Source: a virus. From it: a DNA stretch of 22,796 nt. How positions within the stretch are numbered: position 1 is the first letter of the stretch; every line of letters starts with the position of its first letter. Shown here one piece after another: positions 1 through 22,796 of this stretch. Position numbers and translations under genes: made by a program. The stretch lies in UHGV virus genome UHGV-0317022. One strand, given 5' to 3'. Below the pieces are notes generated by a model. It made no database searches and was not told the origin of the DNA. It saw nothing but the letters and a program-made list of their open reading frames with translations.

Positions 1-1
1 C

Positions 2-2266
2 GCATCGTCCGCCAGTTCGGCGGCGTCATCGGCATCATCTGCGTCTGCTTCAAAAGATGAGGCGACCAGACAAGCGTCCGCAGCGAAGGGCAGCGCCACG
101 ACAGCATCCACGAAGGCGACAGAGGCAGCTGGCAGTGCGACGGCGGCAGCACAGAGCAAAAGTACGGCGGAATCCGCGGCAACGCGCGCCGAGACAGCGG
201 CAAAACGGGCAGAGGATATTGCATCCGCCGTGGCGCTTGAGGATGCAAGTACGACGAAAAAGGGGATAGTACAGCTCAGCAGTGCGACCAACAGTACGTC
301 TGAAACGCTGGCGGCAACGCCAAAGGCAGTAAAATCAGCCTATGACAATGCAGAGAAACGTCTGCAGAAAGACCAGAACGGCGCTGATATACCCGATAAG
401 GGACGCTTCCTGAACAACATTAACGCGGTCAGTAAAACAGACTTTGCTGATAAGCGTGGTATGCGTTATGTGCGGGTTAACGCTCCTGCAGGTGCAACAT
501 CTGGAAAATATTACCCTGTTGTTGTTATGCGTTCTGCTGGCTCAGTAAGCGAACTGGCATCAAGGGTCATTATCACCACGGCAACGCGAACCGCAGGCGA
601 TCCGATGAATAACTGCGAGTTTAACGGATTTGTTATGCCTGGTGGCTGGACTGACAGGGGGCGTTATGCTTATGGAATGTTCTGGCAATATCAAAACAAT
701 GAACGAGCCATCCACTCAATAATGATGAGTAATAAGGGCGATGATTTGCGCTCTGTGTTCTATGTTGATGGCGCTGCTTTCCCTGTTTTTGCGTTTATCG
801 AAGATGGCCTGTCAATATCCGCACCTGGTGCTGATCTCGTTGTTAATGATACGACCTATAAGTTTGGGGCAACAAATCCAGCGACTGAATGTATCGCGGC
901 GGACGTTATCCTTGATTTTAAGAGTGGGCGTGGTTTTTATGAGTCTCATTCGTTAATCGTTAACGATAACTTGTCATGCAAAAAACTTTTTGCCACAGAC
1001 GAAATTGTAGCGCGTGGTGGTAATCAGATTCGAATGATAGGTGGGGAGTATGGTGCATTATGGCGTAATGATGGCGCTAAAACTTACCTGCTGCTTACCA
1101 ATCAAGGTGATGTTTATGGTGGCTGGAATACATTAAGACCGTTTGCTATTGATAACGCAACCGGCGAACTGGTTATTGGAACCAAACTGTCCGCAAGTCT
1201 GAACGGTAATGCATTAACAGCAACAAAGCTGCAAACGCCAAGACTGGTTTCTGGTGTTGAGTTTGATGGTTCCAAAGATATTACTTTAACCGCCGCGCAT
1301 GTGGCTGCTTTTGCCAGAAGGGCAACGGATACATATGCCGATGCGGATGGTGGCGTTCCCTGGAATGCCGAATCAGGCGCTTACAATGTCACCCGCTCTG
1401 GCGACAGCTATATTCTGGTTAACTTCTATACCGGAGTCGGAAGTTGCCGGACCCTGCAGATGAAGGCGCATTACAGAAATGGTGGTCTGTTCTACCGTTC
1501 TTCAAGAGACGGTTATGGTTTTGAGGAAGGCTGGGCAGAAGTTTATACCTCGAAAAATCTTCCACCAGAAAGCTACCCAGTCGGCGCACCAATCCCGTGG
1601 CCATCAGATACCGTTCCGTCTGGTTATGCCCTGATGCAGGGGCAGACTTTTGACAAATCTGCCTACCCGAAACTTGCAGCCGCTTATCCGTCAGGCGTGA
1701 TCCCTGATATGCGTGGCTGGACGATTAAGGGCAAACCCGCCAGTGGTCGTGCCGTATTGTCTCAGGAACAGGACGGCATTAAATCGCACACCCACAGCGC
1801 CAGCGCATCCAGTACGGATTTGGGGACGAAAAACACATCGTCGTTTGATTACGGAACCAAATCCACGAATAACACCGGGGCGCATACCCATAGTATTAGC
1901 GGGACTGCAAATAGTGCCGGTGCGCACCAACACAAGAGTTCCGGTGCATTTGGTGGCACGAACACGAGCATTTTCCCTAATGGTTATACCGCGATTTCAA
2001 ATCTAAGCGCGGGGATTATGAGCACAACAAGCGGTAGTGGCCAGACTCGTAATGCAGGGAAGACATCATCAGATGGTGCTCATACCCACTCGCTGTCCGG
2101 CACTGCTGCAAGCGCAGGCGCACACGCACATACTGTCGGTATTGGTGCTCATACGCACTCCGTTGCGATTGGCTCACATGGACACACCATCACCGTTAAC
2201 GCTGCTGGTAACGCGGAAAACACCGTCAAAAACATCGCATTTAACTATATTGTGAGGCTTGCATAA
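2..2266 (+). CDS. Phage side tail fiber protein (Stf-like), 5' end truncated by window edge
   Basis: The frame of the 230..2266 ORF stays open back to base 2. Translation shows a Ser/Ala-rich N-terminal stretch, the conserved tail-fiber motif [24 protein letters not shown], and a C-terminal run of GAHTHS / HxH repeats typical of tail-fiber tips. The stop overlaps the start of the downstream tail fiber assembly gene. Confidence 0.85.
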
Positions 2267-2850
2267 TGGCATTCAGAATGAGTGAACAAGCACGGACCAT
2301 AAAAATTTATAATCTGCTGGCCGGAACTAATGAATTTATTGGTGAAGGTGACGCATACATTCCGCCTCATACAGGTCTGCCAGCAAACAGTATCGACATT
2401 GCTCCGCCAGATATTCCAGCTGGCTTCGTGGCTGTTTTCAACAGTGATGAGGCATCGTGGCATCTCGTTGAAGACCATCGGGGTAAAACGGTTTATGACG
2501 TAGCGTCAGGGGACGCGTTATTTATTTCTGAACTCGGTCCGTTACCGGAAAATGTTACCTGGTTATCGCCGGAAGGGGAGTTTCAGAAGTGGAACGGCAC
2601 AGCCTGGGTGAAAGATGCAGAAGCAGAAAAACTGTTCCGGATCCGGGAGGCGGAAGAAACAAAAAACAGCCTGATGCAGGTAGCCAGTGAGCATATAGCG
2701 CCGCTTCAGGATGCTGTAGATCTGGAGATCGCAACGGAGGAAGAAACCTTGTTGCTGGAAGCCTGGAAAAAGTATCGGGTGTTGCTGAACCGTGTTGATA
2801 CATCAACTGCACCTGATATTGAGTGGCCAGAAGAACCAGACACCGTGTAA
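2266..2850 (+). CDS. tfa: Tail fiber assembly protein (lambda Tfa / E. coli TfaE-like)
   Basis: 194 aa beginning [39 protein letters not shown], which matches the Tfa family signature as I remember it. The ATG overlaps the tail fiber stop (ATAATGG), the expected stf-tfa arrangement. Confidence 0.85.
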
Positions 2851-2864
2851 GCAAAAAAGAAAAA

Positions 2865-2900
2865 CCGCAGACACGACGTATGCATGACGTGCTGCGGTTT
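2865..2900. terminator. Bidirectional intrinsic terminator between convergent tfa and GIY-YIG genes
   Basis: Imperfect hairpin CCGCAGaCACG...CGTGCTGCGG (2865-2897) followed by TTTATGCTTAT on the plus strand and preceded by an A-run (2853-2864), which is a U-run for the minus-strand transcript. Confidence 0.5.
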
Positions 2901-2919
2901 ATGCTTATCACTTAAAGAC

Positions 2920-3789
<870 letters not shown>

Positions 3790-3867
3790 CTAATCCTTTG
3801 AATTTACATAGTAAAAAAGATACTTTTCCTCATAGTGTGAGCTAATTTTATGTTTCGTTTGATGATC

Positions 3868-3985
3868 GGACCGGTCTCAAAAACCGCAGGCACGTTGTAT
3901 GCAAGAACGTGCTGTGGCTGGCTGGTGAACTTTCGATAGTGCGAGTATTGAATGATTTCCAGCCGTTATCGATTTTACGTATTAA
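3868..3985. repeat. ~115-bp repeat element, copy A (hairpin plus conserved tail)
   Basis: AAACCGCAGgCACGttGTATGCAAGAACGTGCTGtGGcTGGCTGGTGAACTTtCGATAGtGCGAGTATTGAATGATTTcCAGCCGTTATcGATTTTACgTATT closely matches 5641-5760. The hairpin core is also related to the tfa terminator at 2865-2897. Confidence 0.6.
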
Positions 3986-4207
3986 TTAATGAACAAACCA
4001 CTCGTCAGCAGACTCCCAGGTATCTTTCAGAGTCTCCTGAACAAAAGCATTAGCAGAATCCTTATCTGCGGTGTAGGTAACAGGAAAATCATCGCTATGG
4101 TAGCTTTGACGCTCATCTCCATACCATAAAATATCAAGAGATTACGACTCATTTCCCCATGATTCTTCACCAACCAACAGTTCTATCAACATAAGATGTA
4201 AACTCAT
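3986..4207 (-). pseudogene. Small acidic ORF interrupted by an in-frame TAA (possible gene remnant)
   Basis: Minus-strand reading [75 protein letters not shown]-stop. I verified codon by codon that the internal TAA (4142-4144) is in the same frame as the downstream 52 codons. Confidence 0.3.
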
Positions 4208-4321
4208 AAACTAAGCAAGATAAAAAAATTAACAGAATTTTGTTGATTTCATGTCTGTGGAGTGTTAACTTAAAATGAGACCTGAAGTACTGAAGGTCTT
4301 TGACACACTGGAGAAGCAACT

Positions 4322-4681
4322 ATGTTAACGCCGTTTGGTAAGACAGTAAGAAAAATGCGCATAGACTTGGGGCTTACGCTTAAAAGCATGGCTGAGGCTA
4401 TGGGCATGACCTCGTCTTATCTTTCAGCGATCGAAACTGGTAAAAGGGCGGTCACTAAGCCCGTGCTTGATAGCATCATTAGCTATTTTAATGCGGATGA
4501 AAAACAAAAAGAAAAGCTTATCAGTGCAGCTCGTGACTCTCAGCAGTCAGTAGAGATCAGCTTGTCAGGTAAGAATGGCCACGCTCGTGAAGTCGCAATT
4601 GCGTTCGCTCGTAGTTTTGATGAGTTAAATGAAGAAGACTTCCGTAATTTACGACAGATTTTGAATCGAAAACAGCAGTAG
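4322..4681 (+). CDS. XRE-family helix-turn-helix transcriptional regulator
   Basis: 119 aa with the HTH signature LGLTLKSMAEAMGMTSSYLSAIETGKR. GGAGAAG lies upstream of the ATG, and the stop is 8 nt before the next gene. Confidence 0.8.
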   Translation: MLTPFGKTVRKMRIDLGLTLKSMAEAMGMTSSYLSAIETGKRAVTKPVLDSIISYFNADEKQKEKLISAARDSQQSVEISLSGKNGHAREVAIAFARSFDELNEEDFRNLRQILNRKQQ

Positions 4682-4689
4682 GAGGCGGC

Positions 4690-5211
4690 TTGAGCGGACA
4701 AGATTATCGTGTACCTCCGCAGAATCGTGAATCAATACGTTCTATCGTCAGATCTCTGCGGAGCGCATTTGGTATTACTGGGCTTAAATTCCCTGTAATG
4801 GAGGTAATTGAGTTCGCATTGCCTCAGTTGATCCCGGATTTTGAGTTCCACATTGGTGGTATGAAAGAAATGGGAGAGACGCATGGTCTTACATACCCAC
4901 AGGAACATTTATTGATTCTGCGCGAAGACATTTACGAAGGCGCTTTGAATGGGGTAGGGCGAGATAGGATGACTGCCGCGCATGAACTGGGTCATCTTCT
5001 TATGCACAGGAACATCGCATTTGCTCGTTCTGCCCCAGGGGTAAAAATCCGCCCTTTTGAGAGTAGTGAATGGCAAGCTAAATGTTTTAGTGGTGAGTTA
5101 TTAGTGCCAGCTATGCATGCCAGTATTTTAAAAGGTATGACGGCTGAGGATGTTGCTGAGGCATGCGGAGTTTCATTAGTGGCAGCGCGTTATCAGCTAG
5201 ACAAAATGTAA
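4690..5211 (+). CDS. ImmA/IrrE-family zinc metallopeptidase (HEXXH)
   Basis: 173 aa containing the AAHELGHLLMH (HExxH) motif. It is tightly coupled to the upstream HTH gene (AGGAGG, then a TTG start at 4690), the classic ImmR/ImmA-type pair. Confidence 0.8.
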   Translation: MSGQDYRVPPQNRESIRSIVRSLRSAFGITGLKFPVMEVIEFALPQLIPDFEFHIGGMKEMGETHGLTYPQEHLLILREDIYEGALNGVGRDRMTAAHELGHLLMHRNIAFARSAPGVKIRPFESSEWQAKCFSGELLVPAMHASILKGMTAEDVAEACGVSLVAARYQLDKM

Positions 5212-5364
5212 AAACCCCTTGCTTGGCGCCAACCAGTGCAAGGGGCTTTAGGTGATGAATCCAAGAGGCATCACCACCGTGAACAGCTTCGATAGACAGC
5301 CTGAAATTAACACCTTCAGGGAAGATGTTCAAGGGAAAAATCTCTCTTGGTAAGGAGGTGTTTT

Positions 5365-5469
5365 ATGAATGGGTTTGAAATCAATTGCTTCAAAAGCGGC
5401 GCCCAAAGGGTTCCGTTGGGTTTTCTGCCGTTACCGCAAGGTGCGTGGGAAATCAAAAAAAGTCCTTGA
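5365..5469 (+). CDS. Small ORF (34 aa) with a strong Shine-Dalgarno, function unknown
   Basis: AAGGAGG at 5352-5358, 6 nt before ATG 5365. Translation MNGFEINCFKSGAQRVPLGFLPLPQGAWEIKKSP; a strong terminator lies about 60 nt downstream. Too short to assign. Confidence 0.25.
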   Translation: MNGFEINCFKSGAQRVPLGFLPLPQGAWEIKKSP

Positions 5470-5530
5470 TGCTCATGATTACGGGTACGAGGCGTGGGCA
5501 TTTTTAGTGCGCTGCTAAGGGGTAGTATTT

Positions 5531-5556
5531 AAGGCACCTGCGGGTGCCTTTTTTGT
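5531..5556 (+). terminator. Rho-independent terminator
   Basis: AAGGCACC-tgcg-GGTGCCTT stem-loop immediately followed by TTTTTTG. Confidence 0.6.
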
Positions 5557-5640
5557 ATCCTCACCACCCGATTGGTGTTTTGCTGAGCCTGATAACTACC
5601 AATTTTTGTTATTACTATTCTACTATCGCTCAATCATGAT

Positions 5641-5760
5641 TGGCGGGAGTTGAAACCGCAGCCACGTCGTATGCAAGAACGTGCTGCGGTTGGCTGGTGA
5701 ACTTCCGATAGGGCGAGTATTGAATGATTTACAGCCGTTATTGATTTTACATATTTTTTG
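5641..5760. repeat. ~115-bp repeat element, copy B
   Basis: AAACCGCAGCCACGTCGTATGCAAGAACGTGCTGCGGTTGGCTGGTGAACTTCCGATAGGGCGAGTATTGAATGATTTACAGCCGTTATTGATTTTACATATT; direct repeat of 3868-3985 with a few substitutions. Confidence 0.6.
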
Positions 5761-5905
5761 TATGAAAGGATTAGCGCCTCCTCCCACCGATCCTCCATGG
5801 CTTTACGCCAGTGTCTCTAGGACTGCTATGTGCCAATAGGAGACGCTAGTGACATTATGCTATGTTAACGTATTGCACTAATCCATATTTCGATGGTCAA
5901 GATAT

Positions 5906-6376
5906 ATGAAAGTCAGTCAACTCAAAATCATATCTCACAATGATATATTACCTGCTCTTTTAGGAAGAGTGTTCCATGTTACGCCTGAAAATAATATGTC
6001 TCTCATAAAACAGTCCGGCGCTTTGATCCCAAACTCGGAATTATTGCAGATGTCAAGATTTGGAAACTCATCAAATGGTTTTTTCAGACGGCGTAACTGT
6101 GTTTCCTTTTTTGACTACAGATGTTATGGGACTAAGCATTGGGAAGAACATGCCTATAAATGTTTTCCAACTCAGTTTATAAAACATGTGCCTAATGATA
6201 GAATTTCAATACTATTTCTTCATGAAAGCAAATTCGATAAATTGATCCCCTGGACTGCATGGAAAGCAGAAGAGGCATGGAGTGATAGGGTGGTCCCATA
6301 CGTTGAAACTGGATATAAAGGCATAGTCTCCTTAAGTGAGATTACTGAAGAGTTAATTGTTGGGTTTGACTGCTAG
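5906..6376 (+). CDS. Hypothetical protein (156 aa), AT-rich gene
   Basis: Uninterrupted ORF in a visibly AT-rich stretch. No family recognised with confidence; the N-terminal RVFHVTPENNMSLIKQSGAL is only faintly reminiscent of ART/DarT-like N-termini. Confidence 0.5.
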   Translation: MKVSQLKIISHNDILPALLGRVFHVTPENNMSLIKQSGALIPNSELLQMSRFGNSSNGFFRRRNCVSFFDYRCYGTKHWEEHAYKCFPTQFIKHVPNDRISILFLHESKFDKLIPWTAWKAEEAWSDRVVPYVETGYKGIVSLSEITEELIVGFDC

Positions 6377-6480
6377 CAAAGTCAAAAAATCGCTAACGAA
6401 TGCAGAAGGTACCTACTTATGGACCGGTCTTTTATGGTCTGCTTGCCGCTATCTTTAGGCTCATTAAGTGAGACTTTTCG

Positions 6481-7899
6481 ATGACTCCCATTCCGTCTTG
6501 TGTATTCGATGTATATGCCTTATCGCTTCCCCGAGGTCTGGGATTTGGGGATGATCCTCCAGTTAGCGCTTGGGGTAGTCATGATCATGTCACAGTCTGT
6601 GCACTGACACGTAATTGTCACAGCGGAAAGCATGGCATTCTTATAATGCGGCGTCGTGAGGACGATGTATGGGCAGTGCTACGCTGGGAGTCAGATTCAT
6701 ATAGTGAAGAAGAGGCTTTCACAATTATACGTGAGGCATGCGATGAATCTGCGAGTCGCGTCCCTTTGCCTCCGGGTACACGCAGGCGCGCACCGCTTTG
6801 GGATGTTGAAGGTAGACAACCAAGTAACATATTCAAACTACTTGGACATCCTTGTAGAGCACCTGGCGCATGGATGCTTAATCAATTGTATCTTGCAATG
6901 CCAAATCCGGATACTCACTGGGCAAGAGAGTGCCAGACTGATAACTTTCATACACGTATTTGGGAAGCCATGCTCCTGGCCAGTTTCCGTGAGCAGGGGT
7001 TGTTAGTCACTCAGGAGTACCCCTCTCCTGATTTTCACGTAATAAACAGGTCAGGTGGAGAAGCCTGGATTGAAGCTGTGACAGTTAATCCATCGGACCG
7101 TTACGACCATGCCAGGGCTGAACCTCTGACGTTTCCTTTAAACCGACAAGACAGGGTATCGGGAATTGCGGCTGAACGTTATGCGCGGACCCTAAGGAAT
7201 AAACTGCGCAAGAATTACACTAGTCTCACTCATGTCGAAGGAAAGCCGTTTGCCATTGCTATCGCGGACTTTCACGCTCCCGGTTCAATGATGTGGAGCC
7301 GTGAGGCTCTAATTACCTATCTCTATGGATTTTATGGAAGAGAAAAAGAAATAGATGGGAAGGTTGTGGCTGTAGCAGAAACTGTCGACTGCCTCAAAAG
7401 CGACCCCAAAATCCGTGCTGGTTTGTTTAATTCACACGATAACATTGCTCTCTCGGCGGTTATTTTTTCTAATTCTGCGACTTTATCCAAGCTGAGCAGA
7501 GTACCTGTTTCTTCCGGCGCCTTGATCAAAGGCTACCGGTACATAAGGATTGGTGAGTTCGCTAATGACTCGGCGGGAGCCTTACGTGGCATCCCCTTCA
7601 GTATGGATGTAGCCAGTGACCAATATCGTCGTCTTTGGGAACCCTATAGTTATGAGCCATGGACTTCAGAAATTGAAATTTTTCATAACCCAAACGCGGA
7701 AAACCCTATAAATTCTACGCTATTTCCAGAGGCCACGCATTGGCTTCCAGTTAACGGTGAGATAATTTGCAAACGCTTTTTCAAGCAAAGCATTTTAAAA
7801 AGCCAAACCATTATTCAACACGCAGATGATCCAGTTCCTAATGCAAATAGCCTCACGTTTCAGGAAACTTATGAGGCAGACGATAAATTATTTGACTGA
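6481..7899 (+). CDS. Hypothetical protein (472 aa), function unknown
   Basis: Long ORF with an ATG start, on the same strand as and downstream of the XRE/ImmA pair and the 156-aa ORF. No recognisable catalytic motif by eye. The start codon is uncertain (internal Met candidates exist). Confidence 0.6.
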   Translation: MTPIPSCVFDVYALSLPRGLGFGDDPPVSAWGSHDHVTVCALTRNCHSGKHGILIMRRREDDVWAVLRWESDSYSEEEAFTIIREACDESASRVPLPPGTRRRAPLWDVEGRQPSNIFKLLGHPCRAPGAWMLNQLYLAMPNPDTHWARECQTDNFHTRIWEAMLLASFREQGLLVTQEYPSPDFHVINRSGGEAWIEAVTVNPSDRYDHARAEPLTFPLNRQDRVSGIAAERYARTLRNKLRKNYTSLTHVEGKPFAIAIADFHAPGSMMWSREALITYLYGFYGREKEIDGKVVAVAETVDCLKSDPKIRAGLFNSHDNIALSAVIFSNSATLSKLSRVPVSSGALIKGYRYIRIGEFANDSAGALRGIPFSMDVASDQYRRLWEPYSYEPWTSEIEIFHNPNAENPINSTLFPEATHWLPVNGEIICKRFFKQSILKSQTIIQHADDPVPNANSLTFQETYEADDKLFD

Positions 7900-8203
7900 C
7901 CTGCTTGATTCGCACAGAACGCTGTTAGCAATGTCCGCTCCTCGCTCATAACAGACATTAACTACAGTTATGGTAGAAGGTATGCATGCTGGGTGGGGAA
8001 AGTATGAAGGAAAAGAAGACTGCTGCGCCGTTTGTCGTCACATTTATCTTCATTGGCTATGCAAGTCATAATACAAGGTGGGACAAAACTGAGACACATA
8101 AGGCCTCACAATGGCTTGCAAGGCTTTACATGTTTTGATGTGGTGGGACGTGTGAGCGCAGTGTTGATGGGGTAATACTTTGAATTAGAAGCGGATTCTT
8201 ATA

Positions 8204-8249
8204 ATTCGTAATGCGAAGGTCGTAGGTTCGACTCCTATTATCGGCACCA
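8204..8249 (+). other. Partial tRNA-Thr(CGU) 3' fragment (anticodon loop to CCA), att core of an integrative element; not a complete tRNA
   Basis: ATTCGTAATGCGAAGGTCGTAGGTTCGACTCCTATTATCGGCACCA matches the 3' 46 nt of E. coli thrW-type tRNA as I remember it. The upstream sequence cannot form the acceptor or anticodon 5' strands. Confidence 0.7.
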
Positions 8250-8340
8250 TTCTAACGTCTCCCCAAGTCTACTCAAGTATTTAAAAACCTCTTATAATCC
8301 GCATGTTAGCGCCCCTTTTAGTCTTTTGACGTCTACTTAA

Positions 8341-8413
8341 GTACCCCAAAATCTACAGTCAATTGGGGGTACTTTTAGGGGTATTTGCTGTTCGGTTTAG
8401 TGGAGGTACCCCC
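8341..8413. promoter_or_regulatory. Putative integrase arm-type binding sites / int promoter region
   Basis: GGGGGTAC-type motifs in both orientations: GTACCCCAAAAT (8341-8352), GGGGGTACTTTTAGGGGTAT (8365-8384), GGTACCCCC (8405-8413). A near-identical copy of the 20-mer lies at 22528-22547. Confidence 0.5.
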
Positions 8414-8415
8414 AA

Positions 8416-9630
8416 GTGAAACTCAATGCCCGTCAAATAGACACTGCCAAGCCAAAAGAGAAGGCTTACAAGCTGGCTGATGGTGGTGGTCTGTATCTCC
8501 TGGTAAAACCTAGTGGAGGAAAATACTGGCGCTTTAAATATCGTGTAGCTGGTAAAGAGAAGCTGTTAGCACTAGGTGTGTATCCTGAAGTTACCTTGGC
8601 TGATGCTCGTGCAAAACGTGAAGAAGCTAAAAGGGGTATCGCTGGGGGTATCGATCCGATGGAAGCGAAACGAGAGGAAAAGATTGCCCGGGAAACGCAG
8701 TTAAACAATACCTTCAAAGATATTGCCCTTGAGTGGCACAGCAGCAAATTAAAAAAATGGTCTGCTGGTTATGCTTCAGATATCCTCGAAGCCTTCAACA
8801 AAGATGTGTTCCCTTACATTGGCAAAAAACCAATCGCCGAAATCAAACCACTTGAACTTCTGAATGTGCTGCGACGCATCGAGGGGCGCGGTGCTACAGA
8901 AAAAGCCAAAAAAGTGAGGCAGCGGTGCGGGGAAGTTTTCCGCTATGCAATAGTCACTGGTCGCGCAGAGTATAACCCTGCCCCAGATCTTACTAGCGCG
9001 ATGCAAGGCCATGAATCTAATCATTATCCTTTCCTCACAGCCAAAGAATTGCCTGATTTTTTCAAGGCATTGTCCAGTTACTCAGGAAGTGCATTGGTTG
9101 TTATGGCGGCTCGTCTACTGATTATCACTGGTTTGCGAACTGGCGAACTGCGCGGTGCATTATGGGATGAAATCGATCTCAACAAGGCTATCTGGGAGAT
9201 ACCTGCTTCACGGATGAAAATGCGTCGCCCTCATGTGGTGCCTTTGTCTAAGCAGGCTCTTTCTCTTATTGGGCAGATTAAAGAATTAACTGGTAATTAT
9301 CCGCTTATGTTTCCCGGCCGTAATGATCCAAGGAAAACAATGAGCGAGGCTAGCATAAACCAAGTATTTAAACGCATCGGCTATAACGGAAAGGTTACTG
9401 GTCATGGATTCCGGCACACCATGAGCACGATTTTACATGAGCAGGGCTATAACACCGCGTGGATAGAAACGCAGCTTGCACACGTTGATAAGAACTCAAT
9501 TCGTGGCACGTACAATCATGCGCAATATCTGGACGGGCGGCGCGAGATGCTCCAGTGGTACGCCGACTATATGGATTCGCTCGAACATGGCGGTAACGTG
9601 GTGCATGGCAAGTTCGGAAAATGTGGATGA
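8416..9630 (+). CDS. int: P4-type tyrosine integrase
   Basis: 404 aa with the N-terminus MKLNARQIDTAKPKEKAYKLADGGGLYLLVKPSGGKYWRFKY typical of P4-family integrases. GTG start with GGAGG 9 nt upstream; sits immediately downstream of the tRNA-derived att core. Confidence 0.9.
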   Translation: MKLNARQIDTAKPKEKAYKLADGGGLYLLVKPSGGKYWRFKYRVAGKEKLLALGVYPEVTLADARAKREEAKRGIAGGIDPMEAKREEKIARETQLNNTFKDIALEWHSSKLKKWSAGYASDILEAFNKDVFPYIGKKPIAEIKPLELLNVLRRIEGRGATEKAKKVRQRCGEVFRYAIVTGRAEYNPAPDLTSAMQGHESNHYPFLTAKELPDFFKALSSYSGSALVVMAARLLIITGLRTGELRGALWDEIDLNKAIWEIPASRMKMRRPHVVPLSKQALSLIGQIKELTGNYPLMFPGRNDPRKTMSEASINQVFKRIGYNGKVTGHGFRHTMSTILHEQGYNTAWIETQLAHVDKNSIRGTYNHAQYLDGRREMLQWYADYMDSLEHGGNVVHGKFGKCG

Positions 9631-9758
9631 CTGGTTGCGTATACAGTAGTAGACTTTGAGCGACGAAAGAAAAGGCTGTGTCTAGGGTCGCTCCCGAAAA
9701 TCCGTACACCTCGACGGACTGGTACAGCCACTACAGTAGAGGACGCTGAGGTGTGCGT

Positions 9759-10556
9759 ATGATTGATATTCATGCCGAATTAAACGAATACAAAAAAGAT
9801 TTTATTTCTTTACGTGAATTTCTTGAGGTCGTGCTTAAGGTCGCTGGTGATGATTATGATGTTTCAGATGTCATAACTTGGATACTCAGGAGAATAAGCG
9901 GAGAACATATCCGCCTGTACACAGTAAATGAATTTAAGCTGTTGGAATCTTTTTGTAACCCGTATCGGGATGAATTTGATTATGATGTTCTTTATAGAAA
10001 TCTGAATGCGGTTCGGAAACGTGGTTGTTTACCTGGTGAGAGGGATGAAAATGGTTTTCTGGTGTCCGGTTATTGGGAAGATCCCGAATTTGAGAACATT
10101 GGATTTATAAGGGGTGAAATTTTCGCAATTTTTCCCGATGTCCTTGACGCGTTAACGAAGCTGGAAGGCGCTAACTCTTCTGAAAATGACGAGGCACAAG
10201 GACGCGATATTGAAAAGAAAGAGTTGCGTACAGAGGATGATTTATTATCCCAAATCGCAATGCTGGAAAAAGAAAACGCAGAGTTAAGGGCAAGGATAGA
10301 GCAGTTAGAGCAAGAGCGCCCGATACACTTATATAAATACTGGGATAAAGACCCATTAGCTAAGGCTATTGAGATTAGAAACAGAGAGTGGGCCAATTAC
10401 GATCCAGAAAATGATTTTGCCACTAGGGGAAATCAAGAAGCGATAACCAGGGAGCTTAAGCAGTGGGGGGCAAGTAATGCACTTGCAACGCTCATAGAGA
10501 GGACTGCCTGCCCTATTAACCGAGACAACAGCCAAAAGAACGCAAAGCCGGATTAA
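9759..10556 (+). CDS. Hypothetical acidic coiled-coil protein
   Basis: ORF with GAGG 8 nt upstream of ATG 9759 (the track start at 9753 is a GTG). Contains a charged coiled-coil-like segment LLSQIAMLEKENAELRARIEQLEQE. Confidence 0.55.
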   Translation: MIDIHAELNEYKKDFISLREFLEVVLKVAGDDYDVSDVITWILRRISGEHIRLYTVNEFKLLESFCNPYRDEFDYDVLYRNLNAVRKRGCLPGERDENGFLVSGYWEDPEFENIGFIRGEIFAIFPDVLDALTKLEGANSSENDEAQGRDIEKKELRTEDDLLSQIAMLEKENAELRARIEQLEQERPIHLYKYWDKDPLAKAIEIRNREWANYDPENDFATRGNQEAITRELKQWGASNALATLIERTACPINRDNSQKNAKPD

Positions 10557-10570
10557 CGCACCATACCGCA

Positions 10571-10714
10571 TACCCTGAGGGTGATTTACTGTTACCCTGA
10601 GGGTATTTTTTTATCTTCCCCGTCAATTTTACCATCACCCTTAGGGTAGATTTCCTCCCGATTACCATCACCCTTAGGGTTAATTTCCTTCCGGTAACCA
10701 TTAGGCCTGAGGGT
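10571..10714. promoter_or_regulatory. Cluster of five near-palindromic CCCT(G/T)AGGG sites upstream of alpA
   Basis: TACCCTGAGGGT at 10571-10582 and 10593-10604, CACCCTTAGGGT at 10637-10648 and 10669-10680, GCCTGAGGGT around 10704-10714. The two CACCCTTAGGGT copies sit in a longer direct repeat TACCATCACCCTTAGGGT(A/T).ATTTCC. Confidence 0.55.
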
Positions 10715-10783
10715 ATGAAAATATTCGTTATTTCTGTGCCAGGATTACCTCGTCAAATTGAGTAGACGTTATGAGGTAAATAT

Positions 10784-10981
10784 ATGTCAAATACGCTTAT
10801 TCGTTTAACAGAAGTTCAGCGTAGAACTGGATATAGCAAGGCATGGATTTATCGCCTTATGGGGCAAGGTAAATTTCCTGCATCAGTTAAAATTGGCTCG
10901 CGAGCTATTGCTTTCGTTGAGAGTGAAATTGACGAGTGGATTAATCAGCGTATTGCGGAATCACGCGGAACAGCTACCTGA
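10784..10981 (+). CDS. alpA: AlpA-family transcriptional regulator (excisionase-like HTH)
   Basis: 65 aa: MSNTLIRLTEVQRRTGYSKAWIYRLMGQGKFPASVKIGSRAIAFVESEIDEWI, the characteristic AlpA signature. Confidence 0.85.
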   Translation: MSNTLIRLTEVQRRTGYSKAWIYRLMGQGKFPASVKIGSRAIAFVESEIDEWINQRIAESRGTAT

Positions 10982-11058
10982 TTAAATGGCTACGGGGCTA
11001 TTTCCCCCAGCTATCCACCAGCAAATAAAAGTAACTTAATTCGATAGCAGGAGTTTTT

Positions 11059-11859
11059 ATGAAATTTCCAAAAACGCCCGTACAGGGGCGGGGCTTCGTT
11101 CGGCCTGAAAACCAGAATCTGCAAAATTTCGGCGAAATTATCCCGATTATTTCCGGCGTTATTGGCGGGAGTGAAACCACTATTGTTAGCGCCAGAGCGT
11201 TACATAAGGCGTTAGGTGTAGGGCGCGTTTTCCGTTCGTGGATCAAGGGGCGCATTGAAGAATACGGGTTCACGGAAGGCGTGGATTATGAGGTTGTTGA
11301 ATATTTGAGCCGCCCCGATCCGGTGAGCGCAAAATCTCGCCAGCAAACCGCTCTTGAGTACATCATCACAGTGAACATGGCGAAAGAACTGGCGATGGTC
11401 GAACGTACCGAACAGGGCCGCGCCGTTCGCCAGTACTTTATCAAATGCGAGGAGGAGCTACACAAGGTTGCGCCTGTTCGTTCCGCAGCGTTACGCCGGG
11501 AACTGAAAGCCCGTATCACAGTTGCCAGCTACTTTAAGCCAATGTGTGCCGCGCTGGAGGCGTACCGGGCTGAACTGGGTAAAAACACACTCCAGCACCA
11601 CTACACCACGGAAGCGAACATGCTGGCGCGTATCGTACTGGGTGGCATGACTGCAAAACAGTGGGCACTGGCGAACGGCATTACAGGCGAACCACGCGAC
11701 CACATGAGCACGTTGCAGCTTGAGCACCTTTCTTACCTTGAGCAGAGCAATATCACGCTGATTGAGTTAGGCCAGGACTACCACCAGCGGAAGGCTGAAT
11801 TAATTCGTCTTTCGCAGCGTTGGTTAGCCCGTCGCATGGAGGAAAACAGCCATGTGTAA
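11059..11859 (+). CDS. AntA/AntB-type antirepressor-domain protein
   Basis: N-terminal SARALHKALGVGRVFRSWIKGRIEEYGFTEGVDYEV fits the AntA-domain pattern. AGGAG lies 6 nt before the ATG. Confidence 0.6.
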   Translation: MKFPKTPVQGRGFVRPENQNLQNFGEIIPIISGVIGGSETTIVSARALHKALGVGRVFRSWIKGRIEEYGFTEGVDYEVVEYLSRPDPVSAKSRQQTALEYIITVNMAKELAMVERTEQGRAVRQYFIKCEEELHKVAPVRSAALRRELKARITVASYFKPMCAALEAYRAELGKNTLQHHYTTEANMLARIVLGGMTAKQWALANGITGEPRDHMSTLQLEHLSYLEQSNITLIELGQDYHQRKAELIRLSQRWLARRMEENSHV

Positions 11860-13159
11860 CGCTCTGACCGTTACAAAAAGAGAAAGCGCCCCGTTGCCGG
11901 AGCGCCTTTGTGAACGAATAGCCTACTGCGCCATATTGCTTACTGTCTACGAGGCAGATTATAGCGTTGTGGTCGCACAGAGTGAAGGCGCTGATCACCG
12001 TTACTACAGCACGCCAGAAATGCAGAATATTTTGCTGCAAAATGTCGTTGGTCACACTGTCCGGAAAGCAAAAAATTTTGCTGGTGGCGCGACTGATGCG
12101 ATTTTGTCAGGTCGCCAGGTGCTGATCAATCTGATGTCTGATTTCGTTCTGGATAAAACAAAGGCGACCGCAGAGGGCCGCCAGTGGGAAAGCTACATAC
12201 TTGAACGCATCGCCAACAATGCCAGATTTGCGGCTGGTGGGCAATGTGTCAGCTTTGCACCAATGACTCTATGTTTAACTGAGGGTCATTATGGTGAATA
12301 TGCTGGCTTGCTGGTGGGCTATTCCTGCTCTTTAACATTGCCATGCCGCGATGTTTTCCAGGTATGCGACCCCATTTTTGTGCGCCTGTACTCTTTAAGG
12401 AATTTCTCAAGGATAAACGCACAGGGCGCGAATCTGTTTGACTCATGCTCGTACGCTATCTTTCTGCGCTGTCTTTTCCGTGCCGGTGATGGTGTATTGG
12501 TTGATTCTTTGTTGGTCATGGCGCAGCCCTGTAAAACGATGCACCGTAGTTCCTCACACCACGGCGCTGGTGATGGTTACTCCTGTTCTTTGGCCTTGCG
12601 GCGCTGGCGGTATTCAACTTCTCGCTTTAATGCTGCTGTTACAAACTGCCCTGTACTTTCACCAGGCATTTTTACCGCCTCAACATTGTTCATAACTTCA
12701 TGCGGAACCCTTGCCGCAACTGTTTGTGATTTTGCGTTTACTGCTTTTGTCGCCATGTTGTGTACCCCTTACAAAAAACAAATGCAGTATGCAGGAAAAA
12801 AAATAAGTGTTCAACACTTGACGTGTTTAACACCTGGGCTTAAATTGGTGTTCAACACCTTGTTGATGCAAGGTGCAGAAACGACAACGCCCCGCAGTGG
12901 TGGCACACATGCAGGGCGTCTAACCACCAACGATAGCAAGAGTATCGAGGTAGCTATGAGAAATCATACCACACACCCGCAAGGGCGGGACTCGCACAAC
13001 CTGAATAAATACATCTGGCGTTTTATCGCCCTGAGCACGGCACAACCGCGCGTAATTCACATCGAGGCCACCAGCGAACAGGAAGCACGCCAGCAATCTC
13101 CTGATGGCTGCGTGATGGTATTCGCAGCCCGTATTCGCCAGGAGGTGGAACATGTGTAA
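11852..13159 (+). CDS. Open frame of 435 codons; probably not one protein (N-terminal ~130 aa plausible, middle looks non-coding)
   Basis: The start overlaps the previous stop (ATGTGTAA). The N-terminal ~130 aa look protein-like, but the middle translates as low-complexity C/S/T-rich sequence and crosses an AT-rich promoter/operator region. A possible frameshift or missing stop cannot be resolved here. Confidence 0.3.
   Translation: MCNALTVTKRESAPLPERLCERIAYCAILLTVYEADYSVVVAQSEGADHRYYSTPEMQNILLQNVVGHTVRKAKNFAGGATDAILSGRQVLINLMSDFVLDKTKATAEGRQWESYILERIANNARFAAGGQCVSFAPMTLCLTEGHYGEYAGLLVGYSCSLTLPCRDVFQVCDPIFVRLYSLRNFSRINAQGANLFDSCSYAIFLRCLFRAGDGVLVDSLLVMAQPCKTMHRSSSHHGAGDGYSCSLALRRWRYSTSRFNAAVTNCPVLSPGIFTASTLFITSCGTLAATVCDFAFTAFVAMLCTPYKKQMQYAGKKISVQHLTCLTPGLKLVFNTLLMQGAETTTPRSGGTHAGRLTTNDSKSIEVAMRNHTTHPQGRDSHNLNKYIWRFIALSTAQPRVIHIEATSEQEARQQSPDGCVMVFAARIRQEVEHV
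12319..12519 (-). CDS. Small basic protein (66 aa), possible regulator
   Basis: Minus-strand ORF MTNKESTNTPSPARKRQRRKIAYEHESN...; looks more protein-like than the overlapping plus-strand frame. Confidence 0.3.
   Translation of the reverse strand: MTNKESTNTPSPARKRQRRKIAYEHESNRFAPCAFILEKFLKEYRRTKMGSHTWKTSRHGNVKEQE
12576..12756 (-). pseudogene. Small DNA-binding-like protein gene with an apparent +1 frameshift
   Basis: ATG at 12756-12754 with AAGGGG upstream gives MATKAVNAKSQT, then a stop after 19 codons. The adjacent frame continues VAARVPHEVMNNVEAVKMPGESTGQFVTAALKREVEYRQRRKAKEQE to a stop at 12578-12576. One extra A near 12718 would explain the break. Confidence 0.3.
12805..12860. promoter_or_regulatory. 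Divergent promoter/operator region with three GTGTT(C/T)AACAC sites
   Basis: GTGTTCAACAC (12807-12817), GTGTTTAACAC (12823-12833), GTGTTCAACAC (12848-12858). A sigma70-like -35 TTGACG (12818-12823) and -10 TAAATT (12841-12846) with a 17-bp spacer overlap the sites. Confidence 0.5.
12956..13159 (+). CDS. Small hypothetical protein (67 aa), first gene of a coupled small-gene operon
   Basis: GAGG 5 nt upstream of ATG 12956; MRNHTTHPQGRDSHNLNKYIWRFIAL... Lies downstream of the promoter/operator region. Confidence 0.45.
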   Translation: MRNHTTHPQGRDSHNLNKYIWRFIALSTAQPRVIHIEATSEQEARQQSPDGCVMVFAARIRQEVEHV

Positions 13160-13376
13160 TGCAACATGGCCTGATGCAGCGGTAGACGCTATCAAAACGC
13201 TGATGGATTCACTTATTGAGATTTCTGCTATCGCTGGTGTGGCGCATAAACACGCAGCCAGAGAATCAGAATGCATCTCCCATTATTTAGCATTTGTGCA
13301 GCTAAAAGCCGATCAGGCACTGGATAAGGCCGGAAAAATTATCATGGCTGATGTGCAGGAGGTGCACCATGCATAA
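13152..13376 (+). CDS. Small hypothetical protein (74 aa)
   Basis: Start overlaps the previous stop (ATGTGTAA); compact phage-like gene packing. Confidence 0.45.
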   Translation: MCNATWPDAAVDAIKTLMDSLIEISAIAGVAHKHAARESECISHYLAFVQLKADQALDKAGKIIMADVQEVHHA

Positions 13377-13734
13377 CCTGTCAATTTCTGACCTTAACAG
13401 CATTCAGTTTGACGAGAAATTTACCGGGCAGTTGCTGGTCAATGTGGAGAACGGGCGCATAGTGCGTAATTACCACCTGCCGGATGGTGCAATTGCCGGA
13501 AGCGTTGAAGCATTGCTGGAACTGGCGGAACGTGCGCGACTGATTAAGCCGTCAACGAGCCATCACGATGATGATCTGCATTTTACCGGGCGTATGGTGA
13601 GTCACTACGAAAACGGCGTTGAAGTATCCCGCGAACGGCTGCGTGATGATTGCTGTTTCGGCACACTGCCGGAATTTATCGAGTTGCTGACCAGTTGCGG
13701 TTATCAGGTCATTCAGGGGGGTAAACATGCGTGA
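13369..13734 (+). CDS. Small hypothetical protein (~121 aa)
   Basis: ATG 13369 preceded by GGAGGTG; overlaps the previous stop (ATGCATAA). The track start at 13351 is upstream of this likely start. Confidence 0.45.
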   Translation: MHNLSISDLNSIQFDEKFTGQLLVNVENGRIVRNYHLPDGAIAGSVEALLELAERARLIKPSTSHHDDDLHFTGRMVSHYENGVEVSRERLRDDCCFGTLPEFIELLTSCGYQVIQGGKHA

Positions 13735-13960
13735 TGATCGTTTTAATTCCCTGAAACGGGAATTTGATGGCGCACCGGAAGATGCAGCGGGCGCATTGTT
13801 GAGCGTTGCTGACATGATGAAAGCTGCATATTTTCTTATCAATACCAGTGGCTACAAGTCAGAGGGTGAAATGATTCTTAGTATTGCGTCGGACTATGCG
13901 GAATATGTGGCAGAGACGCGTTACAGAAGAAAATTCACGGAGGATGTAAGCCATGCATAA
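13727..13960 (+). CDS. Small hypothetical protein (77 aa)
   Basis: Start overlaps the previous stop; acidic protein. Confidence 0.45.
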   Translation: MRDDRFNSLKREFDGAPEDAAGALLSVADMMKAAYFLINTSGYKSEGEMILSIASDYAEYVAETRYRRKFTEDVSHA

Positions 13961-14153
13961 TCATGAAGCGCATGTACCCGTAGTGCTTAATGTGCCAGAT
14001 GATTTCACCGGACGCGTACTGGTTTACCTGGATAAAGGGAAAGTGAAATCACAATGCCGACTGAAAAGTAATGAGATTGTTGGTTCTCCTGAATTTTTTT
14101 CTGAACTTTGTATTCGTGCGGAAATAAAACCGGAACTGCTGACAGGAAAATAA
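13953..14153 (+). CDS. Small hypothetical protein (66 aa)
   Basis: GGAGGATG upstream; start overlaps the previous stop. Confidence 0.45.
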   Translation: MHNHEAHVPVVLNVPDDFTGRVLVYLDKGKVKSQCRLKSNEIVGSPEFFSELCIRAEIKPELLTGK

Positions 14154-14157
14154 AACC

Positions 14158-14448
14158 ATGAAAAAGAAAAATTCTGGCTTTACTGCCAGCGGCCTCTCTC
14201 GGCCTGAAATCCGCCCCGGTGATATTTCCCGGGACACCAGACGCGGGGGACGGGTGGTTATTCGTCACGTTACGCCAGGCAATATCACCTACCGCCGTGA
14301 GGCTTACGAATATGACTGCGTAATGCCGCGCCGTCAGTTTGATCGTGATTTTATTCTGGTGGAAAACAAACAACAGGCAGTGGCGAGACGTGCAGCCACG
14401 AATATTAAAAAAATCCGGGCAATGTTGGTTGCGGGAGGTAAGAAGTGA
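14158..14448 (+). CDS. Small basic hypothetical protein (96 aa)
   Basis: ORF immediately preceding the primase gene; its stop overlaps the primase GTG start (GTGA). Confidence 0.45.
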   Translation: MKKKNSGFTASGLSRPEIRPGDISRDTRRGGRVVIRHVTPGNITYRREAYEYDCVMPRRQFDRDFILVENKQQAVARRAATNIKKIRAMLVAGGKK

Positions 14449-16250
14449 AAAACGCACCGAGTCTAAAATATCAGCCGAAGGATAAATTCACTGAGGTAAT
14501 CATTTTTGCCGGGACGGATGCTTACGCCCATGCTCAACACTGGATTGAAAGTGAAGGACGAAAACACGGCGATAACGTGCCTCCTGTTTACCTGGGGCCA
14601 AAGCAACTGGCAGACCTGGCGAATATCCGCATTATTGACGAGAAACGCCGTTTTGCGCGTGTCTATATCGCGGGGGAGATAGAGCCAATCCAGATCAATA
14701 CTATCGCTGAAAAGCTGGCGCTGGCTGGCGTACAGGAGGCGAAATTATACAAAGGTATCACCGACCAGGAACCGGAGAACTGGCGCGACTACCTGCAACG
14801 GATCCGCGAACAGGCTGAGCACGGGGAAGTTTCAGTGATGAAATTAGCTACAAAAAATAGTGGTCTACCCAAGCCTGCATTAAATCAGATGGGAGCCAGC
14901 CAGAGAGGGGAAGTGTTACTTGAACATTATGGAGGAGCACTGGCGATAAATGATGATTCTGATGTAGTTCACCATTACAACGGAATTGTTTGGGAGCCTG
15001 TATCTGATAAGGAACTCCAGCGGTCTATGGCGAAGATTTTTATTGATGCCGAAATTAGTTATTCGCAAAACGCCATTAAATTTGCCGTAGAGACAATGAA
15101 ATTGAGTCTACCTGTTATGGGGGGAGCGGACAGAAATCTTATTGGGTTCAGTAACGGTGTTTTTGATATCAGGACAGGAAATTTTCGGGAACACAACAAA
15201 AATGACTGGTTGTTAAATGCCAGTGAATTACCGTTCAGCCCGCCAGAAGAGGGGGAAACGCTGGCAACACATGCGCCGAATTTCTGGAAGTGGTTGCGTC
15301 GTTCGGTGGCGGATAATGCTCGTAAAGCGGATCGCGTACTGGCGGCATTATTCATGGTACTGGCGAACCGGTACGACTGGCAGTTATTCCTTGAGGTAAC
15401 GGGGCCGGGCGGAAGCGGTAAAAGTGTGATGGCGGAGATTTGTACCATGCTGGCGGGTAAGGCCAACACAGTATCGGCAAGCATGAAGGCTCTGGAAGAC
15501 GCAAGGGAACGCGCGTTAGTAGTTGGCTTTTCGCTGATTATCATGCCGGATATGACTCGCTACGCTGGCGATGGTGCAGGAATTAAGGCAATTACTGGCG
15601 GCGACAAGGTGGCAATTGATCCGAAACATAAAGCCCCCTACTCCACACGTATTCCGGCAGTAGTGCTTGCGGTAAACAATAACGCCATGTCATTCAGTGA
15701 CCGAAGCGGGGGGATCTCGCGTCGTAGGGTGATATTTAATTTCTCTGAGGTCGTACCGGAGAACGAACGCGATCCCATGCTGGCGGAAAAGATAGAAGGC
15801 GAACTGGCGGTAGTGATTCGCCATTTGCTAACACGATTTACCGACCAGGACGAAGCTAAAAGACTACTTTATGAGCAGCAAAAATCAGAAGAAGCGCTGT
15901 TGATAAAGCGCGAAGGTGATTCACTGGTGGACTTTTGCGGCTATCTGATGTCGTTGGTTAAATGTGAAGGAATGATGGTGGGCAATGCGGAAATAGTGCC
16001 ATTTAGCCCGAGGCGATACCTGTATCATGCTTATTTAGCCTATATGTCAGCGCATGGCCTGGGAAAACCAGTATCACTGACACGCTTTGGTACTGATATG
16101 CCAGGAGCTATGGCGGAATACGGAAAGGAGTATAAGCGGGCTAAATGCACTAAAGGCCCGGATAAAGGGCGAGTGATAACAAATGTTCTGTTAGATGATG
16201 ATGCTGATGGCTGGTTGCCAGCAGCTACAGGGATTAACGACAGAACATAA
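14445..16250 (+). CDS. Replication primase-helicase (P4 alpha / D5-like, SF3-type NTPase)
   Basis: 601 aa with Walker A VTGPGGSGKSVMAEI and a Walker B-like hhhhPD segment. GGGAGG 6 nt before the GTG start; followed directly by an iteron-containing origin, as in P4/PICI replication modules. Confidence 0.85.
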   Translation: MKNAPSLKYQPKDKFTEVIIFAGTDAYAHAQHWIESEGRKHGDNVPPVYLGPKQLADLANIRIIDEKRRFARVYIAGEIEPIQINTIAEKLALAGVQEAKLYKGITDQEPENWRDYLQRIREQAEHGEVSVMKLATKNSGLPKPALNQMGASQRGEVLLEHYGGALAINDDSDVVHHYNGIVWEPVSDKELQRSMAKIFIDAEISYSQNAIKFAVETMKLSLPVMGGADRNLIGFSNGVFDIRTGNFREHNKNDWLLNASELPFSPPEEGETLATHAPNFWKWLRRSVADNARKADRVLAALFMVLANRYDWQLFLEVTGPGGSGKSVMAEICTMLAGKANTVSASMKALEDARERALVVGFSLIIMPDMTRYAGDGAGIKAITGGDKVAIDPKHKAPYSTRIPAVVLAVNNNAMSFSDRSGGISRRRVIFNFSEVVPENERDPMLAEKIEGELAVVIRHLLTRFTDQDEAKRLLYEQQKSEEALLIKREGDSLVDFCGYLMSLVKCEGMMVGNAEIVPFSPRRYLYHAYLAYMSAHGLGKPVSLTRFGTDMPGAMAEYGKEYKRAKCTKGPDKGRVITNVLLDDDADGWLPAATGINDRT

Positions 16251-16277
16251 TACGAAATTTATAAGCTGAAACGTAAA

Positions 16278-16613
16278 GGTAGACGGTTGGTAGACAGATA
16301 CACTTAACCCTCTACCAACCATCTACTAATTAATGTTTTGAATTATATAGGTATTTTTAATGTGGTAGAGAGGTGGACAGTTTATTTTATATTTCTAAAC
16401 CACGGGGGGGTATATAAAAACAGATAGTTATGGGTTCATTTTTAAAATTTTTATTTTAACTATCTACACTGTCTACTATTTATTAAAAATCATTAATTAT
16501 CAATGTATTAATACGGTAGACAGTTGGTGGACAGTTTGCAGATTGTTTTTTTGTTATATGTTAATAACATTAAATAAATCAATCAATTATATCGGTAGGC
16601 AGTTGGTAGACAG
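16278..16613. repeat. Iteron-type replication origin
   Basis: At least five copies of GGTAGACAGTTGGT(A/G)GACAG-like 20-mers in both orientations (16278-16297, 16311-16327 inverted, 16363-16380, 16461-16478 inverted, 16514-16533, 16594-16613), separated by AT-rich spacers, directly downstream of the primase-helicase gene. Confidence 0.7.
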
Positions 16614-16621
16614 TTGTAACG

Positions 16622-17164
16622 ATGGGGCAAAGCATGACAAAGCTGACCATTAACAGAAAACCGAAAGGCATTTACGGCACGCCGCAGAAAACGATGCAGG
16701 CGGCGCAGCAGCAGGATAAAACCACATCGGCATATAAAGTGATGCCCGGTAACCAGAACGCGCAACAGAAGCCCACAGGGGCGACACCGTGGCGGCATAT
16801 GACCAAACGCCAGCGCAAAAACCGCAGACGCGTTAACCGCCTCACTGAGTTATGGCCAGAATTATTCAGCCGGGAAGCACCGAAGCCGCTTAAGGTGGGG
16901 ATATTCGACGACCTGCTGCAGGATCTCGCCGTCAGGGGGCTGGCATTCGCTCTAGGGGCATTGCGTGCGACGCTGGCATCTTATGCACAGTGTCCGCGCT
17001 ATTACCGCGCCTTAATGGCTGGTGGGGTACGCTACGACCTGAAAGGCCAGCCGTGCGGCGAGGTGACACCACAGGAACAACAGGACGCAGAAACGCGGCT
17101 GGTGGCGCTGAATGAGAAGCGCAAACGTCAGCGCCGGGCAGCAAAGGAGAAAACAGGCGCATGA
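16622..17164 (+). CDS. FinO/ProQ-domain RNA-binding protein
   Basis: LTELWPELFSREAPKPLKVGIFDDLLQDL ... RYDLKGQPCGEVTPQEQ parallels the E. coli ProQ N-terminal domain (PLKIGIFQDL ... RVDLDGNPCGELDEQH) as I remember it. Confidence 0.7.
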   Translation: MGQSMTKLTINRKPKGIYGTPQKTMQAAQQQDKTTSAYKVMPGNQNAQQKPTGATPWRHMTKRQRKNRRRVNRLTELWPELFSREAPKPLKVGIFDDLLQDLAVRGLAFALGALRATLASYAQCPRYYRALMAGGVRYDLKGQPCGEVTPQEQQDAETRLVALNEKRKRQRRAAKEKTGA

Positions 17165-17448
17165 TTCACGACAGTAAAGCCGAAGCACTGGAAGCGCGTG
17201 GTCTGTACCGGAGAGCGGCGGCGCGGTGGGCTGAGGTCATTATGCTGGCGAACGGTGACAAGGCACGGGAACAGGCGGCAAAACGTCGAGCGGAATGTAT
17301 CCACAAGGCAGCACGCCCGCCAGTAAGGCAGGATAATTTCGGGGAGATGCGCGACACCATCAGCCGGGCACATGCCGGGATGGGATTACATCAGCCCAAT
17401 GGTGAGGCATTCAGGAAATACCCTGGATCGAAAAATTGCAATCAGTGA
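17161..17448 (+). CDS. PerC/Pch-family transcriptional regulator-like protein
   Basis: 95 aa starting MIHDSKAEALEARGLYRRAAARWAEVIM, which resembles the PerC/Pch N-terminal signature from memory. Start overlaps the previous stop (ATGA). Confidence 0.55.
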   Translation: MIHDSKAEALEARGLYRRAAARWAEVIMLANGDKAREQAAKRRAECIHKAARPPVRQDNFGEMRDTISRAHAGMGLHQPNGEAFRKYPGSKNCNQ

Positions 17449-17649
17449 CGGAGGCCGGGATTTTTCCCGGCTTTTTTGTGCCAGTAAAAAGCCCGCAGCC
17501 AGAAGTGTTGCGGGCTTTGTTTTTCAGGTGATTGAAGTCAATGGGAAGAACGCGATCATCATGCGTTATCGTTTCATAAATTGCAATGATATAGATCGTC
17601 ATTTCAGTTTATGCAATCATAACCATTGTTTTGTTCAGGAGGTATGACT

Positions 17650-17823
17650 ATGAGAAAAGCCAGCGTGAAACCCGTTTTACTCGCTCGTGATCAGATTGAA
17701 GCATTACAGCGCATCCAGGACGAGGAACGCCGCAATTCTCCGCTGGGGATTGCTCCGAGTATTCATGAGGTCGCCCGACGTTTAATGCAGCGGGCGCTTT
17801 ATCCCGTAGAACGTCCGGCCTGA
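17650..17823 (+). CDS. Small hypothetical protein (57 aa)
   Basis: AGGAGG 7 nt upstream of ATG 17650 (MRKASVKPVLLARDQIEALQRIQDEERR...). The track ORF starts earlier, at 17626. Confidence 0.45.
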   Translation: MRKASVKPVLLARDQIEALQRIQDEERRNSPLGIAPSIHEVARRLMQRALYPVERPA

Positions 17824-17862
17824 TGGTCGTGATTTTTTGGTGAAAAAAGAGAGGTAGTAACA

Positions 17863-18447
17863 ATGCCAGCAAGCAAAGAAGATTTGCGATTAAAACTGAT
17901 GGAGGTGGTTAACGCTCTGTCAGAGTCGCAGGGCAGCACTCCGCAGGAGATTATCGAAATGCTGAATGCGATCCCCGCGCAGGATTTCACAAAAGCGGAC
18001 GAGGATAACGCTAATCAAAACATCGTCGCGTCAGTCGAAGATGAATCCTCACTGGCAGAAGCCCAGGCTAAAGCGGATTCCGCATACAGCAATATGGGCC
18101 GTCGCGCTCCGGCCCCGTTTGCTGGCGAAAAGTCGATGGATTACCGCAAGCGCGCATTAATTGGCGCACAGAGGATAGCGAAAAAATTCAGAGATGTGGA
18201 TATTCGTTCCGTTTCAGATTCTGCAACGCTGGCGGTGCTGGAAGATCAGATTTACAAGGCTGCTCAGGAAAGTGCTCAGTGGGCCGTGGAAAACACGCCG
18301 GGCCATTTGGGTAAAACCGTAAGAATGGATGAAGCTGGTCGTCGTATTACTGAATATCAGGGCGATCCGAACGTCTGGCTGAACGCCTTCAAAATCCCTC
18401 CCCGTCGCCTGGTCAAAATTAACGTTGCAAGCCTCTCGGGGGCATGA
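17863..18447 (+). CDS. Hypothetical protein (194 aa), possibly capsid/packaging-associated
   Basis: GAGAGG upstream of the ATG; no family recognised. Its position between the regulators and the TerS-like gene suggests a morphogenesis or interference role, but that is inference only. Confidence 0.55.
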   Translation: MPASKEDLRLKLMEVVNALSESQGSTPQEIIEMLNAIPAQDFTKADEDNANQNIVASVEDESSLAEAQAKADSAYSNMGRRAPAPFAGEKSMDYRKRALIGAQRIAKKFRDVDIRSVSDSATLAVLEDQIYKAAQESAQWAVENTPGHLGKTVRMDEAGRRITEYQGDPNVWLNAFKIPPRRLVKINVASLSGA

Positions 18448-18511
18448 AAAACGTGCTGATTTCAGCCCTGTCGGATTTGGCGGGGCTTATTTCTTATAAC
18501 CGGATAACATT

Positions 18512-19183
18512 ATGCTTTTAACAGAAATTGAGGCTGCAAAGCAAATTCGGGACGGTCAGCTACCGTCGCCTTATCAGTTTTCCAACATGTGGCTGGTTAA
18601 CCTGCGTATTACAGGAACCGGTATGGCCTACCGCGCCGAAGAAAAAGAATTTGTCTGGCGTTCACCGCAAACTTATCTCAATCCGCAGTTCCTGGAACGT
18701 TGCGCCGGAGTACCCGTCATCATCGACCATCCCGAAAGCAAAACCCTTGAAGACGTGGGCGAACGGTCGCGCATTATTGGCACCGTCATGTTGCCGTATA
18801 TTCGCGGTGACGAGGTGTGGGGCGTATGCCGGATTTACGGGCAGGAAATCATCGATTACATCCAGAAAGCCCGGGGGGAGGTATCCACCAGCCCGTCGGT
18901 TGTGTTTTGTGGTGCGTCCGGTGGGGCAGAAGTTCCTGATGTAATGGGCGAGGACAATTTTTTTATTGAGGGTACACCATTTCTTATCGATCACGTTGCC
19001 CTCGTACCGTTGGGCGTATGGGATAAGGACGGGAAACCATCGGGTGTGGAGGTAACAACGCCGACAGCAGAAGAGCAGCTTGCCGGAATGGTCCGGGACG
19101 TTATTGATGCAGCCTGCAAGCCAGCTCTGGAAAAACTGGAAGAAATATCCGGGCGGCTGGCTCAACTGGAAAAAGAAGGGTGA
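18512..19183 (+). CDS. Hypothetical protein (223 aa)
   Basis: Uninterrupted ORF in operon context with the downstream HTH protein; no motif recognised. Confidence 0.55.
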   Translation: MLLTEIEAAKQIRDGQLPSPYQFSNMWLVNLRITGTGMAYRAEEKEFVWRSPQTYLNPQFLERCAGVPVIIDHPESKTLEDVGERSRIIGTVMLPYIRGDEVWGVCRIYGQEIIDYIQKARGEVSTSPSVVFCGASGGAEVPDVMGEDNFFIEGTPFLIDHVALVPLGVWDKDGKPSGVEVTTPTAEEQLAGMVRDVIDAACKPALEKLEEISGRLAQLEKEG

Positions 19184-19189
19184 GTCATA

Positions 19190-19717
19190 ATGCTGATGAG
19201 TAAGGCAGAATATGCCAAACACAAAGGCGTAAGCCGCCAGACAGTTTACGACTGGATCGAGAAAGGCGAAGTGATCATGTCTGGCAAAAAAATTGATGTG
19301 GAAGCGACAGAGCAGCGGAACAGCCCACCAGCACAGGGGAAAGACACCATTTCTGAAATGTGGCCAGAAAGAACGCTGGAAATGACGTGGGGCGAGTTCT
19401 GGAAAGCAGTTAAGGCCAGAGGCGGTAAAATTCCTGCGCCAGCAACGGACGAGGGCATACAGCAGCGTGTGCTGGATGCAGCCGGGGAATTAGGCTGGGA
19501 AGTGCACTTTCTTGATGATGGTGCTATCTGCCTTGAGGATGATGAAGGGCAGCATTACTTTGAAAAATACAATTTGCGAGGTAATGCCAGGCTGGCAATT
19601 CGTATGCTGCGTTGCGAACTCTGCTATGTTGCAGGTGATTATGCCGATGAACTGGAATCATGGAGTGAAGCCGGGCTAAACGCCCTAGCTGAATGGGAAA
19701 AATCAGACCATCAATGA
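19190..19717 (+). CDS. Nu1/TerS-like winged-HTH protein, candidate packaging-redirection factor
   Basis: N-terminus MSKAEYAKHKGVSRQTVYDWIEKGEV resembles the DNA-binding N-terminus of small terminase subunits. A repeat cluster follows immediately downstream. Confidence 0.55.
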   Translation: MLMSKAEYAKHKGVSRQTVYDWIEKGEVIMSGKKIDVEATEQRNSPPAQGKDTISEMWPERTLEMTWGEFWKAVKARGGKIPAPATDEGIQQRVLDAAGELGWEVHFLDDGAICLEDDEGQHYFEKYNLRGNARLAIRMLRCELCYVAGDYADELESWSEAGLNALAEWEKSDHQ

Positions 19718-19722
19718 CATCA

Positions 19723-19945
19723 AAAAGTGTCAAGTTGAGCAGCTTGCCAGGTTGACACTTTACACTCTGAACGCGAAAAAGTGTCAACCTCGCTGTAAGC
19801 CGCGCCATTACTGGCCTTTCGCCAGATTTACCACGTCAAAAAGCCGAAAAAATCGCGAAAAGTGTCAAGTTGCCATGCTTAGAAATGCCAGGGGAGGTTA
19901 AGTTTTGTTAAGGTTTTTCCCGAAAAAGTGTCAAGTGTGTCAACC
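19723..19945. repeat. AAAAGTGTCAA(G/C) repeat cluster, candidate packaging-recognition or operator sites
   Basis: AAAAGTGTCAAGTTG at 19723-19737 and 19857-19871, an inverted TTGACACTT at 19752-19760, AAAAAGTGTCAACC at 19776-19789, and AAAAAGTGTCAAGTGTGTCAACC at 19923-19945. Confidence 0.6.
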
Positions 19946-20320
19946 CGCGATATACAGATTTATTAAGGTTTTGAGCCAGAAAGAGTTAACCGCGCCGCTT
20001 TAGAAAACTTCAGGCACGCATTTGTGAAAGCATCAAATGAAGTTCTGTCATACTTTGCAAATCATGCAGATGCATCGTTACTGAGCATTTTAAGTTACAG
20101 TTGATGCGGACTGTCCACTTTAACCTTTCAAAACGTTTCGTAGTAGGTACTAACTAGAATGCCAAGAGTCTTTCAGGTTCCGTGATGTTTAGCGTTGGAT
20201 TTGATATTAAGTGTTTAAATTCAATGTGTTACATTGTGTTATAAAGTTTATTGCTAACAACTGTAGGGTAGATGCCAAGCGCACGCTAAGCATGTTATAA
20301 TCATTTCAACTTTCATAATA

Positions 20321-21316
20321 ATGGATACGAGAGTGGCGACGATAATCAAAAATATAGCAATCAAAGGTCTTTTTAAACGGAAGGACATTGATTGGAGTTT
20401 AAAAGATGTGAATGTTTTAGTGGGTAAAAATGGCTCAGGTAAGAGCACGATAATTCAAAGTGTTTTTGCCCTCTTAAAACAAGAATTAAATGAAAGTTTA
20501 AGTAATGCTGCGTTGGCTCAAATAACATTGGCCAATGGAGGCACAATTACTCACAAAGTTAATTTTCGCGAAATTGACTCTGTCCAGCTTCTAAACCTAC
20601 TTAATAACCTTAAGAAAAACAGTATTAAAGGTAAATCAAAGGGTAAGGAAATAAAGGAGTTAAATGAACTTATTGAGTTGCTTGAATCGAAAAAAGAAGA
20701 CACTGAAATTAAAGAGTTCGGGATGGGAACTGTTAGCGTAAGTGATAATATTAAAAACACTAAGCGAATAAATGTTGAGTTAATATCAACTATCAATATG
20801 AGTGCCAATTCCATCTATGAATTCAAAAAAAGTGATGGTGAGCGCACCACAATTCTTGATATGGAAATTGCTGGTGAATTAGAAAGGTTAAAGAATACTT
20901 TCAAAGTAAGTGAGTCTAAAGGTATTCTCATAAAGGATAAGTTGGAATCAGCTATAAATAATTTATTTGCTGAATGTAACAAAGTTGTTTCTTTTAGTAA
21001 TGGTAACATTTCTATTAAGATGAGTGATTCTGGTGAAGATATTAGGTATAATCTTCTTTCATCAGGTGAACGTCAGTTGTTATATATTCTGATTAAAACA
21101 GCTAATACTTCATTGGATGAATCTGTCTTGTTGATGGATGAGCCAGAAATATCCTTGCACCTTACGTGGCAAGAAAGATTAATAAGCACCATCAAATCAA
21201 TTAACGATAATTGTCAGTTAATTATTGTTACTCATAGTCCTGCAATATTAATGAAAGGCTGGATGGATTCTTTCGTAGATATAAAAAATATTTCAAAGGA
21301 ATCTTCTCATGACTGA
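20321..21316 (+). CDS. ABC-type ATPase (AAA_21/AAA_15-like), ATPase component of a two-gene OLD/PARIS/AbiL-like cassette
   Basis: Walker A VGKNGSGKST, ABC signature-like LSSGERQLLYIL, Walker B LLMDEPEISLH, H-loop VTHSP. The gene is visibly AT-rich and its stop overlaps the start of the downstream TOPRIM-like gene. Confidence 0.8.
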   Translation: MDTRVATIIKNIAIKGLFKRKDIDWSLKDVNVLVGKNGSGKSTIIQSVFALLKQELNESLSNAALAQITLANGGTITHKVNFREIDSVQLLNLLNNLKKNSIKGKSKGKEIKELNELIELLESKKEDTEIKEFGMGTVSVSDNIKNTKRINVELISTINMSANSIYEFKKSDGERTTILDMEIAGELERLKNTFKVSESKGILIKDKLESAINNLFAECNKVVSFSNGNISIKMSDSGEDIRYNLLSSGERQLLYILIKTANTSLDESVLLMDEPEISLHLTWQERLISTIKSINDNCQLIIVTHSPAILMKGWMDSFVDIKNISKESSHD

Positions 21317-22289
21317 GTTTGAGGATATTAATTTTAGCGAAGAATATCTTCAGGTATATTGTATTATGGCTGGACACAATGGCTTTGTCTTTGTTGAAGG
21401 TCTAAAAGACATTTCTTTCTGGGAAGGCTTATTAAACGATAAAGATAATGATATACGTTTTGATATTTGTAACCCTACCAATAAAGGAACAAAAGGGAAA
21501 CCAGTATTAAAAAAATTCATGAGCCGAGCAAATCGATATGCCATATTTGCAATGGATAGTGATTTTGATTATTTATGCCCTAAAAACAGTACAGACTCAG
21601 AGATAATTTGCAGTAACAAGTTTATTTTTCAAACATTTGTATATTCAAAAGAGAGCATCGAGTTACACCATGAAGTCCTTGAGTATTGTCTTTCTCAAAT
21701 AAAGATCGCTACTGAAATTAAATTCGATTTTACAGCATACATTACAGAGTATTCACGGTTGATCTACCCCGTGCTGAAGAAATTTTTATTGCTTAAACAG
21801 CATCAAGTTAGACTTGATGACTCAGTTTTCCATGAAGCGATTGCTCCTTCTGTGCCACGATTAACGAACCAATTTGTTATCAAAAATGCTGTATTTGAAA
21901 GTATGCAGCAATCTAAAGCGGTTATTGAAGAAAAACTTGATAACCTTATTCAAGATGAATACGATGCTGATAAATTCTATGAGCAGTTATATGATAAAGG
22001 ATTGAGAGAAGATAACGCCTATCAATATATCAATGGTCATTTTTTAGCTGATAGAGTTGTCATGCCTGTCATAAAATCATTGATAGAGCAATTGAATATT
22101 AATGAAACTGCCTTAATAGTCAAACAATGCAAAGATAAACCAACCTTAATCTCGGAAAGAAAGAGTGAGCTAAAAAATATTCTTGAAACTGATTTGAATA
22201 TTAATACGCTATTACACTGTTGCAAAGAAAAGTTCAAAACTCCTTGTGCTATTGCGATCAAAGAAAATGTAGCTCGAGCTTTAGCATGA
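21309..22289 (+). CDS. TOPRIM-like (DUF4435-like) putative nuclease, partner of the ABC ATPase
   Basis: N-terminal FVFVEGLKDISFWEGLL (TOPRIM E-G-x-x-D glutamate motif) and AIFAMDSDFDY (DxD motif). AAGGAA 8 nt upstream of the ATG; 8-nt overlap with the ATPase stop (ATGACTGA). Confidence 0.7.
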   Translation: MTEFEDINFSEEYLQVYCIMAGHNGFVFVEGLKDISFWEGLLNDKDNDIRFDICNPTNKGTKGKPVLKKFMSRANRYAIFAMDSDFDYLCPKNSTDSEIICSNKFIFQTFVYSKESIELHHEVLEYCLSQIKIATEIKFDFTAYITEYSRLIYPVLKKFLLLKQHQVRLDDSVFHEAIAPSVPRLTNQFVIKNAVFESMQQSKAVIEEKLDNLIQDEYDADKFYEQLYDKGLREDNAYQYINGHFLADRVVMPVIKSLIEQLNINETALIVKQCKDKPTLISERKSELKNILETDLNINTLLHCCKEKFKTPCAIAIKENVARALA

Positions 22290-22300
22290 CAATGGAAAAT

Positions 22301-22329
22301 AAAAAACCTCATGCCCTTGGGGTTTTTTT
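22301..22329 (+). terminator. Possible weak terminator after the ATPase/TOPRIM cassette
   Basis: AAAAAACC...GGTTTTTTT inverted repeat flanking CCCTTGGGG. The stem is AU-rich, so this is uncertain. Confidence 0.3.
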
Positions 22330-22527
22330 GCTAATTAATTCTGTTCTAACAGAAGGTTATGATAAAACTTTTAAACTGTAGAAATAGAAAACATGACATG
22401 GCCTTCAATAAATTGAAATTTTATTCGTTTGGATATCTTTCTTAATTGACAAAGTGAATGAAGACATAAAGCTCTTAAATGAATAGCTTTTATGTTTTTC
22501 CCAGAGTCTAATCATACAGGCGCTTAT

Positions 22528-22547
22528 GGGGGTACTTTTGGGGGTAT
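22528..22547. repeat. Terminal repeat, right copy of the putative integrase arm site
   Basis: GGGGGTACTTTTGGGGGTAT differs at one position from GGGGGTACTTTTAGGGGTAT at 8365-8384. Confidence 0.55.
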
Positions 22548-22605
22548 GTTGAAAACTAAAACATAAAAATATAATAGAAATCAATTGGTTATGTGGTTTG
22601 ATTTG

Positions 22606-22625
22606 TTCCTATTATCGCACCATTT
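22606..22625 (+). other. Imperfect copy of the tRNA-Thr 3' end (putative attR core of the satellite island)
   Basis: TTCCTATTATCGCACCATTT versus CTCCTATTATCGGCACCATT at 8232-8251: same 3'-terminal tRNA segment with one deleted G and one substitution. Confidence 0.45.
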
Positions 22626-22636
22626 AAATCAATAAG

Positions 22637-22796
22637 TTACACATCATTAGTACCTTCCTTATTTTTTGACTGGGACAAATTTGGGACCGATGGGTTCAGG
22701 ATCGAGTCTATTTGCCGTGCGTGTTCGGTAAGGTGATTAGGTGCAAGGTGAGCATATCGACGAACCATTTCGATAGACTCCCAGCCTCCCATTTCC
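22637..22796 (-). CDS. Tyrosine integrase, C-terminal fragment (gene continues beyond the window)
   Basis: Minus-strand translation ...[52 protein letters not shown]-stop. The GGWE...[10 protein letters not shown] segment is the typical C-terminus of phage integrases near the catalytic Tyr. Confidence 0.6.

Follow-up and report, generated by a model that had tools for sequence, protein, structure and literature searches.

The repressor and protease genes at positions 4322–5211 of UHGV virus genome UHGV-0317022 (the whole analyzed stretch of 22,796 nucleotides, hereafter the window) are part of a widely conserved three-gene prophage cassette. This compact unit (approximately 4229–5556, Table 1) comprises a putative promoter and operator, a gene for an XRE-family HTH protein, a gene for an M78 metallopeptidase, a structured leader, a gene for a 49-aa basic protein and a terminator. 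On balance, we favor the view that the pair forms the regulatory center of an autoregulated, self-contained protease/repressor switch, with the small protein as its output.

Table 1. Features of the cassette, its borders and the neighboring defense genes (window coordinates).
Feature	Position	Strand	Evidence or details
Left border of cassette	3881..4119	-	dinI-like 3' UTR/terminator (3881-3983) and dinI-like pseudogene (3986-4119)
Putative promoter and operator of cassette	4229..4271	+	conserved inverted repeat; promoter assignment putative
XRE-family HTH repressor candidate, 119 aa	4322..4681	+	Pfam, PADLOC, AlphaFold2, conservation
Single-domain M78 (ImmA/IrrE-type) zinc metallopeptidase, 173 aa	4690..5211	+	TTG start; Pfam, PADLOC, CapP structure match
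Conserved structured leader RNA between peptidase and small ORF	5212..5368	+	covariation, MFE, conservation
Third gene, 49-aa basic protein MGLKSIASKAAPKGFRWVFCRYRKVRGKSKKVLDAHDYGYEAWAFLVRC	5369..5518	+	wobble, RefSeq, PHROG, AlphaFold2
Intrinsic terminator closing the cassette	5531..5556	+	AAGGCACC-TGCG-GGTGCCTT then TTTTTGT; terminator scan
Right border of cassette	5653..5755	-	second copy of dinI-like 3' UTR repeat
PD-T7-1-like defense protein, 472 aa, outside cassette	6481-7899	same strand as pair	PADLOC 2.8e-69
PD-T4-3 GIY-YIG nuclease, upstream neighbor	2920-3693	divergent	PADLOC 8.7e-140

The initial annotation had recognized an XRE-HTH gene and an ImmA/IrrE metallopeptidase gene here. 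Profile searches with Pfam and PADLOC confirmed both domains, and the two open reading frames, also called in RefSeq (WP_000957296 and WP_023277297), fill exactly the span that it gave. The peptidase matches Pfam Peptidase_M78 (PF06114, COG2856; 1.4e-9, 38.2 bits, cut-off 22) and the PADLOC capP profile (6e-11), the latter over profile positions 56–147 of 242 only. The best solved-structure match of its family profile is CapP (7T5T; 7e-14, aligned to residues 81–181 of 291 only), and a weak match to IrrE was also obtained (3DTE; E 0.0025). The HELGH motif is intact (residues 98–102, window positions 4981–4995), and H98, E99 and H102, together with E127 and Q129 of a downstream SEWQA motif, are invariant in 29 homologues; the HEXXH motif and downstream Glu, a predicted ligand, are those of the M78 family. 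The protein ends at residue 173 and, as the span of the CapP match also indicates, has no GAF domain. A cysteine-switch loop is likewise absent, with no Cys between HELGH and E127; the only one nearby, C132, is not conserved.

The HTH protein matches Pfam HTH_31 (9e-11) and HTH_3 (2e-10) and, over its full length (residues 2–116), the PADLOC capH profile (3.6e-10). Its AlphaFold2 model (pLDDT 80.8) predicts a five-helix HTH domain (residues 4–74), a disordered linker (75–85) and two C-terminal helices (86–97 and 104–116). The modeled fold resembles generic XRE proteins, including full-length DdrO and the N-terminal domain of CapH; sequence similarity to the latter's solved structure is weak (E 0.015). 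The tripeptide F95-A96-R97, located in the first C-terminal helix, is invariant. A cleavable region, on which the initial reading of the pair as a switch depended, is therefore plausible in the linker and this motif, judging from the model and from conservation.

The two genes are tightly coupled, as had been proposed. They are separated by 8 nt, and an AGGAGG sequence ahead of the peptidase gene overlaps the stop codon of the HTH gene. A full-length HTH-protein homologue lies directly upstream of the M78 gene in 37 diverse loci, with gaps of −17 to +26 nt where starts are correctly called. Because these loci were fetched via the peptidase alone, the pairing is non-random, and the sequence comparison identifies it as a unit conserved across phyla.

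In the initial annotation the pair stood upstream of two uncharacterized genes. These do lie on the same strand, but the 472-aa ORF is PD-T7-1-like, and a nearer third gene was missed. This small ORF is preceded by a Shine-Dalgarno (SD) sequence (AAGGAGG, 5352–5358) and by an out-of-frame ATG at 5365, 4 nt ahead of the real start. Third-codon wobble follows the 5369 frame and conservation stops at its stop codon; an alternative frame of 37 codons from the ATG at 5365 was rejected, since wobble fits only the 5369 frame and the length of the other is not conserved. The ORF is present in RefSeq (WP_023277296) and its product belongs to PHROG 33859, a family of unknown function (1.5e-26). By these sequence criteria, the region codes for a protein under purifying selection. 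The protein is basic and rich in W, F and Y residues, and its AlphaFold2 model (pLDDT 90.4) predicts a small beta-sheet with a short helix. It had no match in Pfam, NCBIfam or PADLOC, and none in the PDB, including by fold comparison. Neither a toxin domain of the type I/II families nor a transmembrane helix was found, the model being a soluble beta-sheet without a hydrophobic helix.

Matches to the small protein in the representative library form 90 clusters of stand-alone proteins of 41–128 aa, with one exception (P0239), a repetitive protein of 985 aa that we took as a low-complexity match. Where peptidase identity is 60–80%, the small protein is 88% identical, compared with 66–67% for both regulators, and in a Vibrio copy (L040) the values are 78 and 30%. 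The small protein is thus better conserved than either regulator and, on these identities, evolves more slowly; the metagenome and viral loci were picked by similarity to it, which inflates its apparent conservation there. The protein is also found where the pair is missing, for example behind phrog_2602 beside a cI/S24 repressor, or after an AAA ATPase gene.

The leader DNA between the peptidase and small genes is visibly better conserved than its flanks and than the peptidase protein (alignment columns of relatives with 64–66% peptidase identity). Two hairpins are well defined in the covariance-model alignment (A6): hairpin 1 pairs 5215–5222 with 5238–5245 around the loop GGCGCCAACC (88% paired, 6/6 pairs covarying), and hairpin 2 pairs 5251–5257 with 5269–5275 (100% paired, 7/7 covarying). 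A possible third hairpin (5300–5305 with 5315–5320) is uncertain, being only 64% paired in the alignment. Downstream, GUUCA (5327–5331) has two possible partners, namely the start-codon region (5366–5370; 95% paired in A6, 3 of 5 pairs covarying) and UGAAC (5280–5284; 85% paired, 4 of 5 covarying). The covariation score reaches 0.438, whereas shuffles give 0.169 and slid controls do not exceed 0.12; the MFE of the leader is −57.2 kcal/mol (z = −2.9). Rfam gave no match at E ≤ 1, and at E ≤ 10 only chance-level matches of less than 15 bits. The two mutually exclusive pairings thus rest on covariation, and may gate translation of the small ORF.

A conserved pyrimidine tract in the leader (AUCUCU, 5340–5345) is complementary to the SD (5354–5359). 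Strong sequestration of the SD was considered and, after partition-function controls, lowered to a modest effect (mean P(unpaired) 0.33 vs 0.40 for shuffled upstream sequence, p = 0.0017); the SD helix is invariant and so carries no covariation evidence. Beyond the close leader group, the covariance model (R1) retrieved just two additional loci; leaders differ at more distant loci, and the motif as modeled is thus specific to one clade. A promoter scan found no internal sigma-70 promoter in the leader and hairpin 1 has no clear U-tract; we therefore assume that the small ORF is co-transcribed with the pair.

Upstream of the HTH gene, an operator-like inverted repeat, TTAACA-N6-TGTTGA (4229–4246), overlaps a −35-like TTGATT (4243–4248), which is followed by a 17-nt spacer and an extended −10-like TGT-TAACTT (4263–4271). 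The promoter consensus scan did not call this candidate promoter. Escherichia, Kosakonia, Klebsiella, Serratia and Morganella all keep the palindrome, as TYAACA-N6-TGTTRA, ahead of the HTH gene, and in Vibrio its two halves have changed jointly (AACCA-N5-TGGTT). It is the sole conserved operator-like palindrome, occurring once in the whole window, where no copy with two or fewer mismatches was found close to the promoters of neighboring genes. No LexA box was seen upstream of the HTH gene by eye. An 11-nt match, CTATGTTAACG, at 4320 and 5860 was considered as a shared operator and rejected, because the copy at 4320 is the conserved beginning of the HTH coding region, the one at 5860 falls within the independently mobile downstream module, and the frequency of TGTTRAY is not above chance.

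A strong terminator hairpin (5531–5550) followed by a T-run closes the cassette, and hairpins of different sequence occupy the same site in the Kosakonia, Klebsiella, Serratia, Escherichia sp. and Morganella copies. The borders are formed by a direct repeat (D1) of 103 nt, whose copies are 91% identical. The dinI-like pseudogene at the left border, also annotated as such in RefSeq, is 5'-truncated, and the end of its translation resembles an intact dinI-like gene in locus L257; in L257 and L258 the intact gene follows the right-border repeat and the prophage then ends. In the window, the PD-T7-1-like module, consisting of a 156-aa ORF and the 472-aa ORF, is instead joined at about 5825–5835, consistent with BLAST break points (similarity to L257 ends at 5750 and that to L004 at 5835, and that to L003 begins at 5825). 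The 472-aa product aligns to PD-T7-1 over residues 113–446 (profile positions 120–447 of 452) and also matches PD-T7-5 (2.6e-35) and phrog_8571. An integrase-bearing satellite adjoins from 8416 onward.

These modules travel separately. A Qin-like prophage (L003) has the 156-aa and 472-aa module but no pair, as does L005, where the module follows a type II restriction-modification (RM) cassette; conversely, the pair occurs without the module in L002, L004, L257–L260, Kosakonia, Klebsiella and Serratia; the two are found independently in other genomes at 99–100% identity. They co-occur in only 4 of the 5,426 complete E. coli genomes, each with the 472-aa ORF disrupted by IS3, and none of the 37 distant pair loci has a homologue of either downstream ORF. 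The proposal that the pair gates the two downstream ORFs is therefore not supported: the third gene, the terminator and the junction intervene, the modules are distributed independently and the operator is single-copy, which together argue against co-regulation from the cassette. Regulation of these ORFs in trans by the small protein is nevertheless conceivable. The pair does sit in a prophage accessory (defense) hotspot, as initially suggested, and sequence comparison identifies the PD-T7-1-like and PD-T4-3 genes as independent neighbors in it. Their adjacency reflects shuffling of cassettes at dinI-derived repeats rather than co-regulation, and reading such genes at a prophage-end hotspot as co-regulated is an easy annotation error that is corrected here.

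The HTH-M78-leader-small ORF unit was found in Enterobacterales, Vibrio, Alphaproteobacteria, Synergistota and Clostridia. The leader (about 158 nt) and the small ORF, then a terminator, are constant companions of the pair, and the pair lies upstream of the small gene in 136 of 163 loci with enough upstream DNA; the small gene is absent from some branches of the pair family, for example the DUF4417 loci. The usual site of the cassette is a prophage end, where it often lies convergent to the integrase and lacks other cargo. Among 97 distinct loci, 55 have a convergent next gene, about 23 have an integrase as the next gene, and in 24 a co-oriented gene lies within 300 nt, some of these encoding defense or toxin functions (type III RM, TIR effector, DarT, DUF3800); most of the 97 have no co-oriented cargo. 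In Kosakonia and E. coli the cassette stands alone beside a prophage integrase; it is the last element before prfC in L257 and L258, and in Serratia lies alone between the chromosomal genes yicC and nupC with no mobile element nearby. Elsewhere its neighbors are elements unrelated to one another, among them lambdoid tail ends, P4-like satellites and prophages whose integrases are of the Arm-DNA-bind_1 type. In relatives of the pair, downstream genes of the same orientation encode an HNH-SAVED (Cap5) CBASS effector, a type III RM methylase, DUF3800, DUF4417, a TIR effector and DarT, and in some relatives the small gene stands between the pair and the defense or toxin cargo. Literature searches for the three-gene cassette or the small protein returned nothing specific.

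The closest described system is CapH/CapP, known from two preprints (Lau et al., 2022, 10.1101/2022.04.27.489752; Calloji et al., 2026, 10.64898/2026.05.16.725639). In CapP, the C-terminal GAF domain and the peptidase domain form an ssDNA groove and, in most but not all CapP, a cysteine-switch loop occludes the active site; on stimulation by ssDNA or DNA damage CapP cleaves CapH, which is cut at F82|R83 in its first C-terminal helix (Lau et al., 2022; Calloji et al., 2026). The cassette shares a putative XRE HTH repressor with a C-terminal region that, by analogy, would mediate dimerization, an M78 zinc peptidase, matches to both PADLOC profiles, an F-x-R motif in the helix equivalent to the one cut in CapH, and a location in defense hotspots. 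It differs in the size of the peptidase (173 aa, compared with 291 aa for the solved CapP chain 7T5T), which has neither GAF domain nor cysteine-switch loop, and in its HTH-then-protease order on the same strand as the next gene, whereas capH/capP is usually divergent from its target operon. It further has a conserved third gene and a structured leader, and usually no immune operon; in the window, the terminator, junction, independent neighbors and single operator argue that it does not control the promoter of an adjacent one. The CapH/CapP-type assignment made initially thus stands for the family in a broad sense, including relatives upstream of CBASS, RM and TIR cargo, but not for the GAF domain, the cysteine switch or an attached immune operon.

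Other M78 systems resemble the cassette in part. ImmA of ICEBs1 and Gram-positive temperate phages is likewise a small single-domain M78 protease (about 169 aa) that is encoded on a mobile element, is co-transcribed with an XRE repressor (as we assume here) and has a link to DNA damage; ImmR is cut at F95|M96. Unlike ImmR/ImmA, the cassette pair is probably not the master repressor of its element, since carrier prophages have cI/S24 and Cro; it has no integrase in its operon, includes the small protein and leader, and is found mainly in Proteobacteria. [quoted passage not shown] However, IrrE has HTH and GAF domains, is chromosomal and controls a DNA-repair regulon, whereas the cassette protease is single-domain and mobile. 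The predicted Xre-COG2856-toxin systems (Makarova, Wolf and Koonin, 2009, PMC2701414) share the proposed logic of the cassette, in that a protease removes an Xre repressor or antitoxin and a third stress-response or toxin gene completes one mobile operon. There, the predicted third component is a RelE or PIN toxin, and COG2856 and Xre are often fused in one protein, whereas the third component of the cassette is an unrelated 49-aa basic protein, at most a putative toxin.

In the mechanism that we propose, the HTH protein would dimerize via its two C-terminal helices and bind the inverted repeat over the −35, keeping the whole operon low. A stress or infection signal would activate the protease, which, on the model of CapP/CapH, ImmA/ImmR and IrrE/DdrO, may cut the repressor at or next to F95-A96-R97; with no GAF domain, the protease must have a different trigger and mode of sensing from CapP, in which ssDNA binds in a groove. 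Derepression would yield more of the single transcript, and the leader would additionally gate translation of the last gene through the two GUUCA pairings and the pyrimidine tract opposite the SD. The 49-aa protein would be the only conserved output. Cleavage, operator binding and a phenotype of the small protein are all predictions of this scheme. The small protein is quite possibly a toxic or phage-inhibiting effector, making the cassette a three-component TA-like or abortive module; there is a smaller chance that it is a trans-acting regulator or antirepressor, and a slim one that it is a cofactor or sensor for the protease.

Several other arrangements were weighed against this switch. In one, a CapH/CapP-type regulator would put the 156-aa ORF and PD-T7-1-like gene under DNA-damage or infection control, in cis or via the small protein as an activator or antiterminator acting across 5531–5550. 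CapH/CapP are documented regulators of diverse immune operons, relatives of the pair precede the HNH-SAVED, type III RM, DUF3800, DUF4417, TIR and DarT genes, and the genes here are adjacent on one strand. Even so, we consider such control unlikely, given the strong terminator and 350 nt of dinI-derived spacer, the recombination break point between modules that are near-identical elsewhere without each other, the single operator, the rarity of the combination with its invariably IS3-disrupted 472-aa ORF, the usual lack of co-oriented cargo and the typically divergent orientation of canonical capH/capP. The 24 loci with a nearby co-oriented gene, in some cases a defense or toxin gene, do speak against our preferred reading: the module could instead be a portable regulator of downstream cargo, with the small protein belonging to the regulator. 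It is distinctly unlikely that the cassette is an ImmR/ImmA-type immunity module controlling induction of the lambdoid prophage or of the integrase-bearing satellite, the small protein serving as an antirepressor or helping excision. Carrier prophages encode a separate cI-type HTH+S24 repressor and Cro at another site (L086–L088), the integrase, when present, is convergent and outside the operon, the operator occurs once, the Serratia copy has no element nearby, and the same cassette type adjoins unrelated elements; these observations weigh against the ImmA-like size of the protease, the XRE repressor, the HTH-then-protease order, the frequent proximity to an integrase and the known DNA damage response of ImmA/ImmR systems.

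The remaining alternatives concern the small protein itself. As a basic, aromatic-rich nucleic-acid binder it might act in trans as the missing sensor, replacing the GAF domain of CapP and switching the protease on. This idea gains from the absence of the GAF domain and cysteine switch that underlie the ssDNA dependence of CapP and from the near-constant presence of the protein beside the GAF-less clade, yet it appears improbable, as the protein diverges far more slowly than the protease, unlike tightly co-evolving partners, also has unrelated upstream partners, and is encoded by the most tightly translation-gated gene, at the 3' end of the operon that it would activate, an unexpected place for a sensor. 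Alternatively, the locus could be nothing more than a two-gene Xre/COG2856 toxin-antitoxin pair, in which the protease is the toxin, the HTH protein serves as its antitoxin and the downstream region is a mere 3' UTR or stabilizer. We regard this as very improbable: the downstream region is protein-coding under purifying selection (codon wobble, PHROG family, pLDDT 90) and its product is better conserved than the pair. Xre-COG2856 pairs have been predicted to be TA-like modules, although the same 2009 analysis favored a regulatory protease that targets an Xre repressor within three-component systems (PMC2701414), and a Brucella ZnMP/HTH-Xre pair has been investigated as a TA system.

Returning to the autoregulated switch, we tentatively suggest that the HTH protein, GAF-less M78 protease, riboregulated leader and 49-aa protein may constitute a previously undescribed three-component prophage system present in several phyla. 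Switch and two-state leader would jointly gate a small, very strongly conserved effector that hits a conserved cellular or phage target (in abortive infection, exclusion or cross-talk of co-resident prophages), with the leader representing a new motif among cis-regulatory RNAs. Overall, switches of the ImmA/ImmR, IrrE/DdrO and CapP/CapH kind are the means through which mobile elements and immune operons are known to sense DNA damage. The cassette is probably a minimal protease/repressor switch that differs from them in three respects, having a GAF-less protease, usually no immune operon, and an unannotated 49-aa protein behind a covarying leader. If the small protein is the output, this compact unit (about 1.3 kb) could reveal the products that such switches deliver in prophages and the trigger of a GAF-less M78 protease.

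The window is E. coli DNA from the end of a lambdoid prophage, in a hotspot of defence genes, which bears out the prophage accessory region proposed as the setting by the initial annotation. The HTH-metallopeptidase pair it placed at 4322-5211 was also recovered: the coordinates of both genes match ORFs exactly, and profile searches for the domains identified HTH_31 (9e-11) and HTH_3 (2e-10) in Pfam and, over the full length, PADLOC capH (3.6e-10) in the HTH protein, and Pfam M78 (1.4e-9) and PADLOC capP (6e-11) in the peptidase, whose residues H98, E99, H102, E127 and Q129 are invariant among 29 homologues. The tight coupling claimed for the two genes is evident in their 8-nt spacing, with AGGAGG overlapping the HTH stop codon, and in a survey of 80 loci from one-genome-per-species contigs that used the peptidase as the sole query. 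Here, a full-length HTH homologue lies directly 5' of the peptidase in 37 diverse loci spanning Gammaproteobacteria, Clostridia, Spirochaetota, Planctomycetia, Eggerthella and Synergistota. Judged from gene neighbourhood, the association is not due to chance.

Features of the prophage end and adjoining element (positions in the window)
Feature	Position	Details
Tail fibre gene	230-2266	
Tail-fibre assembly gene	2266-2850	
Accessory hotspot	after tail-fibre assembly gene, before integrase	
Partial copy of dinI-like gene 3' UTR/terminator	2860-2887	
PD-T4-3, GIY-YIG protein	2920-3693	divergent, upstream of pair; PADLOC 8.7e-140
Copies of dinI-like gene 3' UTR/terminator at cassette borders	3881-3983, 5653-5755	91% identical
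Operator-like palindrome TTAACA-N6-TGTTGA	4229-4246	
XRE-family HTH protein gene	4322-4681	119 aa
M78 (ImmA/IrrE) metallopeptidase gene	4690-5211	173 aa, TTG start
Leader hairpin directly after peptidase stop codon	5215-5222 with 5238-5245	88% paired, 6/6 covarying
Leader hairpin	5251-5257 with 5269-5275	100% paired, double changes in 7/7 pairs
Leader helix, GUUCA with start-codon region	5327-5331 with 5366-5370	95% paired, 3/5 covarying
Alternative helix, same GUUCA with UGAAC	5327-5331 with 5280-5284	85% paired, 4/5 covarying
Invariant pyrimidine tract AUCUCU	5340-5345	
Third gene (49-aa protein)	5369-5518	+ strand
Intrinsic terminator	5531-5550 + T-run	
156-aa ORF	5906-6376	
PD-T7-1-like, 472-aa ORF	6481-7899	PADLOC 2.8e-69
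Integrase of second, satellite-like element	8416-9630	
Second integrative element	8416-19800	
PARIS-like pair	20321-22289	AriA 331 aa, PADLOC 2.6e-43; AriB 326 aa, DUF4435, 3.6e-22

While family and setting stood, the proposed target did not. The pair had been read as gating two uncharacterised downstream ORFs in the manner of ImmR/ImmA or CapH/CapP, and four lines of sequence evidence argue that it does not. The modules are independent: the block of 156-aa and 472-aa ORFs (5825-7948) occurs at 99-100% identity in a Qin-like prophage without the pair (L003) and behind a type II RM cassette replacing it (L005), and the pair block (3884-5835) is followed elsewhere by IS1 (L002), by a different hypothetical gene and AbiTii (L004), or directly by a dinI-like gene and chromosomal prfC (L257 and L258). 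Of 5,426 complete E. coli genomes, only 13 have the cassette and only four also have the PD-T7-1-like gene, with an IS3 interrupting the 5' part of that gene in all four. A strong intrinsic terminator and a dinI-derived spacer of about 350 nt separate the cassette from the two ORFs. The operator-like palindrome, which overlaps a -35-like hexamer, is the sole conserved element of its kind and is present once in the window, where a search allowing up to two mismatches found no copy near the neighbours' upstream regions. Finally, all 37 distant pair loci lack homologues of the GIY-YIG protein and of the 156-aa and 472-aa ORFs.

Copies of the dinI-like 3' UTR/terminator mark every cassette border in the hotspot, and the RM cassette of L005 sits between the same repeats. 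These repeats are probably substrates for cassette shuffling or exchange by homologous recombination.

Close homologues of the pair (85-91% amino acid identity) in Kosakonia, Klebsiella and Serratia share with the window a single called neighbour, a 49-aa ORF about 158 nt past the peptidase. In an alignment of the region 3' of the peptidase from six genera, conservation begins at the peptidase stop codon and goes no further than that of the 49-aa ORF, after which each genus has a terminator hairpin of differing sequence. Because substitutions fall on third codon positions of its frame, the ORF is a real gene. Its basic product is hypothetical in RefSeq (WP_023277296) and has relatives in 90 clusters (full HMMER pass, 1.84 billion representatives), all stand-alone proteins of 41-128 aa except a 985-aa repetitive protein (P0239) that we take for a low-complexity match. 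Homologues follow the pair in Vibrio (78% identity, vs 30% for the peptidase) and are also present in Wohlfahrtiimonas (73% vs 33%), in Acetomicrobium and Komagataeibacter, in several Clostridia and in a Roseobacteraceae MAG.

The small protein, used as query against metagenome and IMG/VR contigs, yielded 268 and 111 relatives, and M78 and HTH genes lie directly 5' of the small gene in 136 of the 163 loci with enough upstream DNA. Of 84 distinct triples, 71 show higher conservation of the small protein than of the peptidase (88% vs 66% identity in the 60-80% peptidase bin), with the caveat that the metagenome and IMG/VR collections were selected via the small protein. Among 97 distinct loci with at least 1.5 kb downstream, 55 have a convergent next gene and about 23 have a phage integrase in that place; only 24 have a co-oriented gene within 300 nt. 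From companionship, conservation and this census, the predicted functional unit is three genes, typically located right where a prophage ends.

In six loci with distant relatives of the pair (L028, L033, L044; L016, L035, L043), small basic ORFs unlike the 49-aa one in sequence occur about 100-350 nt past the M78 gene, with motifs such as V.V.PYKRSDGT.V.GHRRS.PN or RYKRRRFGRVEDVC.HFRS.P; having a third protein that is small and basic may be more general in this pair family. In L237 (2421-4162) and similar IMG/VR loci (L244-L256), the small protein belongs to a more divergent branch (about 54% identity). It follows a 170-190-aa protein of the uncharacterised PHROG 2602, directly downstream of a cI-type HTH+S24 repressor, and the M78 pair is absent from these loci.

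The 158-nt leader between peptidase and small gene is, as read from alignment columns, visibly better conserved than its flanks and the peptidase protein, even at 64-66% peptidase identity. A covariance model built after aligning 20 leaders was used to realign 23 sequences, giving an overall covariation score of 0.438 (0.169 for shuffles, at most 0.12 for slid controls). The loop of the hairpin next to the peptidase stop codon is conserved (GGCGCCAACC). Since the same GUUCA can pair with either of two partners, covariation suggests a leader with two mutually exclusive states. The pyrimidine tract lies opposite the SD, and because both sides are invariant their pairing gives no covariation evidence; in partition-function controls the excess of SD pairing is modest (P(unpaired) 0.33 vs 0.40, p = 0.0017). 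The folding energy of the window leader is -57.2 kcal/mol (z = -2.9), and the leader matches no Rfam family. Most leaders conserve an out-of-frame ATG located 4 nt ahead of the true start (5365-5371; ATGnATG or ATGTG), better placed relative to the SD than that start; it is conserved across genera and the frame it opens is not. This ATG may act as a decoy start, so that less of the small protein is translated. No internal promoter was found ahead of the small ORF, so we assume transcription from the operon promoter.

The architecture of the HTH protein appears to fit CapH/DdrO/ImmR, its AlphaFold2 model comprising an HTH domain of five helices (4-74), followed by a linker modelled at low confidence (75-85) and two C-terminal helices (86-97, 104-116). 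ImmR is cut at F95|M96. In the window protein, the residues F95-A96-R97 do not vary in either of two independent homologue sets; they belong to the first C-terminal helix and correspond in place to the CapH cut site F82|R83 (Lau et al., 2022, 10.1101/2022.04.27.489752; Calloji et al., 2026, 10.64898/2026.05.16.725639), which by analogy makes them a candidate cleavage site. The lack of any cleavable site, which the initial annotation named as refuting its reading, is therefore not what the sequence shows. Among solved structures, CapP 7T5T is the closest to the peptidase family (E 7e-14), with a match limited to the peptidase domain (residues 81-181 of 291); the window protein stops at residue 173. 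CapP combines peptidase and GAF domains that bind ssDNA in a shared groove, usually with a cysteine-switch loop (same papers). Because it lacks both the GAF domain and the loop, the window peptidase is, by its sequence, ImmA-sized and not CapP in the strict sense. Canonical capH/capP is usually divergent from its target operon (same papers), whereas the window pair is co-directional and there is usually nothing to regulate. A 2009 prediction of three-component Xre-COG2856-toxin systems assigned the third place to RelE or PIN toxins (PMC2701414), to which the 49-aa protein is unrelated.

The pair family could still be a portable regulator of downstream cargo, given members upstream of HNH-SAVED, type III RM methylase, DUF3800, DUF4417(+DUF6883), CAP12-type TIR effector and DarT genes. 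However, shared location in defence hotspots explains such adjacency equally well, and in at least one locus (L036) the small ORF and the cargo still have a terminator-like hairpin between them. A DUF4417 protein follows a homologous HTH-M78 pair on the same strand in nine loci of Clostridia, Spirochaetota and Planctomycetia (L012, L019, L022, L024, L030, L031, L037, L041, L042), with a DUF6883 protein next in three, and is a recurrent uncharacterised cargo of the pair family.

As for the two downstream ORFs, the 472-aa one is PD-T7-1-like, and only the 156-aa one remains uncharacterised as described, being the sole neighbour without a match in Pfam, NCBIfam, PADLOC or PHROGs. It accompanies the PD-T7-1-like gene every time (window, L001, L003, L005), perhaps as a partner in defence that has gone unrecognised. 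RefSeq gives the PD-T7-1-like protein as 341 aa vs the 472-aa open frame (in L001, 9820-10982); the longer form fits better because the 452-position PD-T7-1 profile aligns from residue 113. The second element encodes a P4-type integrase (Arm-DNA-bind_3), an AntA antirepressor domain protein, a D5-type primase-helicase and a ProQ/FinO protein and looks like a phage satellite or PICI-like island, with the PARIS-like AriA/AriB stretch (32% GC) at its far end.

Sequence and comparison show three co-directional genes that are independent of their neighbours, one conserved palindrome on top of the -35 element, a protease whose active site is intact, the FAR motif, a covarying leader and a terminator. 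In the mechanism we propose, the operon would be autoregulated by its HTH repressor. A stress or infection cue would activate the GAF-less protease, and cleavage of the repressor at FAR would abolish dimerisation and derepress the operon, with the leader as a putative additional translational gate and the 49-aa protein as the presumed output. That protein is tentatively an effector or toxin; a trans-acting regulator or antirepressor is a more doubtful reading, and a protease cofactor, or some other role, is in either case improbable. We found no description of this three-gene cassette in the searchable literature, whose silence is no proof of novelty. The main finding is an unannotated third gene and RNA leader, which point to a variant of the protease/repressor switch that is compact, widespread and as yet uncharacterised.

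Follow-up and report, generated by a model that had tools for sequence, protein, structure and literature searches.

The region at positions 8204-8413 of the 22,796-nt stretch of DNA analyzed here (the window, from UHGV virus genome UHGV-0317022) is very probably a hybrid junction made by two unrelated tyrosine-recombinase systems whose targets are nested within one tRNA gene, thrW. This high confidence extends to the explanation as a whole, in which the attR of an upstream lambdoid prophage (prophage A) contains the nested core of a satellite, a further prophage (prophage C) follows the satellite, and the array arose through sequential integrations at thrW. It is well known that mobile elements commonly stack at a single tRNA gene in E. 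coli, and all components of the array are of known kinds.

The plus-strand segment at 8204-8249 (ATTCGTAATGCGAAGGTCGTAGGTTCGACTCCTATTATCGGCACCA) matches nucleotides 31-76 of E. coli thrW, which encodes tRNA-Thr (CGU), with zero mismatches in an alignment to the copy in E. coli GCM74-1-1. The reference was the intact 76-nt gene of that strain (L003, 3971-4046, downstream of proA), called as tRNA-Thr by ARAGORN. Because the anticodon CGT is at position 34, the 46-nt fragment begins one base before the anticodon loop and ends at CCA. The window lacks the 5' 30 nt of thrW and contains the first 28 nt of the fragment only once. ARAGORN called no tRNA in the window, and no Rfam tRNA match was obtained at E<=1, as expected for a 3' fragment. 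The 46-nt tRNA-Thr 3' end reported in an earlier note on this DNA, which was based on the sequence alone, is thus real; alignment with an intact tRNA-Thr gene, the check proposed there, returned an identical stretch in the GCM74-1-1 thrW rather than no tRNA match.

The length of this fragment is set by the integrase of prophage A and not by that of the satellite. A 46-nt att core has been published for SfI, with the statement by its authors that it is common to SfII, SfV, SfX, and P22 (PMC3636060). The string at 8204-8249, the core of the prophage A attR, is letter-for-letter identical to this published core, which the SfI record likewise marks as attP core. A four-way alignment showed that 8132-8249 is near-identical to the P arm plus core of SfI attP, and that the complete SfI attP corresponds to the left arm of the window, the core, and the right arm of the window. 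The phage-side (P) arm of attR spans 7931-8203 on the plus strand, and its 8132-8203 portion is the part that aligns with the SfI attP arm. Positions 7931-8138 are also common to the attP-adjacent region of phage 21-type lambdoids, 7934-8251 is matched by the right end of the phi458 prophage at 91.6%, and matches in many E. coli genomes begin at approximately 7930. The alignment of arm and core to SfI, taken together with the gene order in the genome VTB97585v, identifies 7931-8249 as the putative attR (phage arm plus core) of prophage A. This prophage would encode an SfV/P22-type integrase acting on a 46-bp common core that starts just 5' of the anticodon loop and extends to the CCA end; its integrase lies beyond the window edge and is seen only in the relative VTB97585v. 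The components of an SfV/P22-type thrW att site are all present in the window, namely the 46-bp core, the P arm (8132-8203), and the P' arm with the 3' end of int (22625-22796). The accessory genes of prophage A beside attP are defense genes (PD-T4-3, a PD-T7-1-like gene, and HTH plus ImmA). The ORFs at 4322-5211 had been considered as gtrA/gtrB, an assignment that was rejected on finding that they form an HTH plus ImmA/IrrE pair.

The satellite has a shorter core of its own. The only sequence repeated at both satellite ends is TCCTATTATCG(G)CACCATT, at 8233-8251 and 22607-22624, which gives the satellite an extent of 8233-22624 with 14.4 kb between cores. Within the window, CCTATTATCG(G)CACCA occurs only at 8234-8249 and 22608-22622, and the second tRNA-end copy noticed earlier at 22606-22625 is thereby confirmed. 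The attL copy (8233-8251, plus strand; TCCTATTATCGGCACCATT) is tRNA-linked, has the GG form, and is nested in the 46-nt block, and the attR copy (22607-22624, plus strand; TCCTATTATCGCACCATT) is linked to the P arm and has the single-G form. By this comparison of copies, the putative satellite core is the last 19 nt of the thrW/phage core, with an 18-nt single-G copy at the other end. In GCM74-1-1, where the satellite lies alone between intact thrW and paoD, homology to the window begins exactly at 8204 and ends at approximately 22640; the start falls at 8204 because a complete thrW precedes the lone satellite. The earlier reading of a partial tRNA beside int as a signature of integration therefore stands in that the fragment is the 3' part of thrW, but its 46-nt length is not the signature of the satellite, which when alone (GCM74-1-1, ARS-C101) has a complete thrW at its int-proximal junction.

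Core copies were compared across the window, four E. coli genomes, and five metagenome contigs, with eight P-arm-linked contexts set against eight tRNA-linked ones (six with full thrW and two with 46-nt partials). The P-arm-linked copies carry a single G (CCTATTATCG-CACCA) regardless of whether the chromosome, a phage P' arm, or the P' arm of another satellite follows, and the tRNA-linked copies are all GG; the sole exception to this pattern is contig L008. The single G is thus tied to the P side, and if the target was always a functional GG thrW, strand exchange would lie 3' of this G. This offers a sequence-based estimate for the satellite integrase, in which strand exchange probably occurs within CACCAT(T), 3' of the single-G/GG position, as suggested by a 1-nt polymorphism with one exception. 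The excised satellite circle would then be expected to carry the junction ...GATTTGTTCCTATTATCG-CACCATTCTAACGTCTCC... with a single G, and the scar left by excision would be a restored SfV-type attP, that is, the 46-nt block with GG followed by TTTAAATCAATAAG.

The P4-type integrase gene noted beside the fragment proved intact. It occupies 8416-9630 on the plus strand and encodes a full-length P4-family tyrosine integrase of 404 aa with three domains, Arm-DNA-bind_3 (PF13356), Phage_int_M (PF22022), and Phage_integrase (PF00589). An alignment to P4 Int covering 405 positions gave 43% identity, brought the HGFR and Y motif regions into register, and reached approximately 60% identity by eye over its first 83 residues, which form the arm-binding N-terminus. 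The protein is 49% identical to IntS of Sf6/HK620.

The 166-nt P' arm of the satellite (8250-8415, plus strand), which links the tRNA end to the start codon of int, carries arm-type repeats, and an identical arm follows the intact thrW in GCM74-1-1. The motif GGGGTAY occurs 12 times in the window against an expectation of 3.06 +/- 1.67, a count that none of 100 shuffles reached, and six of these copies fall within 8341-8412 and 22529-22547. The 20-nt tandem unit GGGGGTACTTTTRGGGGTAT is found only at 8365-8384 and 22528-22547, with none expected. An inverted GGGGTAC at 8341-8347 (minus strand) is an extra copy relative to the P4 layout. It is followed by a tandem pair with a 12-nt period (GGGGGTACTTTTAGGGGTAT; 8365-8384, plus strand) that starts 115 nt after the CCA end (112 in P4), and by an inverted copy (GGTACCCCCA; 8404-8413, minus strand) that abuts the GTG start of int at 8416, where the P4 copy overlaps the int ATG. 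Inside the int ORF lies a tandem GGGGTAT pair, also with a 12-nt period (8633-8651, plus strand), where P4 int holds one annotated repeat. The tandem pair in the satellite P arm (GGGGGTACTTTTGGGGGTAT; 22528-22547, plus strand) ends 74 nt before the CCA end (72 in P4). The repeats thus surround an approximately 20-bp core at a tRNA 3' end in P4-like number, orientation, and spacing. The repeats that the earlier note described are real, and they prove non-random and P4-like in arrangement, but they do not follow the tRNA fragment "immediately", the first lying 92 nt past the tRNA end. The tandem motif at 22528-22547 is intact in the divergent relatives L008, L011, and L012, in which the surrounding P arm is down to 73-79% identity, and its retention argues for constraint. 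From the P4-like layout and the similarity of the integrase to P4 Int, it is a well-founded inference that the repeats are most likely arm sites bound by the N-terminal arm-binding domain of Int, and the copy next to the GTG start probably has a second role in the autoregulation of int. A promoter and terminator scan of 7850-8500 revealed no int promoter above shuffled expectation.

At the opposite end of the satellite, 22625-22796 (minus strand) contains a P' arm and the last 52 codons of an integrase (stop at 22637-22639) of the SfV/SfI/SfII/SfIV/phi458 type, at 98.4-99.5% DNA identity. The 22625-22710 part is near-identical to the SfI P' arm, and 22625-22796 is identical to the int-thrW junction of VTB97585v, where the P' arm adjoins an intact thrW. 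Since an SfV-type P' arm and int 3' end follow the attR core, a second prophage of this type, C, begins there with its left end; the window ends inside both prophages, and the rest of C lies beyond its edge. Tandem occupancy of the site by two or more elements, proposed earlier from the left junction, is borne out here, for a third element is visible at the right window end, which brings the number sharing the site to at least three. Furthermore, the satellite flanks sum to one complete SfV-type attP, which implies a prophage, a satellite, and a prophage in tandem.

Such an array would result from sequential integration into an intact, proA-proximal thrW by C, then the satellite, then A, yielding the order thrW, A, 46 nt, satellite, 18 nt, C, with the intact thrW placed outside the window. 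Experiments have demonstrated that SfI, on infecting an SfX lysogen, enters the thrW/attL of the resident prophage to produce a tandem lysogen (PMC3306764), which supports this order. Entry of the satellite into the attR of A, or into the internal attP of a double lysogen, would give the same junctions; the succession C, satellite, A is therefore inferred, as the most likely history.

Related arrangements occur in other genomes. The closest complete genome, VTB97585v, matches the window at 97.9% over 78% of its length and has the order proA, intact thrW, SfV-type int, a lambdoid prophage of approximately 46 kb, tail fiber genes, 46 nt, and satellite, with the 3' end of the SfV-type integrase abutting the intact thrW. 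ARS-C101 carries a two-element form consisting of thrW, a related satellite, and an SfV-type prophage. Among 5,426 complete E. coli genomes, 505 contain the full int with its P' arm and 148 the composite left junction (prophage arm, 46 nt, satellite arm), so that the prophage-adjacent arrangement is found in approximately 29% of E. coli genomes with the integrase (148/505). An int remnant of 500 nt only is present in approximately 570 E. coli genomes. Only two genomes covered the right-hand satellite-prophage junction in full; the precise arrangement of three elements was absent from complete E. coli genomes and from GTDB representatives, and the exact right-hand junction was likewise absent from GTDB representative genomes. 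A metagenome scan provided five contigs, three of which (L010-L012) are chromosomal satellite-satellite tandems with junctions composed of a P arm, a single-G core, and a P' arm. L008, a 10.9-kb relative, has a 79-nt terminal repeat, as in a circle or concatemer, and because its int is without the first 40 codons, its circular assembly is suggestive only. The excised attP junction of the satellite was not found in IMG/VR.

The colinearity of the two flanks also admits an account in which three integrations are replaced by a single molecule, with the satellite inside the intact attP of one SfV-type phage genome; this genome could be episomal or assembled from virions, or the attP could be the internal one of a tandem double lysogen. 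The flanks indeed join into a complete, colinear SfI-type attP, the order tail fiber, accessory genes, attP, and int is that of the lambdoid vegetative map (SfI layout), and any SfV-type att site could serve as a target, given that the 46-bp phage core encloses that of the satellite. Nevertheless, this account is improbable. The record lengths of SfV-type phages are 37-45 kb, and a genome of this size enlarged by 14.4 kb would probably exceed the packaging limit of a lambdoid head. Both two-element intermediates are found in chromosomes (VTB97585v and ARS-C101), and tandem formation through thrW/attL has been achieved experimentally; as for the double-lysogen variant, it ends in the same final array and differs only in history. 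Far less probable still is the proposal that the 46-nt fragment is the duplicated att sequence of the satellite itself and that the upstream phage genes are an unrelated neighbor. A partial tRNA beside an integrase is the usual signature of an island, and the fragment does abut the satellite arm, but only 18-19 nt are repeated at the other end of the satellite, the lone satellite regenerates the whole thrW, and the 46 nt with the preceding 72 nt constitute the core and arm of SfI attP. Contradicted on these three points, the candidate was rejected.

The state of the satellite today is a separate matter. The junction could have been made as described and the satellite could since have become an immobile remnant, with its repeats and cores as relics, a reading that we regard as unlikely though not negligible. 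In its favor, the attR core is one G short relative to thrW, the ORFs at 17863-18447 and 18512-19183 match one PHROG profile in permuted order, approximately 570 E. coli genomes retain no more than the 500-nt int remnant, and IMG/VR yielded no excised form. On the other hand, int is full length with its catalytic motif regions aligned to P4 Int, the arm repeats are kept where the flanking arm has diverged, and the single G is a family feature tied to the P arm rather than a sign of decay. The same element also occurs in three different thrW contexts, and metagenomes contain satellite-satellite tandems and the circularly assembling 10.9-kb relative. Successive integrations of C, the satellite, and A at thrW remain the preferred explanation of the junction.

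The gene content of the satellite was compared with P4 and with EcCICFT073, an experimentally studied E. coli PICI (NC_004431.1, 1377930-1388654). On the plus strand, int is followed by an int-alpA RNA motif (RF02996; 9675-9742, 45.5 bits against a gathering score of 35.8), a 267-aa ORF without a family, an AlpA-family regulator/excisionase (10784-10981; Phage_AlpA, 2.4e-19; 37% identical to P4 ORF88/Vis and 37% to EcCICFT073 AlpA), an AntA antirepressor, and small ORFs. The middle part comprises a DUF4222 gene, a primase/helicase with D5_N, DUF5906, and Pox_D5 (14445-16250; 49.6% identical to residues 327-769 of P4 alpha and 43.6% to the EcCICFT073 primase over its full length), three 20-nt iterons (GGTAGACAGTTGGTAGACAG; 16278-16613), ProQ/FinO, and PerC. 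Last come two PHROG 6216 ORFs (one with DUF2213), a 175-aa HTH protein, and a PARIS-like pair (20321-22289) consisting of an AriA-like short ATPase (20321-21316) and a DUF4435 AriB-like protein (21309-22289), supported by PADLOC (AriA, 2.6e-43; AriB, 3.6e-22) and Pfam. The iterons, which lie just 3' of the primase gene, represent a candidate origin, and PICI origins are located 3' of the initiator gene (PMC6092414).

A tblastn search with all 14 P4 proteins returned window homologs only for Int, the helicase and C-terminal part of alpha (residues 327-769), and Vis/ORF88, and none for Sid, Delta, Psu, Epsilon, cI, Gop, Beta, or cII (E<=0.1 for Sid, Delta, and Psu); the window also gave no PHROG or Pfam matches to the psu-delta-sid operon. 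An AntA-family antirepressor is present instead of the helper derepressor Epsilon (Ash). SatelliteFinder defines a P4-like satellite by int, psu, delta, sid, alpA, epsilon, and alpha (PMC10085698), and the three of these seven components found here fall below even the Type C variant, which has two missing. The junction had been taken as the left end of a P4-like satellite: it is the int-proximal end of a satellite with a P4-family integrase, but tblastn gave no match to Sid, Delta, Psu, Epsilon, or cI, and the backbone is PICI-like. The module of Gram-negative PICIs is present, with int, alpA regulation, a primase-replicase with adjacent iterons, and conserved order. Unique att sites never occupied by prophages are a common feature of Gram-positive PICIs, and the abstract of the same source extends unique, specific sites to Gram-negative ones (PMC6092414). 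The site here is not free of prophages, as thrW is common to SfV/P22-type prophages and the satellite core lies inside theirs.

The DUF2213 protein has a weak match to a head-maturation-protease PHROG (5.2e-05), and the 175-aa HTH protein has one to a TerS N-terminal PHROG (3.9e-07) and no PDB sequence match even at E<=10. The latter was also considered as Rpp but could not be connected with it; its AlphaFold model (37 homologs, pLDDT 88.9) matched only Xis/BldC-type HTH domains in Foldseek, over 46 residues, and no Rpp entry. The satellite gave no match to lambda cosN when up to 2 mismatches were allowed, and the one match to the 10-nt SfI cos at up to 1 mismatch was no better than chance. 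The 14.4-kb satellite contained no matches to tail or lysis genes and no homolog of the capsid genes or packaging region of EcCICFT073. Overall, the element is a mosaic, for which the most apt description is that of a PICI-type satellite equipped with a P4-type integration module and PARIS-like cargo. Its resemblance to P4 is confined to this module and the helicase.

These results matter mainly for annotation and leave the current understanding of site-specific integration unchanged. They document a common mosaic that combines a P4-type integration module, a PICI-type backbone, and a PARIS-like defense pair. Moreover, the length of a displaced tRNA fragment identifies the integrase family that made the junction, with 46 nt denoting an anticodon-centered SfV/P22-type event and 18-19 nt a T-stem/3'-end P4-type event; fragment length can therefore resolve stacked elements and prevent wrong satellite boundaries. 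It is doubtful that the nesting of the 19-nt satellite core in the 46-bp SfV/P22-type core is functional rather than incidental. If it were, every SfV/P22-type att site (attP, attL, or attR) would be a landing pad for the satellite, the satellite attL would regenerate the phage target, and the satellite would be placed systematically beside possible helper prophages; the benefit could be in situ co-amplification or coupled excision. A satellite located between two prophages would also deprive C of the anticodon half of its attL core for as long as the satellite stayed in place.

The attachment region closely resembles P4 attP (NC_001609), in which tandem pairs likewise flank the core and further copies lie at the int start (inverted) and within int. 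The two integrases have the same three domains. The 12-nt repeat period is shared and the motif is near-identical, being GGGGGCA(T/C) (GGGGGCAT/C) in P4 and GGGGGTA(C/T) (GGGGGTAC/T) here, and both elements use a core of approximately 20 nt at the 3' end of a tRNA gene. Beyond the attachment site, the AlpA/Vis homolog and the helicase part of alpha are also shared with P4. In contrast, the target is leuX in P4 and thrW here, the P-side core here differs from the tRNA by a 1-nt deletion, and the N-terminal primase part of P4 alpha has no tblastn match here. The resemblance to EcCICFT073 lies in the gene order (int, alpA, divergent YlcI/YnfO, icd-like, small ORFs, DUF4222, primase, PerC), in PerC (52%), DUF4222 (50.5%), AlpA (37%), and 77% nucleotide identity over 760 nt, and in a size of 10-15 kb without tail or lysis genes. 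Unlike the present satellite, EcCICFT073 has an integrase that is only 25% identical, a site near roxA rather than at a tRNA, and capsid/decoration homologs plus Rpp, whereas ProQ, DUF2213, the 175-aa HTH protein, and PARIS are found here.

Physical association of PICI-type satellites with lambdoid prophages is also seen in helper-embedded PICIs, which, in the part of PMC10111431 considered here, integrate inside a late gene of the helper and are dependent on its orientation. By comparison with that part of the report, the present satellite only shares the chromosomal att site of the phages. In the thrW-integrating lambdoid phages SfI, SfII, SfIV, SfV, SfX, phi458, and P22, the 46-bp core is the same as here, the P arm, P' arm, and integrase 3' end are nearly so, and accessory genes lie directly upstream of attP in these phages as in the window. 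The difference is that a satellite with an integrase of another family lies here between the two phage att halves, and that the attP-adjacent accessory genes are defense genes rather than gtrABC. The Islander survey of 3,919 islands recorded 125 arrays with two or more members, whereas those with three or more were rare, at 4. As in those tandem arrays, every member here comes with an integrase and a tDNA fragment of its own, and the two crossover classes distinguished by Islander, anticodon-centered and T-stem region, both occur here in one tRNA. What sets the present array apart from them is that the two classes are nested, so that each element regenerates the target of the other.

The 17 nt that follow the CCA end of the tRNA-Thr gene thrW (TTTAAATCAATAAGTTAC, 22625–22641) belong to the SfV-type P' arm of prophage C, the second prophage in the window. 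They are nearly identical to the chromosome lying to the right of the satellite in Escherichia coli genomes that lack prophage C, as compared with L002 from position 30672 onward and with L003 (GCM74-1-1) from 19152 onward. Owing to this near-identity, phage–host identity may reach past the published 46-bp core. Related arrangements at thrW were also identified. Two different satellites with P4-type integrases lie there in tandem in the metagenome contigs L012 (OKNQ01000014.1) and L010/L011, their integrases being approximately 73% identical, and in these relatives the tandem repeat of the satellite P' arm has lost exactly one 12-nt unit. In approximately 570 complete E. coli genomes, including LF82 and APEC strains, only the first ~500 nt of the satellite integrase gene and its P' arm remain at thrW, and this integrase remnant carries the annotation Arm DNA-binding domain protein. 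In one further genome match, K-15KW01, no more of this P' arm than its initial 99 nt is covered, under a vat autotransporter annotation.

Within the satellite, an int-alpA RNA motif with a score exceeding the Rfam gathering score was located directly downstream of int (9675–9742). An open reading frame of 267 aa without a family match (9753–10556) occupies the space between this motif and alpA. Three to four copies of a 23–33-nt unit, TTACCATCACCCTTAGGGTAGAT, are found at 10586–10694, approximately 100 nt upstream of alpA, and represent candidate operator sites for the regulator controlling satellite induction. Directly 3' of the primase-helicase gene, an AT-rich stretch (16278–16613) carries three 20-nt iterons, GGTAGACAGTTGGTAGACAG, and is a candidate for the replication origin of the satellite.

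Further along the satellite, the adjacent ORFs 17863–18447 and 18512–19183 both match one 545-position profile, PHROG 6216, in permuted order, covering positions 402–544 and 115–328, respectively. The second ORF was assigned to DUF2213, and its match to head maturation proteases is weak; the homolog of the first in ARS-C101, an E. coli strain with a related satellite, is annotated as a NUDIX hydrolase. The 175-aa HTH protein yielded a confident predicted model (pLDDT 88.9), and its resemblance to known Xis/BldC HTH domains is limited to the N-terminal 46 residues. Directly 3' of its gene, at least five copies of AAAAAGTGTCAA, one of them inverted, are present at 19723–19945; these could be packaging or regulatory binding sites for this protein.

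In prophage A, the upstream lambdoid prophage, the segment from the tail fibre assembly gene to attR is a defence-gene island. It encodes a PD-T4-3 GIY-YIG protein (2920–3744, minus strand, 8.7e-140) and, on the plus strand, an HTH and ImmA/IrrE pair resembling CapH/CapP (4322–5211), an ORF without a family (5906–6376) and a PD-T7-1-like protein (6481–7899, 2.8e-69). A direct repeat of 103 nt (3881–3983 and 5653–5755, 91% identical) flanks the 1.8-kb HTH/ImmA module, with shorter copies at 2860–2887 and 16817–16844, of which the former matches the beginning of the 103-nt unit and follows closely on the tail fibre assembly gene. This repeat may mark cassette exchange via recombination between repeated intergenic segments. 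A full-length Rfam IS009 match (2609–2807, 225.7 bits) falls within the tail fibre assembly ORF (2266–2850). In the Shigella phages, the place taken by this island is instead occupied by gtrABC.

The satellite carries a PARIS-like pair (20321–22289) at its attR end; in the circular form this pair would therefore have the last backbone gene on one side and attP-int on the other. Its AriA is short, at 331 aa, whereas AriA of canonical PARIS is described as a 53–55 kDa protein.

Follow-up and report, generated by a model that had tools for sequence, protein, structure and literature searches.

A 435-codon open frame in a Gram-negative phage-inducible chromosomal island as a possible counterpart of the eta gene of satellite phage P4

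Why should a frame of 435 codons stay open on one strand of a satellite genome while it crosses a small regulatory gene, with its terminators and operators, that is read from the other? The question is raised by ORF435, which in the ORF listing for UHGV virus genome UHGV-0317022 runs on the plus strand from the ATG at 11852 to the stop at 13159 (435 aa). All positions refer to the window, the whole stretch of 22,796 nucleotides that was analysed. An earlier note on this DNA had described a 435-codon plus-strand frame crossing a divergent promoter/operator switch with a small minus-strand regulator, and this description holds.

The genes of the window identify a Gram-negative phage-inducible chromosomal island (PICI). 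The island order is int, alpA, antA, followed by an icd-like gene, DUF4222, primase, ProQ and PerC, so that co-oriented int and alpA genes and a primase/replication module are found with accessory genes downstream. The genes needed to place ORF435 are the following.

8416-9630, co-oriented with alpA and the primase gene: int.
10784-10981, plus strand: alpA, AlpA-family regulator/excisionase (Pfam Phage_AlpA, E=2.4e-19), head of the rightward gene chain.
11059-11859, plus strand: antA, AntA/AntB antirepressor family (Pfam AntA, E=2.5e-23); its stop overlaps the start of ORF435.
11838-11842, plus strand: Shine-Dalgarno (SD) sequence GGAGG, read from the sequence, 9 nt before the ATG of ORF435.
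11852-13159, plus strand: ORF435, eta-like long frame; its ATG overlaps the antA stop (ATGTGTAA), and it is putatively coupled in translation to antA.
12956-13159, plus strand: icd-like gene of 67 aa, kil counterpart (NF033153, E=3.8e-20); it forms the in-frame 3' part of ORF435.
13152-13376, plus strand: following gene of the chain, with an ATG that overlaps the common stop of ORF435 and icd (ATGTGTAA).
14445-16250, co-oriented with int and alpA: D5_N/DUF5906 primase gene.

A similar co-oriented series of int, alpA, (antirepressor/Ash), primase and PerC is found in the PICIs EcCICFT073 and EcCIMP1 (PMC6092414; PMC11773190); in a further likeness to EcCIMP1, locus L001 adjoins yagU. The activator role in PICIs belongs to AlpA, which switches on its own promoter and the downstream PICI genes (PMC6092414).

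Both ends of ORF435 are built to the same design. The antA/ORF435 junction, ACAGCCATGTGTAACGC, is kept in every antA-carrying locus, and at the 3' end AGGAGG is followed by ATGTGTAA at 13152-13159, from where a coupled gene chain runs on from 13152 to the primase gene, ending at 16250. In relatives without antA the long frame starts 2-52 nt after the gene just upstream (of the alpA type where identified), often with an SD; in the simpler relatives it begins directly after alpA. Between its ends ORF435 passes two minus-strand terminators, ORF66, the antisense gene ylcI and a promoter/operator region before it finishes in frame with the icd/kil-like gene.

11873-11908, minus strand: block A, terminator-like site with an 11-bp stem and CTCTTTTTGT.
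12153-12182, minus strand: block B, intrinsic terminator, GGCGGCC-loop-GGTCGCC followed by TTTGTTTTAT.
12319-12519, minus strand: ORF66, a "hypothetical protein" of PGAP, within conserved block D (12385-12576).
12541-12567, minus strand: terminator-like hairpin just past the ylcI stop.
12577-12756, minus strand: ylcI, YlcI/YnfO-family gene of 59 aa (NCBIfam match), intact and antisense within ORF435.
12786-12814, minus strand: putative leftward ylcI promoter, read from the sequence.
12796-12803, plus strand: A8 run; when one A is lost, a TAA arises in frame and ends the long frame at O1.
12807-12858: three palindromic operators GTGTTYAACAC (O1, 12807-12817; O2, 12823-12833; O3, 12848-12858).
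12818-12846, plus strand: candidate internal rightward promoter, counterpart of P4 PLE, matched by consensus: TTGACG (12818-12823), 17-nt spacer, TAAATT (12841-12846).
12887-12919, plus strand: leader hairpin 1 (ACGCCCCGCA ... TGCAGGGCGT), followed by the invariant C-rich CTAACCACCAACGATA.
12927-12950, plus strand: leader hairpin 2 (CC-AA-CGATA-loop-TATCG-A-GG), which pairs with the icd SD GAGG (12947-12950).

The minus-strand regulator had been taken for a gene broken by a +1 frameshift, leaving either a decayed repressor in a derepressed island or an assembly error. The gene is in fact intact: positions 12577-12756 encode an uninterrupted 59-aa protein whose residues 9-50 match YlcI_YnfO_N (NF041551) with 59.7 bits (cut-off 30; E=2.1e-16), a full-length family match, and the same protein stands as intact WP_000201462.1 in the annotation of an E. 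coli chromosome that is 100% identical here. NZ_CP178552 carries the surrounding 1.7 kb unchanged (100% identity), and in the other 29 complete genomes among the matches listed the identity is 99.8-99.9%, so that at least 30 complete genomes repeat the sequence and an assembly error is unlikely. Nothing was found in favour of a pseudogene or a misassembly, the 1-nt indels of a minority of loci lying in the intergenic A-run and not in the regulator, and the probability that we leave to this explanation is negligible. The region as such is matched in 1386 of 5426 complete E. coli genomes, about a quarter.

The 59-aa protein is putatively a ribbon-helix-helix (RHH) immunity repressor. Its AF2 monomer (pLDDT 77) has an extended N-terminal part or coil followed by helices at 19-28 and 35-58, and sibling repressor types at the same position give sub-threshold matches to Arc, RHH_1, HicB and NikR. 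Since neither the sequence searched against the PDB nor the AF2 model searched with Foldseek gave a significant match, the fold is kept here as a suggestion. Searches of the literature on RHH repressors of PICIs, on what YlcI/YnfO proteins do and on protein-based immunity among P4-like elements returned nothing relevant.

The three GTGTT(C/T)AACAC sites and the TTGACG-17-TAAATT promoter reported earlier are present. In the 22.8-kb window these three are the only sites with at most one mismatch (6 strand-matches against 0.68 expected), and none of 100 shuffles reached 6 strand-matches. O1 and O2 flank the rightward -35 element and O3 lies just beyond the -10. The leftward promoter would share O1, its -35 TTGAAC being the reverse complement of 12809-12814 within that operator; a 17-nt spacer separates it from the -10 CATACT (reverse complement of 12786-12791), and ylcI has an SD, AAGGGG (reverse complement of 12765-12770). 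An AGTATA motif is kept at the same place in other immunity types. In related loci the operator sequence varies with the repressor type at the same positions, each type having its own repeated palindrome. This arrangement suggests that the 59-aa protein binds the palindromes and represses the promoter. It recalls lambdoid immunity regions with their divergent promoter pair, three repeated palindromes and co-varying, exchangeable repressor/operator modules, whereas the putative repressor here is an RHH-like protein of about 59 aa instead of a CI-type HTH protein, and the whole module lies within a putatively translated frame on the other strand.

How the region should be annotated is indeed ambiguous, as had been remarked. 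In one E. coli chromosome with 100% identity here, PGAP gives antA and, after a gap, a hypothetical protein of 66 aa, then ylcI and the icd-like gene, omitting the long ORF, whereas more than 100 database protein clusters carry the whole 405-487-aa frame under the name "host cell division inhibitor Icd-like protein". The PGAP calls (antA, ORF66, ylcI and the 67-aa icd-like gene) might be the only real genes, with 11860-12318 a non-coding spacer and ORF435 a fortuitous frame, its openness resulting from stop depletion in the antisense frame and from shared ancestry. Besides the PGAP annotation, this is favoured by the Cys/Ser/Leu-rich middle of the translation, which is typical of an antisense reading, and by the frame relationship itself: the third codon positions of ylcI coincide with those of the plus frame, and the antisense frame with coinciding third positions stayed open in 8-76% of synonymous recodings of the repressors. 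The chance that the antisense ylcI part is open is 0.27.

The rest of the frame does not fit such an accident. Only 0.02% (0.0002) of shuffles left 11860-12318 open, and 2.2% (0.022) left the 199-nt intergenic stretch open. Indels preserve the frame. Over 11860-12756, aligned homologs have gained 19 and 25 new stop triplets in the other two frames and 0 in that of the ORF.

The related loci (3 from a contig scan with the 67-aa Icd-like protein, 137 from IMG/VR) are mostly from E. coli and are mosaics with common ancestry. Some 99 of them are distinct, and in these the plus frame is open or continuously covered from alpA/antA to icd, with continuous coverage of at least 600 nt in 93 of the 99 unique loci and in 20 of 495 shuffles; because of the shared ancestry, these are fewer independent tests than the locus counts. 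When 80 loci were chosen by Icd similarity only, the icd frame proved open for 60-586 codons upstream, loci cut by a contig end excepted, and the other two frames closed within 1-11 codons. The distances from ylcI to icd (194, 197, 200, 206, 212, 356, 362, 572 and 938 nt) each leave a remainder of 2 when divided by 3, and the frame is open through at least 15 repressor clusters (<80% identity). It remains open despite rearrangements and differing upstream genes, in the 653-codon frame of L033, which has two tandem repressor/operator-like modules, and in another genus: a tblastn search of ORF435 against a phage collection gave one match, the Klebsiella cf-PICI vB_KppS-Ant, with a 324-aa frame ending in icd. 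The starts always abut the upstream gene, and a canonical SD is often present. A fortuitous frame is thus disfavoured and in our judgement quite improbable, although a few loci (L029, L038, L097, L124 and L133) carry 1-nt indels or appear degraded, which implies that an open nested frame is not indispensable. L038 and L097 have AAAAAATAAGTG, so that their long frame is broken exactly at the A8 run.

If the frame is maintained, selection could act on its product, ORF435 being a functional long Eta or "Bro-zone" protein, for instance an Icd/Kil isoform with a regulatory N-terminal extension. The conserved frame, the 405-487-aa proteins in the databases, the good SD with a coupled start and the conserved C-terminal Icd-like domain agree with such a protein, as does the motif "KTKAT..GR...AAGGQ", which recurs as far off as Klebsiella; moreover, Eta of P4 is a named gene product (PMC10111431). 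Substitutions by codon position speak against it. Whereas they number 33/41/99 in antA, taken as coding control, and 24/24/56 in the icd-like gene, 11860-12318 has no codon-position bias (27/24/30 and 17/23/25). The ORF66 region shows a weak third-position bias (55/58/84), which cannot separate the strands since the third positions coincide; likewise, the bias in block D and the antisense ylcI part is explicable by either strand. Homologs of ORF66 are restricted to Escherichia (coli and albertii), are annotated as hypotheticals and belong to no Pfam family. Pfam and NCBIfam gave no domain outside the icd part of ORF435, and a search with both for an N-terminal "Ash" or Bro domain in the long frames of other loci matched the icd part alone.

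The N-terminal "motif" is accounted for at the DNA level by a minus-strand terminator. Each of 23 variants of block B forms a stem with a T-run after it; the loops differ, and Klebsiella has a compensatory change. Read on the plus strand, this block yields the "KTKAT..GR" peptide that recurs in relatives where the long frame begins or close by. The DNA of 11875-11931 is conserved in otherwise unrelated contexts, and blocks A and B were rejected as protein motifs in favour of minus-strand terminators. The middle of the frame is the antisense of at least 15 unrelated-looking repressor/operator modules and is wholly different between types, and in the non-nested loci it is another plus-strand ORF, out of the icd frame in some classes, that covers the region and simply stops at, or overlaps, the icd start. 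End-to-end conservation of homologs had been named earlier as the mark of a genuine 435-aa protein; the plus frame is indeed open across many diverged and rearranged relatives, but the amino acid sequence outside the icd part is not conserved across related islands and appears unconstrained. We therefore consider a functional long protein unlikely.

A layout of this kind has a precedent. The nested genes eta and kil of satellite phage P4, with the promoters PLL and PLE, were reportedly described by Forti et al. in 1999 (J Bacteriol). According to a later summary, a promoter lies inside eta, and when eta is translated from the upstream promoter, termination is prevented and read-through becomes insensitive to immunity (PMC10111431). 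The P4 sequence has the layout vis-ATGA-eta...kil-GTGCGTAA-epsilon, and P4 Kil matches NF033153 (E=1.6e-21), the same model as the 67-aa gene of the window. In both elements the long frame begins where the upstream gene stops (ATGA with vis in P4, ATGTGTAA with antA in the window, directly after alpA in relatives), starts upstream of an internal promoter (a consensus match in the window), contains the immunity determinants, and ends in the same frame and at the same stop as a Kil/Icd-like gene of about 65 aa, the NCBIfam family being common to both elements; this shared stop has an 8-nt overlap with the gene that follows. The differences concern the determinants themselves. Immunity in P4 is RNA-based, with the CI/C4 RNA and a seqA/isrK-like site on the same strand within eta, whereas in the window a protein gene (YlcI/YnfO) lies within the frame on the opposite strand, and the internal promoter is covered by three palindromic operators. 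The frame has 435 codons compared to 199 in P4, and the upstream activator is AlpA instead of Delta/PLL. Rfam searches, of the window at the gathering threshold and of 11500-13600 at E<=10, yielded neither C4 nor isrK nor any other RNA of relevance, and both positive controls, P4 and L145, were matched; RNA-based immunity in the window is rejected on this basis.

In phage P1, the immI operon (c4 RNA, icd, ant) has a small Icd-family ORF that is translated first, and downstream expression depends on icd translation; this operon, from whose icd the family of the 67-aa gene takes its name, uses antisense RNA. We know of no long nested frame or antisense protein gene in it.

The reading we favour, with more confidence than doubt, is that ORF435 is the eta-like member of a P4-type eta/kil pair in a PICI, selected for being translated and not for its protein, and that it shields alpA-driven transcripts from Rho. 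Its role would probably be to keep transcripts that start upstream translated as far as the island replication genes. Hints of Rho are found in the RNA. The plus-strand RNA across antisense ylcI (12620-12739) has 30% C and 12% G, and two hairpins follow in the leader. In hairpin 1, 6 pairs are preserved via two-sided changes among 15 variants, while in hairpin 2 the stem is invariant and the loop variable, and the latter may sequester the icd SD.

In the proposed resting state, a dimer of the 59-aa RHH-like protein would sit on O1-O3, shutting the internal promoter and autoregulating its own leftward promoter, whose transcripts would end at the conserved minus-strand terminators. A transcript from the internal promoter would carry a 100-nt leader with the icd ribosome-binding site paired in a hairpin, and for that reason may be poorly translated and prone to Rho. 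When a helper phage turns on alpA, transcription from the alpA promoter would enter the region from upstream, and ribosomes handed on from antA would translate ORF435 without a break, from the terminator blocks through the C-rich RNA antisense to ylcI and the operators to the leader hairpins. This translation would keep Rho off and allow RNA polymerase and ribosomes to reach icd and the replication genes, bypassing repressor immunity. Since it is the act of translation that would keep Rho off, the frame would be selected for being translated and not for its content, although its long product would still have Icd/Kil as C-terminal domain.

A wider form of this proposal, which we regard as an even bet, is that widespread enterobacterial satellites keep a drifting "translated bridge" of 200-650 codons antisense through an exchangeable RHH repressor, its terminators and its operator/promoter switch, thereby shielding activator-driven transcripts from Rho and overriding protein-based immunity.

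The eta-like reading would resolve a recurrent annotation conflict in E. coli, where hundreds of entries give a 400-plus-aa "Icd-like protein" and others four small genes. It would extend the eta/kil logic of P4, namely to translate through the immunity region and so escape termination, to PICIs with a protein repressor. The global repressor of Gram-negative PICIs has been described as unclear (PMC6092414), and the Gram-negative PICI papers searched make no mention of an antisense RHH gene or a long frame. The locus offers a concrete candidate repressor-operator system for these islands and, if the proposal is true, the long-sought Gram-negative PICI repressor would be identified. It would also be a natural example in which translatability is under selection and the protein is not, with an antisense-embedded gene in a conserved frame relationship: a sense/antisense pair whose relative frame, with coinciding wobble positions, would be conserved across at least 15 immunity types.

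The 435-codon plus-strand frame at 11852-13159 (ORF435) is present as the earlier note described it, and so are the three GTGTT(C/T)AACAC palindromes (O1, O2 and O3) that bracket TTGACG-17-nt-TAAATT; no further copies occur in the window, where 0.68 strand-matches are expected by chance. The minus-strand regulator gene, which to that note appeared broken by a +1 frameshift, is in fact an uninterrupted 59-aa ORF (ylcI, a putative repressor gene antisense within ORF435). Its product matches NCBIfam YlcI_YnfO_N over the full length (E=2.1e-16) and is identical to RefSeq WP_000201462.1. Since this ORF is intact and 11700-13400 is found with 99.8-100% identity in at least 30 complete genomes, a frameshift or assembly error is rejected. 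In the window, a prophage ends with its tail-fibre genes, and a Gram-negative phage-inducible chromosomal island (PICI) comes next.

Features of the island and of the ORF435 region
8416-9630: integrase
between integrase and alpA: hypothetical protein, 267 aa
10784-10981: alpA
11059-11859: antA
11873-11908, minus strand: block A, predicted stem-plus-T-run terminator for leftward transcription
12153-12182, minus strand: block B, predicted stem-plus-T-run terminator for leftward transcription
12577-12756, minus strand: ylcI
12807-12817, 12823-12833 and 12848-12858: O1, O2 and O3
minus strand: putative leftward ylcI promoter, -35 TTGAAC within O1, -10 CATACT
12818-12823 (TTGACG), 17-nt spacer, 12841-12846 (TAAATT), plus strand: promoter-like, bracketed by the palindromes
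12956-13159, plus strand: 67-aa icd-like gene, in frame with ORF435
after the ORF435 region, before DUF4222: run of small coupled genes
14158-14448: DUF4222
14445-16250: D5_N/DUF5906 primase
after the primase: ProQ/FinO, PerC and more cargo

At least part of the 11700-13400 region is matched in 1386 of 5426 complete E. coli genomes, and in E. coli WWCOL-236 a 100% identical copy adjoins yagU. The ProQ/FinO-family and PerC-family genes lie 3' of the primase (16622-17448), as in EcCIMP1, where a PerC-like protein silences LEE expression (PMC11773190). Upstream of alpA, a palindrome of the ACCCT(G/T)AGGGT type occurs five times (10569-10716; e.g. TACCCTGAGGGTG, TACCCTGAGGGTA, CACCCTTAGGGTA); either AlpA itself or an activator supplied by the helper may bind these copies at the alpA promoter. 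The Rfam int-alpA RNA (RF02996) was identified between the integrase and the next gene (9675-9742; 45.5 bits versus a gathering score of 35.8), and a strong match to Rfam IS009 (225.7 bits) inside the neighbouring prophage's tail-fibre assembly gene (2609-2807). At 20321-22289, an AAA_15/AAA_21 ATPase of 331 aa and, after it, a DUF4435 protein of 326 aa look like defence cargo of the island; the domain pair is reminiscent of PARIS, an anti-phage system that satellites carry.

The homologs conserved end to end that the earlier note named as a refutation do exist in the sense that counts, since the frame stays open among relatives, although the amino-acid sequence of the non-icd part is not conserved. 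Distinct substitutions by plus-strand codon position number 27/24/30 in 11860-12129 and 17/23/25 in 12130-12318, versus 33/41/99 in antA and 24/24/56 in icd, and a domain search of ORF435 outside the icd part found none. Some short stretches of DNA recur, conserved, where the surroundings are unrelated; these are the minus-strand terminators of blocks A and B, and the recurrent 'KTKAT..GR' peptide is the plus-strand reading of block B. Conserved block D contains a PGAP-annotated 66-aa minus-strand ORF (12319-12519) in the same frame as ylcI, with no family match and homologs only in Escherichia (coli and albertii); it may or may not be a real gene that follows ylcI in a repressor operon.

As a protein query, ORF435 matched more than 100 clusters (73-100% identity, coverage 100% in nearly all); the full-length entries measure 405-487 aa, the majority under the name 'host cell division inhibitor Icd-like protein'. 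Because this sample depends on gene calling, IMG/VR loci were also collected blind to the state of the frame, 80 via the 67-aa Icd-like protein and 57 via the 59-aa YlcI protein. In the 80-locus set, excluding loci cut at a contig end, the icd frame, followed upstream from the icd ATG, meets no stop for 60-586 codons (median near 290), whereas the other two plus frames stop within 1-11 codons. The distances from repressor ATG to icd in open-frame loci (194, 197, 200, 206, 212, 356, 362, 572 and 938 nt) are all 2 mod 3. The open frame crosses at least 15 repressor clusters sharing less than 80% identity (eight 59-aa YlcI types, 65-67-aa and 101-106-aa forms, and Arc-like proteins of 57, 58 and 64 aa), and the third codon positions of both strands coincide in every repressor type examined. 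Aligned homologs over 11860-12756 show no new stop triplets in the ORF frame versus 19 and 25 in the other two. Continuous plus-strand ORF coverage of at least 600 nt 5' of icd was found in 93 of 99 unique loci versus 20 of 495 shuffles, five of the six failing loci being an artefact of the cut-off used. Openness by chance has a probability of 0.27 antisense to ylcI (synonymous recoding), 0.022 in the intergenic stretch and 0.0002 in 11860-12318. By these comparisons the frame is conserved and not accidental.

Loci that depart from the open nested frame either have a 1-nt indel or belong to a class whose icd is of a different subtype. There, repressor and promoter are spanned by another plus-strand ORF, which reaches or overlaps the start of icd; one seemingly degraded locus (L029) has partial coverage. 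An A8 run lies in the intergenic part of the frame (12796-12803), where loss of one A gives an immediate TAA at O1. Exactly this loss is seen in the related contigs L038 and L097, and may reflect either erroneous sequencing or a point prone to slippage at which the long frame is turned on and off. In L033 (2243-4204) a 653-codon open frame holds two repressor/operator-like modules in tandem in translation with the icd end kept; in L070 (2252-3682) the icd stop is lost and a 476-codon frame extends into the next gene.

The anatomy is shared with eta/kil on the minus strand of satellite phage P4. There the eta start overlaps the vis stop (ATGA), eta has 199 codons and closes in the frame of the 65-aa kil gene, and the stop common to both lies in an 8-nt overlap with the gene that follows (GTGCGTAA). 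P4 Kil matches the Icd-like model (E=1.6e-21). A constitutive promoter inside eta, with Kil as a truncated Eta, is described in the passage of PMC10111431 that cites Forti et al. 1999; according to that summary, eta translation from the upstream promoter averts termination, and read-through becomes insensitive to immunity. The two ends of ORF435 share one junction design, (A)GGAGG-N7-9-ATGTGTAA. Among relatives, the start of the long frame lies 2-52 nt from the gene before it (alpA-type where identifiable), often with a canonical SD (e.g. TAAAGGGGAGCATATG).

Whereas P4 carries the C4 (CI) and isrK-like (seqA) RNAs inside eta, neither a C4 nor an isrK RNA was found in the window, and the putative immunity module is made up of three operators and a small, divergently oriented gene for a protein. 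Among related loci the promoter geometry is fixed, and the palindrome differs by repressor type at the same positions (GTGTAAGACAC, GTGGCTGACAC, TGTGCGCACA, ACTGGAATCCAGT, GGTAATTACC), a co-variation that marks immunity modules in which repressor and operators are exchanged together. For the 59-aa protein we only infer a ribbon-helix-helix fold: the AF2 monomer shows a coil and two helices, no match was found in the PDB, and sibling repressor types give sub-threshold matches to Arc, RHH_1, HicB and NikR. Our literature search found no description of such a protein-based, antisense-embedded variant. In an RNA-immunity relative (L145, NZ_CP119577, 2488-3095), alpA and block B are accompanied by isrK-like and C4 RNAs within an 'ash family' frame of 198 codons. 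That frame and icd overlap in different reading frames, and it ends 11 nt before the icd stop; what PGAP calls an 'ash family protein' here therefore resembles an eta-like frame that reads through the CI RNA.

The icd leader (12887-12950) comprises hairpin 1 (12887-12919), with compensatory changes across immunity types, an invariant C-rich stretch (CTAACCACCAACGATA), and hairpin 2 (12927-12950), whose invariant stem, closed by a variable loop, pairs the icd SD GAGG. Its conservation suggests RNA-level control, as a Rho loading site or the target of another RNA. The plus-strand RNA over antisense ylcI is C-rich and G-poor (30% C, 12% G).

The explanation we favour for ORF435 is a read-through frame of the eta/kil type, in a PICI whose protein repressor is encoded antisense within that frame. 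The sequences show the anatomy, a frame kept open among relatives, no constraint on its amino acids and operators that co-vary with the repressor; that the promoters are active, the repressor binds, Rho acts and the frame is translated at all we infer, as follows. Repressor on O1-O3 would shut the internal promoter and autoregulate its own leftward promoter, leftward transcripts ending at the conserved terminators and internal-promoter transcripts carrying the leader. In EcCICFT073, AlpA activates its own promoter and downstream genes (PMC6092414). Upon alpA activation here, transcripts from upstream would be translated without break through ORF435, antisense-ylcI RNA included, and this translation would block Rho loading, open the SD hairpin and carry expression through to icd and the coupled genes for replication.

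Follow-up and report, generated by a model that had tools for sequence, protein, structure and literature searches.

The window analysed here, a stretch of 22,796 nucleotides of the virus genome UHGV-0317022, carries a 14.2-kb satellite island on the plus strand (8364..22547). The island is bounded by 21-bp direct att repeats at 8364-8384 and 22527-22547, and the attR core is found again in its relatives. A P4-type integrase gene (8416-9630) is separated from the next gene by an int-alpA RNA (9675-9742; Rfam, 45.5 bits), and the genes that follow encode AlpA, a protein with an AntA domain and another of 435 aa whose C-terminus is Icd-like. Some 90 bp before alpA stand two 33-bp repeats in tandem (10629-10694; 88% identity), which probably form the control region of this gene. 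A D5-type primase-helicase gene, with DUF4222 beside it, occupies 14445-16250. Directly 3' of it lies the island origin (16262-16615), which has a GC content of 30%, contains GGTAGACAGTT iterons and includes at least four double iterons, GGTAGACAGTTGGTRGACAGTT, in both orientations. Genes for ProQ/FinO and PerC proteins are found between the origin and the pieces of a head gene. These pieces are two adjacent ORFs (17863-19183) which match the same 545-aa profile, PHROG 6216, in swapped order (profile positions 402-544, then 115-328), and by sequence the stretch reads as a split or permuted helper head gene within the satellite. The second ORF is a DUF2213 gene, with 54% identity to its counterpart in phage Rac-SA53, which codes for a head protease/scaffold protein. 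Followed as a clue to the helper, it led to the Rac-SA53 head module with Terminase_2 and Terminase_6N; since the gene is present in some islands only, it is uninformative on the module considered below. This module, an HTH gene followed by an array of short boxes, is the last conserved part of the satellite and lies at its 3' end. Beyond it, a PARIS cassette forms the cargo, with AriA at 20321-21316 (PADLOC, 2.6e-43) and AriB/DUF4435 at 21309-22289 (3.6e-22); its GC content is about 0.32 versus about 0.50 for the island. A length within 10-20 kb, att sites, int, alpA, pri-rep with an origin, unidirectional genes and the lack of a full virion set together identify the element as a PICI-type satellite, in line with the satellite setting proposed in the initial annotation.

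Just left of attL lies a 3' fragment of tRNA-Thr (8197-8250; thrW-like, with GGTTCGACTCCTATTATCGGCACCA), and tail-fibre genes of another element are found further left, so that the island and a prophage remnant form a tandem at the CP4-6 locus. In locus L001, paoD and ykgJ lie on the right of the island. The part of the window outside the island also contains two defence genes, PD-T4-3 (2920-3744, minus strand; 8.8e-140) and a PD-T7-1-like gene (6481-7899, plus strand; 2.8e-69). A 103-nt direct repeat, 91% identical between its copies (3881-3983 and 5653-5755), brackets an HTH_3/M78-peptidase pair at 4322-5211, and a full-length match to the Rfam IS009 RNA (225.7 bits) is found at 2609-2807, inside a tail-fibre assembly gene region.

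The gene of the module (19190..19717, plus strand) encodes a candidate two-domain DNA-binding protein of 175 aa. Residues 1-44 (19190..19321, plus strand) correspond to a winged HTH of the Nu1/Xis/MerR type. In an AlphaFold model made from a 54-sequence alignment (pLDDT 88.8), residues 45-55 are a disordered linker and residues 56-172 form an orphan alpha/beta domain, predicted with confidence over residues 60-172. The winged HTH is almost invariant across the family (MLMSKAEYAKHxGVSRQTVYDWIxKGEVxxSGxKIDVEATE). The top phage-family match of the protein is PHROG 57, whose identity as the lambda Nu1 TerS family was checked with the CFT073 prophage TerS, which scores 4.7e-65. Against this profile the N-terminus of the 175-aa protein scores 2.6e-8 and authentic RppA 3.9e-8, at the same profile positions, in support of the small-terminase-like winged HTH recognised in the initial annotation. 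The match is confined to positions 11-57 of 199. A full Nu1-type small terminase (PHROG 57/Phage_Nu1) was thus rejected, since only the first ~45 residues match and the genes downstream are AriA and AriB, not terL. The winged HTH fold is also common to excisionases, Cox, BldC and MerR regulators (including PHROG 575 and 66). Some copies of the protein are labelled 'MerR family transcriptional regulator' by PGAP, and none of the 102 homologues found across Enterobacterales has a functional name.

The C-terminal domain is essentially a family of its own, with 17 cluster representatives among 1.84 billion. Searches of Pfam, PHROG and NCBIfam with the C-terminal 120 aa gave zero hits, no fold match was found in PDB or BFVD, and the domain resembles no terminase or Rpp domain in profile, remote-homology or fold searches. 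A phmmer search of PDB with the 175-aa protein likewise returned zero hits. None of the phages in the collection encodes a homologue, and the plasmids contain none apart from one HTH-only match judged irrelevant. A 226-aa E. coli protein found on 19 contigs (P0070) combines the C-terminal domain of the family with an AntA/AntB N-terminal domain, which replaces the winged HTH.

The protein might be seen as a recombination directionality factor and the boxes as arm-type excision sites, which we regard as very improbable. Excisionases have 50-90 aa, versus 175 aa and an extra domain here, AlpA already stands beside int, and the array lies 2.6 kb from attR and 11 kb from attL. Membership in the excisionase/RDF families (HTH_17, TIGR01764) was rejected on the same size, second domain and distance to attR, together with an HTH_17 score of 19.7 bits, below the 27-bit cut-off.

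The box cluster starts six bases 3' of the stop codon of the HTH gene. The entire conserved cis-region spans 19718..19991 and is an array with fixed spacing. Box 1 (AAAAGTGTCAA; 19723..19733, plus strand) forms an inverted pair with box 2 (19752..19762), which reads TAAAGTGTCAA on the minus strand and has one mismatch. Boxes 3 (19777..19787) and 4 (19858..19868) are exact direct copies of box 1 on the plus strand. Between them lies a central non-repeat block, TCGCTGTAAGCCGCGCCATTACTGGCCTTTCGCCAGATTT (19790..19829), and 3' of box 4 there is a second motif, CATGCTTAGAAATGCCAGG (19874-19892). Box 5, again exact, starts at 19924 and is accompanied by an overlapping partial box, GTGTCAACC (19937-19945; together 19924..19945, plus strand). 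The last element is a degenerate box with two mismatches, AAAGAGTTAACC (19980..19991, plus strand). The cluster thus has four exact direct, one inverted and two degenerate boxes, which confirms the direct copies and the inverted copy that had been described after the gene. Five boxes were observed versus 0.68 expected, and none of 100 shuffles reached five. No further box is present anywhere in the island, and the 7-mer GTGTCAA occurs elsewhere in the window in one copy, outside the island. The 12-bp consensus of the box is (G/A)AAAGTGTCAA(C/G)(C/T), often preceded by CGCG, and TTGACA is contained in every box. The second motif, with the form TTAGAAA-N3-4-CAGG or GTTAAGGTTTT, stands 3' of several boxes. 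The array region matches no known RNA and has no unusual fold (z = -1.1).

The gene and the boxes are conserved together. The same box is found 3' of homologous genes in more than ten enterobacterial genera, even at 39% protein identity, and loci with the gene followed by boxes were seen in Escherichia, Rouxiella, Raoultella, Buttiauxella, Pantoea, Lelliottia, Pseudocitrobacter, Enterobacter and Mangrovibacter. A reverse scan of IMG/VR viral contigs, for which the query was the box pair only (20 specified bases), recovered 139 loci, and the family gene is present in 121 of them. The first box lies no more than 60 bp from the stop codon at 110 loci. At eight others the boxes stand just upstream of the gene; these belong to a distant subfamily, HTH209, in which the SRQ..Y.W recognition helix is retained and the same box is arranged differently. 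This co-occurrence is not independent of common descent, and it spans two clades that differ in the arrangement of their boxes, plus a third in which the boxes have another position relative to the gene. Three box arrays with no accompanying gene (L045, L047 and L059) belong to AT-rich phages with unrelated hosts and were not considered further. Box spacing, which ranges from 27 to 81 bp, is kept within each clade: counted from the stop codon, boxes start at 8+, 35-, 62+, 143+, 199/209+ and 254+ in clade A and at 20-, 48+, 102+ and 229+ in clade B (signs give the strand). The pairing of a DNA-recognition protein with its site array, as put forward in the initial annotation, thus stands as a pair conserved across genera, from which the protein is predicted to bind the boxes.

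Of 5426 complete E. coli genomes, 166 (3%) contain the conserved cis-region, and the module also occurs in Klebsiella, Serratia, Enterobacter and Pantoea, where the assemblies that carry it number in the hundreds. Either 19718-19945 or 19718-19991 is kept in E. coli genomes which differ in their downstream cargo, and the gene and the array can themselves be separated by inserts, namely, an ABC-3C defence system (L019), IS91 (L010) or another gene (L007). A small conserved ORF of 65 aa (17626..17823, plus strand; tblastn synteny) precedes the HTH gene in the majority of related islands, those of the HTH209 type among them. It appears ribbon-helix-helix-like by eye and had no family hits; we infer that it belongs to the HTH/box module. 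Outside these islands, a 212-kb viral contig from an unrelated AT-rich organism (L103:3633-5275) encodes a 457-aa protein with a ...SVSRQTIYT... helix, and three TTGACACTTT/AAAGTGTCAA boxes lie about 200 bp upstream of its gene. This hints that the pairing of helix and box is older than the enterobacterial family.

Several features of the locus would suit a transcription factor of the MerR/Xis/Cox/BldC type with the boxes as its operators. The winged HTH resembles BldC, Cox and MerR-type proteins which bind repeated sites, every box includes TTGACA, the PGAP naming of some copies points the same way, and the position of the HTH209 boxes just upstream of the gene suits autoregulation. Such a protein could regulate its own gene or the late operon, or act as a roadblock insulating the cargo from read-through of the induced island operon. 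However, a consensus scan of 19000-20500 detected no sigma-70-like promoter on the boxes or close by, and hand inspection of the TTGACA-N17 positions at the boxes revealed no credible -10 element. The sole promoter-like site (20272-20301) belongs to the PARIS cassette and lies 330 bp past the last box. The array is kept regardless of the cargo, and cargo or an IS may split it from the gene. Moreover, the spacing of the boxes is unlike that of tight Cox/Xis arrays, and the island has no other boxes. We therefore consider a regulatory role unlikely. The narrower alternative offered in the initial annotation, in which the boxes control the downstream cargo, is disfavoured by the separate promoter of the cargo, by the constancy of the array while cargo varies, by the cargo or IS found between gene and array, and by the placement of the array upstream of the gene in one subfamily.

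The central block has relatives of its own. Its core, TACTGG..TTT (TACTGGCTTT), is kept in clade-A islands of several genera, and clade-B and HTH209 arrays lack the block. In the replication origins of over 300 P1-like plasmids (L173:3001-3028), a site between a GATC-rich stretch and the iterons matches it at 27 of 28 positions, and over 41 nt it has 88% identity with a site that precedes antB in Stx/933W-like phages (L002:3501-3540). The block held in common with the P1-like plasmid origin counts against packaging. As another reading, the array might be an iteron-like element for replication, copy control or maintenance to which the protein binds, similar to P4 crr as an additional cis region for replication, to handcuffing at P1 incA or to a centromere. 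We find this quite improbable. The island already has a standard origin with different iterons by the primase-helicase gene, so that the array is a cis element separate from the origin, and the array itself was rejected as a replication origin on this ground. It has neither an AT-rich unwinding element nor a DnaA box (GC 0.44-0.47), its boxes are not tandem, the 175-aa protein is unrelated to plasmid RepA, and clade-B and HTH209 arrays do without the block shared with plasmids. Membership among iteron replicons was likewise rejected on the box spacing, the GC content of the array, the lack of similarity to plasmid RepA and the presence of a separate origin. The conserved core of the block, TACTGGCTT, also appears to resemble the ColE1 nick region, TATACTGG/CTTAAC. 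This likeness, together with the ribbon-helix-helix-like ORF and the ProQ/FinO protein of the island, would be compatible with an oriT and accessory DNA-binding proteins by which a conjugative element mobilises the island. However, the island encodes no relaxase, the putative nick dinucleotide is not conserved, clade B lacks the block, and no plasmid carries a homologue of the protein. In addition, other genes of the islands are phage-related (the DUF2213 head protease homologue and, in relatives, tail-related genes), making mobilisation of this kind highly improbable.

We next consider the sites at which packaged DNA is cut. A cos near the array, which the initial annotation had named as a thing to look for, is absent from the window in both its lambda and P2 types: lambda cosN (GGGCGGCGACCT) was not found with fewer than three mismatches, and the top match of the P2-type profile (E = 1.9) lies outside the island. 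The relatives present a different picture. Cohesive-end sequences of the P2/186 type turned up among them far more often than expected by chance, and the cos of the relatives aligns with the ends of the P4 genome, flanks included (GCAcyTGCATkAAAA ... GGCGTGGCGGGGAGAGyAy TGCGCG). With nhmmer, a P2/P4-type cos was found in 10 of the 31 clade-A relatives that have enough downstream sequence (E 1e-13 to 1e-21), on the same strand and 0.5-1.8 kb downstream of the HTH gene, and a recognisable cos in none of 45 clade-B relatives. For the cos of L068, matches were found in the cos regions of Yersinia 186-like phages and of Erwinia ENT90, which are P2-like. The typical order in cos-bearing relatives is gene, array, 59-aa ORF, about 190 bp and cos, followed by cargo and attR; in L019, the cos sits between the HTH gene and the array. 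Since a recognisable cos is present in only about one third of clade-A and in none of the 45 clade-B relatives, it could be part of the exchangeable cargo region rather than of the module.

The array of the window is 88-93% identical to the arrays of cos-bearing relatives up to 19991. Past this position the homology stops and the PARIS cassette begins, a configuration shared by 19 complete E. coli genomes, O104:H4 and 55989 among them. Thus, the window appears to contain the recognition half of the module with no recognisable cleavage site. The stretch 19991-20106 resembles clade-B post-array sequence, which makes the island look recombinant at the cargo boundary. The sequence TTAAGTTACAGTTGATG (20090-20106) also lies at the left edge of variable cargo in the clade-B islands L014, L015, L017, L018 and L020, and no match to phages was found for the clade-B post-array region. 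The PARIS cargo appears to have displaced a cos-bearing segment in the window, which may have immobilised the island; the latter may be transfer-defective or dependent on something unrecognised here. No circular or cos-ended forms were found among the metagenome contigs.

Klebsiella relatives offer another connection to terminases. In these, a small-terminase-like DUF5681 gene of 144 aa comes directly after the array, and its homologues in phages adjoin or overlap the gene of the large terminase; unlike in Klebsiella, no small-terminase-like gene follows the boxes in the window. Some islands, including L174-L176 from Klebsiella as well as L062, L070 and L094, are embedded in prophage late regions, where a capsid gene fragment follows or tail sheath genes stand directly after the island. 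Embedded relatives also duplicate baseplate and tail genes of the helper (Dit-like, baseplate hub and tail-fibre-assembly-like). The L062 gene was considered as a phage late regulator preceding tail genes and was rejected, as it belongs to an island embedded beside the tail genes of a prophage.

Recognition of a packaging site is the best-supported reading of the module, although we place it somewhat short of an even chance. The 175-aa protein and the AAAGTGTCAA array would be a cognate set of binding protein and sites which marks satellite DNA for encapsidation. A helper phage would switch on the island operon, with the 175-aa protein made last. Its Nu1-like winged HTH would bind the 5-7 spaced boxes, beginning at the inverted pair after the stop codon, and the bound boxes would form a nucleoprotein complex. 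The divergent C-terminal domain may then contact a packaging protein of the helper, by which the helper terminase would be brought to satellite DNA. Our estimate is kept at this level because a cos is recognisable in only a third of close relatives, and because the HTH fold is common to regulators and excisionases and the C-terminal domain gives no functional clue. The packaging module envisaged in the initial annotation is hence upheld in part: the module occupies the rppA/cos slot of EcCICFT073, some relatives carry a P2/P4-type cos and the Klebsiella relatives a TerS-like gene, but the protein, with its orphan C-terminal domain, belongs to neither the Rpp nor the TerS family, and the window has no cos.

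A wider proposal, more doubtful than packaging-site recognition itself, is that the proteins form a new and widespread family of satellite packaging-specificity adaptors, unrelated to Rpp beyond the HTH. In such adaptors the invariant Nu1-like head would bind the multi-box site, and the fast-evolving orphan C-terminal domain would fit different helper machineries. The partners might be a P2-type cos in some islands, the TerS-like partner in Klebsiella islands embedded in the helper, and others in clade B. If true, this would explain how many enterobacterial PICIs with neither rpp nor a lambda cos are packaged. To our knowledge, Rpp with a lambda-type cos is the only packaging mechanism of Gram-negative PICIs which has been worked out. 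Should the module be a packaging determinant, it would represent a second, structurally different solution and link PICI-type islands to P2-like helpers. The defined 12-bp box and the 175-aa protein make a directly testable pair, and the question bears on the spread of defence cargo such as PARIS.

Among known systems, the closest parallel is RppA/RppC with cos1 of EcCICFT073 (Fillol-Salom et al. 2019, PMC6739421), which is also satellite-encoded and combines a Nu1-like winged HTH with an adjacent cis site. The EcCICFT073 rppA gene encodes 144 aa (L032:2660-3091), matches 6HLK at 5e-31 and lies at the right end of its island after PerC and capsid-like genes, with one cosN 90 bp upstream and a second downstream. 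The HTH gene described here likewise follows PerC and morphogenesis-like genes and stands at the 3' end of an island of the int-alpA-pri type. The two proteins themselves have little in common: BLASTP aligns only 25 residues, all in the HTH, of which 9 are identical (36%), and tblastn of RppA against 180 loci and the window gave zero hits. Whereas RppC is a helical coiled-coil (alpha4-alpha6 dimerisation), the C-terminal domain here is alpha/beta. There are 5-7 boxes versus one proposed R3-like site for Rpp (PMC9026076), the array is downstream of the gene rather than upstream, and lambda cosQ/cosN are missing. Across the 140 loci that carry the family (1.63 Mb), neither an exact lambda cosN nor an RppA homologue was found, and the HTH/box module and rppA/lambda cos are mutually exclusive in this set. 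Therefore, the family is a positional analogue of Rpp and not a member of it.

SaPI TerS-SP/pac provides a further example of a DNA-recognition function encoded by a satellite, with its site in or beside the gene, and the Klebsiella relatives, which add a TerS-like gene after the array, extend this likeness. However, the 175-aa protein is not homologous to TerS and has no oligomerisation core. P2 Cox and BldC differ in being single-domain proteins (50-90 aa) which act on tightly phased repeats at promoters or att sites, whereas the 175-aa protein has two domains. With P4, the islands share int, alpA, a D5/alpha-type primase, an Icd-like domain and a defence hotspot by cos (PMC9122126), and the cos of the relatives is homologous to that of P4/P2. 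Unlike P4, the island has no detectable sid, psu, delta or epsilon and the window no cos, and P4 itself does not have the HTH-plus-box module. Lambda gpNu1 has a TerL-binding C-terminus, an adjacent terL and cosN, none of which accompany the 175-aa protein. Both proteins nevertheless have a winged HTH in the same PHROG family region, and the array is similar to the R sites of lambda cosB, with several sites of about 12 bp by the gene, arranged as an inverted pair and direct copies. On the packaging reading, the module would be a functional counterpart of lambda Nu1/cosB and EcCICFT073 RppA/cos1 built from a different protein family. The protein family and the architecture of its site are new, and the task is probably one already known, that of satellite packaging specificity.

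Follow-up and report, generated by a model that had tools for sequence, protein, structure and literature searches.

Gene pair and its position in the island

The window, that is, the whole 22,796-nt stretch of the viral genome UHGV-0317022 that was analysed, contains two intact coupled open reading frames on the plus strand, denoted ariA and ariB (Table 1). As an earlier note on this DNA had claimed for products of 331 and 326 aa, the genes overlap by 8 nt (ATGACTGA; sequence inspection). An AAGGAA Shine-Dalgarno-like element is situated 8 nt 5' of the ariB ATG, and overlaps or short gaps between ariA and ariB are the rule in homologous loci. Of the two candidate starts of ariA, the GTG appears to be more likely than the upstream ATG, as both RefSeq and the family N-terminal consensus MxxxIK agree with it.

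Table 1. Features of the island and of the cassette. Positions refer to the window.
Feature	Position	Strand	Description
attL core TCCTATTATCGGCACCA	8233..8249	+	3' end of a partial tRNA-Thr copy (8206-8249)
Integrase	8416-9630		
AlpA-like HTH	10796-10957		
Primase	14445-16250		
DUF2213/protease-like gene	18512-19183		
terS-like HTH	19190-19717		
AT-rich leader, backbone/cargo boundary	19951..20320	.	36.5% GC
Promoter-like site (candidate)	20272..20301	+	-35 ATGCCA, 18-nt spacer, TG-extended -10 TATAAT
ariA	20321..21316	+	compact ABC-ATPase, putative sensor subunit; 331 aa from ATG 20321, 327 aa from GTG 20333
Coupling junction	21296..21316	+	AAGGAA Shine-Dalgarno-like element, then ariB ATG (21309), in overlap with the ariA end (TGA 21314-21316)
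ariB	21309..22289	+	DUF4435/TOPRIM protein, putative nuclease effector subunit, 326 aa
Terminator-like hairpin (candidate)	22301..22329	+	11-bp stem AAAAAACCUCA/UGGGGUUUUUU and U-tract, 12 nt past the ariB stop
attR core TCCTATTATCGCACCA	22607..22622	+	right boundary of the island; direct repeat of attL, one base deleted

The note had also described the cassette as more AT-rich than the island and as att-proximal cargo, and both observations hold. The GC content is 32.6% in the cassette versus 48.4% in the remaining island (8233-19950), and two open reading frames of more than 320 codons would not be expected to arise by chance in DNA with 33% GC. Given the positions of the att cores, the cassette ends 318 nt before attR.

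The best promoter-like site of the region has 10 of 12 consensus matches and lies 20-32 nt 5' of the candidate ariA starts; since the total number of such sites found in the region by the consensus scan is not above that in shuffled sequences, we consider it a candidate only. The hairpin downstream of ariB is weak and marginal (-11.7 kcal/mol, z = -1.8 in RNA folding), and the terminator consensus scan made no call for it. Hence both signals are listed here only as consensus-level candidates.

The attL core exactly matches the 3' terminus of tRNA-Thr from E. coli 55989, and homology with the island of the 55989 type stops at 22632-22640. The backbone comprises genes for int, AlpA-like HTH, AntA, Icd-like, primase, ProQ/FinO, PerC, DUF2213 and terS-like proteins. 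We thus observe the set of features by which PICI-like satellites are recognized, namely, an att-adjacent integrase, an AlpA regulator, a primase, packaging-related genes and att direct repeats, and judging by its gene content the 14.4-kb island resembles a PICI integrated at tRNA-Thr. A literature search for PICI in combination with PARIS, the defence family considered below, yielded nothing specific.

The earlier note placed the cassette in a defence hotspot of a P4-like satellite, of which only the hotspot survives. In tblastn searches with Sid, Delta and Psu of a genuine P4-like PARIS locus, none was found in the window at E <= 0.01, and only the integrase (37.5% identity) and the AlpA-like HTH of that locus match the window. 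On the other hand, sister islands with other cargo diverge from the present one at approximately 19950-19990 (the match to EC11 ends at 19991, to strain 98202, at 19948). In the slot occupied here by the cassette, the EC11 island has a P2-Old-type nuclease gene, and the island of strain 98202 has a gene pair without an assigned function. As sister islands hold the P2-Old nuclease there, the att-proximal variable cargo slot is a defence hotspot.

Protein motifs, family assignment and distribution

The B185 PARIS system, encoded by a P4-like satellite of E. coli (Rousset 2022, PMC9122126; Burman 2024, PMC11464382; PDB 8UX9, 8V45-8V49), served as the reference. The complete set of ATPase motifs reported earlier was located in AriA (36.5-37 kDa): Walker A GKNGSGKS (position 35), signature LSSGE (246), Walker B LLMDEPE (270) and H-loop THS (304). 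The catalytic motifs are invariant in 51 homologues, and E274 of Walker B is the counterpart of B185 E393. In AriB (38 kDa), the TOPRIM-like E-G-x-x-D and DxD motifs noted before correspond to E30-G-L-K-D34 and D83-S-D85-F-D87, and S113-K-E115 is an additional one. The acidic residues E30/D34/D83/D85/E115 are invariant in 76 homologues with 20-35% identity and match, with comparable spacing, the two-metal TOPRIM set E26/D30/D88/E90/E122 of B185, while G63-K64 and G243-H244 match B185 K60/K64 and R236-G-H.

The published MacSyFinder rule for PARIS (PMC9122126) asks for AAA_15 at >=32 or AAA_21 at >=27 bits and an adjacent DUF4435 at >=27 bits. Here, the overlapping genes score 74.5 bits for AAA_21, 71.1 for AAA_15 and 62.6 for DUF4435. 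Among PADLOC models, AriA is best matched by the AriA model PDLC04164 (2.6e-43, 146 bits), with PtuA next (9e-26, 89 bits), and AriB is matched by the AriB models PDLC04165 (3.6e-22) and PDLC02983 (4.9e-17) and by no other family. The Pfam and PADLOC E-values for the cassette span 1e-17 to 1e-43, and the PADLOC PARIS models score the cassette above the B185 archetype.

The closest PDB sequence match of AriA is AriA of 8v45/8ux9 (4e-17). In a Foldseek search with its predicted structure (pLDDT 84.8) the top 15 matches all are AriA chains, followed by PtuA and retron ATPases. The best structural matches of AriB are PARIS AriB, and its fold agrees with that of the solved subunit. By sequence, neither phmmer nor profiles of 15 and 76 sequences linked the cassette AriB significantly to the solved AriB, and hhalign against the B185 AriB aligned the right E-G-x-x-D motif, but with a probability of 2%. 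Thus, for AriB the link rests on the shared family models, the fold and the motif spacing.

NCBIfam has no specific family for either protein and gives only sub-threshold PtuA, retron and MAD3 matches; the RefSeq labels are 'AAA family ATPase' and 'DUF4435 domain-containing protein'. The pairing of an ABC ATPase with a DUF4435/TOPRIM protein of the PARIS type, proposed in the earlier note, is thereby borne out by Pfam, PADLOC and structural matches, and the cassette is an intact member of the known PARIS (AriA/AriB) anti-phage family, belonging to its widespread short-ATPase branch. A pseudogene or a decayed remnant is ruled out by the intact open reading frames, the invariant catalytic residues and the 100% conservation of the cassette across lineages.

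The suggestion that this may be an undescribed minimal variant is not supported. Relatives are encoded by 467 species genomes; the compact subfamily yields 2892 ATPase hits, their partner proteins form 702 clusters at 50% identity, and the existing PARIS models give the compact form better scores than the B185 archetype. In 76 of the 80 sampled loci, from Gammaproteobacteria to Bacteroidota, an ATPase of 272-363 aa adjoins an AriB-like gene on the same strand. Nor is the cassette AriA minimal, as the Bacteroidales versions have only ~273 aa. Hence the short ATPase is real and not rare. Of 5426 complete E. coli genomes, 20 contain the cassette itself at 99.9-100% identity, 55989 and O104:H4 among them. 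In the literature search, no paper with experiments on the short-ATPase clade was found. The AriA and AriB trees of Burman 2024, derived from DefenseFinder hits in RefSeq, comprise 11 clades.

In one Shewanella homologue, the ATPase gene has no partner open reading frame, and therefore orphan copies exist.

Comparison with characterized systems

Similarly to B185, the cassette is an overlapping two-gene operon, the ABC ATPase being followed by the DUF4435/TOPRIM protein, and it is satellite-type island cargo adjoining an att site, although the island is PICI-like at tRNA-Thr rather than P4-like. All AriA motifs are present, with the spacing between the signature, Walker B and the H-loop equal within one residue, and the TOPRIM acidic set of AriB is similarly spaced.

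The main difference is the size of the ATPase, and the earlier note was right in regarding it as far smaller than its studied counterpart: 327/331 aa and 36.5-37 kDa versus 464 aa and 53.3 kDa, i.e. ~133 aa shorter. The cassette AriA has 120 residues fewer between Walker A and the signature, and ~90 aa separate the Q-loop from the signature, versus ~168 aa in B185. In the model this segment contains a single two-helix hairpin (H178-196 and H198-219), which is all that remains at the position of IS1. B185 residues 200-234, 257-278 and 293-315 align to gaps; the alignment in this region is uncertain, whereas the length arithmetic is firm. The coiled-coil expansion and IS2 (B185 residues 242-289), which builds the B185 hexamer, are missing, and the aromatic dimer-dimer contacts F230/F234/F238/Y304 fall in the missing regions. 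These elements of the D3 hexamer are a feature of the B185 archetype and are not part of the detection rule. AriB is 9% identical to its B185 counterpart, and the salt-bridge residues of the AriA-AriB interface appear to be mostly unconserved (AriB R28/R31 replaced by L32/I35, AriA D401 by T282), although AriA E404 is kept as E285, and K33 is located near AriB L32/I35.

Since AriA has no IS2/coiled-coil expansion, the stoichiometry and the trigger probably differ from those of B185. Furthermore, given that both the IS2 module and the aromatic contacts are missing, the sequestration geometry, the trigger and the RNA target could all be different. A more specific but tentative reading, to which we give somewhat less than even credence, is that the compact clade is a minimal PARIS unable to build the propeller-shaped AriA hexamer, would instead form a Rad50-like AriA dimer with one or two AriB, and may sense other phage proteins by its short hairpins. 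If so, the size series 464 > ~396 > 327/331 > ~273 aa would reflect exchangeable sensor/assembly inserts on a constant ATPase-nuclease release switch.

Longer ATPases occur in other PARIS systems (Rousset 2022). PARIS-1 of E. coli O42 and the P2-hotspot PARIS (system 149, Table S5) are PARIS by the same published rule and, as the cassette, are located in prophage/satellite hotspots. Pfam signatures follow one another in the P2-hotspot ATPase as in the cassette AriA (AAA_21, AAA_15, SMC_N), but both ATPases are longer, at least 469 aa in O42 and ~396 aa in the P2 hotspot. The O42 PARIS required induction. Experimental tests in PMC9122126 covered only O42 and B185.

Putative mechanism, alternatives and implications

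We consider it probable that the cassette is a PARIS-family abortive-infection system of the compact-ATPase clade and a cargo of the 14.4-kb PICI-like tRNA-Thr island, located next to attR, and we infer its mechanism from the B185 system. PARIS is characterized by abortive infection for which both genes and the catalytic residues are required, with phage proteins such as Ocr as the trigger and tRNA cleavage by the released AriB. By this analogy, head-to-tail dimers of the 36.5-37-kDa ABC ATPase would keep the 38-kDa TOPRIM nuclease inactive. A phage protein may dock on the variable helical inserts of AriA and, with ATP binding and hydrolysis, cause the release of AriB; the freed AriB would dimerize and, as a two-metal TOPRIM ribonuclease, cut host tRNA(s), leading to a translation halt and abortion of the infection.

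Mislabelling of another ATPase-plus-nuclease family as PARIS, be it Septu PtuAB, AbiL, MADS or a retron effector pair, seems to us extremely improbable. The ATPase does match the PADLOC models for PtuA (9e-26), mad3 (1e-23) and NsnB, and PtuA, a related AAA_15/21 ATPase of a nuclease complex, provides with retron ATPases the next-best structural matches, but the AriA score is ~57 bits above the next family. The partner of PtuA in Septu and retrons is the HNH nuclease PtuB, whereas the cassette partner matches AriB/DUF4435 models only, with no HNH, RloB or reverse-transcriptase signal, and the cassette adjoins no reverse transcriptase, msr-msd, helicase or other MADS genes. Membership in Septu, AbiL, MADS, Gabija and OLD was rejected on the Pfam and PADLOC results. 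The OLD systems (class 1, P2 Old; class 2, Gabija GajA) likewise combine an ABC ATPase with a TOPRIM nuclease in abortive phage defence. Old and GajA, however, are single polypeptides containing both parts, which the cassette encodes as separate genes; the GajB helicase of Gabija has no counterpart next to the cassette; and for the ATPase the PADLOC models of Old and GajA have scores far under that of AriA, outside the top matches. A PARIS-related pair could also have a DNA-acting effector of the kind classically described for OLD/Gabija, nicking or degrading phage or host DNA rather than cutting tRNA; we regard this as unlikely.

The pair could also be an addiction, toxin-antitoxin-like module that stabilizes the island in the chromosome and has no role in phage defence. 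Pfam describes AAA_21 as 'putative AbiEii toxin, Type IV TA system', the cassette borders one end of a mobile island, and a nuclease restrained by its partner formally resembles a toxin-antitoxin pair. Nevertheless, deletion of either single gene of the B185 PARIS is non-toxic and abolishes defence, so that the B185 system is not a toxin-antitoxin one (PMC9122126). Besides, the content of the slot is swapped among islands, other defence genes, Old being one of them, taking its place, and the pair is found outside islands in many phyla, which makes the addiction explanation, in our opinion, very unlikely, and PARIS-type abortive infection is the preferred one.

The cassette is an uncharacterized member of a known system, and the picture of the known kinds of defence systems is unchanged by it. 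At the same time, it reveals a PARIS system, hidden under generic RefSeq labels, in E. coli 55989 and in the O104:H4 outbreak lineage, and the PICI-like islands at tRNA-Thr are a second satellite-like island type having a defence hotspot comparable to that of P4. All mechanistic work on PARIS to date concerns one AriA of 464 aa, while the short clade is by profile score more typical of PARIS than B185 and has no hexamer-forming insert. Thus, the short clade is naturally suited to testing whether hexameric sequestration, the trigger range and the tRNA target are general parts of the mechanism.

Membership of the gene pair in the PARIS family

The two reading frames lie where the earlier note had placed them (the table lists the features), and both encode proteins of the kind it proposed. 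The genes are coupled: the junction reads AAGGAA-N8-ATGACTGA, where AAGGAA is a Shine-Dalgarno-like element ahead of the ariB start codon, and the ariB start therefore overlaps the ariA stop by 8 nt, as had been noted. RefSeq starts ariA at the GTG codon at 20333 (327 aa), and the N-terminal family consensus MxxxIK fits this start better than the ATG at 20321. The window is E. coli DNA. Of 5426 complete E. coli genomes, 20 carry the cassette at 99.9-100% identity, among them those of strain 55989 and the O104:H4 outbreak lineage; the annotation there is limited to 'AAA family ATPase' and 'DUF4435 domain-containing protein'.

The Pfam and PADLOC searches proposed in the earlier note matched all the families concerned. 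For the ATPase, these were AAA_21 (74.5 bits), AAA_15 (71.1 bits) and, as the top PADLOC model, AriA PDLC04164 (2.6e-43, 146 bits; 89 bits for PtuA, the runner-up family); for the partner, DUF4435 (62.6 bits) and exclusively AriB models in PADLOC (3.6e-22 and 4.9e-17). The discoverers defined PARIS operationally as AAA_15 >= 32 or AAA_21 >= 27 adjoining DUF4435 >= 27 (PMC9122126), and the pair falls under this definition because the Pfam scores of the neighbouring genes exceed these values. The predicted structures agree with this assignment: the 15 best PDB matches of the ATPase model (pLDDT 84.8) are AriA chains of 8V45, 8V46, 8V47, 8V48, 8V49 and 8UX9 (E from 8e-14 to 1.6e-10), followed by PtuA and Rad50, and the top Foldseek match of the partner model (pTM 0.82) is AriB 8v46_D (prob 0.95). 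Thus, the suspected ATPase/TOPRIM pair is a correct detection of an already known system, PARIS.

The catalytic residues are intact in both proteins. The complete ABC ATPase set recognised earlier comprises Walker A (GKNGSGKS at 35), the signature (LSSGE at 246), Walker B (LLMDEPE at 270) and the H-loop (THS at 304), all invariant across 51 homologues, and the spacing of the last three equals that of B185 AriA within one residue. The TOPRIM motifs claimed for the partner were confirmed as well: E30, D34, D83, D85 and E115 correspond to E26, D30, D88, E90 and E122 of B185 AriB, the two-metal TOPRIM residues (PMC11464382), and are invariant in 76 homologues sharing only 20-35% identity. The conserved motifs G63-K64 and G243-H244 correspond to B185 K60/K64 and R236-G237-H238, both of which touch tRNA in the published AF3 model (PMC12409363).

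Distance from the B185 system and spread of the short ATPase

B185 AriA and the window AriA are clearly homologous only around Walker A and in the C-terminal lobe. Direct comparison of the window AriB with B185-type AriB gave no significant match; a profile of 76 AriB sequences aligns the right E-G-x-x-D motif, at 2% probability only, and the identity to B185 AriB is 9%. The window proteins outscore B185 on the PARIS models (146 vs 110 bits for AriA PDLC04164; 61 vs 35 bits for AriB PDLC02983), and B185 AriB has no Pfam DUF4435 match at E <= 1e-3. On profile scores, the window cassette thus stands closer to the centre of the family, with B185 as the outlier.

The ATPase had been called unusually compact, and it is indeed smaller than B185 AriA (36.5-37.0 vs 53.3 kDa), but neither rare nor minimal. 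The difference amounts to 133 residues, 120 of them between Walker A and the signature motif. In B185 AriA, two insertions are described: IS1 (residues 122-180), implicated in trigger sensing, and IS2 (residues 242-289), which widens the coiled coil into a bundle, the aromatic face F230, F234, F238 and Y304 linking dimers into a D3 hexamer (PMC11464382). Q-loop and signature are about 90 residues apart in the window AriA vs about 168 in B185, and the model has there a single two-helix hairpin (H178-196, H198-219); at the IS1 position it has a shorter hairpin (H87-102 and H108-123). B185 residues 200-234, 257-278 and 293-315 fall opposite gaps; in the insert region this alignment cannot be trusted residue by residue, but the lengths and the secondary structure can. 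On the basis of the model and the alignment, we infer that the window AriA lacks IS2 and the hexamer contacts.

The suggestion that this is an undescribed minimal variant fails, as the short form is encoded in many species and still shorter versions exist. At E <= 1e-5, the database search gave 2892 ATPase matches. Of the top 120, all but three (partial, about 200-210 aa) are full-length at 306-362 aa; the group spans Enterobacteriaceae, Acinetobacter, Shewanella, Gluconobacter and others. Relatives of the partner form 702 clusters (50% identity, E <= 1e-3), nearly all of the 150 listed being 310-367 aa long, and a relative is encoded in 467 species genomes. The pairing is conserved: in 76 of 80 sampled loci an ATPase of 272-363 aa is followed by a same-strand AriB-subfamily gene, mostly overlapping or at most about 20 nt apart. 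In Acinetobacter and on a plasmid-like E. coli contig, the partner shares 27% identity with the window AriB; it lies below the Pfam threshold, yet matches PADLOC AriB. The pairing is not universal, since a compact AriA homologue of Shewanella xiamenensis (L003 5001-7582, 42% identity) has no partner ORF within 1.6 kb downstream and is an orphan or degraded copy.

In Bacteroidales/Bacteroidaceae MAGs (comparison loci L029-L089; ATPase at about 6001-6822), the AriA homologues are only about 273 aa long, lack the first helical hairpin (window AriA residues ~75-147) and each adjoin an AriB-like gene of 331-354 aa. Together with the P2-hotspot PARIS listed by Rousset et al., whose AriA has about 396 aa (PMC9122126), the AriA lengths therefore form a size series around a constant core: 464, ~396, 327/331 and ~273 aa. 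Burman et al. divided PARIS into 11 clades with little conservation of the pore residues; DefenseFinder hits in complete RefSeq genomes were the basis of their trees (PMC11464382). The window cassette belongs to a widespread PARIS clade with short AriA and is itself uncharacterised.

The island and its cargo slot

Given its boundaries, the island is 14.4 kb long. Only 318 nt separate the end of the cassette from attR, which puts it at the att-proximal end, where it had been located. The higher AT content of the cassette also stands (32.6% GC vs 48.4% in the remaining island).

Features of the cassette, the island and its flanks
Feature	Position	Strand	Remark
Prophage tail-fibre genes	230-2850		left of island
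GIY-YIG gene	2920-3744	-	left of island
Partial tRNA-Thr copy	8206-8249		between prophage/GIY-YIG genes and island
attL	8233-8249		left boundary; 3' fragment of tRNA-Thr ending in TCCTATTATCGGCACCA
Integrase	8416-9630		backbone
AlpA-like HTH gene	10796-10957		backbone
AntA-like gene			backbone
Icd-like gene			backbone
Primase	14445-16250		backbone
ProQ/FinO			backbone
PerC			backbone
DUF2213	18512-19183		backbone; so annotated in a sister island
terS-like HTH gene	19190-19717		backbone
ariA, ABC ATPase	20321-21316	+	331 aa from ATG
ariB, DUF4435/TOPRIM protein	21309-22289	+	326 aa
attR	22607-22622		right boundary; core TCCTATTATCGCACCA
Different integrase, C-terminus	starts 14 nt after attR core	-	right of island

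The earlier note took the element for a P4-like satellite. Sid, Delta and Psu from a genuine P4-like locus with B185-type PARIS (L009: delta, psu, AriA of 464 aa, AriB of 308 aa, int) have no tblastn match in the window at E <= 0.01, and the element is therefore PICI-like rather than P4-like. The other part of the claim, a defence hotspot, holds. Sister islands share the backbone up to about 19950-19990 and then diverge. In strain EC11, the PARIS slot carries a 580-aa P2-Old-type ATPase-TOPRIM nuclease (L090 21391-23133; PADLOC Old 2e-62), hence fused and split relatives of one superfamily alternate at the same place. In strain 98202, it carries two adjacent hypothetical proteins of 275 and 259 aa (L091 24845-25672 and 25673-26452), neither with a convincing PADLOC match; they may be a defence pair not yet characterised and perhaps of greater novelty than the window cassette. 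The slot is therefore a true defence hotspot, though in a satellite of another type than had been assumed.

Several repeats were observed along the island. Five AAAAGTGTCAA copies, four on the + and one on the - strand, lie in the spacer that follows the terS-like gene (19723-19934) and belongs to the conserved backbone; this number was reached in 0 of 100 shuffles, and the copies may serve as iterons, as a packaging site or for the binding of regulators. The 21-nt direct repeat TGGGGGTACTTTT(A/G)GGGGTAT (8364-8384 and 22527-22547, 20/21 identical), each copy ~60-115 nt inward of the att core, probably marks arm-type binding sites of the integrase. The 20-nt repeat GGTAGACGGTTGGTAGACAG occurs three times just 3' of the primase gene (16278-16613, 90-100% identical), and these copies may be iterons of a replication origin of the island. 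Upstream of the AlpA-like gene, at 10571-10694, a 33-nt unit repeated in tandem (88% identity between its two copies) and a pair of 17-nt repeats may form a regulatory region.

The ORF at 17863-18447 adjoins the DUF2213 ORF, and both match different parts of phrog_6216 in reversed order; the latter weakly resembles a head-maturation protease, and the pair hints at capsid-related functions of the island. The tRNA-Thr locus (1-8249 and 22637-22796) is a tandem array of elements. With prophage genes on the left and another integrase on the right, the island is flanked by two other integrated elements, which could act as helpers of this satellite-like island.

Proposed mechanism

On the model of B185 PARIS (PMC9122126, PMC11464382), AriB would be kept inactive by AriA dimers; a phage protein binding the variable inserts of AriA, together with the ATPase cycle, would release AriB, which would then dimerise and cut tRNA as a two-metal TOPRIM RNase, so that translation would stop and the infection abort. 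The sequence analysis itself establishes family membership, gene coupling, intact catalytic residues, conserved pairing and the hotspot location; how AriB would be held and set free, what triggers it and what it cuts are carried over by analogy. The transfer in detail is weakened by the missing IS2, the 9% AriB identity and the non-conserved salt-bridge residues: R28/R31 of B185 AriB correspond to L32/I35, and D401 of its AriA to T282, E404 being kept as E285. The real interest of the cassette lies solely in how a PARIS lacking the hexamer-forming insert assembles and in what it senses.

Follow-up and report, generated by a model that had tools for sequence, protein, structure and literature searches.

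The segment at positions 22528-22624 corresponds, with an estimated probability of about 85%, to the right attachment site (attR) of a 14,373-bp PICI-like satellite integrated in the tRNA-Thr gene thrW of E. coli, and the DNA beyond it belongs to a phage of the SfI/P22 type. The window, i.e. the whole stretch of 22,796 nucleotides that was analysed, contains the complete satellite and, as judged from sequence comparison, the satellite sits inside a predicted att site of the Sf/P22 type, with the P arm and the core on its left (8079-8249) and the P' arm and the integrase gene on its right. The satellite limits could be fixed at 8252-22624, its length being counted between the two copies of CACCATT, and both att copies and both arm motifs were assigned to an element. 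The following features were identified at the ends of the satellite:

8233 to 8251, plus strand: satellite attL, left att identity block TCCTATTATCGGCACCATT; satellite-specific DNA starts at 8252 in every related locus.
8365 to 8384, plus strand: doubled arm-type motif GGGGGTAC-TTTT-AGGGGTAT, putative P' arm of the satellite, 114 nt past CACCATT.
22528 to 22547, plus strand: doubled arm-type motif GGGGGTAC-TTTT-GGGGGTAT, putative P arm of the satellite, beginning 90 nt upstream of CACCATT.
22607 to 22624, plus strand: satellite attR, right att identity block TCCTATTATCG-CACCATT, which lacks one G of the acceptor stem.

The 20-mer GGGGGTACTTTTGGGGGTAT found at 22528-22547 on the plus strand has a single further copy in the window, located at 8365-8384 on the same strand with one mismatch (up to three mismatches allowed). 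With the same threshold, no occurrence was detected across 100 shuffles, and the near-identical copy of the left-end arm motif described in the original prediction was thereby confirmed. Inverted half-sites, TACCCC, are present at 8342-8347 and 8409-8414, the latter between the ribosome binding site and the GTG start codon of the satellite integrase gene. The imperfect copy of the tRNA-Thr core that had been predicted near the right end was also found, as TTCCTATTATCGCACCATTT at 22606-22625, without one G. The sequence TCCTATTATCG(G)CACCATT occurs exactly twice in the window, at 8233-8251 and 22607-22624 (one 1-nt indel allowed; chance expectation none). Both att copies align over a block of 18/19 nt with a 1-nt indel, the missing G being located at 22617/22618 in the right copy.

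The doubled motif was found 90-92 nt before CACCATT, with small variants, in each of the 22 right ends of islands compared from other genomes, and in most of them it reads exactly G-GGGGTAC-TTTT-G-GGGGTAT. Several of these right ends have unrelated DNA on the left side of the motif, and the AT-rich spacer between motif and core has diverged while the motif is retained. Homology to other thrW islands starts at the motif, with genome matches beginning at window positions 22525-22527. The island of ET490 carries a variant doubled motif, GGGGGCAC-AAAA-GGGGGCAT, at an unchanged position, and the left-end twin of the motif persists in relatives with an overall identity of only 83-86%. [quoted passage not shown] The motif centres in the window lie roughly 84 nt upstream and 127 nt downstream. 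Judged from their position and conservation only, the motifs at 22528 and 8365 are presumably arm-type sites of the satellite attP, with the satellite integrase binding them through its Arm-DNA-binding domain. The doubled GGGGGTAC/T motif would extend the attP layout of one PICI integrase clade to thrW-specific islands. An assignment of the motif at 22528 to the prophage was considered and rejected, as motif and core are both present in satellite-bearing genomes without the prophage. Neither promoters nor terminators were predicted above the shuffled expectation in scans around the two boundaries.

The core with a single G is present in all 22 related island right ends, where it adjoins the native flank in some loci and phage DNA in others. 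Since a single G beside both kinds of flank points to independent insertions, its loss is systematic under either of two readings. The satellite attP may itself carry one G, with the exchange taking place in CACCATT, or the base may be deleted from the tRNA fragment as integration-linked damage. PICIs inserted in tRNA-Thr genes were reported to leave a 'damaged' fragment of the acceptor stem at attR, which prophages do not (PMC10111431).

The satellite harbours the following main features:

8416 to 9630, plus strand: satellite integrase of 404 aa, P4/CP4-like, with the Pfam domains Arm-DNA-bind_3, Phage_int_M and Phage_integrase.
9675 to 9742: int-alpA RNA (Rfam).
14445 to 16250: D5_N/DUF5906/Pox_D5 primase (Pfam).
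20321 to 22289, plus strand: PARIS-type pair of AriA (AAA_15/AAA_21 ATPase) and AriB (DUF4435), the last cargo of the satellite, in a region of about 32% G+C.

The satellite integrase gene adjoins attL and reads away from it, and the domain matches of its product in the PDB are the CPS-53 and CP4-like integrases. No meaningful similarity was found between this protein and the second integrase at the window end. The ORF at 10784-10981 matches the PHROG family 'excisionase and transcriptional regulator', and its 65-aa counterpart in relatives corresponds to Pfam Phage_AlpA. The satellite also encodes AntA/Bro, ProQ/FinO and PerC proteins, and in its late zone a TerS-like gene with a weak match to the small terminase subunit. 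PADLOC detected AriA (2.6e-43) and AriB (3.6e-22), and the two adjacent genes fit a predicted PARIS defence system. The modules of the satellite are mosaic, with a NUDIX/DUF2213 late zone like that of ARS-C101 and a PARIS end like that of E. coli 55989.

The same unit is found alone in other genomes. In E. coli 55989, O104:H4 and many others, the satellite lies by itself between thrW and the native flank, with endpoints equivalent to 8204/8233 and 22640 of the window. These genomes show the order proA, thrW, a 404-aa integrase gene, an island of about 14 kb, an AAA ATPase gene and a gene for a DUF4435 protein, and the chromosome continues past the point where homology to the window ends (22640) with a LysR pseudogene and paoD. 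LR134270.1 carries nearly the same satellite (99.1-99.9% identical from 8204 on) straight after proA-thrW. Among 5,426 complete E. coli genomes, 948 have the empty site as one contiguous stretch, in which TTAAAATCAAAGAGTTAC-CCCATATTT comes after thrW. The presence of the unit alone elsewhere, together with the empty site, indicates that the DNA between the two CACCATT copies is a discrete mobile unit. The island had been predicted to span 8204-22625, with a size of about 14.4 kb; its right end and its size were sustained, and its left start is shifted to 8233, where the satellite repeat begins, with a length of 14,373 bp.

The sequences flanking the satellite contain the following features of phage type:

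8079 to 8203, plus strand: P arm of an att site of the Sf/P22 type, at the right end of the prophage filling 1-8203.
8204 to 8249, plus strand: the 3' 46 nt of thrW (nt 31-76), equal to the 46-bp Sf/P22 attP core and identical to thrW of E. coli 55989.
22625 to 22640, plus strand: TAAATCAATAAGTTAC, the phage-type version of the native thrW 3' flank AAAATCAAAGAGTTAC, at the start of the Sf-type P' side.
22637 to 22796, minus strand: 3' end of an integrase gene of the SfI/P22 type (stop codon 22637-22639, 52 codons 22640-22795), cut by the window end.
22671 to 22687, plus strand: two arm-type TGGGAC sites, 11 nt apart (22671 and 22682), in the P' arm and inside the coding end of int.

The 46 bp at 8204 are annotated as attP core in the SfI record. 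The half tRNA located there belongs to the att site of the phage and not to the satellite, the repeat of which starts at 8233. ARAGORN detected no complete tRNA gene in the window, the stretch 8204-8249 being without the 5' half of the tRNA, and Rfam identified only the IS009 and int-alpA RNAs in the window; on both results, the presence of a complete tRNA gene was discarded. The P arm possesses TGGGAC-type sites at 8079 and 8144 and a GAGAC variant at 8091, and it is contiguous with the core and int in SfI, SfV, SfII and SfIV (98-99%) and in P22 (about 81%). The TGGGAC sites of both arms are conserved in SfI and P22, and four out of the five TGGGAC copies on the plus strand of the window lie within the two arms.

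The att core (8204-8249) and the P' arm (from 22625 on) are not contiguous in the window, as the 14,373 bp of the satellite lie between them. When 8251 was joined in silico to 22625, the product matched the attP-int region of SfI, SfV, SfII and SfIV without interruption (98.3-98.8%), and that of P22 at about 81%. Homology to genomes carrying only the satellite stops at 22640. The left flank at 8079-8251, which had been overlooked in the original prediction, forms the second half of a phage att site of this same type.

Genes in the window at 1-8203 encode a lambda-like side tail fibre with its assembly protein, and defence cargo comes after them. To the left of the P arm, where gtrABC is found in the Sf phages and P22, this cargo includes PD-T4-3, CapH/CapP-like and PD-T7-1-like genes. 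The stretch 7960-8251 of the window has its homologue at the end of the ARS-C101 prophage. From its sequence, the region 1-8203 is the predicted right end of another prophage with an att site of the Sf/P22 type.

On the other side of the satellite, the predicted 3' end of a second integrase gene on the opposite strand was recovered as 52 codons, the product of which is 100% identical to residues 336-387 of SfI Int and 88% identical to P22 Int. The peptide ends with KNKEGTNDV, and the codon for the catalytic tyrosine is located at 22754-22756, in RRYAHL. The stop codon lies 12 nt beyond CACCATT, and the gene reads towards the att site, which is the lambda/P22 arrangement. A contig identical to GCA_000492275.1 shares 99.9% identity with 20830-22796 of the window (1,967 nt), and continues with a gene for a 387-aa integrase, a xis-like gene, yfdT/R/Q-like genes, a LexA-type repressor gene and a lambdoid early region. 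The near-identical L005/L008 encode a full integrase of 387 aa that shares 99% identity with SfI Int. A complete prophage of about 41 kb begins at the same satellite-int junction in ARS-C101, its other end being marked by the 46-nt tRNA block followed by the native flank, and in ET490 a full prophage similar to that of ARS-C101 follows the junction. From the intact frame and the near-identity to a full-length relative, we favour the view that the second integrase is a real gene in this window, which ends 157 nt into int, at codon 336. Regarding the further integrase-bearing element reading towards its att site that had been suggested, the integrase, its orientation and the existence of relatives with a full int or a prophage of about 41 kb were supported, and the insertion at the same site as the satellite was not.

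The second integrase could instead be a short remnant of a dead prophage, so that the satellite attR would be followed by a scar and then by the chromosome. This is a possible reading, although we do not favour it. Integrase remnants alone do follow the satellite in some genomes: in LR134270.1, an int remnant with an internal deletion comes after the satellite and is itself followed by yagU, and P15-25 and ETEC6333 carry a remnant of 67 aa. The 'empty' thrW flank itself also resembles a fossil int 3' end. Nevertheless, the 52 codons in the window are intact and their product is fully identical to SfI Int, whereas LR134270.1 has a different and diverged allele as its remnant, and the 1,967 nt shared at 99.9% lead into a contig with full int, xis-like, cI-like and early genes. 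Mere chance similarity of the repeats, with no mobile-element boundary at all, has a negligible probability: the repeats are short, and nothing else speaks for it, whereas they did not occur in the shuffles, homology with many genomes breaks exactly at them, an empty site exists, and motif and spacing are kept between unrelated arms.

Two further explanations concern the order and the nature of the elements. If the satellite had arrived before the prophage, the latter would have entered the degenerate, tRNA-derived attR of the satellite, as the original prediction assumed. In agreement with this, about ten genomes show the junction as one unbroken stretch that runs from the arm motif through int, and 22607-22640 retains CACCATT and about 16 nt resembling the native flank. 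It would nonetheless require integration by an SfI/P22 integrase at a site holding only TCCTATTATCGCACCATTAAAATCAAAGAGTTAC. Of the 46-nt Sf/P22 core, the copy at 22607 is missing the first 29 nt, and with them the part in the anticodon loop where the exchange is expected, and the phage-type bases at 22625 and 22633-34 are simply explained if the prophage came first; this order of arrival is consequently unlikely, and the predicted prophage insertion at the degenerate copy probably did not take place. Even less probable is a single phage carrying the satellite in its own attP, either as a cointegrate or with the satellite inserted at the attP junction of a tandem double lysogen of this phage. 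Removal of the satellite does restore a perfect Sf-type attP, the two flanks share one orientation, as they would in a circularly permuted phage map, and the satellite can target any site with the 3' end of thrW. Against this, a free cointegrate would be left without an intact attP of either element and thus be unable to integrate, and its length of about 55 kb would be greater than that of a phage genome of about 40 kb. In relatives, moreover, the left flank lies on a lambda-like siphovirus and the right flank on an SfV/e14-like myovirus, which fits two phages, and chromosomal stacks of this kind exist, as in ETEC6333.

Under the preferred reading, in which a satellite separates DNA of two prophages at thrW, the P4/CP4-type integrase of the satellite would recombine within the last 19 nt or so of thrW. 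The core at 22607 would then be either the half of the recombined site that lies on the side of the satellite or the damaged tRNA fragment typical of PICIs. The SfI/P22-type phage also targets thrW, through the 46-nt identity block beginning in the anticodon loop. Integrase subfamilies were reported to keep fixed sublocations in tRNA genes, namely the anticodon loop, the T loop or the asymmetric 3' end (bioRxiv 10.1101/2020.11.02.365908). The crossover positions were deduced from the identity blocks, the indel and this sublocation rule (bioRxiv 10.1101/2020.11.02.365908). [quoted passage not shown] The copy at 22607, being without the anticodon-loop part, would therefore be a poor target for the phage. 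A crossover within CACCATT for both elements had been considered, and was dropped for the phage on account of the start of its identity block in the anticodon loop and the sublocation rule.

The right flank of the satellite has the phage-type T at 22625 and TA at 22633-34, whereas the native thrW flank has A and AG. These phage-type bases suggest that the satellite entered a thrW gene already trailed by the P' arm of a prophage. Most likely, the right-hand prophage would have integrated at thrW at the beginning, and the satellite would then have integrated into the regenerated thrW beside the int gene of this prophage. The left-hand prophage, with the same att type, would most likely have entered thrW last, its end filling 1-8203; alternatively, the satellite may have entered the junction between two prophages. 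In the attL of the right-hand prophage, core and P' arm are 14.4 kb apart, and following the lambda/P22 paradigm, precise excision of this prophage would need the prior exit of the satellite. The flank variant behind each att copy could be used to read the order of arrival in other thrW stacks.

The junctions differ in their frequency among the 5,426 complete E. coli genomes, with the satellite-to-phage junction in about ten and the phage-to-satellite junction in 161 of them. The latter pattern was also found in 19 further contigs, and ETEC6333 possesses all three tiers in one chromosome. None of the complete E. coli genomes covered at least 80% of the window. The exact 48-nt junction of satellite and int had no match in species-representative genomes or metagenome contigs, and one viral contig was 99.9% identical. 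The phage-satellite-phage order of the window was absent among the satellite copies matched by the exact AriB and primase proteins, and the exact three-tier combination was not found in the complete E. coli genomes, the species-representative genomes or the metagenome collection. All parts are of known kinds, i.e. an SfI/P22 module, a PICI-like thrW satellite and an array at a tRNA hotspot, and only their combination is new. Prophage-calling tools would probably merge the three elements present here. It is doubtful that the position of the satellite inside attL represents a selected lock, which would time or control in cis the escape of a co-resident and possibly helper prophage, in a way comparable to what HE-PICIs achieve with late genes. 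If the split of attL holds, it may be speculated that satellites at shared tRNA sites could gate prophage excision.

The phage-type flanks are similar to the int-attP module of SfI, SfV, SfII, SfIV and P22 in the end of Int, the 46-bp thrW core, the TGGGAC sites in both arms and the orientation of int towards the att site. The Int family could be assigned from the C-terminus only, and the attP core and arms were identified. In contrast to these phages, core and P' arm are not contiguous in the window, where 14.4 kb break the site, defence genes take the place of gtrABC and int is cut.

The satellite, classed as PICI-like from its gene content, resembles the PICI satellites with P4-like integrases (PMC10111431) and the thrW islands of 55989 and O104:H4 in its gene order, i.e. 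int, AlpA, AntA/Bro, primase, PerC and a late zone with a TerS-like gene. Its boundaries match those of the thrW island of 55989. Similar to the PICIs with P4-like integrases (PMC10111431), it shows integration at the 3' end of a tRNA gene with a damaged tRNA-Thr fragment at attR, and a co-oriented doubled motif on both sides of the crossover, about 80-90 nt away upstream and 115-130 nt away downstream. The integrase, AlpA and primase, the direct repeats with an empty site and the attR damage that characterise this group were all found.

The HE-PICIs also lie within a functional sequence of a neighbouring prophage, the restoration of which requires excision of the satellite. The satellite described here differs from them, as it interrupts an att site, between phage cargo and int, and not a late gene. 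Their doubled motif, TGTATTGC, is absent, the one found here being GGGGGTAC/T in a similar geometry. Unlike in the HE-PICIs, the arrangement would be the passive result of two elements targeting thrW, and the neighbour is only a possible helper.

Similar to the tandem tRNA island arrays described with Islander/TIGER (PMC4383910, PMC7192596), stacked elements share one tRNA gene with related att copies between them, and such arrays have an intact tRNA at one end and a displaced fragment after each element. In contrast to those arrays, the two integrase families found here use different sublocations of thrW, and the internal sites are hybrid.

Within window 8404-8418, the arm half-site recurs in inverted form, GGTACCCCC, following the GGAGG ribosome-binding site of the satellite integrase gene and preceding its GTG start codon. 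This inverted half-site is kept in all relatives, and the satellite integrase may autoregulate its own gene through it. A left-arm variant lacking 12 nt, in which the doubled motif is reduced to one degenerate half-site (CAATTGAGGGGATTTG), is widespread among the islands found in metagenome and viral contigs (L029-L040, L043 and L044), and the islands with this deletion may be immobilised. E. coli ET490 (L016) possesses a variant doubled motif, GGGGGCAC-AAAA-GGGGGCAT, at about 19960-19985, located at the same distance from the single-G core as in other thrW islands. This is a different thrW island, with dnd/dpt and CbtA/YeeU cargo, and variation in the doubled motif may go along with a different integrase.

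At the native site, the 'empty-site' flank 3' of thrW in E. coli 55989 (L001 20319-20391) was aligned over about 73 nt with L025 18093-18166, the 3'-terminal part of a divergent int allele from the Sf/P22 family. The local alignment score was 65, compared with a maximum of 33 among 300 shuffles. The attB flank of the native site may be the fossil of an old prophage in its own right; such an origin, if true, would explain the phage-host homology that extends about 18 nt beyond the CCA end.

Two families of internal repeats, each with three copies, are present in the satellite. The 20-nt repeat GGTAGACGGTTGGTAGACAG and its variants are located in the intergenic gap between primase and ProQ (window 16278-16613), and resemble replication-origin iterons. 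Copies of a repeat of about 23 nt, TTACCATCACCCTTAGGGTAGAT, two of which form a 33-nt tandem, were found at 10586-10694, directly upstream of an AlpA-type gene (10784), and may be operator sites. The search against Rfam revealed two matches over the gathering score in the window.

Rfam matches in the window
2609-2807, IS009, 225.7 bits, within a tail-fibre assembly gene
9675-9742, int-alpA RNA, 45.5 bits, directly downstream of the satellite integrase

The final cargo of the satellite, directly before the P-arm motif, is a PARIS-type pair, AriA/AriB (20321-22289), held in a block with a G+C content of about 32%. Other versions of the satellite possess different genes at this position, such as one encoding an ORC/CDC6-like protein, which suggests that it is a variable cargo slot.

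Left of the satellite, in the end of the adjoining prophage (window 2920-7899), defence genes occupy the position that gtrABC has in the Sf phages and P22.

Defence genes of the left prophage end
2920-3744, minus strand, PD-T4-3 (GIY-YIG), 8.7e-140
4322-5211, CapH/CapP-like pair, HTH and M78 peptidase
6481-7899, PD-T7-1-like protein, 2.8e-69

The CapH/CapP-like cassette is flanked by a 103-nt direct repeat, with copies at 3881-3983 and 5653-5755 that are 91% identical. Since a Dcm methylase and a type II restriction enzyme replace the segment between the same repeat points in E. coli VTB97585v, the repeats look like the edges of an exchangeable defence slot. Whereas the Sf phages of Shigella and P22 harbour gtrABC, the left prophage possesses PD-T4-3, the CapH/CapP-like pair and the PD-T7-1-like protein instead.
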